In this document: piece after piece, positions 1 through 64,000 of the stretch
How the letters are laid out: every line of letters starts with the position of its first letter
Position numbering within the stretch: position 1 is the first letter of the stretch
Assembly (NCBI GenBank): GCA_014905635.1
Contig: JABVCE010000010.1
Span: 310,001 to 374,000 of the forward strand
Reading direction: 5' to 3'
Length of the DNA stretch: 64,000 nt
DNA from: Scenedesmus sp. PABB004
Lineage: Eukaryota
The notes under the pieces: model-generated
What the model was told of the DNA's origin: nothing
Seen by the model: the letters and a program-made list of their open reading frames with translations, nothing else
Databases searched by the model: none
Made by a program: the position numbers and the translations under genes

Positions 1-641
1 CCCGCGCACGCCCGCTCGACGCGCGCCGCCGCGCCGCGGCCAAGCGCAGCCAGCCGGCGGCGCCGCCACCCGCGCCCGAGCCGCATGCCCCCGTCCACCG
101 TCACCTCCGCCACAGTGCGGGTCAGCATTTCACTGGCCGCCCGTCTCCCAGGCGCCGCGCCGCGGGCGCGCTCGACCGGCCGCGCGCGCGCGGCGGGAGC
201 GGGCCAGGCCGGCGCGGACGCCTGGCGCGCGCACCGCGCCGCCCCTACGACGGACCCCGCCGCCCGCCCGCCCTGCAGCGCTGCCGTGCAGCACGCAAGC
301 ACACCGTCGCCACCCCCCAGCCCGGCACGGCAGCCCGCCCGGTCCGTTCAAGCCCCCGCCCCTCCCCCGTGTCATGCCGAGTCGGCGAGGCACACCGCGG
401 CGCGCAGCTCACGCTGCGCGCCGCCGCCTCGCATCGCCTCCCGCGGCCGGCCGCGGCGGTCGGGCCCCGGCCGGCGCAGCAGCCGGGGCGCGTCAGTCCC
501 GTCAGGCAGCGCCGGCCCGCCCCCCGCCGCCCGTGTGCCGCCTGTCCGCGCGCGGCGCGGCGCCGCGGGGGCCGCTGCCGCCGCAGCCCGGCCCCCGCCG
601 CGCGCGTCGGCGCACATGCGCGCGCGCGCACGCCCGCCCGC

Positions 642-3579
642 TCAGGGGCCGGGCATGGCCGCGGAGCCCGGCGGCGCCCCGCCGGCCTGCTGCTGCCTCT
701 GCAGGATGGCCTGCATGAGCGCGGGGTTCTGCTGCAGCAGCAGCTGCTGCTGCAGCAGCTGCTGCCCGGGGTCCATGCCGCCGCCGGGGCCGCCCATCAT
801 GCCGCCCCCGCCGAGCAGGTTGAGCCCGCCCGGCAGCGCGATCGGCACGCCGCCCATCATCGGCGGGCGCATGCCCGGGCCGCCCATCATGGGACCGCCG
901 CGCGGGCCGAGCGGGCCCCCCATCATCATCTGCCCCGGCGCCATCATCACGCCGCGGCCCGGCATGATGCCGCCTGTGCGGCGGCGGCGGCGGCGGCGTG
1001 TCAGCGGCGGCGGCGTGTCAGCGGCGGCGTCACCGTCAGCGTCATCGGCGCGCTCCCCTCCCTGCCCGCTGCCGCGGCCGCCGCGCTGCCCCGCCCGCCC
1101 CGCGCGCGCGGCCGGCCGCGGCAGTCGAAATCGACCGCCTGCGTCGCATGGCCATCGACTTTGACTGCCGCGGCCGCCCGCCCGCGCGGGCACGCGCGCC
1201 GCCGCTGCTGCACACAGCCGCGCGCGCCGCCGCCGCCACCGCAACCGCGCGGGCAGCACGCCGCCGCCCCGGCCGCCCCGCGCCGCGCAGCCACACGCGC
1301 GCACACGCACCCGGCATCTGCATCATGCCCGGCCGCATGCCGTACGGCCCGCCGGGCCCGCCGGGCATGCCCGGGTGGTGCATGGCGCCCGGGCCGCCGC
1401 GCCCGCGGCCGCCGCCCGCCGCCGCGGCCGCCGCGCGGGCGGTCGTCGTCCTCGTCGCCGTCGTCAAAGTACTCGTCGTCGCCCTCAAACACGTAGTCGC
1501 CCTTGGTCTGACCCCCCGGCGCGGCGCGGCGCGGGGCGCGCGGGCGGGGCGCGGGCCGTGGGCGCGGGGGCCTCGGGGGCCTGGAGGGCTCTGCAGCAGC
1601 CTCGCAACCGAGCAGGCGCGCGCGGCGCTGCACGGCGCGGCGGCACCGCCACAGCGAGCAGCGCACGCTCGCCACACCAACCCCAACAAACACACACCTT
1701 GGACTTGGTCTTCCTCTTCCTCTTGGGGCGGCCGGACGCGGTGTACTCCTCGTCTGCGCGCGTGGGGCGAGCGGGCGGGGCGAGCGGGCGGGGCGAGCGG
1801 GCGGGGTGAGGGGCGTGGCAGCGCAGAGCGCGCGCGGGCGCGGGCAGCAGGGCGGGCGCGGCGGCGGCGGCGGCGGTGCGCACCGGGCTCCGAGTCGCTC
1901 TCCGGGTCGGGCTCCGGCTCGTCCTCGTCGCTCGAGTCGCCGCGGCGCTTGCGGCCGCCGCCGCGGCCGCGGCCGCGGCCGCGCCCGCGGCCGCCGCCGA
2001 ACGCGACGCCCCACGCCTGGGGCGGCAGGTCGGGCTTGAGGCGCGGCACCTGGCCCTGGCACTGCTGCATGATCTGCGCCTTGACCCACTGGCGCACGGC
2101 CATGAGGTTGGGGACCCCGCCGTACAGCTGCGCCGGGGAGGCGCGGGCGGGCAGCGGCGCCGGGCGTGAGCGCGCGGGCGCGGGGGCGCGCGGGCGCGGC
2201 GCGGCGGCGCCCTCCCGCCCTCCCGCCTGGCCCCCTCCCGCGCGCGCGCCGCCTGGCCTGGCCCTCCCGCCGCACCCGCGCGCGCAGGTTCTCGTCGTAG
2301 TGCGCCGGCGCGAGGCTGAGGCTGACGAGGACCTCGTCCACCACGCCCCGCGCGCGCATGAGCTCCTCCTCGCTGCGCCCCCAGTCCTCGCGCCCGCCCA
2401 TGCCGGGGATCACAAACCTGGAGGGGGGGTAGGGTTTAGGGGCGGCGGGGCGGCGCGGGCGGGCGGGCGTGAGCGGGTGGGGGCCCGCGCGGCGCGGCGG
2501 GGCGGCGGCGCGTCGCCGGCGGGTGTGGGCGGGGCCCCGGCCAGCGCGCCGCGCCGCGCGCGGCCGCGCGCACCTGAGCAGCTTGCCGTCGATGCGCTCG
2601 ACCACGACCACCACGAGCAGCGCGCCGTCGGGGCGCTGCTCAATGCCGAGCATGGTGAGCTGGCGGTCGCCCCAGCCGCGGCGGCGCTGGTCCTGCAGCA
2701 GCTCGGGGTCAAACTGCATCGCCTTGTAGCTCGCGTTGAAGCGCACGTGGTCGACCTCCATCTCCTTGCTGTGCGCGACTGCGCGGCGGCGGCAGCAGCG
2801 CGCGGGCGGGGGCGGGCGGGGTCGGGCGTGGGGCGGCATGCGCCACCACGCGGCGCGCGGGCGCCGGCGCGGCCGCCGGATCGATCGCCGCGCGGCGGGC
2901 ATCAGGGCGCGCGCGCGCGCGCGGCCGCCGCCGCCGCCGGCGCCGCCGCCGCCGTCGCTGCCGCCGGCGGCGCCCAGATCGCGCCCGCGCGGCGCGCCGC
3001 CGCGCTCTGCCACACTCACGCGCCCACACGGTGTACGACGGCACGCCGCCGAGCATGCGCAGGTTGATGATGACGTGCGCGCTCGTGTGCCACTCGCAGT
3101 CGGGGTACTCGGGCAGGTCGATGATCTCGCCCAGCTGCGGGGCGGCCGGCGGCCGGCGGCGGCGGCGGCGGCGTCGGCGCAGCGCGGCGCGGCGCGGCGC
3201 GCCGGCGGCGCGGCGGCGCGCCCACGGCCGCGCGGCGGGTGCGCGCCGGCGGCCGGCGTCGGGGGCGCGCGCGGGCGGGGCGCGGGGGGCGCGCCTTGGG
3301 CTCGGCCTTGGCCCGGTACAATGGCGCCAGCCCCATGATGGCCTTCTCGGGGTCGTAGGCGCTGGGTTCGATCCAGTGCACCATGACGACCTCGGGGTCG
3401 TCGAAGCCGTCCCACATCAGCTCCAGGTGGCTCTGAAAGGCATTCAAATCCGTCCTGGCCAGCACGGTGCCGTAGAAGGTCTGCTCCGCGTACTTGGGGA
3501 CGTTCTGGCTCACCACGCGGTAGCGGGCCTTGATGTCGGTGCCCCGCACGCACTGGTAGACCACCCCGCCCTCGGCCAT
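642..3579 (-). CDS. Multi-exon hypothetical protein: globular N-terminal region, RGG/acidic/basic (NLS-like) middle, Gly/Met/Pro/Gln-rich C-terminus; apparent frameshift near 1416
   Basis: Exons join in frame at G[T/C]..AG: MAEGGVVYQCVRG...AEPK | LGEIIDLPEYPDCEWHT... | ...HSKEMEVDHVRFNASYK... | FVIPGMGG... | LYGGVPNL... | DEEYTASGRPKRKRKTKSK | TKGDYVFEG... | GIMPGRG...AMPGP*. No family recognised. Confidence 0.75.
1113..1176 (-). ncRNA. Candidate intronic pre-miRNA-like hairpin
   Basis: The arms cggccgcggcagtcgaaatcgaccgcctgcg and cgcatggccatcgactttgactgccgcggccg are near-perfect reverse complements, inside the last intron of the 642-3579 gene. Confidence 0.4.
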
Positions 3580-4274
3580 GGCGGATGCGCGGACAACAAC
3601 GACGGCCGGGCGGGCCTCAGCGCATCTCGCGGGGCGCGGAGCGGGACCGGGGCGGCCTCCTGGGCGCGACGGGGCGCGGTGGGGGCCTCCCCGGGCGCCG
3701 CGGGCGCGGCGCTGGGGCCAGCAGCCCTGGGAACCCCAGACCCTGGAAGGCAGCTCCCGGCCGCCACAGGGCCCTGTCCCGCCCCGCGCGGCCCACAGAA
3801 GGCCGCAAGAACCCCGCGATGCGCCAGCGCGTGCCCGCCGGGCGCCGCGGGGCCGGGGCGGCCAGATCATCGGCGCCCGGGTGCCCCGCGCCGAGCCGGC
3901 ACCGCGCCGGGGCGGCGCCAGGTGTCTGCGCTCGGCACGACGTGGCGCCTGCGATCGGCGCACGCGGGCGGGCGCGGTCCCCGGCGCAGCTGTCGCGCGG
4001 CCGGGCGCGGCCAGGGCGCGCCGCTGCGGGCCCGGTGTGCGCCTGCGGGCGGCCGTGGAGCACGCGAGTTCGAATCGGGGCCCACAGCTCGCTGGGGGCG
4101 CGGCCACGCCGACCCAGCGCGGAGCGGGACGGCGCGCAGTGTTCCCGGTGCCGTGGTGCGCGCGCCTGCGGCCTCCAACGGCGCCCGCGACCCCACCACC
4201 GCGCTCCGGACGCGGCTGGAACGCACGGGCGACGCCGCGCGGCGCGCCTGCGCGCGCCGCGTGCCGCGCGCCGC

Positions 4275-4900
4275 GCGCCGCGTGCCGCGCGACCGCGCCG
4301 GCCGCGCCGCGCCGCGCCCCCCAGCACTGCGCCCGCGCCGCGCCGCGCCGCCGCCGCACCGGCCATGAAGATGACCACCTCGTAGCACCACCACTCCATG
4401 CAGATCATTGCGGCGGCGGGCAGGCCGTACGACAGGTACGTGCCCCACCCCGCCAGCACGGCGGCGCCCGGGCGCGGCCACGTCGCGTCGGGCGTGCCCG
4501 CGCGCGCCGCGTCGCGCCAGAGCGTGTAGCCCAGCAGCAGCGCGGCGCCGGTGCCCTGGCTCAGCACAAACGCGCGCGCCGCGCCGAGCAGGCCGAGCTG
4601 CCACCTGGGCGCGGCGGCGGCGCGGCGCGCGCGGCGCTGGGCGCGCTCGGCGCCCGGGCCTGGGCGCGCGCCCCGCGCACCGCCGCCGTCACCGCCGCCG
4701 TCACCGCCGCCGCCACCGCCGCACACCAACACACGCCCTGGCGGTGAGCAGCCAGAAGTACAGCGGCGCCGCGAGCGCGGTGACGATGGTCACGACCATG
4801 CCCGGCAGCACCACGCGCTGCGCGAGCAGGTAGCGCTTGAGGCACTCGGTCAGCGCCGCCATGAACAGCGTGGGCGTGATGGCCCACAGGTACCTGCGCG
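4275..4900 (-). pseudogene. Inverted partial duplicate of the MATE gene (two exons plus introns, copy of 6894-7525)
   Basis: Near-identical reverse complement encoding YLWAITPTLF...WLLTAR and WQLGLLGA...EVVIFMAG. The donor cag|gtgcgtg has lost its T (cagggcgtg). The other MATE exons are absent. Confidence 0.85.
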
Positions 4901-6078
4901 GGCGCCTCGCTGCCCGGGCCGTCGTCGCCCGGGTCGAGCGCGACCTGACGCGCTGACCGCGCACGCAGCGCGCGCCGACGCCCCCCCCCCCGACCGAGCG
5001 CACGCGGCGGCGGCACGGCTTATGTGCGTTGCGAGTGGGGGGCGCGGAGGTGCGGAGGGCGGGCGGCAGCGGCGGCGTCGCTGCCGGCGGGCGCCGGCGC
5101 GCGCGCGCGTGCCGGGCGGCGTGCGCCAGCCGGGCGCGCGCCGGCTGGGCGCGCCGCAAAAGAGGCACTGCGACTGGCGGTCAAGGGCCTCGACTCTTCG
5201 CAGCACCGTGGGCGGCGCGCCGACGCAGCCGGCCGCGGCCGCCCCAACGCGGCGCGGTCCAGCGGCTGCGGCGCAGTCGCTGCGCACGCACTGCCAGCCT
5301 GCCAGCCAGCTCCAGCCACGCGCGGCGCTGGCAGGTGCCGCTGTGCGCGCGCGCCTTGACCACGTTGACCACCCTGACCGCACCCGCGCCCGGCACGCGT
5401 TCGGCACGCCGTCTGGCACGCGCGCGCGTGCCCCGCGCTGGCCGCGCCCCGCACCGCGCTCGCACGTCCCGGAGTGGCGCCGCCGTCGCAGGCGTGCCAA
5501 GCGCGCGGCGCGGGGCGGGGCGCATGCCGAGCTGGTCGCGCAGCGCGGCGGGGCGGGTGAGGGCGCGGGCGCGGGCTGGCGCGCAGGCGCGCGCCGCGCG
5601 GCGTCGCCCAAGCGCGTCTGGAGCGCGGTGCGGGGGTCGCGCTGTGCGCGAGCGCGGTGCGTCGCGCGACCGCACCGGGCTCGCTGTGCGCCGTCCCGCT
5701 CCGCGCTCGGGGGCCGCGCGGCGGAGGTGCCAGTCTGCTGGGCGCCGCCGCCGCCACCGCTGGCGGCCGCCGCAGCAGGCGCGGCGACCGCTGGGCCGCA
5801 GCTTTGAAACGCGTCCGCTCACTCTTGCGCCCGCCGTCCGCCGCCGCGGCGCGCGGGCTGGCTCCCCAAACTCCATCGGAACCGGGGCTTGACGTAGAGC
5901 AGAACTGGGCCAGCCAGGCGCCTGCCAGGGGTTGGAGCGGCCAGCTGGGAGTCGCGCTCGGGCCAGGGCGCTCCCCGCGCGAGCGCCGGCGCCTGTGCGC
6001 CGCGGCGAGGGCGCCAGCGCATTGTCGCGTAGTCAGGAGTGCGAGGAGCGCGTGATCGCAGCAGCAGCGTAGCCCGCC

Positions 6079-8820
6079 ATGGCGGGGGAGTGTGCTGGAG
6101 CAGAGCGGGGCCTGGCTGGGCGCGCGGAGCAGCCGCTGGCCAAGCGGGTCGGCAAGGAGCTGATCAGGCGCGCCAGGGGGGACCAGACGCGCAGGGGCGG
6201 GGCCCCCGCGGCGCCCGCATGGCGCGCCGCAGCCCGCAGCGCGGCGGCGCCGCTGCTGCCGCGCTCCCGCCGAGCGCCCCCGGCTGGCCCGCGGCGCAGG
6301 CTCTCGCACATGGCGGGCCCGCTCTTCTTGCAGAACATCTTCTCCTACAGCACCTCGGTCGTCGCGGTCGCGTTCATCGGCCACCTCGGCGACAAGAGCC
6401 TGCTCGCCTCGGCGGTGCTCGCAAACTCGCTCTTCAACGTGACCGGCTACTCGGTCGTCTCCGGCCTCTCCGCCGGCATGGAGACGCTCTGCGGCCAGGT
6501 GCGCGCCGCGGCGGCAAGCGGCGGCGGTGGCGGCGGGCGGCAGCGGCGGGCGCGCCCCCGCCGCCGTGCCGCGGCGCCCACCGCGCCGCCGACGCCAGCG
6601 CCGCTTGCCGCCGCACCCGCCGCGCGCAGGCGTACGGCGCGCGCAGCTACAAGACGCTCGGCCTGGTGCTGCAGCGCGCGGTCGTGATCACCTGGCTCGC
6701 CTGCCTGCCCATCACGCTGCTGTGGGCGCACTCGGAGCGCGTCATGCTAGCGCTCGGGCAGGACCCGCACATCGCCGCCGGCGCCGCGACGTGCGGCGCC
6801 GCGCCGCGCCGCGCCGCGCCGCGCCGCGCCGCACGCGCGCCGCCGCCGCCGCCTCGCGCCGGGCCGCGGCCCCAACGCGCGTGTGCATGCGCGCGCGCAG
6901 GTACCTGTGGGCCATCACGCCCACGCTGTTCATGGCGGCGCTGACCGAGTGCCTCAAGCGCTACCTGCTCGCGCAGCGCGTGGTGCTGCCGGGCATGGTC
7001 GTGACCATCGTCACCGCGCTCGCGGCGCCGCTGTACTTCTGGCTGCTCACCGCCAGGTGCGTGTGTTGGTGTGCGGCGGTGGCGGCGGCGGTGACGGCGG
7101 CGGTGACGGCGGCGGTGCGCGGGGCGCGCGCCCAGGCCCGGGCGCCGAGCGCGCCCAGCGCCGCGCGCGCCGCGCCGCCGCCGCGCCCAGGTGGCAGCTC
7201 GGCCTGCTCGGCGCGGCGCGCGCGTTTGTGCTGAGCCAGGGCACCGGCGCCGCGCTGCTGCTGGGCTACACGCTCTGGCGCGACGCGGCGCGCGCGGGCA
7301 CGCCCGACGCGACGTGGCCGCGCCCGGGCGCCGCCGTGCTGGCGGGGTGGGGCACGTACCTGTCGTACGGCCTGCCCGCCGCCGCAATGATCTGCATGGA
7401 GTGGTGGTGCTACGAGGTGGTCATCTTCATGGCCGGTGCGGCGGCGGCGCGGCGCGGCGCGGGCGCAGTGCTGGGGGGCGCGGCGCGGCGCGGCGCGGCC
7501 GGCGCGGTCGCGCGGCGCGCGGCGCTCGGCGGCGGCGCGCGGGCGCGCGCCCCCGAGCGCCGCCCGCCCGCCGGCGGCCCGCAGGCGCCGCGCACAACGC
7601 GGAGCTCGCCGTGAGCGTGATGGGCATCCTCTTCCAGCTCTCAGCCTGCAGCTACATGTCAGGTGCGCGCGGAGGCCGCGCACATCGCCGCGACGCCCAC
7701 CGGACGCCCGCTGCGCCGCCCGCCGCGACGCCGCCCGCGGCGCCCGCCGCGCCGCGCACCGCGCCGCAGCCATGGCGTACGGCAGCTCCGTGAACACGCG
7801 CGTCAGCAACGAGCTCGGCGCCGGCCGCGCCGCGCCGGCGCGGCTCGCGTTCCAGATCGGCGTCTGCGCGGTGGTGGCGGTGCAGAGCCTGTGGGTGGTC
7901 GCGGGGCTCGCGTTTGGGCGCGCCCTCGTCGGCCTGCTGTCCAGCAACGCCGAGGTCGTCGCACACACGCTGGAGGTGCTGCCGCTCGTGATCCCCACCT
8001 TTGTCAGTGAGTCGCCCGCACCGCGCCGGCCTCGCCGCGGCGGCGCTGGGCCCGCGCCGCCTGTCCCCGCCCCCGCCGCGCCAGCCCCGCCGCCGCCCGC
8101 CCGCCGCAGCCGACGCGGTCAACTGCGTGTGCATGGGCGTGCTGCGCGGCGCGGGGCGCCCGGGCGTGGGCGCGGTGCTCAACATCATCGCCTACTGGAT
8201 GCTCGGCGTGCCGCTCGCGTGGCTGTTTGGCCTCCGCATGCGCATGAGCACGCGCGGCTTCTGGTGCGCGCAGCGGCGCCTGGCGCCGGGCGGCGCCGGG
8301 CGGCGGGCAGCCGACGTCGCCGCCGCGCGCCGCCGCGCCGCGGCGCAGGCTGGGGCTGCTCGTCACGAGCGCGGGGCAGTCGCTGGTGCAGCTCGCGGTG
8401 CTCGCGCGGCTCGACTGGCGGGAAGAGGTGGCGCGCGCGGCGGCGCTCATGGCGGGGCGGGACGACGAGGACGCCGACGCCAAGGCCGCCGCGCTCGGCG
8501 GCCTCGGCGCAGCAGCAGCAAAGCGCGGCGCCGGCGGCACCGCCAGCGGCGGCGACGACGACACGGCGCCGCTGCGCGACGGCGCGGCCGCGGGCGAGCG
8601 CGCGAGCCTGCTCGGCGGGCTGCGCAGCGGCAGCAGCAGCGGCGGGGAGCTGGCGGGGGAGCAGCAGGAGCAGCCGCAGCAGGGGCCCTGGCGGCCAGGC
8701 GGCTGCGGCCGTCGGCCAGGGTCGCCGCCGGGCGGCGCGCGCGCGGGCAGCGAGCTGCAGCTCGCGCCAAGCCTGCATCGGGAGCTGCTGGCCAGCCGTG
8801 ACAGCCTGGAGCGCGGCTGA
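6079..8820 (+). CDS. MATE/DTX family efflux transporter (~9 exons)
   Basis: Family motifs LASAVLANSLFNVTG...GMETLCGQAYGA, LQRA, RYLLAQ, MICMEWWCYE, TRVSNELGAG, GVLRGAGR, DWREEV. Confidence 0.93.
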
Positions 8821-9303
8821 GGGCGCGCGGGGCGCGGGGCGCGCCGCCCGCGCCGGGTGCGCTGGCGCGCGCCGGCGCGGCGTTCGCGCGCCGCCACCGG
8901 CGCTGCCCGGCCGCGACGACCCCCGTGGAGGCGACGGCATCTCGGGCGGAGCTGGCCGGCGGGCAATGCGCCCGGCAGCGATGCCGGTCTGGTTTTACGG
9001 TCTCAGCCCCCGCGGCCCGCCCGGTCTCAACCGGCGTTTGCCGCGCGCGCGCCGGGCCGCCAGTTGCGCCTTCCGGTCGGACACCGGCCACGACGCCGCG
9101 GACGCAGCTCGCGCTCGCGCCGGAGCTCCGCGCCCGCGCTGTGCAGCAGCAGCAGGCCCCGCCGCCGCGCTCGCGCGCCCGGCGCTCGCGCTGAGCTGCT
9201 CTCAGCTCGTAAAGTGCGGCTAAGGAGCTCCTGGGCCGCCCGCAAGGCCTCCAGGCGGAGCACAGCGCCAGCGGGCAGCGCGGTAGACCCAGCGCTGGTC
9301 GGA

Positions 9304-10969
9304 ATGGCGGCCACCGCGCTCGCCACGGCGCCGCTGGTGGCCGTGCGGCCCGCGTTTTGCTCGGGGAGCCTCTCGGGTGAGCAGCGGCGCGGCCTGGGCC
9401 CGGCGCGCGGGGCGGGCGAGCAGCACGCCCGGGGCAGGCCGCGGGCGGCACCATGCGCGCGCGAGCGCCCCTGAGAGACTGCCCGGGAGGGCGGGAAGGG
9501 CGTGAGCAGCGCGTTATGTGCCACGCTGGCCTGCGGGGTGGCGTGGCCGGCGCGCCGGCGTGCGCGCGCCGCTGCTGCGCCGCGGCCGCTGACTGCGCCG
9601 CCCGCGGCCGTGCGCAGTGCGGCCGTGCCTGGACAAGCGGCTGCGGGAGCACATGGACCGGCGAGCGCTCGCGGCGCTCACGCTCACGGTGGACGCGTCG
9701 GCCGAGCGCGCTGAGAAGGCGCGCCGCGCGGCGCGCGGCGCGCGGCGCGCGGCGCGCGGCGCGCGGCCCCGGCGCCGCAGCAATGGCGGCGGCCGTGGCG
9801 GCAGCGGCGGCGGGGCGCCCGCAGCGCCGGGGCGGGGCGCGCCTGGCGGCGCGCGGCCGTGCCCGCTGCCAGCGCCGAGCGCCAACGCCGGGCAGGCGCG
9901 CTGAGCCGCGCTGCGCCGCCGCCGCGCAGGTGAAGGGCGCCGCGTTCACGCAGCAGGAGGCGCTCGGGCGCGTGGAGGCGATGTGCCGGCAGTACCGGCC
10001 GGAGCAGAAGCCCGTGGTGCGGCGCGCGGCGCGGCCGCCGGCTGCAGCGTGTGCGCACGGGCGGGGGCGGCGGCTCACGGGCGCGTGCGGGCCTCGCAGG
10101 ACACGCTGGCCGAGATTGGCCTGCTGGACGCGGTGCCCTTCCTCGCGCGCCGGCTGTGCGCGGCGCGGCAGGCGGAGCAGGCGCCGGGCGTCGCGCCGGG
10201 TGCGGGCGCGCGCGCGCCCCGCTCCCGCCGCCCCTCCCCTGCGCTCCCCGGCCTCGGTCGCTCCCTGGCCCCGACCCCCGCGCGCGCCCCGACCCCCGAC
10301 CGCCCTGCCTCCCCCCAGGCGGCGCGTACCTGGCGTACGTGGGTCTGCTCAACCAGGCGGTCATGATGAGTACGCAGCTCTACAACGACGCCGCCAACCC
10401 CGCGCACCACAAGTACGCGGCGCACCAGGTCGCGCTGCTCTACGTGAGTGCGGCGGGGGGCACGTGCCTCGCACGCGCCGCACGCGGGGCGCCGGGCGCC
10501 GGGCACACGCAGGGCGCGGGGCGCCGCCGCGCCAGCCTGGCGCGCGCACCGCGCCGCGGCCGCGGCCGCGCCGCCCGCCCGCGCCCATGCGCCGCCGCCG
10601 CCGTCGCCGCGCAGCAATCGCTCAACATGCTGCAGGGCGAGACCAAGCCGATCCGCCGGCTCATTGAGGGCCGCTTTGATGACATCAAGGCCATCACAGA
10701 GGGACCCACGCCCTACCTCGACCCGGAGCTCGGCAGCTGGTGCGCGGCGCGGCGCGGCGCGCACGCCGGCGGGGCGGCCCTGGCGCCGCCGGCGGCGGCG
10801 CCGCGCGGCCGGGCGGCGCCCCGACCCGCGCCGCGCGCGCGCCGCGCGCCCGCCGCCTGGCCGCAGGCTGCAGGGCGTCACGTGGCTGTGCCGCGAGGAG
10901 ATCACCGTGTGCCCCGGCTACGTGCACCGGCGACTCAGCCCGCTGCTGTCCGCGCTCAAGGCGCACTAG
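9304..10969 (+). CDS. Conserved-looking hypothetical protein (~7 exons)
   Basis: In-frame exons RPCLDKRLREHMDRR..., VKGAAFTQQEALGRVEAMC..., AYLAYVGLLNQAVMMSTQL...HKYAAHQVALLY|QSLNMLQGETKPIRRLIEGRFDDIK..., ...LSALKAH*. TGTAA at 11638-11642. Confidence 0.8.
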
Positions 10970-11745
10970 CACCGCGGGCGACAGGCAAGCAGCAGCAGCA
11001 GCCGCAGCAGCAGCAGTAGCGCAGTGAGGTCCAGCCCAACGCAACGCAGACTGTGTGTGGAACCAACTCGCGAACAACGCGGCGCGGCGCGGCGGCCGGC
11101 GGGCGGCAGCAGTGGCTGCCGGCGCCCGCCGCGCGGGGACTGGCCGTCCGAGGGGAGCGAGGAACCCACAGTGCCGCCAGGGCCCGTGCCTTGCTGCCTG
11201 TCGTGCGGGGGTGTTCATCGTTCGGTTCGTCGCCGCCGCCGTCGCCGCCGCCCTCGGAGCCCGCCACCTGTGTGGGGGCACCGGGATGCCGGGGCCAGCG
11301 CCGCGGCAGCTGGGCAGCCAGCCGGCGGCTGCGGGCGGCGACCGATGGGCAGGCCTGAATTTGATTCGGCTCGCGTGGGGGCCCCGCGCCCTCTCTCTTT
11401 CTGTCCTGTACATTCATTTGGCTCCCGCGCACGTGCACGCGTGCGCCGCGCCGCGCTCATGGCGCGCAGCCGCCGCGCCCGAGCATGCGCGCGGGACTGG
11501 CTCTCGGCCCGACGGGAAAGCAACGGCAAAGCTGGGAGACTGGCCCGGCGCGCTGGCCGCGCTGGTGGTGTGGCCAAGGCAGGGCAGCAGCTCCCCGCCG
11601 GACGGCGCCACGCCAGCGCGTGGCCGCCCCGGGAAGCTGTAAAGCTCGGCGGCGCTCACGTCACGGCCGGGCGCGGTGTTGCCATGGCCAGCCGGCGCGC
11701 GCGCGGCCGAATGCAGCCCGCCCCGCTCGCACGGCGAGGCGGCGG

Positions 11746-13185
11746 TCAGCGCCCCGCCCTGCAGCCCAGCTCGTAGCGCTTGGTGTCCTCCTCGAGCGTG
11801 GGGTTCTGGCAGATGCGCTCCACGTCTGAGCTTGAGACCAGCGCGCCCTCAAAGTGCGCGCCCTGCGGCGCGCCGCGGTGCGCCGTCGTGCCAGCGAGCG
11901 TCGGCGAGGCGGGGCGCGCGGCGGCGGCGGGGAGCGCGGGCGGCCGGCCCGGGCGGCGCGCGGAGAGCCAGCGGCCGGCGCGCCTTGAGGTTTGCCCACT
12001 CGCCCGTCGCCGCGTCGCGGCCAAAGGTCGCGCCCGTGAGGATGGCGTTCTCAAACTGCGCGCCGCTCATGTCCGCGCCGTCAAACGACCTGCGCGCGGC
12101 GCGGCGCGGCGCGGCGCGGCGCGGCGGGTCGGCGGCGGCCCGCGCCGTGGCGGGCGCCCACCCGCTCGCAAGGGGGGCGTCTCGGCGCCGCGCGCTCACG
12201 TGCCGTAGGCGTTCGCGTCTGTGAAGTCGACGCCGCGCAGCACCGCGCCCTGCGCCTGCGCGCGCGCAAACTGGCTGCCGACCACCTTGCTGTCGGCAAG
12301 GTTGGCGCCCTGCGCCGCGGCGGCGGCGCGGCGTCAGCGGCCGCGGCCGCGCCCGCGCGCCGGGGCCACGCGCCCGCACGGGGCGCGCGCCGCCGCAGTG
12401 CCCAGGGGCCAGTCCTGCGAGCCCTGCGCGCGTCCTGCAAGGCCTGCCAGGCCAGGGGGCTCGCCTGCAACATGACGGCGCTGAAGACCTTGCCGCTCAA
12501 GTCCTGGTTGCTCAGGTCGCAGCCTGGCCGCGGCGGCAAGGCGCGGGCGGGCGGGGCGCGCGTCGGCCGACCGCTCGAGCGGCCGCGCGACCGCGCCGCG
12601 CTGGCGCCCGCCGGCGGCACCCGCAGCACCCGCAGCACCCGCCGCGGGCGCGGGCGCGCACCCCGGATGTCCACAATCGCCTCGACCATGTTGCCGCCGC
12701 TGCGCGCGCGCGCGCCGGGCGTGCGGTGAGCGACCCCCGCGCCGCGCCGGGCGCGCGCTGGCCGCGCTTCCGGGCGCGCGCGGCGCGGGGGCGCCGCCGC
12801 CGCCGCCGCACCTGCTCTCCTGGCTGAACTTGGCCCGCGTGTCGGCGAACTTGTCGAGCGCCGCGGGCGAGCAGCGCCCTGCCGCGTCGGCATCCCGGAT
12901 TGGCGGCGCGGGCCTGGCGGCCTGCGCGGCGCCGCCGCCGGCCAGGGCGTGCAGCGCGAGGCAGGCCGCCGCGCCCAGGGCGGCCGCACGGCCGAGGCCG
13001 CCGGGCACGGTGCCGTCCGGCCCCCAGCGGTGGGTCTGCTGCGCCTCGGTCTGCTGCTGCTGCGCCCGCTGCTGCCGCTGCTCGGCGCGCGCCGCCGCTG
13101 CCACGCGGCAGCGCGCCGCGCGGCTGGCGCGTGCCGCTGTGCTGCAGGAGGCGCACGGGATGGGCGAGCGCAGCAGCAGCGCCAT
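11746..13185 (-). CDS. Thylakoid lumenal pentapeptide-repeat protein, TL17-like
   Basis: Bipartite transit peptide ending AQA, Cys pairs (GRC...DIRGCDL; ICQNPTL...ELGCR), A(D/N)LXX-type repeats (ANLAD, VDFTD, ADMSG, AQFEN). Confidence 0.85.
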
Positions 13186-13572
13186 CGTGCGGCGGCGGGC
13201 GGCGGCGCGCTCTCGGCAGCACGCTGGCGCCGGGCTTTTGGAGAGGGAGCTTTTGTGGGTGGCGGGGAGGGCGGGAGGTCCTGGGCGCCACCCGACAGGT
13301 GCGCCCTGCGGCGCGCGCTTTGGGGCTTTGCGGGCAACGAAAGCGACAGCGACAGCAGCGGGCGCGCTGCCGTGGCCCGCCACAATCGCAGCGACCGCTC
13401 GCCGCCGCCGCCGCCGCTCAGGTCCCGGCTGCGCCACAGTAGCAGTGACCGCTACAGCCAGTGATCGCTCGCCGCCGCTGCCGGCCCGCCCGCGCCACGC
13501 TCGCAGTGATCGCTCGCCACACCGCTCGCCGGCTCAGGTCCCAACTGCATCGACCGCTCGCCGCCGCGCAGC

Positions 13573-14815
13573 ATGCCGCCGCTGCCGGCGATGCAGGGCA
13601 CGTTGTTCAAATACGGCCCGGGCGCTGCGCACGTGGCCTTCAAGTCGCAGCCGCCTGCGCACGGCGTGGCGCCTGCGCCAGCGCGCGCCGTCGTGCTGCT
13701 CGGCGGTCTCACCGACGGCCTGCTCTTCGCGCCGTACGCGCCGCACCTCGAGCGCGCCGCGGCGCGGCTGGGCTGGACGCTCGTGCAGGCGCAGCTGTCG
13801 TCGTCGTGCGCCGGCTGGGGCCTGGCCAGCCTCGACGCCGACGCCGACGAGCTGCGCCTGCTGTCGGACTGCCTGCGCACGCGGCACGGCGTCGCCGCGT
13901 GGGTGCTGGTCGGCCACTCCACGGGCTGCCAGGACGCCGTGCGCTACGTCCAGCGACACCGCGCGCACGACGACGCGCTCGCGGGCGTGGTGCTGCAGGC
14001 GCCGGTGCGCGCGGGGGAGGCGCGCGGACCGGGGCGGAGGCGGCCCCGCGTGCGCGCGCCGCGCGCCGCCGCGGAGCTCAGGAGCTCACGAGCTCGCGCT
14101 CGCGGGGGCAGGTGAGCGACCGCGAGTACTTGGGAATGACTCCCGGCTGGGCGGAGCTGGAGGCCCCGGCGCGGGCCATGGTGGCGGCAGGGCGCGGCGA
14201 CGAGGTGCTGTGCAGGTGCGGCACGCGCGGCGCGCGGCGCCGCGCACGCCGCGCGGCGGCGGCGGCTGCAGCCGCCGCACGCACGCCGCCGCAGGGCGCG
14301 CGACTGGGACGGCGCGGCGGTGTCGGCGGCGCGCTTTCTCTCGCTCTGGGCGCGCGGCGGCGACGACGACTGCTTCAGCACAGACCTGACGCTGGAGGAG
14401 CTGCGGGTGCGGCGCCTGGCAGGGCACGCCTGCCAGGCCAGGCCTTGGCCCGCTGCGCGCGCCGCGCGTGCGCGCGCGGCGGCCGCCGCGGCGCCGACGG
14501 CCGTGCGGCGCCCTGCCCGCTGCGCCGCCGCAGCGCATCCTGGGCCCGCTGCGCGGCCTGCCGTGCGCGATCATCCAGTCGGGCGAGGACGAGACGGTGC
14601 CGCCGGCGCTGCGCGAGAGCGGCGCGGCGGCGGCGCTCGGGCGGCGCATGGCGGAGGCGATCGCGCTCGGCCCGCCCGGTGCGGGCCCCGCGGAGCCCGG
14701 CATGCCGGCGGCGCGGCTCTTTGTGGTGGAGGGCGCGGGGCACGCGTGCGCGGGGCACGAGGCGGACGTTGTCGCGCACATCAGCGATTTCCTGGAGGCA
14801 ATCGCGCCGCCGTGA
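13573..14815 (+). CDS. DUF1749/UPF0613 alpha/beta hydrolase (4 exons)
   Basis: GGLTDG oxyanion motif, LSSS..GWG..SL..D..E, nucleophile GHSTGCQD, QAPVSDRE, DDCFSTDL, SGEDETVP, GAGH. Confidence 0.9.
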
Positions 14816-14939
14816 GCTCGCGGCGGAGGTCCCCCGAGCTGCACACCCGCGGAGGGGAGCGTGCACACGCGCAGTGTTGCCCGCCGACGTCCCGACACCA
14901 ATGCCGGCAGCTGCGCGGGCAGTGCCCGCACGGCCACCG

Positions 14940-16937
14940 AGCCCCCCCCCCACAGCGCGCCACCCCCTCAGACCCCGGCGCCACGCTCGAGGGCAAAGAG
15001 CCAGCCCCAGCAGCTCAGCGGGCCGGCGGCCGCTCAGTCGGTCTGCATGGCCACCAGCTGCCCCGGCTCCTCCTTGACTGCCGGCTCCTCCCCCCCCGGC
15101 TGCACCTTGGTGGCCGCCGCCGCAGCCACCGCTGCGGCCAGCTGCTGCAGCGCCTCGGCCGCGGGGTGGTCAGGCGCGGCGCGCGGGGTGAAGCTCTCGA
15201 CGTCGCCGCGGCGCAGCGTCGCGACCACGGCGTCGCGCGACATGCCCGCAAGAGCGCCCAGCTCGCGCGTGTACTCTGACAGCGGCAGCTGCGCGACGTG
15301 CGGCGCGCGGCGGGCGGGAGAGGGCGGGGGGCAGGACATCGCGCCGGTTGGCCAGCGCAGGCGCGGCGGCGCAGCACGCGCCGGCTGGGCGCCCGAGCGC
15401 TCGCCAGCGGCCGGCGCGCACGTTGGTGGCCGCGGCGGTGCCCCAGAAGGCGAGGGCCGCCAGGTCGTAGGCCCGCGCCGCCTCCACCTCAGTCGCAAAG
15501 CCACCGAGGTAAACCTGGCGGCCGCGCGTGCGCCCGCTGCCGGCGGTGTTCTTGCGCGGCGCGGCCGCGTCCCACAGGTGCGACTGCGCAGCGGGCGGGG
15601 GTGCGCGTCCGTCAGGGGCGCCGCATCTGTCAGGGGCGCTCCCGCCGCCATGCTGGTGCCGCGCCGGCGCCTCACCTCCCACTTGCCGGTCCAGCGGTGC
15701 CGTGTGACGCCCTTGAAGGTGCTGGTGGACGAGTGTGACACCGCGGTGCCGCGCGCCAGCCCCGCCGGCGCGGCGCCGGCAAAGGGCAGGCCGGCGGGGT
15801 CGTTGTAGCTGACGGCAGGGTTGGCGAGTGCCGCGCGCGCGGCGCGCTGGGCGGCGCGGCCTGCGGCGTCGCGGCGCGCGCGGCGGTGGTCAGCGGTCGG
15901 CGACCAGCGCCGTGCGCCGCGCAGCAGGGCCCTGGCCGCCTCGCAGCGCAGCAGCACTCACTGGTGCTCTCGTAGTCGCTGCCGTCGCTGCCGCCCCCGC
16001 TGCCGCCCCTGGCGCGCGCCGCCAGCCCCGCCTGCGCGTGGCCCTTCTTCTTGGCTGAGCCGCCGCTCGCACGGCCGCCCCCGCTGCCGCCGCTGCCGCC
16101 GGGCTCCCTGGCCGCGGCGCGCTTGCGGCCGGCCATGAGCCCCTGGCCGTGCCCCAGCACCGCCGCCGCGAACGTGTCCTGCACCTCGGTGCCCGCCTCC
16201 TCCGTGCCAGTGCTGCCGTCCTGCAGGGCGGCCTCCCCACCGCCGCTGTCGCTGGCCGGGCCAGGGCGGCGCCGGCCCGGCAGCCCCGCCTGGCCGCCCA
16301 GCGCCAGGTCCCAGACCGTCGCCGCGGCCGCGGCCATGCTGGGCGAAATCAGCTGCCCGCCCGGCGCCAGAGCCCAGCTCGGGAAGTCAGCAAACGGACT
16401 GCCCGGCGCCGCCACGCTGGGCTCGAGCAGGACCGGGCTGCCAAGGCGCTGCAGCGGCGGGGGGCACGTGGCGGCCAGGCTGCCGGGGTGCAGCTCGGTT
16501 GAGCTGCACGACACCGGCAGCGAGCACTTGTGGCCGGGCTCCGCCTCGCCGGCGCCACGCGGAGCCGCGCCGCCGGCGCCAGCGCGGCCGGCGGCGCGGC
16601 CGGCCGGCCGAGCGCTCGGCTTGGCGCGCGGCGGCGGCGCGGCCTCGGCGCGGTCCGCCACGGCAGCCGCCGGCAGCGGCGCCTCCGGCGGGCGCGGCGC
16701 GACCATGGGAATGGATCCGGCCGTCACGGCGGCGCCGCCGGCGATGGGCAGGCACGGTGCAGCCGCCGCCGCCGCCGCCGCCGCGCCGGGGCGCGCGGGC
16801 CCGAGCTCGCTGCCCTCCGGCGGGCCGACCAGCCCAAGCGGCCCCCAGCTTTCTGGCAGGACCTTATGGAAGAAGAAGCCCAGCTCCGAGCTGCTGTGTG
16901 CCAGCGGCGTGGCGAGGTACGCGCCGGCCAGCTGCAG
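14940..16937. repeat. Left arm of a ~2 kb inverted repeat (partner 18635-20610)
   Basis: Reverse-complement match including introns and 3' UTR. Confidence 0.92.
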
Positions 16938-17729
16938 GCCCGCGCCGCCGGGCAAGCTGTGATCGAAATCCACATGGCTGGGGTCGGCCAGGCCGGGCAG
17001 GCTGGGCAGCCCGGTGCTGTCATCGAGGCTCGCCACACCAGTGCTGGAGCCGCGCGCGAGGCGGTGCGCCTGCGCCTGCGCGGCACCTGGGAAGCTCGCT
17101 GCCGTGAGCGCCGCGGCCGCCGCAGCGGCCGAGCCGGGCACGTGGCGCGCCGCCGGCCTCGCGGCGGGGCCGTCCGGCCAGCTCGGCGCGCGGTGCGGGG
17201 GCGGGGGCGCAAAAGCAAAGGGAAGAGTCAGCTGGGCGCCAGCGAGCTGGGGGCCGGCGAGCAGGTCAGCCGCTGCGCCAGGCGGCGCGCCGGGCGCCCC
17301 GAGCGGCGCGAGCGCGCGGCGCGGTGGTGCAGCGCGCACGGCTGCGCCCGCCAGGCCGGCGCCACGCGGCCCCGCGCCGCCGGCGCCGAGCTGCGCCAGC
17401 TGGTCTGCGAGGTTGAGTGAGAGGCCCGCCGTGAGGCCGCCGGGCGCGCCGGGCGCCAGGAACATGAGGTCGGGCGACGCGCCCTGCAGCGCGTCGGAAA
17501 GGCCCAGCGAGCCCGAGCTGGAGCTGCTGCCGAGCAGGCCCAGCGCGGCGCCGTCGCCGGAGCTGGCGGCGCCCAGGAGGAGGCCAGCCAGCGCGCCGCT
17601 GGCTGGCGGCGGCGGCGCCGGCGCGGCGGCCGGCGGCCCTGCGCGGACGGCAGGGGCGCGTGAGTCGCACGGGTCTGCTGAGGCGGGCCCCTGGGGGCAG
17701 GCGCCCTGGTCCTCACCTGGCTCGTGCAT
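15034..17729 (-). CDS. AP2-domain transcription factor, ANT/WRI1-like single AP2 (copy A; start uncertain)
   Basis: [21 protein letters not shown]...[29 protein letters not shown].....[28 protein letters not shown], preceded by a long low-complexity N-terminus. Confidence 0.88.
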
Positions 17730-18560
17730 GCCAGCGGCGGCGCCGCTACTCAGCGGCGCGCGCGTTGGCGCCGACCGGAGCCACCCGTCGCGCGAGCGAG
17801 CGCGTCCCAAGCCGACCCCTGGCTCTTCGGAGGCGGCCCTGGGCAACACGGGCGCGAAGCGCTGCAAAAGGCGCGAGGCCCGCCGCAGCCCGCCGCGCGC
17901 GCGCCGCTGCGGTCGGTCGGAACGGCGACGCCGAGAGCGAGGCTCTGAAGCGAGCGAGCGAGGAGTGTTCGTGGCACCGTCCGCGCATGAGCGCTGTGCG
18001 GCAGACCGAAACGGTCACGAGAGCGCGCGCGGCGCCGCTACAGCCGCGGCGTGCAGGTACTTCAGAACCACCACTTCCGCCTTCCACACAACGTCCGCAG
18101 CACTCCGCGAGCCGCTGCAGACACCAGCCCTGCCTGCGCTGGTCTGCCGCCTCGCACGCAGCGCCGCCGCTGCCGCCCGCAGCGCACGCAGCTGGCCCCG
18201 TGCGGCTGCTCCCCTGCCGCTCGGTCCGTGCCTGCGTCGGGCCGCACCGCCAGCGCGGGCAGCCGGGCGATGCTGCTGCGGCACGCGGCGGGCGCAGCAG
18301 CAGCCGCTTCCGGTCCGCGCCCCCGCTGGCCCGTGCCGCCGCCGGCCGCCCCGCCTGCCTGGCACCGTCACCGACAGCGCGCTGCCGCCATGGCCGCGCC
18401 GGGCGGCGGTAGCGGCGACGCGGCGGCGCAGCAGCAGCAGCGCGAGCAGCAGCTGCTGAGCGCGCGCCTCGCGGACAGCCACCCGCAGGTGGGCGCCAGC
18501 GACGGCGGGGGCGCGCTGCCGGGGACGCCACGGCGGCAGCGCCGCAACCATGCCGCGCAG
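17604..18560. repeat. First copy of a ~0.95 kb direct repeat (partner 20644-21620): AP2 5' end, divergent promoter, TatD exon 1 and intron 1
   Basis: Near-identical direct match, e.g. tacttcagaaccaccacttccgccttccacacaac occurs in both copies. Confidence 0.92.
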
Positions 18561-20516
18561 ACGCCGCGCCGCCGCTGCGCGCCAAGCCCGGCCTGCCGCG
18601 TGCGCCGCCGTGTCAAACCACGCCGCTGCGGCCGCAGGTCGCCGGCGCGTACCTCGGCGCGCCGCTGGCACACAGCAGCTCGGAGCTGGGCTTCTTCTTC
18701 CATGAGGTCCTGCCAGAAGGCCACGGCCCGCCTGAGCTGGCCGCCCCGCCGGAGGGCAGCGAGCTCGGCGCGGCGGCGGCGGCTGCACCGTGCCTGCCCA
18801 TCACCTGTGGCGCCACCGTGACGGCCGGCTCGGGCATGCCCACAGCCGCGCCGCGCCCGGCAGAGGCGCCGCTGCCGGCGGCCGCCGTGGCGGAGCACGC
18901 CGAGGCCACGCCGCCGCCACGCGCCAAGCCGAGCGCGCAGCCGGCCGGCCGCGCCGCCGGCCGTGCTGGCGCCGGTGGCGCGGCTCCGCGTGGCGCCGGC
19001 GAGGCGGAGCCCGGCCACAAGCGCTCGCTGCCGGTGTCGTGCAGCGCAACCGAGTGCCCCCCGCCGTCGCGGGGCTTCGGCGGTGCGCCGCTGCAGCGCC
19101 TCGGCAGCCCGGTCCTGCTCGAGCCCAGCGAGGCGGCGCCGGGCAGTCCGTTTGCTGACTTCCCGAGCTGGGCTCTGGCGCCGGGCGGGCAGCTGATTTC
19201 GCCGAGCCTGGCCGCAGCCGCGGCAGCGGCGGTCTGGAGCCTGGCGCTGGGCGGCCAGGCGGGGCTGTCGGGGCTGCCGGGCCGGCGCCGCGCCGGCCCG
19301 GCCAGTGACCGCGGCTCCAGGCGGGCCGCCCTGCAGGACGGCAGCACTGGCACGGAGGAGGCGGGCACCGAGGTGCAGGACACGTTCGCGGCGGCGGTGC
19401 TGGGGCACGGCCAGGGGCTCATGGCCGGCCGCAAGCGCGCCGCGGCCAGGGAGCCCGGCGGCAGCGGCGGCAGCGGGGGCGGCCGTGCGAGCGGCGGCTC
19501 AGCCAAGAAGAAGGGCCACGCGCAGGCGGGGCTGGCGGCGCGCGCCAGGGGCGGCAGCGGGGGCGGCAGCGACGGCAGCGACTACGAGAGCACCAGTGAG
19601 TGCTGCTGCGCTGCGAGGCGGCCAGGGCCCTGCTGCGCGGCGCACGGCGCTGGTCGCCGACCGCTGACCACCGCCGCGCGCGCCGCGACGCCGCAGGCCG
19701 CGCCGCCCAGCGCGCCGCGCGCGCGGCACTCGCCAACCCTGCCGTCAGCTACAACGACCCCGCCGGCCTGCCCTTTGCCGGCGCCGCGCCGGCGGGGCTG
19801 GCGCGCGGCACCGCGGTGTCACACTCGTCCACCAGCACCTTCAAGGGCGTCACACGGCACCGCTGGACCGGCAAGTGGGAGGTGAGGCGCCGGCACGGCA
19901 CCAGCATGGCGGCGGGAGCGCCCCTGACAGATGCGGCGCCCCTGACGGACGCGCACCCCCGCCCGCCGCGCAGTCGCACCTGTGGGACGCGGCCGCGCCG
20001 CGCAAGAACACCGCTGGCAGCGGGCGCACGCGCGGCCGCCAGGTTTACCTCGGTGGCTTTGCGACTGAGGTGGAGGCGGCGCGGGCCTACGACCTGGCGG
20101 CCCTCGCCTTCTGGGGCACCGCCGCGGCCACCAACGTGCGCGCCGGCCGCTGGCGACCGCTCGGGCGCCCAGCCGGCGCGTGCTGCGCCGCCGCGCCTGC
20201 GCTGGCCAGCCGGCGCGATGTCCTCCCCCCGCCCTCTCCCGCCCGCCGCGCGCCGCACGTCGCGCAGCTGCCGCTGTCAGAGTACACGCGCGAGCTGGGC
20301 GCTCTTGCGGGCATGTCGCGCGACGCCGTGGTCGCGACGCTGCGCAGCGGTGACCTCGAGAGCTTCACCCCGCGCGCCGCGCCTGACCACCCCGCGGCCG
20401 AGGCGCTGCAGCAGCTGGCCGCAGCGGCGGCCGCGGCCACCAAGGTGCAGCCGGGGGAGCAGCAGCCGGCGGTCAAGGAGGAGCCGGCGCAGCTGGTGGC
20501 CATGCAGACTGACTGA
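18390..20516 (+). CDS. Chimeric TatD-exon1::AP2 transcription factor (copy B), ~550 aa
   Basis: Exons 18390-18488, 18638-19595, 19697-19881, 19974-20135 and 20268-20516 join in frame with GT-AG sites; the AP2 domain is intact. Confidence 0.72.
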
Positions 20517-20643
20517 GCGGCCGCCGGCCCGCTGAGCTGCTGGGGCTGGCTCTTTGCCCTCCAGCGTGGCGCCCGGGTGTGAGCGGGTGGCGCGCTGGGG
20601 GGGGGGCCTCGACGGTCGCGCCGGGGGCCTCGGCGGTCGCGCC

Positions 20644-20769
20644 AGGCGGCGGCGGCGCCGGCGCGGCCGCCGGCGGCCCTGTGCGGACGGCAGGGGCGCG
20701 TGAGTCGCACGGGTCTGCTGAGGCGGGCCCCTGGGGGCAGGCGCCCTGGTCCTCACCTGGCTCGTGCAT
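20644..20769 (-). pseudogene. Truncated 5' stub of the AP2 gene, reading into the antisense of copy B
   Basis: [28 protein letters not shown]... matches the N-terminus of copy A, then breaks at ~20644. Confidence 0.75.
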
Positions 20770-21432
20770 GCCAGCGGCGGCGCCGCTACTCAGCGGCGCG
20801 CGCGTTGGCGCCGGCCGGAGCCACCCGTCGCGCGAGCGAGCGCGTCCCAAGCCGACCTCTGGCTCTTCGGAGGCGGCCCTGGGCCGCAACGCGGGCGCGA
20901 AGCGCTGCAAAAGGCGCGAGGCCCGCCGCAGCCCGCCGCGCGCGCGCCGCTGCGGTCGGTCGGAACGGCGACGCCGAGAGCGAGGCTCTGAAGCGAGCGA
21001 GCGAGGAGTGTTCGTGGCACCGTCCGCGCATGAGCGCTGTGCGGCAGACCGAAACGGTCACGAGAGCGCGCGCGGCGCCGCTACAGCCGCGGCGTGCAGG
21101 TACTTCAGAACCACCACTTCCGCCTTCCACACAACGTCCGCAGCACTCCGCGAGCCGCTGCAGACACCAGCCCTGCCTGCGCTGGTCTGCCGCCTCGCAC
21201 GCAGCGCCGCCGCCGCCGCCCGCAGCGCACGCAGCTGGCCCCGTGCGGCTGCTCCCCTGCCGCTCGGTCCGTGCCTGCGTCGGGCCGCACCGCCAGCGCG
21301 GGCAGCCGGGCGATGCTGCTGCGGCACGCGGCGGGCGCAGCAGCAGCCGCTTCCGGTCCGCGCCCCCGCTGGCCCGTGCCGCCGCCGGCCGCCCCGCCTG
21401 CCTGGCACCGTCACCGACAGCGCGCTGCCGCC

Positions 21433-22949
21433 ATGGCCGCGCCGGGCGGCGGTAGCGGCGACGTGGCGGAGCAGCAGCAGCAGGAGCAGCAGCTGGAGCA
21501 GCAGCACCAGCTCGCGCGGCGCCTCGCGGATGCGCACTGCCACCCGCAGGTGGGCGCCAGGCCTGGCCGCTGCCGGGGGACGCCACGGCGGCAGCGCCGC
21601 AAGCGCGCCGCACCGCGCGCAGCTCGACCCCGCGCGCCTGGGCGACGTCGTGGCGCTGGCGTGCCCGCGCCTGGCGGCCATGAGCGTCTCGCTGGACGTT
21701 GACTGGGACCTCACCGCGCGCCTGGCGCGCCTCGCCGGTGCGGCGGCGGCGCCGCCGGGCAGGGGCTCCCTGTGTGGGGCCCGCGCCGCGCGGCCCCGCG
21801 GGCGCCGCCGACTGCAGCCGCGCCGCCTGCGCGCGCAAAGCCCCCAAGGTGCTGCCCGGCTTTGGCATCCACCCCTGGTGGGCGCACCTGCACGCCTCGG
21901 CCGTTGGCGACACCTGGCCGGACCTGCTGGAGGCGCGGGCGCCGGGGGACGTCGACGCGGCCATCGCCATCCTGGCGCACCACGACCCGGTGACAGACTC
22001 TGGCGCGTACGCGACCAACCGCCCCGCCGCGCCTGACGCGGCGCAGCCCGCCGGCGGCGGCCCCGAGCAGCGGGCGCAGCAGGCGCAGGCGCAGCCGCAC
22101 CTGGGCGCGGGGCTGCGCGTCGTGCCGCAGGCCGAGTGGGAGGCGCGCCTGCGCGCGCTGCTGGTGGAACACCCGCACGCCCTTGTCGGAGGTGCGTCAG
22201 CCGCGCGCGCCGCCGGCCGCGCTGCCGCGCGAGGCGCGGGCGCGCGCGGAGCGCCCGGCCGCGCGGCCGCACCCGCTCCCGCCGCCGCGGCGAGCGCCCG
22301 TCCACAGAGATTGGTATAGACCGCGCCGCGACCATCCCCGGCAGCCGCGCGCGCACGTCGCTCGCGCATCAGCTGGAGCTCGTGCGCCGCCAGGTGCGCG
22401 CCGCTGCGCCTGCGCAGGCGGGCGGGCGGCGGCCGCGGGGGCGGCTCGGCGCGCGCGCGCCCGCGCGCGCGCCCACGCGCGCCCGCGCCGCGCCCGCTCG
22501 CCGCGCAGGTCGCGGTCGCGGCCGAGCTGCGGCGCCCCGTGAGCGTGCACTGCGTGCGCGGCTACGGCGCGCTGCTGGGCCTGCTCGCCGACCTCCCGCC
22601 CGGCGCCGCGCCGCCGGGCGTGATGCTGCACAGCTACGGCGGCAGCGTGGAGGAGGTCCGGCGCTTCGCGGCGCTCCCGCACGGCGTCGGGCGGCGCGTG
22701 TTTTTCAGCTTCAGCGCCGCCATCAACGCCCGCGCGCCCGCCAAGCTCGCCGCGCGCATTGCGGCGGTGCCGGACGACCGGCTGCTGCTCGAGAGCGACC
22801 AGGTCACGCCGGGCGCGATTGACCCCGGGCTCGCGGCGATCGCTGCCGCTGCCGCTGCCGCCAAGGGCTGGAGCCTGGCTGAGACCGCGGAGCGCGCGCT
22901 GGCCAACTTTGAGGACTTTTACGCCGACCAGCTCGCGGCCCTCGGGTAA
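21433..22949 (+). CDS. tatD: TatD-family metal-dependent DNase (5 exons)
   Basis: DAHCH, GFGIHPWW, VGEIGID, PVSVHCVR, MLHSYGGS, LLLESD motifs. Confidence 0.92.
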
Positions 22950-23836
22950 CCCACGCCTCAAAGGGAGCAGCACGGTGCCCCCCACCCCCTTCCCGCCCCA
23001 CCCGCGTGCGCTGCGCGGGCCGTCCCGAGGGCAGGCGGGCGTCGGCGCAGCGGCGCCCCCGTCCGGTGGCGGTGCGGAGCCTGCGGGTGGGTGGTCGCAG
23101 GCGGCACAGCGCGGCACCTTTCGCCATCTCACGACCTCGGTGGCGGCGAGGGTGCCGTCGACCACGGCACGCGGCCGGTGGTGGCGGCGACGGGAGTGCG
23201 GGTGACGCCCCGCGCCGCGGCGCACCCGGGCGCCGGCAGCAAGCCGCTTGTTCCTGTGGTGACCAGCACAACGCGCTCGAGCTCAGGGCCGGCGGCGGCG
23301 GCGGCGGCGGTCTCTGTCATTCTCCCCGCCGGTGCCCTTCCAGCGCGCTTCGCTGCTGCCACGCCTGCTCGACTCGCGACGCCGGCGCGCCCCGCCGCCC
23401 GCCCGCCAGTTCGCTCAGTGATCACCCGAAGGTCACGGCGCGCACGGCAGGAGCCAATTTGGGCGGCGCGACCCCAGCGGACCAACGCGACCGGCCAGCA
23501 CACCGCCCGCCCGCACGCCGAGACGCCCCAGTTCGATCCGTGCGGTCACAGCGCCGCGTCGGAGGCGGTCCGCGCCTCGCGTTCAGGTGCGCAGCGGGCC
23601 GCACGGCCGTGCAGGCGAAGGCCCCGCCCGGCGCGCCCAGGGCCGCCGCGGCCGCGCGTCCGGGCCCGGCGACACGAGGGTGCTGAGGGCGATCGCCTGC
23701 CGTGCGCGCCGCGGCCGGGGGGCGTGTGGCACCGGCCTGACCCCGTTGGGCATCTCACGCGCAGGGGCGCCCCCGCTCACTCCCGCGCGCCGCAGGCGAG
23801 CGCGGGAGGCCCGACAGCAGCTGCAGCAGCAGCAGC

Positions 23837-25990
23837 ATGGCGCGGAGAAGCAGCAGCAGCAGCAGCCGGGCGCCGCGCGCCGCGCTGGTGGCGGCGCTGC
23901 TGGCTGTGGCCGCCGCGGCCGCGGCCGCCGACGACGGCAGCGGCCTCGGCGGCGGCGGCGGCGGCGCGACGCCCAGCCAGGGCGGCGGCGTGACGAGCTG
24001 CAGCACGCGCTGCCGGGACCAGCAGCTGCGCATGACGAGCTCGCGGCTGCCGGACGTCCGCGACGCGGCGAAGCAGCAGTTTTGCGCCCCTGCCAACGCC
24101 TGCAGCGGGTGCCCCGGCTTTGGCAGCGTCTGCTTCACCGGCCAGGCCTGCAAGGGCCCGCCGACCGATCAGCCGGCGCTCCTGGACTCGTGGCAGTGCG
24201 CGAGCATGCCGGGGAGCATGCCGGTCGGCTTTGTGTGCGGCGGGCTGTGCGCGGCCGGCAGCGTGGGCCGCCTGAGCGCCCGCTGCGTCGCCGACCCCGC
24301 GGGCGGCGACCCGACGTGGGCGCCGACGGAGGGCGCCTGCACGCCTGGCTGCCCAGGCCCGCCGCTCGGCCCCGCGCCCGGCGGCGCGATGTGGGGGCCG
24401 TGCGCCCCGGCGCCGGCGGGCGGCGTCTGCTCGGCGGCGTGCCCGCGCGGCACGCGCGGCACCGTGACAGCGGTGTGCGTGGCCGACGCGAGCGGCCGCG
24501 CCAGCTGGGCGCCGCCGACGGGCAGCTGCGACCGCGCGTGCGCGGGCCGGCCGCCGCCGTTTGCCGGCGGGCGCTTGAGCTACACGGGCTACACCTGGCT
24601 CGCGCCCGAGTGCGCCGACGCGGCGCCCGGCACGGTGTGCACGGGCTCCGCGGCGTGCGGCCGGCCCATCACCGCCTCCACGGACGCGACCGCCGTGTGC
24701 GGCGCCGACGGCGTCTGGCGCGTCACCGTCGACGGCTGCCGGCCGCCCGCCTGCGTGCCGTCGCCCGTCGCCAGCGGCGCGCGGCTGGCGACGTCCTGCT
24801 CGCGCGGCATGCTCGGCCAGACGTGCAGGCTGAGCTGCGCGCCGCCGTTCACGGCGTCGGGCAGCGGCCCCGTCGCGACGTGCACCGCCGACCGCGGCTG
24901 GGTGGTCGCTGGCGGCTGCGGGCCCGCCAGCCTCTCGCTGGCGCTCGCGCCTGGCACCGCCACGCCGCTCGCCCCCGGCACGGCGCTGGAGCTGCGGGCC
25001 ACGCTCTCGAACCGCGACCCCGCGGGCGCGAGGGGCGTCGCCGTCACGCTCAGCACGGCGCTGTCGTGCGCGTCGACGACGGCCACGACCGGCGACGACG
25101 GCGTCGCCGCCTTCGCCTGTACTGCCGGCGCGGTCAGCCCGCTGCCGTCGGCGGCGCTCGCGTCGGCGACCGCCTCGCTGACGGTCAGCGGCGCGGCGCT
25201 GCGCGTGTTCAGCGCGCCCCTGCTCCTGCCGCTCGCCGGCGGGCTGTGCGGCGCCTGGGGCCCGCCGCCGCCGCCGCCGCCGGCGCTGCGCTCGTTCCAG
25301 GGCTTTGAGGCGGACGCGGCGGGCTGGAGCGGCACCTTTGACCGCGTGCAGTCGAGCGACGCGCTCGAGGGCGCGTGGTCGCTGGCGGCGGGCCTCAGCA
25401 CCGACGCGCCCGCGGCGACCAACTTCAGCGGCAGCGGCGCCGCCTTCCCGCCGAGCCGCACCGCGGTCAGCCAGGTCGCGGTGTGGCTCGACCCCGCCGC
25501 CGGCTACGCGGCCGGGCAGGCGTTTGCCTGGGTGGTCAGCCTCGGCACCGTGCCGGGCGGCGCGGCGCGGCAGTACGCCATCAGCGTCGCGTGGTACGCC
25601 CCCGAGGTCGGCGGCGACCCGCCGTCGTTCTGGGTCGTCGGCAGCGCCGACGGCGGCGTGGCGAGCCCGCGCGACAGCGACGCGGCGGTGCGTGTCGCGT
25701 CGGCGGGCTGGTACGTGCTGCAGCACCGCTTCACGGCGACCGAGTGCACCGACGGGCTGCAGGACCTGGGCGGGCAGTGCACGGGCGCCACGCTCGCCGT
25801 GTTTGCGGCGGCGCCCGGCGGCGCGTGCGGCGCGCCGGTGGAGGACGCGCAGTGGGAGGTGCCGGACGACAACAGCGCCGACGACGCGGCGGCGCTCGCG
25901 GGCGTGCGCGGCGGCGCGCTCGCCTTCCTGGGCGGCGGCTGGACGGTGCCGCCCCTGCGCCTCGACGCGGCGGCACTGTACGTCATCTGA
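23837..25990 (+). CDS. Intronless 717-aa secreted mosaic protein: signal peptide, Cys-rich CCP/sushi-like repeats, Ig-like domain, poly-Pro linker, C-terminal beta-rich domain
   Basis: Single ORF with coding-like composition, hydrophobic N-terminus, repeated C..C..G...C....W....G.C. TGTAA at 26362-26366. Confidence 0.8.
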   Translation: MARRSSSSSSRAPRAALVAALLAVAAAAAAADDGSGLGGGGGGATPSQGGGVTSCSTRCRDQQLRMTSSRLPDVRDAAKQQFCAPANACSGCPGFGSVCFTGQACKGPPTDQPALLDSWQCASMPGSMPVGFVCGGLCAAGSVGRLSARCVADPAGGDPTWAPTEGACTPGCPGPPLGPAPGGAMWGPCAPAPAGGVCSAACPRGTRGTVTAVCVADASGRASWAPPTGSCDRACAGRPPPFAGGRLSYTGYTWLAPECADAAPGTVCTGSAACGRPITASTDATAVCGADGVWRVTVDGCRPPACVPSPVASGARLATSCSRGMLGQTCRLSCAPPFTASGSGPVATCTADRGWVVAGGCGPASLSLALAPGTATPLAPGTALELRATLSNRDPAGARGVAVTLSTALSCASTTATTGDDGVAAFACTAGAVSPLPSAALASATASLTVSGAALRVFSAPLLLPLAGGLCGAWGPPPPPPPALRSFQGFEADAAGWSGTFDRVQSSDALEGAWSLAAGLSTDAPAATNFSGSGAAFPPSRTAVSQVAVWLDPAAGYAAGQAFAWVVSLGTVPGGAARQYAISVAWYAPEVGGDPPSFWVVGSADGGVASPRDSDAAVRVASAGWYVLQHRFTATECTDGLQDLGGQCTGATLAVFAAAPGGACGAPVEDAQWEVPDDNSADDAAALAGVRGGALAFLGGGWTVPPLRLDAAALYVI

Positions 25991-26577
25991 GCGGCTCGGC
26001 CGAGGCCCGGCTGGCGCGCGGCTGCGCGCGGAACGAAGCGACGGCGAACTGCATTGGTTGTAGAGTGCACCACCGGCCGGCCCGCGTGCTGGCCCCTCCC
26101 TTTTGCCGCCGCCGCAGCGCGGGCACGGCGGCGCCGCGCGCGCGCGCCTGCCGGGTCGCCGGCTGCGCCTGTTGCGTGTTGCCACCTCCCCCCACCACCA
26201 CGCTGCACCCTTGTAGCTCTGTGTAGTTGGACACCTGCTTGCTTCCTGGACAGACTTCTCTAAACTCAACCCTTCACTGCCTGGCCAACCGCCCTGCGCG
26301 GGCCCGGGCGGCACGATGGTCTGACCGGCGGGCTGCGAGCTGCCCCTGTTGCTTAAGGGCCTGTAAGCAGCAGACCGACCGCAGACGCCGCGAGGCCGCG
26401 CTGCCGCCGCTGCCGCCGCTGCCGCTCCCGGCGATCGCGCCAGCTGCAGAGACTGGCCAGCCGGCGGCTCCGTGAGGGAAAGAGACGAGGGACGGAGACA
26501 GCTACATGCAATGCACGCGCCTGCTCTGCCTAGGCCTGCTGCCCCCGCTCGCCGCTGCTGCCCCCGCTCGCTCGCTA

Positions 26578-27105
26578 CTACTGCTCCCCGCCCGTGCCGC
26601 CGCCGCCGCCCGGGGCTGCGTCGCCGTCGTCGTAGCAGGCGGTGCTGATCTTGATGCCGCGCGCGGGCGGGTGCACCGGCGCCTTGGCCGCTGCGGGGCC
26701 GCCGGGCGTGCTGCTGGCGCCGGCAGCGGCGCCGGCGGCGGCGCCGGGCTCGTCCTCGACGTCAGAGAAGGCGTCGCCGTCCGCGCCGAGGCCGCTGTTC
26801 AGAGCCGCCCAGTACGCCGAGAGCTTCTTGCCCTTGCCGCCGCCGGCCTCGCCGCCGCCGGCGGCCGCCTTGCCGCCGCCCGGCGCCGGCGCCGGCGCCG
26901 CGGCCGCCGCGGGCGGCACCGGCGCGGCCGCGCCGGTGCCCGCGCCGGCCGCGCCCGCAGCGGCGGCGGCCTGCCGCGCGGCGTACATCTGCGCCGCCTC
27001 GGCCGACAGCGCGACGGGCACGAGGGCGCCATTGACCAGCATGTACCCGACCGCCACGCCGCCGCCGCCCTGCTTCGCGGCGGTGGCGCCGCCCGCCGCG
27101 GCGCC

Positions 27106-27136
<31 letters not shown>

Positions 27137-30100
27137 AGGCCGCCACCGAGGCCGCCGCCGAGGCCGCCGAAGCCGCCGAGGTTGCGCAGCGTCGCGGCGG
27201 TCGCGGCGGCGACCGCCTCCTTCTTGGAGAGCTGCTTGGCGCCGAGCTTGCGTGCGAGCTCCACGAGCTTGCCGTTGACCTCGCCGTCGTGGTGCTTGAA
27301 CTTGGGCCACTTTGGCGGCGGCAGCCCCGCGGCGGCCGCGGTCGCGGCCGCGGCGGCGGCCTTGTCGCGCTCCTTGCGCACCTTTTCGCGCAGCGCCGCC
27401 TCGAGCTCGCCCAGCGCGGTCAGCAGCGCCGCCTCGGGGAGCTGCAGGCACGCGAGCAGCGCCGACTCGCGCAGGTCCGCGGGGAAGATCAGGGACTCGC
27501 GCAGCATCTTGGCGAGCGCCGCCTGCGCGTCAGGGACGTGCGCAAAGCGCGGCAGCCACGGCGCGGACGCGCCGAGCGCGCCGCCCGCCGCGGCCTGCGC
27601 CGCGGCGGCCTTGGCCTGCGCCGCCGCCGCGAGCTGCGCGGCGCGCTGCGCCGCCGCCGCCGCCTGCAGCTGGCCGGCCTGCAGCTGCGCCGCGTGGAGC
27701 TGCGCGGCGCGCTGCTGCGACACCTGCGCCTGCACCGCCGCGAGCTGCGCGGACGCGCCCTGGCCGCCGGCCGGCCGCGGCGGCGGCGAGCGTGAGCCGC
27801 CCTTCCGCCGCCGCTGCGGCGAGCGGCTGCGGCTGCGGCTGCGGCTGCGGCGCGACGGCCCCCGCGCGCCGCCGCGCCGGCCGGGGCTCCTGCTCCTGCT
27901 GCGGCTGCGCGCCCTGCCGCGCTTGAGCGCGGACAGCGACGGCTGCGCCGCCGCGCCGCCGCCGCCCGCCAGGCCGCGCCCCGCAAACGACACGGGCGCC
28001 GCGCCGGCCGGGCCGGGGCGCTGGCGGCTGGGCGGGGGATCGATGGCCATGTCATCCACCTCGCCCTCCTCGTCGTCGCTGCCCAGGGCGCACACGCCCC
28101 CGCCGGCGGCGCCGCGGCGCCGCCGCGGCGCGCTCGTGCTGCTGCTCGCGCCGCTGTCGAGCGAGCGCGAGCGCGAGCGCGAGCGGCTGTCGCGCCAGTG
28201 CCGGCGCCGCTTGGGCGCGGGCTCGGCGCTGCGGCCGCGCTCGCGCGGCTCTGGGGCGCCCTCGCCGCCCAGCCCGTCCGCCTCCTGCTCGAGTGGCGGC
28301 AGCCCTGCCGCCGCGCGCGCGGCGGCCTCCGCCGCGCGCGCCGCCGCCTCCTCCTGCTGCCACTGCGCGCGCACGACCAGCGCCGCGGCCGCGGCCGCAG
28401 CCGCGACGCGCCGTGCCTCGGCGGCGGCCGCGGCGGGGTCGGGCGCCGCCGCCGCGGGCGCGCCGCTGGCGTCGCCGCCGCCGTCGCCGCCGGGCGCGGC
28501 CGCCGGCTCGGGCTCGACCAGCAGGCGGTGGCAGAACCACCAGGGGTCGTCCACCAGCATCCAGAGCCTGTTGTGCAGGAACAGATCCTGGCCGTCCATG
28601 GCCGCAGGGTCGCCCTCGCCAGCCGCGCCCGGCGAGCCGCCGCCGCCGCCGTGCTCGAGCGACGGCGGCGGCGCCGCGGCGGCGGCCGACTCGAGCCGCG
28701 CGAGCCGCGCGCGGCCAAACGCGGGCAGCTCCGGCTGCTCCGACGTGACGGGGCCGGTCCAGAGCTCAGCGATCTGGCCGAGCGTCGCGACCTGCGCGGG
28801 CGGCAGCGCCGCCAGCAGCGCGCCCTCCCGGACCGAGGTGGTCAGGTGGGCGACCAACTTGCTGAGGCTCGCGATCGACGCCTCGGGCAGCAGCGGCGCC
28901 GCGGGCGGCGCCGCGCCGGGGCCGCCGCTGTGCGAGGCGAGCAGCGCGACCAGGCGCGGCAGCACGGCCGCGACGCGCGCGAGCTGCTGCAGCTGCACCG
29001 CCGGCGCGCCGCCGGCGGCGTCGCCGGGCGCGAGCTGCGCCGGCGGGACCGCGACCGCCACCCAGCCGCGGCGGCGCAGGATGAGCTCCGCCGCGGCAGC
29101 CACGGCGGGCGGGCGCGCGCCGGCCAGGCACCAGGCCTGCTGGCTCTCTGCGTGCGGCGCCGCGGGCGGGCCGGGCGGGGGTCGGGCGGGCGGGCACGGC
29201 GGCGGCGGGGCGCGCGCCCGGCGCGCCGCGCGGCGCCGGCGACCCACCCGGGAGCACCACATCAAACAGCAGCAGGTGCCCGTCCTGCGGCGCCGTCAGG
29301 CCGCGCCCCGCCGGCAGCAGCCCTGCGCCCCCGAGCGCCGCGAGCAGCGCGGCGCGGTCACCCGTGGCGGGCGACACGACCGACCGCCAGTACGCGTCGC
29401 CGGCCGCCGCGAGTTGTCCCGGCGGCACGGGTCGCGGCTCGGGGCCGCCGATGCGCAGCACGACGAGGCAGTAGGCCTCAAACACCTGCTGCAGCTGTCG
29501 CGGCGTGAGGCCGACGCCCGGCCGGTCCAGCGCGACCGCCAGGGCGTCCCAGAGCTCCAGCATGAGGCTGCCGGCCACCGCGAGGCCCCACAGCAGGCTC
29601 ACGGCGGCGCCCGCGCTGCAGCTGGCCACGCCGCCGCCGGCCGCCTGGAACTCGACCGCCTGCGGTGGCGGCCGGCGGGCGTCGGCGCGGCCAGGAGCAG
29701 CCGGCAGCAAACAGCAGCAGCAACCCGCAGCGTGCCGCGGCACGGGCCCGCCCCGGGCGCCTCACCTCCACCACCAGCTGCGTCAGCGCCGGCGGCAGCC
29801 GCTCCAGGCTCATCCAGTGCACGCACACGTCCAGCAGACTCGCCAGGGCCGTCCAGTCCTCCCCCGCAAACACGACGGGCGTGGGGACAGCAGGCGGCGC
29901 AGCTGCCGCCGCGCCGTTCGCTGCGCCGCCGCCGTCTGACGCGCCGCTGGCGGACGACGCGCGGGCCGGCGGCGGCGCCGGCGGGGGCGCGCGCTGCAGC
30001 AGCAGCTCCGACACGAGCAGCGCCTGCAGCAGCAGGCCCACCTCTGCGGCGCCGGGCGGGTCGCCGCCTGGCTCCGCCGCCGCGGGGTGCAGCTGCGCGA

Positions 30101-32300
30101 CCGCGGCCACGAGCGCCGCGTGCTGCGGCAAGCTGAGCTGCGCCAGGGCCTCGGCCGGCGCCGGCGGCGGCGGGGCGCCGGGCTCGGGCGGCTCGCACAG
30201 CTGCTGCAGCGCGCCCAGCAGCTGGCCGCCGAGCGCCTCCGGCGCGGCCGCCAGCTCGCCCGCCGCCTGCAGGCCGGCGGCCAGCTGCAGCACCGCCAGC
30301 GGCTCCGCCTCTGCGAGCGCGGCGTCCTGGCCCGCCTGCAGCGCGGCCAGGTCCTTGAGCAGCGCCGCCAGACCCGCCTGGTGCTGCTGCCCCTGGACCT
30401 CCTGCAGCCCCGCCAGCAGGCCCGTGGGGCGCGCCAGCGCGAGCCAGACGTCGGGCTGCAGCCGGTGGCGCCGCAGCTGCGCAGCGAGCTGGTCCACCAG
30501 CTCCTGCTGCTTCGGCGAGTTGGCCTTGAGACAGCCCAGCTGCGCCAGCACCGTCGTCGCGTCCAGCAGCTGGCAGCAGGAGCAGGAGGGCAGCGCTGCG
30601 TGCAGCTCGTCGCACAGCCTGCGCGGCACGCGGCGCGCGGCGCGTGGCGCCGAGCCAGTGAGCGGGCGAGGCAGCGGCGGCGGCGCGCGCCGTTCCCAGC
30701 CGCGCCTCACTTGGCGAGCAGCTGCCCTGGCAGCTCGCGCACGGCCGCCGCGCCGCCGGCGGCCAGGCCGCCCAGCACGCCGAGGAGCAGCTCGGGGGCC
30801 GCCGCCGCGACCGGGCGCCGCATATACTCCGCGGCCGTCCGCCGCAGCAGCTTGGTCTGCGACTCCAGCCCCAGCTGCGCGTGGCACGCCAGCAGCGCGG
30901 CCAGCTGCGGCGGCGAGAAGCGCGGCAGGTGCTCCTGCAGCGCCTTGGACGCGCCGTCGCCCGCACGCTCCAGCGCCACGCCCGCCTGGTTCAAGCCGAT
31001 GAGCACCTCCAGCAGCAGCCGGCAGCCTGCGTCGGCGTCGTCGCGCAGCAGTCGCCGCAGCAGCGCCTCGCCGAGCAGCGGCTGCAGCCCCGCCGCCGGC
31101 GGCGGCAGGCGCTCCGCGAGCGCAGTCAGCGCGGCCGCGGCGGCCAGGAACTGCTCCGGCGCCGCCAGCAGGCCGCTGTCCGCCAGGGAGGAGGCGAGCG
31201 CAGTGACCAGCGCGTTGTGAACGGGGCCTGCGGGGCGCGCGGCGCGCGGCCGCGCGTGAGCGCCCCTGGCAGCACGCGCGGCGGCTGCAGCAGCCGGGCA
31301 GCCGGGCGTCATGGCGTTCGCGCCGCGCACCGAGGCCCGCGCCGGCGAGCGCCGCGAGGCACTCGAGCGCCTGCAGCTGCGCCGCGCCGCGCATGCTGCC
31401 GAGCTGCCGCGCCGCGAGCTGGCCGAAGGCCGCCACGCCCGGGTGCGCCGCCGGCGGCGGGCCTTGCAGCCCCACCAGCTGCTGCGCGGCCTCGGGCGCC
31501 GCCGCTAGCGCGTCGAGCAGCAGGCTCGCCGCAAGCGCCACGTCCTCCGCCGCCAGCTCGACCGCGGCGCCCGGCGCCGCCAGGTGCTGCAGCACGGCGA
31601 GCAGGCCCGGCAGGTTGCCCGCCGCCGACTGCAGCAGCTGCGGGCCCCCCGCCGGCGCGGCCGCCGCCCCGTGCAGCCCACCGGGCTGCGGTGTCAGGGG
31701 GCGGCCGCCGAGGGGCGGGCCGAGCAGGCGCCCGGCCTGCGGCGGCGGCGGCGTGCTGCTGCCGCCGCCGGGCGGCCCGCCATCGAGGCGGTCCAGCACC
31801 AGGCCGGAGGACGGCGGCGCCGGCCCACCCAGCAGCTGCAGCTGCGGGACGTGCGCGTACGCCCCCGCGCCGCCCAGCGGCTGCCCCGGCGGCTGCCCCG
31901 GCGGCTGCCCCAGCGGCTGGAGCTGCCCCAGCGGCTGCAGCTGCAGCAGCGGCGGCGGGTGCTGCTGCTGCAGCAGCAGGTGCTGCTCCTGCGCCTGCAT
32001 CGGCGGCGGCACGGTGCCCCCGTCCCAGTGGTTGCGGGCCCTGGGCGGCGGCGGCGGCGGCTGCTGCACCTGCTGCTGCAGGTGCGCCGGGTATGGCTCA
32101 CCGAGCAGCACCGGGCCGCTCGACCGGTGGTGCTGATGATGCTGATGCTGCTGGTGCGATGGCTCTGCCACGCCGCCATGCATGGGTCGTGGCGGGCCCC
32201 CGGCACCCGCCGCGCGGCGCGGTGGCGGTGGCGGCGGCTGCTGGCCGTCGCCGAGCAGCGGCGGTGCGCCCGGCGCCGCCTGCTGCCGCCCGCGCCGCAT
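26578..32300 (-). CDS. Large helical-repeat (OPR/RAP-like) protein with Gln/Pro-rich N-terminus and RS-rich C-terminal region (5 exons)
   Basis: Four GT-AG introns join the ORFs. [46 protein letters not shown] (degenerate RAP-like end), RSRSRSRSP tracts. Confidence 0.62.
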
Positions 32301-32638
32301 GCCGCCGGGCGCCTTTCTGGCGGTGACCTGCGTCGGCTACGAGTGTGGCGCCATGCGTCGCTGATCAGACGTTGGCGGCGCAGGGGCGTGCTGCTCGCCA
32401 GCTGCGCAGTGATGGTCGCTGCCTCTGCAGCGCCGGCAGTGCGTGCGGACGGCGCGGCACGCCGCGTGAGTAGTGGGGCACGCACGCTGTTGCGTTATGC
32501 TGGGAGGGACGAGGGCGCGTTGTGCGGGGCGGCGGCGCAAACACTCGTCGCGACGCGGTCGGGCGCCTCCTGGCGCGGGGCACGCTCGGCACACTCGTCC
32601 GACACACCCGCAGCGCACGTGCGCGTTGATCGTGCGCG

Positions 32639-35600
32639 ATGCTGGCCACTCAGCAGCCCGCGGCGCGCGCCGCCGCGGCGCTGGGCCGCGGCTGGCTGTG
32701 GGGCAGCCTGCGCGGCCTGGCCGCGGCCGCCGCCGCCGCGGTGGGCTGCCGGCACCCGCGCGGACGCCCGCCCGCCCGGCGGGCCGGGCCCGCGGCGGCA
32801 GCAGCGCCCGCGAGGCTCCGCCGCTGCACCGCGCCGCCCCGCAGCCCAAGGTGAAGCTTCTGATCGACGGCCAGTTCGTGGACTCCACCACCGACTCCTG
32901 GGTCCCCGTCACCAACCCGGTGCGGCACCGGCGCCGGCGGCGGCGACGGCCCCGCTGCCGCGCTGGCCGCAACAGAGTGAGAGCAGCGCCGCGCCTCTGC
33001 CGCGCCGCGCCGCGCCGCAGGCGACGCAGGAGGTGGTGGGCCGGCTGCCGCTGACGACGGAGCGGGAGTTCAACGCCGCGGTCGCGGCGGCCAAGGCCGC
33101 GTTCCCGGGCTGGCGCGCGACGCCCGTGCCCGCGCGGCAGCGCGTGATGCTCAAGTTCCAGGAGCTCATCCGCGCGCACTGGGTGCGCCGCTTGCAGGAC
33201 GGGGCGCACGCCGCTTGCAGGACGGGGCGCACGCCGCTTGCAGGACGGGGCGCACGCCGCTTGCAGGACGGGGCGCACGCCGCTTGCAGGACGGGGCGCA
33301 CGCCGCTTGCAGGACGGGGCGCACGCCGCGCCTCGCTTGCAGGGCAGGGCAGGGCCCGCGCAGCTTGCAGGACGGCCCGGTTGGCTCGCAGGACGGGGCG
33401 CACGGCGAGTGACGGGCGAGCGCCGCGCCGACACGCGCCGCCGCGCCGCCGCAGGATGAGCTCGCGCGCAGCGTGACGACGGAGCAGGGCAAGACGTTCC
33501 AGGACGCCAAGGGCGACGTGTTCCGCGGCCTCGGTGCGCGCGCGCCGCACGTCAAGGGCGCCGCGGGAGCGCGCGCCGAGCCCAGCGCATGCCTCCTCCC
33601 GGGGCCTGCGCGAGCGCCGCGCCGCGCCGAGTCGCGCCGCAGAGGTGGTCGAGGCGGCGTGCAGCGTCGCGCCGCTGCTGATGGGCGAGACGGTGGAGAA
33701 CGTGGCGGGCGGCATCGACTGCTACAGCCTGCGCCAGCCCCTCGGCGTGCGCCGCGCGGCGGCCGCGCGGCCGCGCCGGCGCAGCGCTCGCGCGCCCGGC
33801 CGCCCGCGGGCCGCGCGGCCGCGCCGGCGCAGCGCTCGCGCGCCCGGCCGCCCGCGGGCCGCGCGGCCGCCCGCCCCGCGCGCGCCGCCGCGACCGGCCG
33901 CGGGCCCGCGCCGCGCGCCGCCCCGCGCCGTCCCGCGCCAGGTGTGCGCGGGCATCTGTCCGTTCAACTTCCCTGCGATGGTCCCGCTGTGGATGTACCC
34001 CATGGCCATCGCCGCGGGCAACACCTTCGTGCTGAAGCCGAGCGAGCGCGACCCCGGGGCGAGCATGATGCTGGCCGACCTCGCGCAGCAGGCGGGCCTG
34101 CCAAAGTGCGCGCGCCGCGCGCCGCGCGCCGCGCGCCGCCGCCGCCGCCGCCGCCGCCGCGGGGCCCTTCCCGGGCGCGCCGCGGGGCCGCCGCACATGC
34201 ACATTCGCCGGCGACGCGCGCCCGCCGCGCCCGCCGCGCCGCGCCCGCCGCTGGCCCCCTCCTCCCAGGGGCGTGCTCAACATCGTGCACGGCACACACG
34301 ACACGGTCAACCGCCTGCTGGACCACCCCGACGTCGCGGCGATCAGCTTTGTCGGCGGCGACGCGGCGGGCCGCTACATCTACGCGCGCGCCGCGGCAAA
34401 CGGCAAGCGCGTGCAGGTGCGCCGGGCGCGGCGGGGCGGCGCGGCGGTGGCGGCGGGCGTGGCGCGCGCTGGCGCCACGCCGGGGGCGGCCCCGAGGGCC
34501 GCGCCGCCCTGCACCCCCTCGCCTCCCCTTCCCACCCCACCCACAACAACACACCACCACCGCCACCAACGCCGCCGCTCCCGCCCGCCCTCGCGCCCGT
34601 GCCCGTGCCCCACACAACAACGCTCAGTGCAACATGGGCGCCAAGAACCACGCCGTCATCATGCCCGACGCCGACCCGGGGCCGACCGTCAGCGCGCTCA
34701 CGGGCGCCGCGTTTGGCGCGGCGGGGCAGCGCTGCATGGCAGTCAGCGCCGCCGTGTTTGTCGGCGGGTTTGAGCGCTGGCGCGCGCCGCTGCTCGACGC
34801 GGCGCGCAGCCTCAAGGTCCGCGCCGCCGGCCGCGCCGCCGCGCCGCGCCGCGCCGCGCCCTCCGCGCGCCGCCGCGCGCACGAGCGCGAGCGCGGGCCC
34901 GCCGCCGCCGCGGCCGGCTGCCGCACCGGCGCAGGTCAACGGCGGCTTTGAGCGCGACGCCGACGTGGGCCCCCTCATCTCCCCCGAGGCCAAGGCGCGC
35001 TGCGAGGCGCTCATCCAGTCGGCCATCGACCAGGCGCGGCAACCACGCTCGCCCTGCAGGCCGCCCGCGCGCCGGGCCGCGCACCGGGCCGTCCGTCCGC
35101 CGGGCTGCGCCGCCCCGCCCGCCGCGCTGGTCCGACCCCGCGCCCACGGCACGCCGCCGCCGCGCCCGGCGCCGCCCGCTGCCGCTGCCGCGCAGGGCGC
35201 CGAGTGCGCTCTGGACGGGCGCGGCGTGGCGGTGCCTGGCTACCCGCGCGGCAACTTTGTGGGGCCCACGCTGCTGGCCGGCGTGGCGCCGACCATGGAC
35301 GTGTATCGCCAGGAGGTCTTTGGCCCCGTGCTGAGCTGCCTCGAGGTGAGGGACAGGGGAATGGGGGCGCGCGGGCGTGTGGGTGTGTGACAACTGTGAC
35401 AAATGTGCGCGCGCGCGTGTGTGTGTGTGAGTGCGCGTGTGTGTGTGTGAGTGCGCGTGTGTGTGTGTGAGTGCGCGTGTGTGTGTGTGAGTGCGCGTGT
35501 GTGTGTGTGTGTGTGGGGGGGGGGTGCATTGAGGCGGCGAGCGCCGCGAGGCGGCGCGCCTGAGAGCTGCCGCGACGTGCGCGCTCCCGCGTGCCGTGCT

Positions 35601-36088
35601 GCTCAGGTGGAGAGCCTCGACGCCGCGATTGACCTGGTCAACGCCAACCCGTACGGCAACGGCACCGCCATCTTCACCGACAGCGGCAGCGCGGCGCGGC
35701 GCTTCCAGCACGACGTCCAGGCGCGCGCCGCGCCGCGCCGCGCCGGCCCGGCGGCCCACCCCGCGGTCGCCCGCCGCGTGCGCCCACCCGCCCGCCCGTC
35801 CGCCCTCACGCCGCGCCGCCGGTCGCCGCGCCGCGCCGCCCGCCCGCCCCCGCGGCGCGCCAGGTGGGTATGGTGGGCATCAACGTGCCCATCCCCGTGC
35901 CGCTGCCGATGTTCTCCTTCACGGGCTGGCGCGGGTCCTTTGCCGGCGACACCCACATGTACGGCCGCGCCGGCGTCGCGTTCTACACACAGCCCAAGAC
36001 CGTGACCGCAAAGTGGGCCCCGCCGGCGCGCGGCGCGGGCGCCGCCGGCGGCGGGCGCATGCCAGGCCTCGACAAGGTCGGCGCGTGA
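32639..36088 (+). CDS. ALDH6B: Methylmalonate-semialdehyde dehydrogenase (ALDH6B), mitochondrial (~12 exons)
   Basis: [87 protein letters not shown]. Confidence 0.96.
33186..33323 (+). repeat. Intronic minisatellite, 6 x 23 bp (cgccgcttgcaggacggggcgca), followed by degenerate copies
   Basis: Counted directly in the sequence. Confidence 0.95.
35415..35515. repeat. Compound (GT)n / 20-bp gtgtgtgtgtgtgagtgcgc repeat in an MMSDH intron
   Basis: Visible directly. Confidence 0.9.
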
Positions 36089-36709
36089 TGGCTGCAGAGG
36101 CGTATCGCGGTGCCGGGGCGCAGGGTTGAGGCCGCGCCGCAGGGGGTTGGGAGCGCGGGCCGGCGGCGCCGGCGGCGCTTGGTGACTGGTGCCTCGTGAT
36201 GCCCCGGCAGGCCCAGCAGCCCTCCGGCAACCAGCAAACTCTGCAGCCCGCCGCCGCCGCCGCACGAGCAGCGCCTGCCGCCGTCGCCCGCCGCTGATCC
36301 CCCAGCACACGCGGCCGCAGCAGCGTCGTCCCGTCGCGTTAGTCGCAGGTGAGAGATCGCCGTGCCGCCGGGGCTGGCAGCGGTGGGCTTGCTGCAGCGC
36401 CGCACGAGGGGCGGCAGCGGCAGCTGCTGCTCGCGCGCCAGGCGGCGGCCGCTCTGGTCCCCAGCCCCGGCCTGCGGGCCAGCTGCAGCCGGGGTGTTGC
36501 ACCGGCCGGAAGCGCCGCAGCGCCTGCCGCCAGCGCCGCGCACCCGCTGCTGCCGCTCTGACCCGCGCTCCCTCTCGCCCGCCGCCCGCCCGCAGCACCA
36601 ACGCCGCGCGCCGCCAGCGCCCAGGCCGCCCGGGGTGGCACGCCGCCGCCACCGCGGACGATTGGCTGGCGCGTGACATGCGCGGCGCGGCGCGGCGCCC
36701 AGCACCAGC

Positions 36710-37531
36710 ATGGCGGGTGAAGCCGGCAGCGACGCCGGCAGCGACGCCGGCAGCGGCGGGAGCGGCGCCGACGACGCGCGCATCTCGGAGCTCCGGGGCG
36801 CGCTGCTGCCGCGCAAGGACGCCGCCGTGGCGGCGATGATGGCGCGCGTGCAGCGCGAGCTCGACGCCGCGGCGGCGCCCAGCGGCGGCGACGGCTGCGC
36901 CGCGCCGGTGCAGCAGGAGCCGGCGCTGCTGCCGCTGCTGACGTCGATGCAGGCCGAGCTTGCCGCGCTCGCGGCCGAGCTGGCGGCGCTCGAAGAGCGC
37001 AAGACGCAGCGCCACGCCGCGAGCGCGGCGGCGGCGGCCGACCCGAGCGGCGCCGGCGCTGGCGCCGGCGCCGACGCGACGACCGTGCACCTGCACGTGC
37101 GCGGCGCCGAGCCGACGACAACGCTCACGACGGGCAGCCAGCTCGACCTGCCGCGCCTGGAGGAGGCGCAGGGCGTCAAGGTGCTGCGCGTCGCGACGAC
37201 GCGCCGCGCCGCGCCGCCGCCGGGCGACGGCGAGTTTGAAGAGTCGCTGGCCACGGTGCTCTCGTGCCTGCCCGGGGAGCATATTTGGCTCGACGCGGAG
37301 GCCGACGACGCGGGCGCGCAGCGCCAGCTGCGCGCGGCGGCGCGCCGCGCGGCGACATTTCTGCTGCAGGTCGAGGCGGCGCTGCTGGCCCTCGGCGCAA
37401 TCAAGGCGCAGGCGCGCAGCATCGCGCTCACACGCGGCCTCGGCCTGCTGGCCAAGCACTGGGGCGCGCTGGCGCGCTGGGTCGGCGGCAAGCTGCTGCG
37501 GCAGAGCGTCGTGGGCGAGCTGGTGGCGTGA
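36710..37531 (+). CDS. Intronless 273-aa hypothetical protein with a coiled-coil segment
   Basis: Coding-like ORF (MQAELAALAAELAALEERK). TGTAA at 37565-37569, just after the stop. Confidence 0.65.
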   Translation: MAGEAGSDAGSDAGSGGSGADDARISELRGALLPRKDAAVAAMMARVQRELDAAAAPSGGDGCAAPVQQEPALLPLLTSMQAELAALAAELAALEERKTQRHAASAAAAADPSGAGAGAGADATTVHLHVRGAEPTTTLTTGSQLDLPRLEEAQGVKVLRVATTRRAAPPPGDGEFEESLATVLSCLPGEHIWLDAEADDAGAQRQLRAAARRAATFLLQVEAALLALGAIKAQARSIALTRGLGLLAKHWGALARWVGGKLLRQSVVGELVA

Positions 37532-39198
37532 CGCGCGCGCTTCCGCTGCCGCCGCCGTGCACGCTGTAATCGTTACCCGCCGCCGCCGTGAGCACCACGT
37601 GAGCACCACGCCCCGCCCAGCCCGCCCAGCGCCCGATGACAAGAGCAGTTCGGCAGGAGGCTCGGGCAGCGCGCCGCCGCGGGGCACGAAACGGGGGGGA
37701 CCACAGTGCGATGGCGGGCGGGCACCGGCGGCCGCCTGCGCCCGCGCGCGCAGGCGAGGGCGCGCTCGCGGGGCCGGCAGCCGCGCGAGGCGGCGACCGC
37801 CGCCAGTGCCCGCCGTCTTCTTTGCCACGCGCGGCTGCGCGCGCAGAGAGTGATCGTCACGCAGCGAGGAGGAGCGGGCGCTCCTGTGGCGGCGGCTGCT
37901 CTGACTGGCCGCTGCCAGCCTGCTGCGTCTGCGCATGTGCCTGTGTGCATGCGTGTGCCTGGAGTGCGCGAGCCATGTGGGAGAGTGTGTGCGACAGCCG
38001 CCGTGGCCTCTCTCTGAGACCATGACCGATGATGATCTTATCTGATCCGTGCGCATCGCGGGCTGGTCAGCACTGCAAAAACGGCAAGACCAAGCCCACG
38101 CGGGCGGCGCGCGCCCACGCGCGTGCGCGTGCGCGCGCCGCCGCCGCGCCGCACCCCCGCACCCCGGCGGGGCAACATTCTCTCTCCGTGCGATTGAACC
38201 CGCGCGGCGCTCGGCCGCGGCGCGAGTTGTTGTTTTTGGGGGGCTGCCGCCCTTTTGGGGGCTGCCGCCCTTTTCTGCCACGCCCCGCTGAGGGAATCGT
38301 GCGCGCGTGCGACCAAGGGAGGGCGAGGGGCGCCGCCGCCGCTGCGCCGCGCGGGGGCGGCGCGCCCCCTCCCTCGTGCCACGCGTGCGCCGCGGCAGCG
38401 TATTGAGCTATACACCCGGGACCCACGACGACACGCGCCACGCGGGCGCAAACATTGCAGCAGTGAGTGCCCCAGCCGCCGCGCCGCGGCGCCGCGGCGG
38501 CGGCAGCGCACCTCAGGGGAGTGCGCGCGGCCGAGGCGCCCGCGGCCGGCCGCTGCTGCGCGCGCAGCCCGGCGGCGGGCTCGCTCGCGGCGCCTAGCCA
38601 GGGCGCCCCTGGTGGCGCGCCCAGGGAGCCGCGGCTCCGCGCCCGCGCCGGGCTCGACGCTGGCGGCACCTCGCTGGCCAGCAGTTCGAGGGGGAGCGCG
38701 TCACGCGCGGGGCGCCCCGCAGCGACGACCGGCGGCGGAGGCGGCCGTGCGGTCGGCTGCAGACGCGCGCGCCGCGCCGAGCTCGGGGCCGGCGGCCCGC
38801 CGCGCGCGCGGCGGGGAGCAAACAGACAGTGCACACTCGGGGAGCAAACGACAAGGGAACCCACAAAAACAAGAAGTAAAATTCACGCGCTCGCAATCTG
38901 ACGCTGCCAGTGTTAACGATACATGCGCGCCTGGCGCGCGCCGCCGGCTGAGGTGCAGCCGGCGCCGCGCGCCGGGCGCGCCGCGCACGCGGGCGGGCGG
39001 CTGCCGGCGCCGGCCGCGGCGAGCGCCGCGCGCCCGCCGCTGGCGGGCAGCCAGCGGACAGGGGCACGCGCTGCCGCCGGCGCACGCGGGCGGGGGCGCG
39101 TTCGGGGCGCACTGCCCGGCCCGCGCCGCCGCGCCGGCAGGCGCTGAGAGGCGGTCGGCCCGCGCCGGCCGCCGCCTCGCGCGGGCCTCGCCCCGGCC

Positions 39199-42100
39199 TC
39201 ACGTGGGCGCAATGGATCCCAGGCCAAGCGACTGGGGGTGCTGCTGCTGCAGCGCGCAGGCGTGCTGCGCCGCGAGCGCGGCCTGCTGCGCCGACAGCGA
39301 CAGCTGCGCCGACGCCGCACGCTGCAGGCCGCCCAGCTCGCCGCCGCCGCCGAGGCCGCACGGCAGCGCGCCGACGGCCGCCGCCGCGGCGGCGTGGTGC
39401 GCGGCCAGGCCCGCCGCGTGCGCCTGCAGGTGGATGGCCTGCTGCTGCATCGCCTGCTGGCTCATCCACGCCTGCTGCTGCGCCATGGACGACTCCAGCA
39501 GCACCACCTGCTGCTGCAGCGCCTGCACCTGCTGCGCCTGCTGCTTCAGCGCCGCGTCGACGACCTCCGCCTGCAGCGCCTGCTGCGACTCGAACAGCGC
39601 CTGGTGCGACTCGAGCGGCGTCGGCGGCGGGCCCTCGTCGCGCAGCGCCGGCGCCGAGAACAGGCGGACCGGCTCCAGCGGCGGCTCGCGCTCGTGCACC
39701 GCCGCGCGCGGCGGCGCCTGCGCCTGCGCGCCGGGCGCCGCCGCGGCGGGCTCCCCCGGCGCCGCCGCTGCGGCCGCGTCGGCCGCGGCCTGCTGGTCGC
39801 GGATCGCCTCCAGCTGGCGCGCGAGCTCGCGCATCGTCGGCCGGTTGGCGGGGTTGGGCTCGAGGCACGCCTCCAGCAGGCCGCGCCACTCGGGCTCGCA
39901 CCACTCGGGCACGTCCAGGTGCAGGTTGCCGCACATCAGGCCCATGAGGATCTGCTGCGGCGCGAGGTCCTGCGGCGCGCGGGCGGGGCGGCGCGGGCGG
40001 CGCCGCGGTCGGCCGGCGCCGCCGCGCGGCGTGCGAGGCGCCGCGCCGCGCGCCCGCCCGCCCCCAGCCGCGTGCGGCGCATCGGCCGCGCGCGGCGCAT
40101 CAGCCCACCTGGAAGGGTATCTCGCGCGTGAGCATCTCCCACATGACCACGCCGAGGCTCCACACGTCGGCCTTCTCGCACACGCGCTCCGGGTCGGCGA
40201 CGAGCTCGGGCGCCATGTAGGGCAGCGTGCCGCGCAGGTCGCGGCAGCTGCTCACGTACGTGCTGTTCAGCTTGTGCTTGCTCAGCCCAAAGTCGGCGAC
40301 CTTGACGACGGGCAGCTCGCACGGCTCGCCGCGCGGCGCCGGCGCCGGCGGCGGCGGGCGGCGCCGCCGCGGGCTGGCGGCCGACCCGCCGCCGTCGTCG
40401 CCGCGCGCGGCCGCGCCGATGCGGATCGGCGCGGGCTCGTCCTCGCCGGCCGCGCCGGGCGGGCCCGCGCCCGCCGCCGCGCGCACGACGCCGGGCGGCG
40501 CGTCGAGCAGCAGGTTGTCTGGCTTGAGGTCAAAGTGCACGATGCGCAGCTCGTGGAGGTACGCGAGGCCGTTGCTCGCGCCGAGCGCGAGCTCGCACCG
40601 CGTGCGCAGCGGCAGCAGCGTGCGGCTCATCCTGCACGCGGCGGCGGCAGCGGCAGCGGGGCGAGGGGACGCGTCGGGCCGCGCTCCTCCCCACCGCGCG
40701 CCCTCCCCCACACTGCCCGCGCTCCCTGCCCGCCGCGCTGCCGCGCTGCCTGCCCGCCGCGCCGCTGCCCGCCACCCGCGGCCGCGCTGCCGCGCCGCCG
40801 CGCCGCGCCGCACCTCAAGAACGTGGACATGCTGCCGCCGCGGATGTACTCGGTCATTATGCCAATCACAGCCGCCCCGCCGCCGGCCTCGCCGGCGCCG
40901 CCGGGCGCCGCCGCGCCGCCGCCGCCGCCGCCGCCGCCCGGCGGGCCGTCGGTGACGACGCCGTAGAAGCGGAGCACGTTGGGGTGGTTCAGGTCGGCCA
41001 GCAGCGACGCCTCGCGGCCAAACGACGCAAAGTGCTTGCCAAAGCGCTCGCTCTGCGCGCGGGCGGGCGGGGACGCGGGCGGGCGGGCGGGCGTCGGCGC
41101 GCGGCGGCGGTGCGCGGCGCGGGCGAGCCGAGTGCGAGTCCGGCGCGAGCCCGGCGAGGCCGGCGCACGCGCGCGCTGCCCCTGCCCGTGCGCGAGCGGC
41201 GGCGCCGCACCTTGAGCCACTTGACCGCAACGGTGCCGTAGAGCGGCGCGCTCGCGACCGACACCTCCCCAAACGCGCCCTCCCCGATCTTGGCCACGAT
41301 CTTGAGGTCGGGCTTGGCCAGGCGGTGCACGGGCTGCAGCTTGGGCAGGCTGCTGCCGAGGCTGTCGCCGCTGTCGGCACGCTCGGGCTTGGACGCCCGC
41401 CCGCCGCCGGCGTCGCCGTCGGGGCCGCCGGGCTCGCCGTCCAGCGAGAACCGCGAGTCCTGCGTGCGCAGCCGGCCGTAGCCGGCGCCGCCGCCGAGGC
41501 GGCCGCGCGGCGCGTCGCCCTCGCCGTCTGCGCGCGGCGCGGCGCGGGGCGGGGCGGCGGCGCGTGCGTCGGCGGGCCGCGGGGCGCTCTGCCGCGGGGC
41601 GCTGCCGGCGGCGCTGCCCGCGCGCCCCCGCGTGCGCTGCGCTGCGCTGCGCTGCGCGCTCACTCTCGGGCGCCTCGCCGTCGAGGCCGTCGCCGCTGCC
41701 CGCCAGCGCGCACACGCCCTCGGGCAGGCCGCCGCTGAGGTCGTCGCCAAACGCGCTGATGTGGCTCGGCAGTGCCGACGCGGCGGCAATGGCCGCCAGC
41801 ATCGCGTCGCCCGCGCCCTGCAGCTCCGGCGCCGCGGCCGCGGCCGCGGCCATGCCGGCCGCCTCGCCGCCGCCGCCGTCCTCGTCGTCGCCCTCGTCCT
41901 CGCCAAACGCGCTGATGTGGCTCGGCAGCGCCCGCAGCGCCGCGTCGGCGCTCGGCGGCTGCGGGCCCGCCGCCCCCGTGCCCGCCGCGCCGCCGTCCCA
42001 CATGTGCCAGGGGTCGGCCGGCAGGGCCGCGCCCTCCTCGGCGCCGCCCGCCGGCGACACCGGGGCCGCCGGCGCGCCGGGCTGCCCCGCCGCGGCCGCC

Positions 42101-44111
42101 GCCTGCTGCTGCGCCGCAATGGCCGCGATGACCTCCGCCAGCTGCAGCTCATCCTCCTGGTCCTCCTGGTCCTGCACCCCCGCGTCGTCCTGGCCGCTGC
42201 TGCCCGGCGCGCCGGCGGCGCCCTCCTCCTCGTCCCCGGTCGCCTCCTCGCCCGCCTCCTCCTCGGCCAGGCCCGGGTGCAGCAGGCGCTGCTGCGCGGC
42301 GGCGAGGCGCAGGCCGTTGTGGTAGCTCACGCTCAGCCGCACGCGGTCCAGCGCCTGCTGCTCCATCGCCGCGTCGATGGGCTGCCCCGCCGCGAGGCGC
42401 GCCTGCGCGGCCAGCTCCGCGGCCAGCTCCGGCGGCAGGCTGTGCGGGCCGCCGCTGCGAGGGCGAACCGGCGGCGGGCGGGCGGCAGGCGGGCGCGCGT
42501 GTGAGCGCGGGCGGCCGGCCGGCGCCGGCGCCGCCCGGGAGGGGCCGCGCGGGCGGGTGTGTGGGCCGGCGCGGCTCACATGCTGCTGAGCCAGTCGCCC
42601 GTGGAGCCCTCCCCCTGGCGCAGGCACGGCGTGCTCGTCGAGCTGAGCGTGCTGCCCCAGCTGCTCCGCCCGTCCAGCGGCCGGCCGCCGGTGCGCACCC
42701 GCACCGGCGCGGCGTGCGACTCGCTGGAGGGTGGCGGAGCAGCTGGGTCAGCGCCGCAGCCCCCGGCCCCGTCCCCGCGCCGCAGGCACGCCAGCCTCCC
42801 CCCGCCGCCGCGCCACCAAGAAGAACTGCTGCCCGCCGCGCCGCCGCCCGCCGCGCCGCTGCCCGCCGCGCCGCTGCCCGCGCCCCCACCGCTGGCCGCA
42901 CCTGAAGAAGGTCTGGCCCTCCATGATCTCGTCCGGCGTGAGCGGCTCCTCCGCGGCCATGAAGACGTAGACCTGGCGGCGCGGCGCGCGCGGGCGCGCG
43001 GCGCCGGATCAGCCGCCGCCGCTCCGCGCGGCGGCGGCAGCGCAGCGCAGCGGCGGCAGCGCCGCGCCGCGGGCGCGACTGACACCCGGCCGCTGCCAGC
43101 TGCCCCGCCGCTGCCAGCCCCGGGTGCAGCGAGCAGCCCGGGCGACCACCGACCAGGCCTCCTGCCACCCACCTTGATGCGGAACGTCTTGCTCGGCGTG
43201 CCGGGGCGCTCGAGGTGGCCAAAGTAGTCCTCGACCAGCTCCTGCGCGCCACGACAACGCGGCGGACGCGGACGCGGCAAACGCGCGGGCGTGGGCGCTA
43301 CGTGCCAGGGGGCAGCGGCTGCGCGGGCGCGGCGGGCGGCGCGGGCGGGGTGCGGGCTGCGGGCGCGGCGCGGCGCGGCGCGTGCCGCGCGCCTGCAGGT
43401 CTGCGTCGTCCTGCACGCTGATGAGCGCGTCGGGGTCGAGCTCCTCGCCGGGCGCGAGGTACTTCACGCTGACCGCGGTCTTGAACTTCTCGCTCAGCTT
43501 GAACATGAAGTCCGCGTAGCGCGCGCCGTAGCCGACCGACTCGTTGAAAAACTCGGCGCCCACAAACTTCCAGGCGCCCGACGGCGACTGCGCAGCGGAC
43601 GGCGGCGGGCGCGCGCGGCGGCGGCGGTGAGGGGGGCGGCGGCGCGCGCCCACAAGCGGCACGCTGTGCCGCCGGCCCCGGGCGCGGCGGGCCGCAGCCC
43701 CGCCGCCGCGGGCGCCGCATTCCGGCGCTGCCGCCGCCGCCGCCGCAGAACCGGCGCCCGGGCGCCGGTTCCAGCGACGTGGCGCAGTCGCCCCCGCTGG
43801 CCCGCGCACGCCGGCCCTCCCCTAGCCCGGGGGCCCGGGGGAGGATGCGCCGCGCGCGGGCGCGGCCTGGCGCGCCGGCCGCGCCCGGGCGGCCCAGCAC
43901 GCACGCCCCCGCGGTGGCGGGGGTTGCCCCCCGGCCCCCACCGCGCGGCCGAGGCGGGGCGGGGCGCGCGCGCGCGGGGAGGGCGGCCGCAGCCGGTCGT
44001 GCCCACCTGCTCGAACCGGCCGTTGTAGCAGAGCCGCAGCTTGACCTTGCCCGCCTCCGAGGCATCGCCCGCGGAGGAGGGCAGGCTGGCCTGCGTCGTG
44101 ATGGCGCTCAT
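39199..44111 (-). CDS. PB1-domain Raf-like MAPKKK (B4-type architecture)
   Basis: PB1: KVKLRLCYNGRF...VKYLAPGEELDPDALISVQDDADL. Kinase: IGEGAFGEV, VAVK, HPNVLRFYG, IVHFDLKPDNLL, DFGLSK, RGTLPYMAPEL, ADVWSLG, PEWCEPEWRGLLEAC. Confidence 0.92.
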
Positions 44112-44917
44112 GGTGGTGTTGCGCGCGCGGGGCCGGAGGGGGCGCGCCGGCGCCGGTGCTGCCCTAGCGGGCGCCGCGCCGCCCGGGCGGCATGCCGTGC
44201 GGGCGAGCCAGCGGCGGCTGGGCACGCGCGCGGCGGGGGCCGCGCCGCGCGGGCGCGGGCGCGGGGGCGGGAGCTGCTGCGCGGGCGCTCGGCGGGGCTG
44301 GTGGGAGGGGTGAGGGGTGGGGCGGGTCGGCGGGCGTCTGGGCGCGGCGACGGCGTGCGGCGGGGGGCGTCGTGGGCGCGCGAGGGCCGGCCAGGCTGTC
44401 ATAACGCTGCTGCTGCCGCCCCGGAGCCCCAGCGCCCGCGCCTGGCCGCCCATCACGCGTCAGAGCTCGGCCTGCTCCCGCACACGCCTGCAGGCACAGA
44501 TCGGGCCAGCCAAGAGCGCCGCGCGCAGCAGTCGCTTCGAGAAGCGAGGCGTCTCTGCTCGCAGTCGCCCTCTGCGGCCGGCCCCGCGGTCCCAGCGCGC
44601 CGCCAGCATCCCCCGAGAGCCGACGCACGCAGCTCGCAGGCGCAGCAGCAGCGGCGGGCGCAGCAGCGGCGCCAGCAGTCGCCGCCAGCGCGCCGCGCCT
44701 GAGCGGCAGGCCGCCCGGCGCCGCCAGGAGGGCCCGTGCAGCAGGCGCCCTAGCCGGCAGCAGCAGCTGCGGCAGCGGCCGGCGGTCGCGGCGGGCGCGG
44801 GCGCGCAGCGCCGCGTGCAACCGGCGGCGGCGCGGCCGGCGGCGGCGGGGCGTGGGCGTGGGCGGCCACCTCCGCGCGGGCAACCGGCCAGCTCCGCGCG
44901 TGCACCCGCGCGCCGCG

Positions 44918-47018
44918 ATGGGCAAGGACTACTACGCCATACTCGGCGTGGCAAAGGGCGCGGATGATGCAGAGCTCAAGAAGGGTGCGGCGGCGCGCGG
45001 GCGGGGGCGGCCGCGCGCGGCGGGCGGTGCATGCACGCGCGGGCGGCGCACGCGCGCATTCCCGGGCCCCCACCGCGGCGCGCGTCGCGCCGTCGCCGCT
45101 GCACTCACCGCCCCCGCCCGCCGCGCGTCGCCGCGCGTCGCCGCGCGTCGCCGGCCGCACCGCCGCAGCGTACCGCAAGCTCGCAATGAAGTGGCACCCG
45201 GACAAGAACCCGGACAACCGCGCCGCGGCGGAGGCCAAATTCAAGGACATCAGCGAGGCCTACGAGGTGACCGATGCGGCGCACTCGGATGAGCGGCGGC
45301 GGGGCGGCGCGGCCGTGCGTGCTGCCCGGAGAGGGCGTGCCGGCGGCGGCGGCGGCGGCGACAGTGGGGGCGCGCGCCTCGGAGACCCGCCCCGCCCCGC
45401 GCCGCGCCGCGCCTCACAGGTGCTGAGCGACCCCGACAAGCGCCAGGTGTTTGACACCTACGGCGAGGAGGGACTCAAGGCGGGCGGCCCGGGCGGCCCC
45501 GGCGGGCCCGGCGGCCCCGGCGGCATGGGCGGGCAGCAGTTCAACTTCCGCAGCGCCGACGACATCTTCAGAGAGGTGCGGCGCGCGGCCGCGCTGGGCG
45601 GCGGCGGCGCGCGCCCGGCCGCCGCCGCCGCGGGCCGCGCGCCCGACCGCGCGCGCGCACGCGTTGCCCGCGCGCCCGCACACGCAGTTCTTCGGCGGCG
45701 GCGGCGGCGGCGGCATGGGCGGCGCGGACCCCTTTGGCAGCCTGTTTGGCGGCATGGGCGGCATGCCCGGCGGCATGGGCGGCGGCGGGCCCTTTGGCGG
45801 CATGGGCGGGTGAGCGCGCGCCTCGGCGCGCCGCGGGGCGGGCGGCGCCGCGCCGGCGGCGGGGGCGCGGCGGGCCGCTGACGCGCAGCGCGCGCCGCGC
45901 GCCGCGCCCGCCGCAGCGGGGGCTTTGGCGGCATGGGCGGCCCCATGGGCGGGTGCGCCGCGCGCGGGGCGGCGCCGGCCCGCCCGCGCGGGACTGTGCC
46001 GCCGCGCCCCGCCAGCGCCACCGCCTACCTGACCGCGCCCCGCCCGGCTGACCGCCGCCGCCGCGCGCCGCAGCATGCACGGCATGGGCGGCGGGCGCGG
46101 CGGCCCCGTCAAGGACCGCCCGATCACGCGCAGCCTCGGCTGCACGCTGGAGGAGCTCTACGCCGGCTCGACGCGCAAGATGCGCATCAAGCGCAGCGTC
46201 TTTGACGCCGCGGGGCGGCCGAGCCGCAGCGAGGAGGAGATCCTGGAGGTCGCGGTCAAGCCGGGCTGGAAGCGGGGCACCAAGATAACTTTCCCGGAGA
46301 AGGGTGCGTGTTGCTGACGCCGCCGCGGCGCGGCGAGCAGCGCGCGCGCGTGCGCCGGCGCCGACGCGGCGCGCCGCCGGCGACGAGCGCAGGCGACGAG
46401 CGGCCGGGGCACGTCGCGGCGGACATGGTGTTTGTGGTCGAGGAGAAGCCGCACGCGCGCTTCAAGCGCGACGGCGACGACCTGGTGCTGCACAAGCGCC
46501 TCAGCCTCGCCGACGCGCTGTGCGGCGTGAGCTTCGACGTGCAGGCGCGAGGGGGGTGCGCGGGGCGCGAGAGCGCATGGCGCGCAGGCGACGGCGCCGC
46601 CGCCGCGCGGCGCGCGCTCGCGGCGCTGCGCCGACGCGCCGGCGCCGCTCGTGCCGGGCTTGCGCAGACGCTGGACGGGCGCACGCTGAGCATCAGCACG
46701 CGGGACGAGGTCATCTCGCCGCACCACGCCAAGATCGTGCGGTGCGCCGCGCCTGCGCCCCTCCTGCGCCGCGGCTGCCGCCTCCCCGGCCCGCCGCCGC
46801 CGCGCCGCGCTCACGCTGCCGCGCCGCGCTCACGCCGCGCCGCGCTCACGCCGCGCCCCGCGCCTGCGCCGCGCCGCCGCAGCGGCGAGGGCATGCCCAT
46901 CAGCAAGCAGCCGGGGCAGCGCGGCAACCTGGTTATAAAGTTTGATGTCGCCTTCCCGCGCAGCCTCAGCAGCAGCCAGAAGGAGCAGCTGCGCGCGCTG
47001 CTGCCGGCGGGCGCGTGA
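44918..47018 (+). CDS. Type II (DNAJB/Sis1-like) Hsp40 co-chaperone
   Basis: [11 protein letters not shown]..., [10 protein letters not shown]- and G/M-rich linker, [45 protein letters not shown]. Confidence 0.95.
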
Positions 47019-47398
47019 TCACACCTCATGAGGCGCCGCGCGCGCGAGGCGCCGCGCGCGGCTGCGGCCGCCGCAGCGCGACATTGCGCTCGGGCGGCGC
47101 GGACGGCGGACTGGGACGGCGGCGCGTGAGCTGCTGCAGCCGCAGCTGCGGCGCGTGAGCTGCTGCGGCGCGTGAGCTGCGCGGCTGACGGTGTGATCGC
47201 TGCCGCCGTGGCGGTTGCCGGGCGCGCGCCCCCTGCTCTCCGCACGCTCCCGCGCCGCTGCCAGCGCCAGCCCAGCCGCGAGCGCTGCAGGCACCCAGCT
47301 GGCCTCGCCAAGTCGTCGTCAGCCGCGCGTCACGGAACCGCGCGCCGTCGCGGAGCAGCCGGCCCCCTCCCCCCACACGCTCGCCCGCGCCGCCGCGC

Positions 47399-48028
47399 TC
47401 AGCCGCGGCGCCCCGACGGCATGCGCCGCAGCGACGCCGACAGCGTGCTCTGCCGGCGCAGCGGCGGCGCGTCGCCCGAGTGCACCGAGCTCAGCCCGCC
47501 GACGCTGCCGCCGTCCCACGACGTACGCGGCGCGCCCGAGTGCTCCGTGCTGCGCGGCGAGGCCACGTCGCCGAGCAGGTCCGCGAGGTTGAGGTCCCGC
47601 AGCTCCTCGTCCAGCTCGACGACGTCGAGCGTCGCATGCTCGTCGATCGTGGGCGGGACGTCGAGGTCGCCGTCGGACGAGTCCAGCGGCGCGCCGAGGC
47701 TGCCCGCCGGCGCCGCGCCGCACGCGGGCGCGCCCGCCGCGGCCGCGAGCAGCGCGTGCGGCCACGTGAGCTGCGCGAGGCCCTTGTCCGAGCTGGCGCT
47801 GAACACGTAGTGCGCGCCGGGGCGCGCCGCGGCGCCGTAGCACGACGCGGCACAAATTGTGTATGAGCCTGCCGCGCGGCGCGGCGCGGCGCGGGCAGGG
47901 GCGGGCGGGCGGGGGTCGGCGCGCGGCGCGGCCGGGCGGGGCGCACCCCTCCACGCCGCCGGCACGAACAAGCAGGAGGGCGAGCCTGGCGCAGCGCCCG
48001 CCCGCGCCCCGCTCCGCCCCGCCCCACG

Positions 48029-48124
<96 letters not shown>

Positions 48125-50670
48125 GTAGTAGGGCAGCATGAGGAAGTCGCCCTCCCGCAGCGCCGGCACGAGCGCGGAGCGCTGCACGATGTCGCGCTCG
48201 CCGCTGCTGCCGCGCAGCACGCTGCGCAGCAGCGGCGCGCCGCCGCCGCCCTCGTCGGCCGGCAGCGCCGGCAGCAGCGGGCTGCGCAGCACGAGGTACG
48301 TCGGCTGCAGGCCGTCCACGGCGACCTGCGGCGTGTGTGCGGCGCGCGCGCGGCCGCCGGGCCCTCGCGGCGCGCCCCCAGCACGCGCTCATGCCCGCGC
48401 GCGCGCCCAGCACACGCCCGAGCACGCCCGCGCGCGTGCCCAGCACACGCCCGCGCGCGGCGCCGCGCGCGCACCAGGATCCTGAAGCTCCCAAACGCGC
48501 CGTCGCTGAGCGTGTACTCCTGCACCTCGCCGCCGTCGTCGCCGCGCTTGGCCGCGCCTATGACGCTCGTGAAAAAGGTGGCCGACGTCTCCGCGAAAAA
48601 CCTGGGACGCCGCCCGACGCCGCGGCGGCGTGTTCAGGCAAGGTGGCGCAAGCGAGCAACGCAGGCAGGCCAGCATCGCCCGGGCGGCGGGCCCCCGAGC
48701 GCGCGCGGCGCGCGGCGCGCGGCCCCGCGCGCGCGCACCGCCCCGGCTCCGCGATGACGCGCACGTGCGCGCCCGCGCCGTCGGCGGGGAAGTGGCGCGC
48801 GAGCGCGCCGTTGATCGCCCGCGCGGTCTCCACAAACAGGCGGTGGCTGTCGGCGTCGTACGGCGCGGTGAAGCCGCCGCCAATGTCGAGCAGGCGCAGC
48901 GGCGGGAAGCCCATGCCCGCGGCGGCGTCAAACACGGTGCGCGCGCGTGAGATGGCCTCGCCGTAGATGCTGACGTCGTGGCAGCCGCTGCCGACGTGGA
49001 AGGACACGCCCACGACCTGCGCGCAGCGCGGCGGTCGGGGCAGCGCGGCGCGCGGTCGAGGCGGCGCGGCGGGCTGTGCGGTCGAGGCAGCGCGGCCGAG
49101 GCGGCCCGCGCGCGGCGCGGGGCCGGGCGGACCTGCAGGCCGAGGCGCTTCGCGTGCGCCAGCAGGCCGTGCACCTCCTCCATGTCGGCGCCGTACCTGC
49201 GGGCCGCCGGGGCGGGGCGGGCCGTCGGCGCCGGTCCACCGCGTGCGGCGCGGGCGCGGGCGCGGCGCGCGGGCGCGGGCGCGGCGCGCACTTGGTGCCC
49301 AGGCTCAGGTGCGCGGTGGGGTCGTCGCAGCGGATGCGCAGCACGAGCTTGAACGCCGGGTGTCCCTCGGCGATCTTCTCCAGCTCGCTCACGCAGTCAA
49401 AGGTCGTCACCTCCACGCCGTGCTGGCGCGCGTAGCGGAAGTCGAGCGGGCGCTTCATCGGGTTGGCAAAGATCACACGCTCCTGCGGCACGCCCAGCGC
49501 CGCCGCCGCCTGCAGCTCGGTGACGCTCGCGCAGTCAAAGCCCGCGCCGAGCGCGCACAGCGTCGCGAGCACGGCTGCGGGGCGGCGCGGCGCGGCGCGG
49601 CGCGCGGGCGCCGCTGACGCGCGCGCCGCGCGGCCGGCCGCCTGCGGGGCGCGCGCGGCCGCGCAGGGCGGGGCGCGCACCCGGCTGGGGGTTGCACTTG
49701 ACGGCATAGAACGGCGTCACACGCGGCAGCGCGGTGCACCACATCGCGTGCAGCCGCGCGACCTGCCGTGGGGCGCGCGGGCGCGGGCGGCGTCGCACGC
49801 CGCGCCCTCGCCTCGCGCCTCGCTGCTGCAGTGCGCGCGCGTGCGCGGGGGCCGAGGCGCGCACGGCGCGCGCGGCGCAGCGTGCGCAGCACAGCGCGCG
49901 CAGCACAGCGCGCGCGCGCGCGCCTCTCCGAGGTCGTAGACGTAGAACGACTCGCCGCCCTCGCCCGCCTCGCCGCTCGCGATGAGGCTCGTCGCTGCGG
50001 CGCGGGCGCGCGGGGCGGCGCAGGCGCGGCGGGCGCACGGGGCGCGCGGCGACGGGCGCGGTCGGCGCCGTTCGCGCGGCCGGCGCGCGGCGCGCCGGCC
50101 GCGGCGCTGCGCCGCCGCACCCGCGTGCGCGACGCCCTCGATGTTGCCGTCCGGCAGGTGCAGCGCGCCGAAGCGCTCCAGCACCTCCTCGAGCGCGGGC
50201 CCCGGCGCGGGCGTGACGTGCACGCCCAGGCCGCCGCCCGGCGGCGCGCCGCTGCCAGGCAGGCCGCCGAGCGCGCTCGACGTCGCCGACCCCGCGCGCG
50301 TGAGCGCGGGCGACGAGCACGTCGACGCGCGGGGCGCGATGCTCGGTGAGCGGCTGACGTAGGACACGCGGCCGAGCGAGACCTGGGTGAGAACGATGTC
50401 CTGCACCGCGGCGAGCCCGAAGGGCGTCGCGCCGTACGCGCGGGGCGTGTCCGCGCTGCTGGTGCCGCTGCTGGCGCTGCCGCCGCTGGCCTGCACCGAC
50501 GGCGGCGCGCCGGGCCCGCTGCTGCTGGTCGCGCTGGCGCCGCTCGGCCCGACGCCCGCTGCTGCGCGCTCGTGGTGGCGCCGCCAGTGGAGCACGCGCG
50601 ACAGCCAGCTGCGCCGAGCGAGCGCCTTCTCGGCATCGGTGCCCGGGGGCTCGCCCGGCTGTGGGCCCAT
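47399..50670 (-). CDS. Ornithine decarboxylase-like (fold III PLP) protein with a degenerate C-terminal catalytic motif
   Basis: FYVYDLG, PFYAVKCNP, FDCAS, IFANP, TFD..ELEKI, LRI, KYGA, GVSFHVGSG, LDIGGGF, IAEPGRFF, GSYT. The GPTCD motif is replaced by GSSGE. Confidence 0.88.
48030..48123. repeat. (CA)n microsatellite in an ODC-like intron
   Basis: Visible directly. Confidence 0.97.
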
Positions 50671-51041
50671 CGCGGCGGCGCGCGGCGCCGGCTTTCAACT
50701 GACCAGCCGCTGCGCAGCTCCCGGCCGCGCGGGGGCGAGCCGCTGCGACCCGCAGACGATGCCACCGGCACTTCAGCGATGCGATGCGGCTCCGGGCGCC
50801 TCGACGGGCGCTGTGGTGGCGGCTTTGCGAAGCGGCGGCTTGCGAAGACCGCGCGGCGCCGCTGTTGTCCCGCCGGCAAAAGAGTGTGGCGCGTGCGCGG
50901 GCTGCCGCAGCGGCCGGGGAGGGGGGGGGGGGTGCAGCGCAGGGTGGGAAATGCAGCGGTGGTGCGGGCACCGCGGTTGCCGGCGCAGCGCTCACGCAGA
51001 ACCGCGCCCCGCCGCTCACGCCGCGAGAGTGAGCCTCACTC

Positions 51042-53375
51042 TCAGCGCCGGAACGGCCGCCGCGCCGGCGCGCGGCGCGCGGCGCCGGCCCCAAGCCCCG
51101 CCGCGTAGGCGCCGTAGGCGCCGAGGCCGCCGGGCGCGGCGTCGGCGTCGGCGAGGTCGTCAAAGCCGAGGCCACGCTGCGCGCCGTTGCCGTTGGGCAC
51201 GACGGGCTGCTTGATGCCGCGCCCGTCCCGGCCGAGGCCCTTGCCCGGCTCGTAGCCCATCTTGCGCATGAGGCTGTGCGCGACGCCCCACGACCCGGCC
51301 TTGGCCGCCTGCGCGGCCGCCGCGGCGGCGGCCTCGGCGGCCTCGCGCGCCTCGGCCTCGCGCGCCTCCGCCGCGCGCGCGGCCGCCGACTTGGCCGCCG
51401 CCGCGGCGGCGGCCTCGCGCTCGCGCTCCGCCTCCTTCTCCGCGTCGAACTGCCCGCCGCTGACCCACGCGATCGGGCGTCGCGGCGGCGAGGGGCCGCG
51501 GCTGCCGCCGCCGCGGCCGTACACGCGCTTGGCGCCGCCGCCGCCGCCGCCGGCGGCCTTGGCCGCGCGCCGCAGGCGCAGCAGGCCCACGACGTGCCAG
51601 AACGGCCGGTAGCCGGGCTGCCCCGGCAGCGCCTGCGGCCCCGCCGGCGGCGCGGGCGCGGGCGCGTCCTCGACGCCTGCCGCCGCGCGCGCGGCCGCCG
51701 CGGCCTCCGCCCACTCGCGCTCCGCGTCGGCGATCTGCTGCCGCCGCCGCGCCGCCGCCTCCTCCTCGGGCGGCGGCATCGGCGGCAGCGGCGGCTGGCC
51801 CGGCGGCGCGCCGCCGTCGTCGGGCGGCGGCATCGGCGGCAGCGGCGGCAGCGCGTCGGCGCGCTCCTCCCAGCTGTCCGGCGGCGAGCCGGCCGGCAGC
51901 GGCGCGGCCGCCGCGGCCGCCGCGCGGAACGCCTGCCCCGTCTCGACGGCCGCCCAGAAGCCCGCGGCGTTGAGCCAGACCACAAACTGGTCCTCCCCCG
52001 CGCCGCCGGGGCCCGAGTGGACCCAGAACAGCGGCTCCTGGTCCATCAGCTGCCTGAACTTGCCCTGCGGCGCGGCGCGGCGGCGGCCAGGCGCGGCGCG
52101 CGTCGGCGGCACTGCCGTGCGGTGCGCACGGGCGGCGCGCGCGGGGCGCCACCCGCGCGGCGCCTGCAGGCCGCGCGGCGCGGCGGCGCGGGGCTCGCGC
52201 GCGCGGCGCACCTTGCCCATCTTCACTTCCTCCTTGATTGTCGCCATGATCTCATGCGTCTGGCTGCCCAGCGCACCCAGGCCGAGCGCGTGGCCGGGCG
52301 CGTACAGCAGCGCGGCCGCGACGGCGCGCGTGAGCCAGCTGAGCGCGTCGCGCGCCGGCCACGCCGCCGCGAGCGCCGACAGCACCGCCTCGCGCTCGGG
52401 CGCGGCGGCGTCCTCAAACTCAGGGAGGCTCTGCAGCGCGCTGAGGTCGTCGCCCAGGCCGACGGCCTTGAGCGCCTGGAGCTGCTGCCGCCGCAAGTGC
52501 GCGCTGAGGTCCTCGTCGAGGTCGAGCGTGGCGCTCGCCAGCTGCGCCATGCCGCCCGCGGCGCGGCGCCCGCCGCCGCCGGCGCCGTCGCCGTCGCCGT
52601 CGCCCCGCTTGCCCTTGCGGCCGCCGCCGCGCCTGCGCCGCGACTTGGCCGCCGGCGCCGGCGCCGGCGCGAGCGGCAGCAGCAGGTCCTCCGCGCTGTG
52701 CTGCTGCCACGTGCTGTTGGCCTGCATCGCTGCGGCCATGAGCGACTGCTGCAGGCTGCCCGCGGGCGGCGCCTGCGGGTGCGGCTGCGGCAGCTGCGGC
52801 AGCTGCGGCAGCGACGGCGGCAGCTGCGGCAGCGGCGGGCCCTGCTCGGCCGGCTCCCAGCGCCGCCGCCGTCGCGTCGCTGGCGGCTGCTGCTGCTGCG
52901 GCTGCGGCACCGGCGGCAGCGGAAGCAGCGGCGGCAGCGGCGGCAGCGGTGGCAGCGGCGGCGGCGGCGGGAGCGGCGGCAGCGGCGGCTGCTGCTCGCT
53001 GCTGGTGCGCCCGCGCTCGCTGCTGCGCCGCCGCTCCCTGCTGCTGCGCCGCCGCTCCCTGCTGCTGCCGCGCCGCTCCCTGCTACGCTTGCGCTCCCTG
53101 CTCCGGGCGCGCTCCTTGCTGCGCTTGCGCTCCTTGCTGCGCTTGCGCTCCTTGCTCCGCTTGCGCTCCTTGCTGCGCCTGCGCTCCTTGCTCCGCTTGC
53201 GCTCCTTGCTGCGCTCCCGGCTGCGCCGCCGCTCGCGGCTGCGGCTGCTGCGCCTGCGCTCCTTGCTGCGCCTGCCGTCGTCGCGGCTGCGGCTGCGGCT
53301 GGACCGCCGGCGCTTCCTGTCGCCCGGCTCGGCGGCCGCGCCGTTGGCCGCCGGCGCCGGCGGGGGCTCCGCCAT
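51042..53375 (-). CDS. G-patch domain protein with an N-terminal RS/KERKRS-repeat region (one intron, ~52066-52211)
   Basis: WGVAHSLMRKMGYEPGKGLGRDGRGIKQPV...RGLGF; 18-bp KERKRS-coding tandem repeat at ~53040-53270. Confidence 0.85.
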   Translation of the reverse strand: MAEPPPAPAANGAAAEPGDRKRRRSSRSRSRDDGRRSKERRRSSRSRERRRSRERSKERKRSKERRRSKERKRSKERKRSKERKRSKERARSRERKRSRERRGSSRERRRSSRERRRSSERGRTSSEQQPPLPPLPPPPPLPPLPPLPPLLPLPPVPQPQQQQPPATRRRRRWEPAEQGPPLPQLPPSLPQLPQLPQPHPQAPPAGSLQQSLMAAAMQANSTWQQHSAEDLLLPLAPAPAPAAKSRRRRGGGRKGKRGDGDGDGAGGGGRRAAGGMAQLASATLDLDEDLSAHLRRQQLQALKAVGLGDDLSALQSLPEFEDAAAPEREAVLSALAAAWPARDALSWLTRAVAAALLYAPGHALGLGALGSQTHEIMATIKEEVKMGKVRRAREPRAAAPRGLQAPRGWRPARAARAHRTAVPPTRAAPGRRRAAPQGKFRQLMDQEPLFWVHSGPGGAGEDQFVVWLNAAGFWAAVETGQAFRAAAAAAAPLPAGSPPDSWEERADALPPLPPMPPPDDGGAPPGQPPLPPMPPPEEEAAARRRQQIADAEREWAEAAAAARAAAGVEDAPAPAPPAGPQALPGQPGYRPFWHVVGLLRLRRAAKAAGGGGGGAKRVYGRGGGSRGPSPPRRPIAWVSGGQFDAEKEAEREREAAAAAAAKSAAARAAEAREAEAREAAEAAAAAAAQAAKAGSWGVAHSLMRKMGYEPGKGLGRDGRGIKQPVVPNGNGAQRGLGFDDLADADAAPGGLGAYGAYAAGLGAGAARRAPARRPFRR

Positions 53376-54034
53376 GGGCGCTGCTGCTGCGGCTGCCGCT
53401 GCTCGCGCCGCCGCGCGCCGAGTGCGCGGCTCCGGCCCCGACGCTGCGCCCGGTGGGAGTCAGCCGGCACAGGGCGGGTCCGGGACGGCCCGCTGCGGCG
53501 CTGCGGGGCGGCGGCCGGGCGGCGGCGGCGTGGCGGGGCGCGGCGGCTCGTCGGTGGTGCGCGTGGCGCCTGCTCCCGGGCCGCCGCTTGACACCGTCAG
53601 CGTCGTGAGCCTCCAGCGCCCTCACCGCGAAAGCGGAGGCGCGCCGAGTGCGACCGTGCCGCCGCCGCGGGGCAGCGCTGATTGCGGGCGGCGCCCCCGC
53701 TGGCTTGGAGGCGCGGCGCCGACGCTGAGGCGGCGCAGGGCTGAGCTTTGGGCGCCCGAAGGAGGGGGCCTGCGCACAGCGGCGCTGCACCGCAAAAGAA
53801 CCGCCGCGTTCGAAGCCGCAGTGACGCTGTGCGGCGCCGTCGAGCGACGGTCGTTGGCGGTGTGAAGTTTACACGCAGGTTGTGTGTTGACTGACTCGGG
53901 GGCACAGCAAAAATGCACAGCTCGCTCTCACGCGCGGGCGGCCCGCCGGCCGTAGCGCGCGCGCGCGCGCCAGCCACCCGGCGTCCACCCTGCGCGCTGA
54001 GTGGTCCAGCCGCCGCGTGGTGGGGCGGCGGTGG

Positions 54035-54925
54035 TCACCACTTGTCGCCGGCGGCCTGGTCGTACACGTACGCCGCGACCGCCGCGATCTCATCCTGCGC
54101 GCAGCGCACGCAGGGCCGTGGCACGGCGTGTCGACGCGCGGCGCAGCGTGGCGCCGCCGCCGCCTCGGCCGGCCCGGCGCCGGCCAGGCGCAGCCGCTGC
54201 GGCCGGCACACCTCGTCCAGCGTGCCCTCCCACGCCGGCATGGCGCCCTTGCCGTTCTCGACCTGCGGCGCGGGGCGGGGCGTCTGCCGGGCGGGCGCGC
54301 CACGCGGCGCGTGCTGGGCGCAGCCCGAGGGCCGCGCGCGCTCCCGCGCGCGCGTGCCTGGTACGTGATCGCCTCCAGGTTGAATCCGCCCGCCAGGAAC
54401 TGCTCCATGGCGGCCTTGCGGAGCGTGTGGTCGGGGATGACGGTGTTGTTGCCGCCCGCGTGGCACGCGGCGCAGTTGCCCGAAAACACCTGTGCGCCGA
54501 GCGCGAGGTCGGCGCCTGCGTGCGCGACGCTCGACGACAGCAGCGTGCTCGCCGCGACGAGCGCAGAGAGCGCGCCGCTCGCGAGCACGCGCGCGAGCGC
54601 GTCGCCCGCGCCTGCGGCGGGCGGCGGGCGGGCCACGTCCGGCGCGCCGCCGCCGGCCGCGGCGGGCCGCGCCACCGCGAGGCGGCTGGGCCCGCGGCGC
54701 GCCGCGGCGACCTGCGGGTGGGAGGGCGGGGGGAGGGCGCAGGGGAGGGAGGGGGCGCGTCGAGATCCAGCGGGTGGGCATCGCGTGCGCGCGCCGAGCG
54801 AGATTGCGCTCGAGCGCAGCGCGGCGGCGTCGCGCGCGAGATCTCGGTCCGCGCGGGCCGTGGGACGGCGCCCCCGCGCCTGCGCTCACCCGGGGCGCGG
54901 CGCCGGAGCGCAGGGCGGCGTGCAT
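54035..54925 (-). CDS. petJ: Cytochrome c6 precursor (4 exons)
   Basis: [18 protein letters not shown]...VAHA then [34 protein letters not shown]...[13 protein letters not shown]...[20 protein letters not shown]. CxxCH and axial Met present. Minus-strand TGTAA at 53869-53873. Confidence 0.97.
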
Positions 54926-55055
54926 CGTGGAGGGTTGGCTGAAAGGACTCGCGGCGTGCGTCGAAAAGGACTCGCGGCGTGCGGCGCGATGGGGAGGCTG
55001 TGGGCGCCGCTGAGCGGCCGGGGAGGTGGTGAACGGCGCCCGCTGCGCGGCTAAC

Positions 55056-55107
55056 GTACGCGGTACGTCACACGCACCAGCCGGCCGGCGCGGCGGGGAT
55101 TCGGTAC
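55056..55107 (-). promoter_or_regulatory. Three GTAC cores (CuRE-type copper-response elements) upstream of CYC6
   Basis: GTAC at 55056, 55063 and 55104, 130-180 bp upstream of the cytochrome c6 ATG. Confidence 0.7.
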
Positions 55108-55704
55108 ACAGCGCAGCGCACAGCCGAAGCCCGCGGCGCGCGCGGCCGCCGCGCGAGGGCGGCGCCGTTCGTGCGGGTTGCTGGCGCGCTCGGGTGAGGG
55201 CGTGGGACGCGCAGGCGCGCTGTGGCAGGCCGCCGGCGCGGGCGGGCGCCGGCGATCGCGGTTGCAGTTGCGCGGCGCGCCGCTGCGTGGGGTCCCCCGG
55301 TTGGCCCGGGAGCGCCGGGCGTCGGGAGCCCCGGCCGGAGCCTGCGTGGCGGGCGCAGCCCCGTGCCGCAGCCCGCACGCCGCGCCCGGTCCGCGCCGCG
55401 CGGCGCGGCGCCCGCCGCCGCCGCGGGGCCAGCGCCGCAAAGCGCGCCACGCCGTGCCCGGCGGCGATGATCGCCCCGCCCGAGCTCCCGGCCGGCGACG
55501 CGGCCCGCGCACGTGCGCAGCGGGAGCGGGTGGCCGGGCTGGGCGCGCAGCCGCCAGCCCGGCCGCGCGGGAGCTCCAGCAGCATCGCGGCTGGGACGGC
55601 CAAACGTCCAGCGCCGCCCACCGACGCTTTTGGAGGCGAGCGTGGTTTAGGCTTCACCCTCCGAGGCCTTGCTGCTCCAGGCGCGCCGCTCGCCCCGCGC
55701 TCGG

Positions 55705-55713
55705 TCCTTTTCT
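55705..55713 (+). promoter_or_regulatory. Pyrimidine-tract initiator (TOP/TCT-like) of RPL3
   Basis: tccttttct about 40 nt before the RPL3 ATG, typical of ribosomal protein genes. Confidence 0.45.
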
Positions 55714-55747
55714 GGCGGTGGCGCGAAGCTGCGCGGCGGCCGTCACC

Positions 55748-58674
55748 ATGTCGCACCGCAAGTTCGAGCGTGAGTGGCGCCGGGGGCGGCGGCCCGCATC
55801 GATCCCCGCCCCAGCCGCCCGCCGGGGCCGCCGGCGCGGCGGCAGTGCGGGGCTGTGGGAAGGCCGCGCCGCGGCGCCCCGCCAGGGCCCGCGGGGCGGC
55901 CGCCGGCGCGCTGGCGCAGGGGCGCGCCATCAGGGGGCGGGCGCGGGCCGCGGGGGCGCCGCGCCGGGCCCCGGGCGCGCTCCCAGCGCGCCGGCGTCCG
56001 GGGCCGCGCCCGGTTCGCCGCGGCGGGGCATGCGCGGGGCGCAGCAGCCGGCCGGCCGGCGCGCGGCAGCAGCAGCAGCCGCCGCCGCCGGGCGGGCGCC
56101 GCGGCGCGGCGCCCGCCCACGCGCCGCCGCCGCCGCGCCGCCCGCCCGCGCCCGCGCAGACCCGCGGTGCGGTTCCCTGGGCTTCCTGCCCAAGAAGCGC
56201 TGCCGCCGCGGGCGGGGCAAGATCAAGAGCTTCCCGCGCGACGACGCCTCGCGCGCGCCGCACCTCACCGGCTTCATCGGCTACAAGGCCGGCATGACCC
56301 ACATCCTCCGCGACGTGGACAAGCCGGGGAGCAAGCTGCACAAGAAGGAGACGTGCGAGCCGGTGACGATCGTGGAGTGCCCGCCGATGATCGTGGTCGG
56401 CGTCGTCGGCTACGTCCGCACGCCGCGCGGCCTGCGCAGCCTCAACACGGTGTGGGCGGAGCACCTCAGCGACGAGTGCAAGCGCCGCTTCTACAAGAAC
56501 TGGTGCGCGCGCGCGCGCGCGCGGCAGCGGGGTGCGGCAGCGGGGCGCCGGTCGCGCGCGAGCGCGCCGCGCGCCCTTGCCGGGCCGGCGGCGGCGCGGA
56601 CGCTGGAGCGGCGGCTGCTGCCGGCCCGGCAGCGGCGCGTGCGGCAGCGGCAGCAGCCGTGGCGGCGGCGGGCGGCAGCTGCGACGGCGGCGGCGGCGGC
56701 GGGCGGCAGCTGCGGCGGGCGGCGGCAGCGGCGGCAGCGGCGGCAGCGGCGGCAGCGGCAGCCGCAGCGGCGGCGGCGGCGGGCGGCAGCTGCGGTGGCG
56801 GCGGCAGCAGCGGCGCGCCGCGCGGCCGGCCGCCGAACGCCCCGCCCGGCGCCGCTGCCGCTGTGCAGGTACAAGGCCAAGAAGAAGGCCTTCACCAAGT
56901 ACGCCAAGAAGTACACCGACGGCAAGAAGCAGATCGACGCGGAGCTGGCGGAGCTCAAGAAGCACTGCTGCACCATCCGCGTGCTCGCGCACACCCAGGT
57001 GCGGCGCGGCGGCCGCGGGCGCGTGGGCGCGCGGGCGCGGCACGGCGCCGGGGCGCGCCGGAGCAGGCGTGGCGGCGGCAGAACAGCCGCGGCGGCGGGC
57101 GCAGCAGCGGCGGCGCCGCAGCCGGGCGGCGCTGACCGCCGGCGTGCCGTGCGCGGCGCCTGCTGCGTCAGGTGCGCAAGCTCAACCTGGGCCAGAAGAA
57201 GGCGCACCTCATCGAGATCCAGGTCAACGGCGGCAGCGTGGAGGACAAGGTGCGCGCGCCGCGGCGGTGGCGCAGCGGCAGCGGGCGGCGGCAGCGCGCG
57301 GCGGGGCGACGGAGCGGCGACGGCAGCGGCGGCAGCGGCGGCAGCGGCAGCAGCCGCGGCAGCGGCGGCAGTGGTGGCGGCACCCGGCTGCGGAGCGGCG
57401 GCAGCGCGCGGCGGAGCGGCGGCAGCGCGCGGCGGAGCGGCGCGGCAGCGCGCCTGCGCGCCTGCGCGCGCGCTCACGCCGCCGCGCCGTGCGCCGCGGT
57501 CGGCGGCGCTGCAGGTCAACTTTGCGGTCGACCTCTTTGAGAAGGCCGTGACGGTGGACAGCGTGTTCCAGGCCAACGAGATGCTCGACACCATCGCCAT
57601 CACCAAGGTGCGCGCGCGCCGCCGCCGGGGCACGCGCGCGCCGCCGCCGCCGGCGGCCGGCGCGGGCGGCGCCGCGGCCCTGCGCGGCTGGGCAACGCTG
57701 ACGCTGACGCTCCGCCGCCGACTCTCGCAGGGCCGCGGCACGGAGGGCGTGGTGACGCGCTGGGGCGTGACGCGCCTGCCGCGCAAGACGCACCGCGGCC
57801 TGCGCAAGGTCGCGTGCGTCGGCGCGTGGCACCCGGCGCGCCTGCAGTGGAGCGTCGCGCGCGCGGGCCAGCACGGCTTCCACCACCGCACGGAGATCAA
57901 CAAGAAGGTGCGCCCCGCGCCGCGCACCAGCCCGCCAGCCCGCCGGGACCGCCAGCCCGCCAGCCCGCCAGCCCGCCAGCCGCCGGGACGCGGCGGGGCG
58001 GGGCGCGCAGCAGCTGGCGGCGGCGGCAGAGCGGGCGCGCGGCGAGCGGGACGCGGCGGGGCGCGCAGACGGCGGCGGCGCACGCCGCAGCGCGCGGGCC
58101 CGCGCCGCCCCGCGCCGCTCACCGCCCCGCACGCCCGCGCCCGCGCCCCTCGCGCCGCCAGGTCTACAAGATCGGCAAGGCCGGCGAGGAGGGCCACGGT
58201 GCGGGCACCGACTTTGACGTGAGCACCAAGGAGATCACGCCCATGGGCGGCTTCCCCCACTACGGCGTGGTCAAGGAGGACTACCTCATGATCAAGGGCG
58301 GCATCCCGGGTGCGTTACATAACACAGAAATGACAGACTGAATAACAACGACGCAGCGCGCCGGCGCCGCGGCGCCGCCGGGGCGCGGCAGGGAGGGGGC
58401 AGCGCCCGCGCGTCTTCGCCCCGCTCACCCGCCGGCCCGCCGACCCGCCCTCCCCGCCCCGCCGCCGCCGCGCGCCCCTCCTCCCCCGCGCCGCCGCGCC
58501 GCAGGCACCAAGAAGCGCCCGATCACGCTGCGCCGCTCGCTGCTCAACCAGACGAGCCGCTCCGCGCTGGAGGAGATCAAGCTCAAGTTCATCGACACGA
58601 GCTCCAAGTTTGGCCACGGCCGCTTCCAGACCTACGACGAGAAGCTCAAGACCTACGGCCGCACCAAGAACTGA
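55748..58674 (+). CDS. RPL3: 60S ribosomal protein L3 (uL3), 8 exons
   Basis: [92 protein letters not shown]. Confidence 0.98.
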
Positions 58675-59308
58675 GCGGGGCCCCCGCTCGGGCGGCGTGC
58701 GTGCGCGCGGGCGCGAGGCGGAGGCGGAGGCGGACGCGGCGGCGCTGGGGCGGCCCGGCGCGGCGCGCGCAGCGCGGCGCGCGGCGCGGCGCGGCGGGCG
58801 GGCGCCCTGCGCGGGAGGGGAGGAGGAGGAGCGGCGCGCGCCTGGCGCTGCCGCGGCCGGCGCTCGGCGCGGCGGGCGCGGTAACGCGCAGGCTCGCCGC
58901 CGCCGGCGGTGGAGGGCCCGGCGCATTGGGCCGCGCAGCTGCCGGCGGGCGCGCGCGGCTCGCGCGGCGGCACCCGCGGCCGGTGCGGCGCCGCGCTGTG
59001 TCGCGCCCGTGCGCCGAGCGCGCCGAGCGCGCCGGCGGTCGGGCAGCAGATCGCCGAGCGCCGCCGCGCCGCCAGCGTGCCGGTGCCGTCCGTCAGCTGC
59101 TCGCCCAGCTTCTTCGCCGCGCCGCATCCCAGCGCCGCCGCCGCGCGCGCCCGCCAGACCGCTCAATCACGCGCGTGATGGCGAACGACGACAGGACGCC
59201 GGCTGGCGCGCGCGCGTCGTTCTGCTGCGAGCGCGTGTGACCGCGGGGCCGCCGCGCCTGGGCGACCGGGATCGCCCGACACACGCCTTAGCAGCGCTGC
59301 GGGTCGCG

Positions 59309-62167
59309 ATGCCGCAAGGTGCGCGACGCCGCGGCGCTCGCCGCCGCCGCCGCTGCCCGGCGCGGTGCCCGCCGCACGCGAGCGGCTCGTCGGCGTGGCG
59401 TGCCACTGGCAGCGCGTGGCGCCCGGCAGACGCGCGCCGGCGCAGGGGCTGCGCGGCGGCAGCGGCGCGCAACCGCCGCCGACAGCTGCGCCCGGCGCGC
59501 CCCCCGCTCCCCGCCGCCGCAGGGCGCGCGGAGGGGCTGGTGCTGGTGCTGCTGCTGGCGCTGGGCGCTCGCGGCGGCGGCGCGCAGGGCGCGTTCCTGG
59601 AGGCGGCGCTGCCGCTCCGGGTCGTTGCAACGACGCCGACCGAGCTGGGCGTGCACAGGCCCGGCGCGCCGCCGGTGCAGCTGCAGGGCCGGCAGGCGCT
59701 CACGGTGCGCGGGGCCGCCGCGCGCGGGGCGGCCTGCGCTGCCGGCCAGGGCTGGTCAGGCACAGCGCGCGCCGCGCCGCGCACCCACGCGCGCCGCGCC
59801 GCCGCGCAGGCCGTGTTCTCGCGCCCCGTCATCGCGCTGGGGTCGGACTTCGGCTCCGACTCGGCGCTGCCGCCGTCGCTCGTGCCGTTCAGCCTGACCT
59901 GCGGCAGCGTGCCCGGGCGGCTGCGCTGGGTCACGACGTCGATCGCGCGCTGGGACCCGGCCATCGACTGGCCCACCGACCTCGACTGCGCGCTCGCCTG
60001 GAACGCCGCGCTCGAGACGTTTGACGGCGCGCCGCTGGTGCTCGGCGGCGCGCCGGCGGCCGTGCCGCTCGCGACGGCGCCGCTCGTCGTCAGCCTGTCC
60101 GGCGTTGCGAGCCCCGCGGCGGCCGCGGCGACGGGCGACCAGTGGAGCGCGACGCTCGGCCTGCCCGACGACCGGCTGCCGGAGGTCCCGCCCGATGGTG
60201 CGTGCGGTGCTGCGCCGCGCGGGCCAGCTGCCGGCGCGGGGCCAGCTGCCGCCGCGCTGCGAGCGCACGGCTCACGCGCGCTCGCCGTCCCGCCCCGCGC
60301 CGCACACCCGCACCGCACCGCGTCAGCCAACATCACGCTCAGCTTCTCATACCCAGTCGACTTGGCCCGCCTCGCGGCGGCGCTCAAGGTCGCGGGCCCC
60401 GGCGGCGCGGGGCGCGCCGCGGCCGTGTCGCCGTGCGCGCCGGCGCCCCCGTCGCCGCCGTGGGCGCCCACCCCCGCCGCCGCCGCCGCCGGCGACGCGC
60501 TGGCGCTGAACAGCACCTGCGCCGTCGTGCGCATCATGCCAGGCCTCGCCGCCGGCGCGGCCGCGGCGCTGCGGCTGCCGGCGGGCGCGCGCTACTCGGC
60601 CGTCGCAGGGCCGGTCGCCAACGACACAGACGTGGCGGTGCGCGCGCGCCGCGCCGCGCGGCCCCGCCCCCGCGCCCGCGCGCCCTGCTCCCCCTCCGCG
60701 CCGGGCCTTGGCGACCGCGACCGCGCCCCGCGCCGCGCCGCGCCGCGCCGCGCCGCGCAGGTGTTTGGCCTGCGCGCGTTCCGCATCCCCCTGAGCTGGG
60801 ACTTCACAAACATCACCGCCCCCGGGCAGCCAGTGTACAACGGCGCGCGGTGCGCCGCCGCGCCACGCACTCGCACGCCCGCACGCGCCCGCGTGTGCGC
60901 GCCGCGCCGCTGCTGCGGGCTCAGCCGCGCTCGGCCTCGCCCGCGCCCGCGCCGCGCCAGGTACAACCGGCTGACGCTGTGGCTCCCGCATGGCCTCGCG
61001 CCGGGCGTGGGGCCGGAGGCGGTCAGGCCGCTCCTCTCGCTCTGCGCGCTGGGCAGCCCCTATTTTGACGGCGGCGCCTGCGCGCCGCTCGCGTTTGAGC
61101 TCACACGGCCGACCAACGGGACGCTGGTGTTGTCCGCGCCGGCGCTCACGCCGGGGCGGCGCTACCGGCTGGCCGTCAAGGCCGATCCGGCGGTGCGCCG
61201 GCGCGGCCCCTGCGCACGCGCGGCAGCCCTGCTCGCCCGGCGCCGCTCGCTCCACGCTCCACGCTCCGCGCTCACGACCGCGTGCGCGCGCACGCGCGCG
61301 CCCCGCGCAGGTCAAGGATGCGTTTGGGCTGCCGCTGCAGGCGAGCGCCAACGCGTGGTGGACGCTCGACCTCGAACCCGCGTTTGGCGGGCCCAGCCTC
61401 AACCAGCCGGTCGCGCTGCTCGAGGCGAACAAGCCCGACAGCCCCGCCCTGCCCTGGCCCTGGCTCTCGCGCGGCGCGGGCGAGCCGGGGCTGGACCGCG
61501 TGCAGGCGTGGGCGATCGACGCGCCGCCCGGCGGCGCCGCCGCGGGCGGCCCGCTCGCGCGCGCGCTCGCGGGCGCGACGAGCTACAGCGGCGTCGCGGC
61601 GGACGCGTTTGGCCCTGCCACGCCAGGTGCAGCGCGGGGCGGCGGCGCTGCGCGCCCGCGTGCGCGCCCGCGCGCGCGCCCGCGCGCGCGCGCACGCGCG
61701 CGGGCACACCGCGCGGCGCCCACCCCGCGCCGCCGCGCCGCCGCGCGCCCCAGTCGCGAGCTTGGCGCGCCCCACGACGCCCGCGCCCTCGTTCCAGACG
61801 CTGCCGCTGCGCGGCGGCCGCGGGCTCGCGTGGGTGGGCGCGTGCTGCCGCAACGCGACCTGGCCGGCCGCGCGCCGCGTCTTTGCGAGCAACCTCATCG
61901 TTGCCCAGAGCAACCTGCAGGTCGCGCTCGTGAGCGCCGGCGGGGAGGTTGTGGCGTGGGTGACGACTACGCAGGGCGCGAGCAAGCCCGTGGCGGGCGC
62001 GCGCGTGCAGGTCTTCTCCAGCGCCTACGGCCAGGTGCGTGTGTGCGTGTGTGCTGCGTGCGCTGTGTGTGCTGGGCTCATGTGCTGGGTTCATGTGCTG
62101 GGAGGGGTGAGGTTTGAGGCCGGCGGGTGCCCCGCCGCGCGCGCGGCCGCGGCGCGGCCGCCCCAGC

Positions 62168-62204
<37 letters not shown>

Positions 62205-64000
62205 GGACTCTGCGACGCCCGGCGCCGCCTGCACGACCGACGACGACGGCACGTGCGCACTCGACCTGCCGCCGCCGCCGGGCGGCGGCTACGACGGGAC
62301 GTCCAAGTCGGCGGTCGTGACGGCGGAGGGGCACGGCCCGCTCGTGCTGCCGAGCGTGGCGATCAGCTACGTGTCCCGCTGGCCCGCGCACGCGGCGGCG
62401 CTGGTGCTGGACCGCGCCGTCGTCAAGCCGGGCGACGCGCTGCACGTCACGGGTGCGCGCGCTGCTCCGGCCCCGTGGCACGGCCAGGCACGCTGGGCGC
62501 GCCGGCCCGCCGCGCCCGCCTCCTCACCTGCCGCCGCCCCTCGCCGCGCGCGCGGCCCGCCAGGCTTCATCCAGCGCCGCGATGGCACTGCGCTGCGCGT
62601 GGACCGCGGCCTGAAGTCGGTCGTCCTGCAAGTCAACCCCGGCTTTGGCGGCGCCGACGGCGACGGCGGCTCCACGCGCGTGACCGCGGCGGTCGACGCG
62701 TCGTTTGGCAGCGTGCACGCCGTCATCCCCGTCCCCCGCAACGCCACACCCGCGCAGTACACGCTGCAGCTGGTCGTGCCCGCGCCCGGCGCCGCGGCGC
62801 CCCCGCCCGGCGGCGCCGCGCCCGACGGTGTCATACCGCCGGCCGCGCCGCCGCCAGCGCCGCCGGCGCCAGAGGAGCTCGCCGCGACCGTGGGCTTTGC
62901 CGTGGCCGACCCGCGCCCGCCGACGGCGGCGCTCGTGCTGTCGGCGCCGCCGTGGGCGCGCCCGGCCGCCGCGGTGCCGGTCACGCTCGCCGCCGAGTCG
63001 TACCTCGGCACGGACGTTTCTGGCGCCAACGTCACGCTCGCCTGGGAGACGCGCCGCGCGCGCGGCAGCCTCGTGGCCACGACCAACGCCTCGGGCGTCG
63101 CCACGGCCGTGGTTGAGCTGGGCAAGCTGCCGGCCGCCAACGCGAGCGAGCCGGGCGACACCCTGACGCTCCGGGCGACCTGGATCGGCCCGACGCGCGA
63201 GGCGATCGTGCAGAGCAAGACCGTCAGGTGGGGCGGCGTGCGGCGCGGCTGCTGCTGCCGCTGCTGCGGCTGGCCGGCGCGGCGCGGCAGCAGCCGCTGC
63301 TGGCGCCGCCGCTGGCCGGCGCGGTCGGGCGCGAAACGGCGCGGGCCGGCGCCGCCGCCGCTGCGCGCTTGCAGGATCGAGGACGGCCCCGTGCGCGTGC
63401 AGCTGGCGCGCACGCTGCTGACCGACGTGCCCGGCATCCGCTGGGGCGTGCGTGCCGACGCGTTCAGCAACGACGACGACGCCCCGGTGCTCGGTGCGCG
63501 CGCGCGCGCGCCTTGGCGCATGCCGGCGCGCGCGGCACAGCGGATCCCGGCGCGCGCGCCGCCGCGCCGAGCGCGCCGACCCCGCGCGGCGCCCGCCCGC
63601 GCCCTGGCGGCGGCGCGCGCAGGCGTGGACGTGGACGTCACGCTGTCAGCGGCCAACGGCTCCGCGTCGCTCGCCAACTGCTCTGCGGCGGCGCGCGCGG
63701 CGCTCGCGGCGCAGCGCTGCGTGATCCGCTCCGGCGACGCCGCCGGCCCCGGCGCGTGCCAGCTCGCGCTGCCCTGCGCCGGCGAGTTTGAGCTGCGCGG
63801 CTGCGTCGCGGGCAGCGTCGCGGGCAGCTGCGGCCGGCCGCTGCGCCTCGGCCACAACGCGTCGTGGTGGGCGGCCAGCCCGTGGAGCACGCCGCCGCGG
63901 CTCAACCTGCTGGCTGATCGCCCCAACGTCACGCTCGGCGGCGAGGTGGCTCTGTCGGTGCAGAACCCCTGGTGGGGCCCCACAAGCGGCCTGCTGGTGT
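59309..64000 (+). CDS. Bacterial-type alpha-2-macroglobulin-like secreted protein, 5' part (runs off the window)
   Basis: Signal peptide LVLVLLLALG; FSRPV and GRLRWVTTSIARWDP; MG-like motifs VAWVT...PVAGARV, TTDDDG, LDRAVVKPGDALHVTG, FGS, FAVADPRPPT, SYLG..V.GA.V. About 11 introns. Confidence 0.72.

Follow-up and report, generated by a model that had tools for sequence, protein, structure and literature searches.

The AP2 and TatD genes of Scenedesmus sp. PABB004 lie in a genuine local complex rearrangement, in which a 2.0-kb inverted copy of the AP2 gene (copy B, 18630-20611) is enclosed by a 0.94-kb direct repeat (R1, 17605-18547; R2, 20645-21602). Positions refer to the window, the whole 64,000-nt stretch of very GC-rich green alga DNA (80% GC) that was analysed. 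We give a probability of about 50% to the reading that this complex duplication produced a truncated AP2 paralogue equipped with a promoter, a candidate gene that arose as a by-product rather than a selected factor. Copy B is more probably a by-product that the genome tolerates than a new transcription factor under selection, and the chimeric AP2 gene that can be read from the sequence is a candidate, not a demonstrated transcription factor.

The rearranged locus consists of two pairs of repeats that adjoin two ordinary genes. Copy A is a 763-aa AP2 gene with five exons on the minus strand (15034-17729; exons 17729-17717, 17638-15962, 15860-15676, 15583-15422, and 15288-15034). The 3' two-thirds of this gene, together with 96 nt of its 3' flank, form one arm of an inverted repeat (14938-16940, minus strand), and copy B forms the other arm on the plus strand at a spacing of 1.7 kb, with exons at 18638-19595, 19697-19881, 19974-20135, and 20268-20516 and a 132-nt intron 4 that is open in frame. 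By blastn, the two 2.0-kb arms are 93.2% identical over 2018 columns with 51 gap columns, and R1 and R2 are 95.8% identical; these repeats are far above chance (BLAST E 0.0). The 91 substitutions between A and B comprise 47 transitions and 44 transversions, and the indels are mostly multi-base, with just two 1-nt indels in 2 kb. The first-pass annotation described several indels and many substitutions with the frame kept, which these counts and the open frame of B confirm. A small inversion behind the scrambled patch at 19055-19075 was considered and found unsupported when the A/B alignment was inspected by eye.

From the AP2 side, R1 (plus strand) contains the start of exon 2, intron 1, and exon 1; from the TatD side, it contains a copy of exon 1 and most of a copy of intron 1; between the two lies a divergent (bidirectional) promoter region of 660 nt. 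R1 runs straight on into the real AP2 gene, and R2 (plus strand) runs into the real TatD-family gene (21433-22949, plus strand; exon 1 at 21433-21549, last exon ending at 22946, and stop codon at 22947-22949). An LTR-like reading of the R1-B-R2 unit was rejected because both repeats are contiguous with these real genes. On its minus strand, R2 also preserves remains of the 5' end of AP2, in which exon 1 (20769-20757, with its ATG at 20769) is separated by an intron from a stub of exon 2 (20678-20645); this relic runs antisense into B with a 72-aa ORF. Each joint contains a short filler whose source is not detectable, namely the 69-nt L1 (18561-18629, plus strand) at joint 1 and L2 (20612-20644, plus strand) at joint 2, where a unit of about 21 nt is present in two tandem copies at about 20602-20643. 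When L1 was aligned locally with TatD exon 2 and with A upstream of 16940, neither match was significant, with 14/500 and 78/500 shuffles reaching the observed score. The same window holds a second partial inverted gene copy (MatE).

The whole layout could have been produced by one replication-type event with two template switches. The ancestor would have carried a minus-strand AP2 gene and a plus-strand TatD gene that shared the 660-nt divergent promoter region. The promoter block with both first exons may then have been copied in direct orientation, giving R1 and R2, while the inverted copy of the AP2 3' two-thirds was written between them. This would have left an AP2 paralogue that lacks its 5' part and lies behind the TatD-side promoter, in a 99%-identical copy complete with the start codon and the first splice donor. 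Because B sits behind this promoter copy, it is probably transcribed, and an in-frame product of 550 aa, joining the TatD exon 1 copy (exon 1') to AP2 residues 241-763, would be possible. Replication-based rearrangements by template switching, of the FoSTeS/MMBIR and DUP-TRP/INV-DUP types, leave direct duplications flanking an inverted segment. The present locus resembles them in its two direct copies around an inverted nearby copy, the placement of its templates within 3.7 kb, the fillers at both joints, and the peaks of divergence beside the joints. In contrast to their tens to hundreds of kilobases, it extends over kilobases, and its mechanism is one that we infer.

Exon 1' (18390-18488, plus strand, 33 codons), the proposed first exon of the chimera, is a copy of TatD exon 1 that has degraded. 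It agrees with the parent exon at each of its first 31 nt, the remainder diverges with two 9-column gaps, and 21 of 35 residues are identical between the encoded proteins (E 4e-07). The parent has DAHCH, which we take to be the N-terminal His-x-His metal-binding motif of the TatD family, and exon 1' has DSH in its place, in agreement with the first-pass annotation. The parent gene is a clear member of the family (PF01026, E 5e-16; 91.8 bits over profile positions 2-252). Although it derives from a genuine TatD first exon, exon 1' has no Pfam match, lacks the N-terminal His-x-His of PF01026, is joined to no other TatD exon, and is a mere 33-residue leader.

The fusion of exon 1' to copy B can be read in one frame. 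The donor CAG/GTGGGC at 18488/18489 is in phase 0, and the acceptor GCCGCAG/GTC GCC GGC GCG TAC at 18637/18638 aligns with the coding CTGCAG CTG GCC GGC GCG TAC of copy A; this acceptor, which arose from former AP2 coding sequence and matches the local acceptor pattern (GCCGCAG/G), would close a chimeric intron of 149 nt (18489-18637, plus strand). Exon 1' and the four B exons sum to 1653 nt and give an open frame of 550 aa, so that two identifiable parents are held in one open frame by the junction 18488/18638. The donor phase, the coding origin of the acceptor, and the five exons with an intact AP2 domain were all found as first described. The claim of in-frame splicing stands as a possibility that a GenBank model also contains, but the out-of-frame acceptor of the parental intron is retained. 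The copy of TatD intron 1 is full (18489-18560, plus strand; 72 nt versus 73 nt in the parent) and ends with the acceptor CGCGCAG at 18560; a transcript of B may splice there, which would put the AP2 part out of frame and leave a 119-aa ORF. A 7-nt loss just upstream may have weakened this acceptor, and the next acceptors beyond it, at 18587 and 18638, are both in the AP2 frame. Downstream, B retains just 96 nt past its stop codon and faces the convergent AP2-side promoter copy in R2. The poly(A) signal TGTAA occurs three times in 64 kb and nowhere near these genes, and is uninformative. The open 550-aa frame is itself uninformative because stops are rare at 80% GC (0.0075 per codon in the window); a neutral copy at 93% identity is expected to gain 0.8-1.6 new stops, and the probability of gaining none is 0.2-0.46.

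Both copies are already represented in GenBank. KAF8063710.1 ("BBM2") is copy A, and our own 763-aa model is identical to it. KAF8063711.1 ("scn1") uses exactly the junction 18488/18638, and the chimera is therefore not new as a database entry, but there the junction is buried in a 1686-aa model that continues through TatD and the next gene, and we found no paper discussing it. This entry looks like an ab initio fusion of three genes and is not transcript-like evidence, because of its length, its three-gene content, and a 975-nt intron.

Copies A and B are members of the AP2/ERF superfamily, each with an AP2 domain above the Pfam gathering cut-off of 33.3 bits. PF00847 scores 35.9 bits at residues 612-673 of A and 36.3 bits in B, at residues 401-462 of the 1686-aa model. 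Residues 607-707 of A align with residues 6-102 of Arabidopsis WRI1 (7wq5_A; 79 bits for the stretch and E 1.3e-29 for the protein), and the AP2 domain and linker of A correspond to repeat 1 of the WRI1/ANT type, the repeat-1 and linker arrangement of the AP2 subfamily. The earlier label "ANT/WRI-like" fits this domain and linker, but A has just one AP2 repeat. Pfam finds one stretch each, and no second repeat, in A and in the B part of the 1686-aa model; the second repeat of WRI1 aligns only back onto the same region of A, and A ends 56 residues past the linker. A further difference from WRI1, ANT, and BBM is that the 600 residues preceding the domain lack any homologue beyond this genome. 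The AP2 domain is identical in A and B, and two differences at the linker end (LRRGDV in A versus LRSGDL in B) change the LRR conserved between A and WRI1 to LRS. B begins at residue 241 of A and thus lacks 240 N-terminal residues, rather than the approximately 260 first reported. HMMER searches over 1.84 billion representatives returned 2 matches, both proteins of this locus; for exon 2 of B, 598 pattern stretches matched in JGI metagenomes and 0 were confirmed, and an exact 31-mer from the AP2 domain had 0 matches in the search for relatives. With no homologue outside this genome, the changes between A and B are not polarisable.

The distribution of differences points to gene conversion between A and B over a central tract of about 1 kb (19327-20330, plus strand), which contains the whole AP2 domain. 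The tract is about 99.4% identical to A 16230-15330, with 5 substitutions and one 1-nt indel. Across 19322-20340, a span with three introns, A and B are 97-100% identical, and this falls to 58-97% toward both joints; R1 and R2 are 97-100% identical as far as 18381 and 58-82% identical near joint 1. Because the introns of the tract are as similar as its exons, the high identity reads as a conversion signature, and the identity of the AP2 domain is not evidence of selection on B. Conversion with A may be ongoing and would homogenise the central 1 kb, introns included. With a dS of about 0.12 at the edges, the event is too old for microhomology at the joints still to be readable.

Weak hints suggest that the frame of B is under constraint. 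All coding indels (8/8) are multiples of three or net three compared with 2/5 non-coding indels (Fisher p 0.035); slippage in triplet or 9-nt repeats gives multiples of three anyway, and at least 4/6 indels in the AP2 frame lie in such repeats. In the central tract, a single substitution, which is synonymous, falls in 679 exon nt versus 4 in 325 intron nt (p 0.04). The first-pass annotation regarded B as a young, selected gene and proposed dN/dS between A and B as a check. Omega is below 1 in every partition (0.58 over 504 codons, 0.67 for the diverged 5' portion, and 0.41 for the 3' portion), but not significantly so (Fisher p 0.13), and neither this ratio, nor an AP2 identity that fits gene conversion, nor the open frame bears out selection. 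Two further hints of constraint are that amino-acid differences between A and B are mildly clustered (p 0.057) and that no AT drift was seen in B (28 versus 31 sites). B looks intact because of conversion with A, the rarity of stops at 80% GC, and indels that lie mostly in triplet repeats.

An expressed, in-frame, and selected chimeric AP2 factor of 550 aa, competing with or modulating A, is possible if rather unlikely. The TatD-side promoter copy is 99-100% identical over about 780 nt, exon 1' has kept its ATG, first 31 nt, and donor intact, and a well-fitting acceptor leads into an open frame whose AP2 domain exceeds the Pfam cut-off; the indel and exon-intron contrasts, omega values of 0.41-0.67, and the choice of this junction by a gene finder (KAF8063711.1) point in the same direction. 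Against such a factor stand the out-of-frame acceptor at 18560, the non-significant omega, the equally identical introns, the three-gene nature of the GenBank model, the uninformative open frame, and the lack of an outside homologue for polarising the changes. B is also flanked by convergent promoter copies, since R2 retains the AP2 ATG (20769), donor, and acceptor (20679/20678) at 97-100% identity to R1. The AP2-side promoter in R2 could therefore fire on the minus strand into B and yield RNA complementary to the AP2 mRNA that down-regulates A by double-stranded RNA, and readthrough to A would give a 2-kb hairpin. In one model, plant small-RNA genes arise when a target gene is duplicated in inverted orientation, and the arms here are 2.0 kb long, 93% identical overall and 99.4% centrally, and 1.7 kb apart; however, an antisense RNA under the same control as its target would impose a cost, and we consider this explanation highly improbable. 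Doubtful as well is a two-way module, in which the R1 promoter drives a truncated AP2 protein that competes for the DNA sites of A and the R2 promoter drives antisense RNA through the same 2 kb. If true, AP2 dosage would be tuned at both the protein and the RNA level by a gene from one template-switch event.

It is improbable that the assembler strung together alleles, strain variants, or the product of chimeric reads to give A/B and R1/R2. Indels that preserve the frame would be explained if the copies were alleles of a working gene, and a second, nearly perfect inverted repeat lies nearby. Such an artefact would nevertheless need two non-natural joints with fillers, and no haplotype switch produces the adjoining of R2 by the 3' end of B. 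R1 is not a working TatD allele because exon 1' lacks the catalytic His-x-His and L1 does not encode TatD exon 2. The A/B differences, substitutions and mostly multi-base indels, are unlike the 1-nt noise of read errors. The window contains no Ns, the 5.7-kb structure is probably shorter than typical long reads, and the assembly is contiguous, being reported as 77 contigs with an N50 of 1.3 Mb (PMC12571836). Freshwater metagenome contigs (share 0.07), compared over 17000-20700, gave 51 matching records, 45 of them only partly on the stretch; most of the pieces are 31-34 nt long and belong to much longer contigs, apparently from other GC-rich organisms. Two contigs are informative: one of 164 nt agrees with B at 3/3 B-specific sites in 19857-20020, and one of 159 nt carries R2-specific variants. 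Showing only B-type and R2-type sequence, they also fit B and R2 as one haplotype. No contig bridged either joint with at least 31 letters on each side, and the uncovered parts are uninformative.

The truncated AP2 paralogue, which we read as a by-product of the duplication, has parallels among known new genes. Drosophila jingwei and Sdic are chimeric new genes that arose by duplication and exon shuffling. As in those cases, a duplicated gene piece has acquired a neighbour's promoter, start codon, and first exon, the donated exon has lost its function, and the new ORF is in frame. Unlike jingwei and Sdic, which have transcripts, population data, and selection tests, copy B is known from an open frame and an ab initio model, and a frame-breaking parental acceptor is still present. 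Young local duplicates with open frames are common, and as it stands this is an ordinary case in which an open frame at 80% GC carries little weight. If the fused frame is expressed, the locus would represent a compact, datable gene birth in a green alga by a single local rearrangement, in which a truncated AP2 regulator gained a housekeeping-type promoter, a start codon, and a splice donor while conversion was still acting. For annotation, KAF8063711.1 merges B, TatD, and the next gene under a TatD-derived name and so obscures the AP2 paralogue as well as the real TatD gene.

The AP2/TatD locus contains a duplicated promoter block and an inverted, 5'-truncated copy of its AP2 gene. In a self-comparison of the window, the leftmost unit is the minus-strand AP2 gene (copy A, 15034–17729), followed by a first direct repeat of the promoter block (R1, 17605–18547, plus strand), a 69-nt filler (L1, 18561–18629), inverted copy B (18630–20611), a 33-nt filler (L2, 20612–20644), the second direct repeat (R2, 20645–21602, 95.8% identical to R1) and the remainder of a TatD-family gene to 22949, which has a PF01026 match. 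Copy B represents the 3' two-thirds of A, matching 16940–14938 with 93.2% identity over 2018 columns, including 51 gap columns. On its AP2 side the repeat takes in exon 1, intron 1 and the opening 34 nt of exon 2; its middle is the 660-nt stretch that separates the divergent start codons, and on the TatD side it includes exon 1 and the greater part of intron 1. R1 runs on into the real AP2 gene and R2 into the real TatD gene, so what lies between the two repeats is new. The simplest origin would be a single replicative event in which the template was switched twice: copying ran forward through the repeat to ~18547–18560, switched to the opposite strand at ~16940 and continued back to ~14938, then returned to ~17605 and resumed in the forward direction. 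A search for the source of the fillers at the two joints detected none, and any microhomology at the joints can no longer be read because of the age of the event.

Copy A carries a single AP2 domain of AP2-subfamily type. G+C is 78–82% all along the 64-kb window, and the spliceosomal introns are short; PMC12571836 gives 39.8 Mb in 77 contigs for assembly GCA_014905635.1 (N50 1.3 Mb, 7,092 genes, 78.5% GC, 1.31% repeats). The translated large exon of the minus-strand gene retrieved one database protein with 100% identity, "BBM2 [Scenedesmus sp. PABB004]" (KAF8063710.1, 763 aa), whose gene sits on a 1.27-Mb contig and which is identical to the five-exon model of A that we built from the sequence. 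Both A and B have one AP2 domain and a linker typical of AP2-subfamily repeat 1 (WRI1 7wq5_A, E 1.3e-29), and neither Pfam nor alignment to WRI1 found a second AP2 repeat in them. A and B would work like the ANT/BBM/WRI1 proteins, yet they differ architecturally in having a single AP2 repeat, and "BBM2" is a label taken from the best hit. The ~600 residues ahead of the AP2 domain had no homologue beyond this locus in a HMMER search of 1.84 billion representatives.

The fused reading frame described in the first-pass annotation exists in the assembly, as does the rearrangement around it. Its first exon (exon 1', 18390–18488) does derive from TatD exon 1: the two agree fully over their initial 31 nt and around the donor, and the stretch in between has diverged and is shorter by 18 nt, with the DAHCH motif reduced to DSH. 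The A/B alignment confirms that the acceptor at 18637/18638 arose from former AP2 coding sequence, and the five exons give 1653 stop-free nt (550 aa) with an AP2 domain that exceeds the Pfam cut-off and is identical to that of A. The N-terminal loss, previously put at ~260 residues, is 240, as B starts at residue 241 of A. The further description of B as a new, young, selected transcription factor exceeds the evidence.

Splicing into this frame would compete with the parental acceptor. TatD intron 1 is retained whole in the R1 copy (72 nt vs 73 nt), including the acceptor at 18560, use of which places the AP2 part out of frame and stops the ORF after 119 codons. The next two acceptors are both in the AP2 frame: AAG at 18586 opens an exon at 18587 (567 aa), and GCAG at 18637 opens one at 18638 (550 aa). 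The GCAG acceptors at 18560 and 18637 both match the pattern of the eight real introns in the AP2 and TatD genes, and the parental site may have been weakened when 7 nt immediately before 18560 were lost. Transcription of B is likely because the promoter copy ahead of exon 1' (17605–18389) is nearly identical to that of TatD, differing at six positions and by one 3-nt indel. R2 also duplicates the entire AP2-side promoter together with the AP2 5' end. The latter, a minus-strand relic upstream of the real TatD gene (20645–20769), comprises the ATG at 20769, exon 1, intron 1 and 34 nt of exon 2 and faces B in antisense (spliced ORF, 72 aa), which leaves B between convergent promoter copies. Together with the 3' flank of B, which extends only 96 nt past the stop codon, the antisense promoter copy argues for messy expression.

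The fused frame is already present in GenBank within KAF8063711.1, "scn1 [Scenedesmus sp. PABB004]" (1686 aa). Two protein searches limited by length found no model for B, and HMMER, run in full over 1.84 billion representatives, returned exactly two proteins, that of A and this one, whose residues 33–352 match A residues 240–563 (query positions 235–558) at 87%. The model opens with precisely the splice from exon 1' to 18638 that had been proposed. It retains intron 4 of B (20136–20267; 132 nt, 133 nt in A), which is open in frame; keeping it would insert 44 residues right after the AP2 domain, ahead of the linker, and leave the ORF unbroken. A 975-nt intron (20446–21420) then leads from ~20445 to just ahead of the TatD start codon, and the model spans the whole of TatD, bypasses its stop and extends to ~25990 through a Cys-rich gene (23553–25990), covering 18390–25990 in all. 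With three genes fused and one intron some seven times longer than is usual locally, it has the look of an ab initio prediction threaded through sequence poor in stops. The entry is a case of a trained gene finder accepting the 18638 junction, not proof of a transcript, and is probably an annotation error masking the true TatD gene and the AP2 paralogue. Neither accession occurs in any paper of the literature collection searched.

Identity between A and B is a mosaic. The centre of B (19322–20340) is 97–100% identical to A through exons and three introns, and identity falls to 58–97% toward joint 1 (18630–19321) and 87–97% toward joint 2; likewise, R1 and R2 are 97–100% identical as far as 18381 and 58–82% identical adjoining joint 1. 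Introns and exons that are equally alike centrally, and a similarity that fades toward the ends of the homology, are what gene conversion between repeats would leave. Preservation of the AP2 domain therefore does not count as a sign that B is under selection. We estimated omega by Nei-Gojobori over the unconverted parts, the dN/dS check called for earlier. The 5' part, with dS 0.127 and 21.8 synonymous against 37.2 non-synonymous differences, gave 0.67, a value whose shortfall from 1 is not significant (Fisher p 0.13). The 3' part, with 5 synonymous and 6 non-synonymous differences, gave 0.41, and the overall value was 0.58. Pairwise values of 0.6–0.7 fit either a constrained A with a neutral B or weak constraint on both.

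B as a functional in-frame chimera is a doubtful reading. All eight coding indels, against two of five non-coding ones, are multiples of three or net three (p 0.035), which leans toward constraint; most of the coding ones fall in GCN or 9-nt repeats, tracts that slip by multiples of three in any case. Also leaning that way are the central-tract substitutions, one (synonymous) in 679 exon nt vs four in 325 intron nt (p 0.04), and the mild clustering of amino-acid differences (p 0.057). The lack of stops is uninformative because only 2.2% of single-base changes in the frame create one (P of none under neutrality, 0.2–0.46). At the linker end, a lineage-specific change alters a conserved site, the LRR of A and WRI1 being LRS in B. 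B shows no AT drift. The HMMER search yielded only the two proteins of this locus and thus no outgroup to polarise the changes. In a scrambled patch (19055–19075 vs 16493–16460), the copies share a 12-nt block, TGCCCCCCGCCG, before which A has 27 extra nt and after which B has 24 (net 3 nt); either a frameshift that was later compensated or a complex mutation on a small scale may explain it. The favoured reading, at about even odds (~0.5), is that the complex duplication left B behind as a tolerated and perhaps transcribed by-product. A role as an antisense or hairpin regulator, for which the inverted arrangement and the antisense promoter copy could provide, seems very improbable. Comparators are jingwei and Sdic, template-switch rearrangements and the inverted-duplication origins of small-RNA genes.

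That the duplicated structure was created by the assembler is improbable, if somewhat less so than such a regulator. The A/B differences comprise 91 substitutions (47 transitions, 44 transversions) and multi-base indels, unlike 1-nt error noise. An artefact would need two unnatural joints with fillers, and the 3' end of B adjoins R2. R1 is no working TatD allele, as exon 1' is without the catalytic motif and L1 without TatD exon 2 coding sequence, and the same window holds a second partial inverted gene copy. In a freshwater metagenome (low share, contigs, depth ~2.5), a 164-nt contig equals B at all three B-specific sites (19857–20020) and a 159-nt contig carries R2-specific variants (window 17715–17870), both compatible with artefact or real duplication. 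Their identity to these variants indicates the same or a very close alga in the sample.

The second local inverted repeat pairs 4226–4905 with 6889–7566 (97.4% over 683 columns) and has a core of ~600 nt that is almost 100% identical, with sharp edges. Its right arm lies within a plus-strand MatE-family transporter gene (Pfam MatE in ORFs 6033–6941 and 7391–8998); therefore, the left arm is a partial inverted copy of MatE exons ~2 kb upstream, an event of the type seen at the AP2 locus. Self-BLAST also revealed short tandem or dispersed repeats (units ~34–100 nt, 77–100% identical) at 33186–33404, 33727–33937, 35367–35513, 48030–48123, 52802–52988 and 56519–57423.

Follow-up and report, generated by a model that had tools for sequence, protein, structure and literature searches.

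An ornithine decarboxylase paralogue without the catalytic Cys-Asp pair in Scenedesmus sp. PABB004: candidate partner subunit or enzyme of another specificity

The question at stake at the locus described here is how ornithine decarboxylase (ODC) protein is controlled in the green lineage, without a known antizyme. A gene of Scenedesmus sp. PABB004 encodes an ODC homologue from which the catalytic Cys-Asp pair has disappeared, as claimed in the first-pass annotation of the window, i.e. of the whole stretch of 64,000 nucleotides that was analysed (G000:C3:310001-374000 in a 40-Mb genome; GC about 80%). Judged from sequence comparisons, this is a real, conserved Cys-less ODC paralogue, which probably acts either as a partner subunit of the normal enzyme or in a different reaction.

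The gene and its active-site residues

The gene was modelled on the basis of splice signals and homology. It occupies positions 50670-47399 on the minus strand and consists of nine exons (Table 1), which form an open 708-codon frame with a single terminal stop. Seven introns are of the GT-AG type and intron 2 is GC-AG; intron 8 (47869-48123, 255 nt) contains no in-frame stop. Exons 4 and 6 pass the Pfam PLP-barrel family PF02784, exon 8 alone gives no Pfam match, and by its sequence the protein belongs to the ODC branch of the fold-III (Orn/Lys/Arg) decarboxylase family. The two neighbouring genes have no evident link to it.

Table 1. Features of the ODC-like gene (C3 gene) and of its surroundings; positions refer to the window
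Feature	Position	Strand	Remarks
G-patch gene	51042-53459	-	Arg/Ser-rich; ends about 370 nt upstream of the ODC-like start codon
Exon 1	50121-50670	-	First ATG after in-frame stop; low-complexity N-extension; ODC core begins
Exon 2	49924-49994	-	Followed by the sole GC-AG intron; intron position also in C8 paralogue
Exon 3	49681-49762	-	PLP lysine K229 (ODC K69) at 49699-49697
Exon 4	49292-49574	-	D88, E94, D134, R154 equivalents kept; C114 is Met; PF02784 E 2.6e-24
Exon 5	49133-49196	-	K169 codon spans exon 4/5 junction; G171 kept
Exon 6	48739-49016	-	H197, S200, G235-237, E274, G276 kept; PF02784 E 4e-23
Exon 6 3' junction		-	Splits R277 codon
Exon 7	48475-48601	-	Y323 is Phe; N327 is Arg (48483-48481), clade-fixed; K294 column is Ala
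Exon 8	48124-48325	-	Y331 is Val after one-residue insertion; D332 kept; holds Cys-less loop
Cys-less loop LRGSSGERD	48191-48217	-	C360 to Gly, D361 to Glu, one residue deleted; G357, D364 kept
(TG)47 microsatellite	48030-48123	-	Begins at intron 8 donor
Exon 9	47399-47868	-	G387, Y389 kept; F397 is Tyr; N398 is Gly; 131-aa tail; stop 47401-47399
DnaJ gene	44900-47019	+	Converges on 3' end of the ODC-like gene

Residues are numbered as in ODC, the numbering being anchored on a vertebrate row of the alignment and checked against solved ODC chains. Among the 20 residues listed as critical for ODC in PMC5518511, 17 are kept (K69, D88, E94, R154, K169, G171, H197, S200, G235-237, E274, R277, D332, D364, G387 and Y389) and three are changed (C360G, D361E and F397Y). 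Lysine 69 and all own-subunit PLP contacts (D88, E94, R154, H197, S200, G235-237, E274, R277, D332, Y389) are present, 13 of 13, and the PLP-barrel motifs described earlier as intact were all found. The replacement of the loop WGPTCDSAD by LRGSSGERD, shorter by one residue, the sequence DGAFGSFR and the loss of the FNGF motif also proved to be as claimed. Further changes are Y323F, N327R, Y331V, W356R, N398G, C114M, Ala in the K294 column and a one-residue insertion preceding D332. The dimer contacts D134, K169 and D364 are kept, and those at K294, Y331 and F397 are replaced. In ODC, C360, D361 and Y323 are donated by the other subunit, while Y331 and D332 come from the same one (PMC3543441); F397 derives from chain B and Y389 from chain A (PMC11912471). 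All three changed critical residues lie on the side lent to the partner subunit.

An alternative exon carrying GPTCD, considered in the first-pass annotation, was rejected, as no such word occurs in any of the six frames or in any intron of the gene (best score 21, where the word itself would score 80). Across the whole window, a pattern scan for GPTCD-like words gave two unrelated, far-off matches, at 37698 and 10698.

A Cys-less ODC clade in Sphaeropleales

Searches of the same genome, whose counts are lower bounds, revealed at least four loci matching PF02784. Besides the C3 gene, these are a canonical ODC (C1), another gene without the Cys (C8) and a more distant one (C15), which looks like a diaminopimelate decarboxylase. 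With PF00278, at least one further distant gene was found, on C30. The check for a canonical paralogue, proposed at first pass, was thus answered by the ODC on G000:C1 (524 aa, loop WGPTCDSAD). The C8 paralogue (L013 = G000:C8:110000-118500, minus strand, 5895-1872) has 10 exons, 796 aa and the loop WGSSDRDGD. The C3 gene has four intron positions in common with it and none with the C1 gene; core identity of the C3 protein is 63% to the C8 paralogue, 52% to the C1 ODC and 42.5% to the vertebrate ODC-like row.

Some particulars of these loci may be recorded here. Both Cys-less genes have an intron that opens with a long TG-type repeat, but it is not the same intron (in the C8 gene, the repeat is at L013 3372-3075). 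In the C8 gene, 24 bases from the start of exon 5 also occur a second time (L013 4437-4364), about 70 bases upstream in the intron and behind their own AG, a possible duplicated or alternative acceptor. The C30 gene (L095 = G000:C30:28500-37500, minus strand, about 4772-3285) encodes a distant fold-III decarboxylase-like protein with the Cys-loop GPLCFQGD.

Homologues were collected by a protein search with exon 6 (1044 matches, the best 120 of which were examined), by a search with the C-terminal part of the relative P0012 (26 matches) and by a profile search of 1.84 billion representatives (150 of 13,473 matches listed). Of the 304 proteins collected, 41 bear the clade signature, and 35 of the 41 cover the loop, near-duplicates included. 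The clade is defined here by GGGFTAP, N327R, an insertion before D332 and no C360, all of which are seen in the C3 protein. The named members come from Tetradesmus obliquus, T. deserticola, Scenedesmus sp. NREL 46B-D3, Hariotina reticulata, Raphidocelis subcapitata and Monoraphidium minutum, all Sphaeropleales of the families Scenedesmaceae and Selenastraceae. The range of the clade may be wider, since many members carry no species name, including the divergent P0016, P0124 and P0125. The losses are mixed differently in P0124 and P0125, where D361 is retained, Pro replaces C360 and Gln replaces R277. The record name of member P0005 marks it as an ORF derived from a transcript; no such record was seen for the subtype of the C3 protein. 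No clade member was present among 80 metagenome loci kept of 571, nor a relative of P0012 in the viral contigs searched, and exon 8 alone scored with none of 1362 candidates among longer proteins. CHLRE_16g683371 (P0038), which we take to be Chlamydomonas ODC2, was rejected as a Cys-less counterpart, being canonical.

The Cys-Asp word occurs in all 35 canonical algal rows, in 121 of 134 covered representatives among those listed (13 are without it) and in 78 of 80 metagenome loci. It occurs in 0 of the 35 clade-signature proteins that cover the loop, a count that includes near-duplicates and both genes of this genome. Its absence from every one of these proteins and its presence in the canonical sets indicate that the Cys loss is neither chance nor an assembly error.

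In a tree of 66 selected rows, with fragments and most near-copies left out, 21 clade rows formed a single group (SH-aLRT 100) beside the 35 canonical algal rows. When barrel columns were used and eight more rows were dropped, 18 clade rows grouped at 100/100, with a bootstrap not fully settled. By these sequence trees, the Cys-less clade is of separate origin within chlorophycean ODCs. Phylogeny, one of the checks proposed at first pass, thereby showed what the annotation itself had missed, i.e. that the Cys loss is common to a clade spanning two Sphaeropleales families and to a second gene of the same genome. The C3 protein groups with P0002 (T. obliquus) and P0013 (NREL 46B-D3), with support of 98 on the core and 82/49 on the barrel, and short sequence motifs at both ends weakly back this grouping. 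Both of these species also carry the commoner clade type, so two subtypes coexist; the C8 paralogue is nearer to the common one. Canonical ODC is also found in T. obliquus (P0037) and M. minutum (P0117).

The Ser-rich N-extension described earlier does exist (160 residues beyond the vertebrate row, 16% Ser), but it is not special to this protein, since four canonical algal ODCs have 92-137 extra N-terminal residues with 10-16% Ser. Two short motifs in it are common to the nearest relatives; the likeness starts at residue 22 to P0002 and at 92-111 to P0013 (pairwise E 0.002-0.003). The acidic tail was borne out in its acidic core (131 aa versus 17-36; D+E 14%). The long tail is a clade trait, and its basic Ser-rich end is common to the C3 protein, P0002 and P0013. 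The PF00278 match of P0012 scored 29.8 bits, over the cut-off, and that of P0013 17.4, under it. A predicted model of P0012, not of the C3 protein itself, shows the complete fold of ODC (TM 0.82-0.91, depending on the target; rmsd about 3 Å, about 395 columns; mean pLDDT 68.7), with a disordered tail.

Possible roles of the C3 protein

One plausible explanation, which we prefer tentatively, is that the C3 protein is a half-enzyme subunit, whose PLP barrel is completed by Cys360 and Asp361 of canonical ODC. Both subunits of ODC contribute to each active site, and mutants in K69 and in C360 complement each other to form one working site; the same idea was put forward for planarian ODC5 and ODC6 (PMC5574924). 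A C3 homodimer would be no effective ODC. Paired with canonical ODC, the C3 barrel would bind its own PLP and borrow C360 and D361 from the partner, and such a heterodimer would have one live and one crippled site. Because each canonical subunit would still give one site, and because a pure inhibitor needs no PLP site, the protein would be expected to modulate ODC and not simply to inhibit it. The 'half-active ODC' suggested at first pass would accordingly hold per dimer, but not per canonical subunit. Such a modulator could stabilise the dimer, alter kinetics or substrate range via the changed 327-332 helix, or alter turnover or location via the tails.

A retained PLP site and an unconstrained position 360 are both accounted for by the half-enzyme reading, and the retention of own-subunit PLP contacts together with the change of partner-donated residues speaks for it. 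Invariant in all 18 clade rows are D134, R154, K169, H197, S200, G235-237, D332, G357, D364, G387 and Y389; K69, D88 and E94 (one gap) and also E274 are kept in 17, the exceptions being two faulty-looking gene models. C360 is absent from all 18 rows, replaced by Asp (9), Gly (6), Pro (2) or Asn (1), and the D361 column holds Arg in 11, Glu in two, Asp in two, and Gly, Lys and Ser. The lack of a common residue at 360, set beside the full conservation of D134, K169 and D364, counts for the half-enzyme, as does the occurrence of canonical ODC in this genome, T. obliquus and M. minutum. N398 is lost in all 18 rows. Of beta-domain columns conserved in the 35 canonical algal rows, the clade keeps 2 of 19 in three partner-facing segments versus 29 of 46 elsewhere (p 1e-4), and the C3 protein 3 of 19 versus 28 of 46 (p 1e-3), the segments having been drawn post hoc, after seeing the data, and the rows being related.

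Other observations count against the half-enzyme. An intact PLP site with altered substrate loops also fits a new enzyme. The donated side appears remodelled rather than erased, since Y323 and F397 are still aromatic in 16 of 18 clade rows and an acid stands at 361 or 362 in 17 (at 362 in 14), which argues against plain loss. Nor is the own-subunit site wholly invariant: R277 is kept in 15 of 18 rows, and two divergent members have Gln. Changes at the interface (Y331 to Val or Ile in all 18 rows; K294, W356 and C114 in the C3 protein) may weaken any dimer, and the Y331S substitution in human ODC raised the Kd 11-fold (PMC4139326). One mammalian ODC paralogue that was tested did not pair with ODC (PMC5518511).

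It is also possible, with greater doubt, that the protein is a homodimeric PLP enzyme with another substrate or chemistry. This might be a decarboxylase that works slowly and whose amine pocket is shifted, the insertion having displaced D332 and the acid now standing at 362 instead of 361. Lacking the Cys acid, it might otherwise be an aldehyde-forming enzyme, either a decarboxylating transaminase or an oxidase; Arg327 would be a new binding residue. Mutants of ODC at C360 shift to transamination, although no paper stating this was found in our literature searches. Such an enzyme would be in keeping with the retention of all PLP contacts, with the features fixed or nearly so in the clade (N327R in 18 of 18 rows, T359S and C328I in 17, the common insertion and the frequent acid at 362), and with the full ODC fold predicted for P0012. 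The beta domain of the C3 protein is also selected by the clade's own pattern (49 of 64 versus 22 of 60 columns, p 1e-5), and no difference was seen against the canonical conservation pattern (40 of 64 versus 30 of 56, p 0.36). A precedent is mouse Gm853, a leucine decarboxylase (PMC6313458); however, it keeps all critical residues, Cys included (PMC5518511, PMC6313458), and the C30 gene of this genome likewise keeps Cys in its loop. Moreover, the clade members differ widely at positions 358, 360 and 361, as the pocket of a conserved enzyme does not.

Unlikely, in our estimate, is a non-catalytic binder resembling the animal antizyme inhibitors, a monomer or loose dimer that would sequester an antizyme-like protein or sense PLP or polyamines. 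Repeated origins of defective ODC paralogues are on record (Ivanov et al. 2010 as cited in PMC5574924), 13 of the 134 representatives listed and covered are without the Cys-Asp, and Y331 is lost as in AZIN1 (PMC6313458); the long tails would also suit a binder. A hint that the clade stays in the polyamine circuit comes from the ATG-started uORF of the C8 gene (L013 6131-5997, minus strand, 44 codons), which ends with PRFG, much as that of the canonical ODC gene (L012 6334-6272, minus strand, 20 codons) ends with PPFGR. None of the 871 stop-ended frames of the window ends in this way, and no clear match was found at four loci checked in other algae. These uORFs recall the proline-ended uORFs of ODC homologues in animals and fungi; the groups listed in the excerpts of PMC2811004 do not include algae. 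AZIN1 has a polyamine-sensing uORF; in the 375 nt upstream of the C3 gene, a scan restricted to AUG starts found no ATG.

On the other side, AZIN1 is a monomer without PLP and without R277, D332 and Y389 (PMC6313458), all three of which the C3 protein keeps, so that the antizyme-inhibitor analogy drawn at first pass is weak; its other two proposals, a heterodimer partner and an enzyme of other specificity, are still the leading options. The recommended check for an antizyme gave no PF02100 match in the genome at E <= 10, with prokaryotic control genomes that were also silent, so that absence is not established. As of 2007 no plant antizyme gene had been detected, and a glaucophyte one was mentioned (PMC1874602).

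A decaying duplicate or a wrong gene model is very improbable: the C3 protein has the longest end branch of the clade (0.55), and the gene and its two nearest relatives (genome models, faulty-looking in places) are without transcript evidence, but the frame is open over nine exons, 137 of 153 clade-conserved barrel columns are matched by the C3 protein versus 38 of 93 variable ones (p 4.5e-16), GC at 4-fold sites is 96.8%, like the 97.0% of the canonical gene, versus 89% in introns, and counterparts exist in two other species. These column counts point to clear and strong purifying selection at the protein level in both domains. At a 4-fold-site GC of about 97%, estimates of dS between the paralogues could not be relied on.

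Known ODC paralogues and polyamine control

The C3 protein has the fold, the PLP lysine and all own-subunit PLP contacts of eukaryotic ODC (PF02784 and PF00278; e.g. PDB 7ODC and 2OO0), and differs from it at C360, D361, N327, Y331 and N398, in the insertion before D332 and in the long tail. AZIN1 and AZIN2 are likewise ODC paralogues; they are without ODC activity, as the C3 protein may be, and AZIN2 has Val at C360. Other homologues have changed substrate, such as Gm853/ODCrp, a leucine decarboxylase, and the arginine decarboxylase of chlorovirus PBCV-1 (2NVA). The latter keeps the catalytic Cys, which the Sphaeropleales clade does not; the same difference separates the clade from Gm853 (PMC5518511).

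Like the defective ODC homologues (Ivanov et al. 2010 as cited in PMC5574924), the C3 gene is a paralogue beside an intact ODC, with key residues replaced, and heterodimer roles have been proposed for such homologues (Ivanov et al. 2010 as cited in PMC5518511, PMC5574924). Planarian ODC5 (C360V) retains K69 and lacks C360, as the C3 protein does, and ODC6 is K69S (PMC5574924). Unlike in the planarian pair, a K69-less partner is absent from this genome, in which at least five decarboxylase loci were found, the lineage is without a known antizyme, and the origin is separate. Defective ODC paralogues are thus a known, recurrent kind, of which the Sphaeropleales clade is an uncharacterised lineage. 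No description of this clade was found in the literature searched, which left out most subscription journals and included the excerpts of PMC9491463, PMC2811004, PMC1874602, PMC6356823 and PMC7955037 (11 of 17 supplements). In the last of these, two genes labelled 'ODC', which may be canonical or clade genes, fall in the cold. Because database entries like P0001 and P0129 carry the name 'ornithine decarboxylase', active and non-canonical genes may be lumped together when ODC genes are counted or their expression is read in these algae.

With a conserved paralogue that has a PLP site but not the donated loop, the heterodimer idea of 2010 can be tested directly in algae that are easy to grow. 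Should the protein prove to be an enzyme, its ODC-fold catalysis would proceed without the Cys that 121 of the 134 covered homologues listed possess. It may be, as we suggest with some reserve, that Sphaeropleales regulate polyamine synthesis by a natural half-enzyme, whose substrate range might be altered, where animals and fungi use the antizyme circuit, or else that they have a Cys-independent chemistry on the ODC scaffold.
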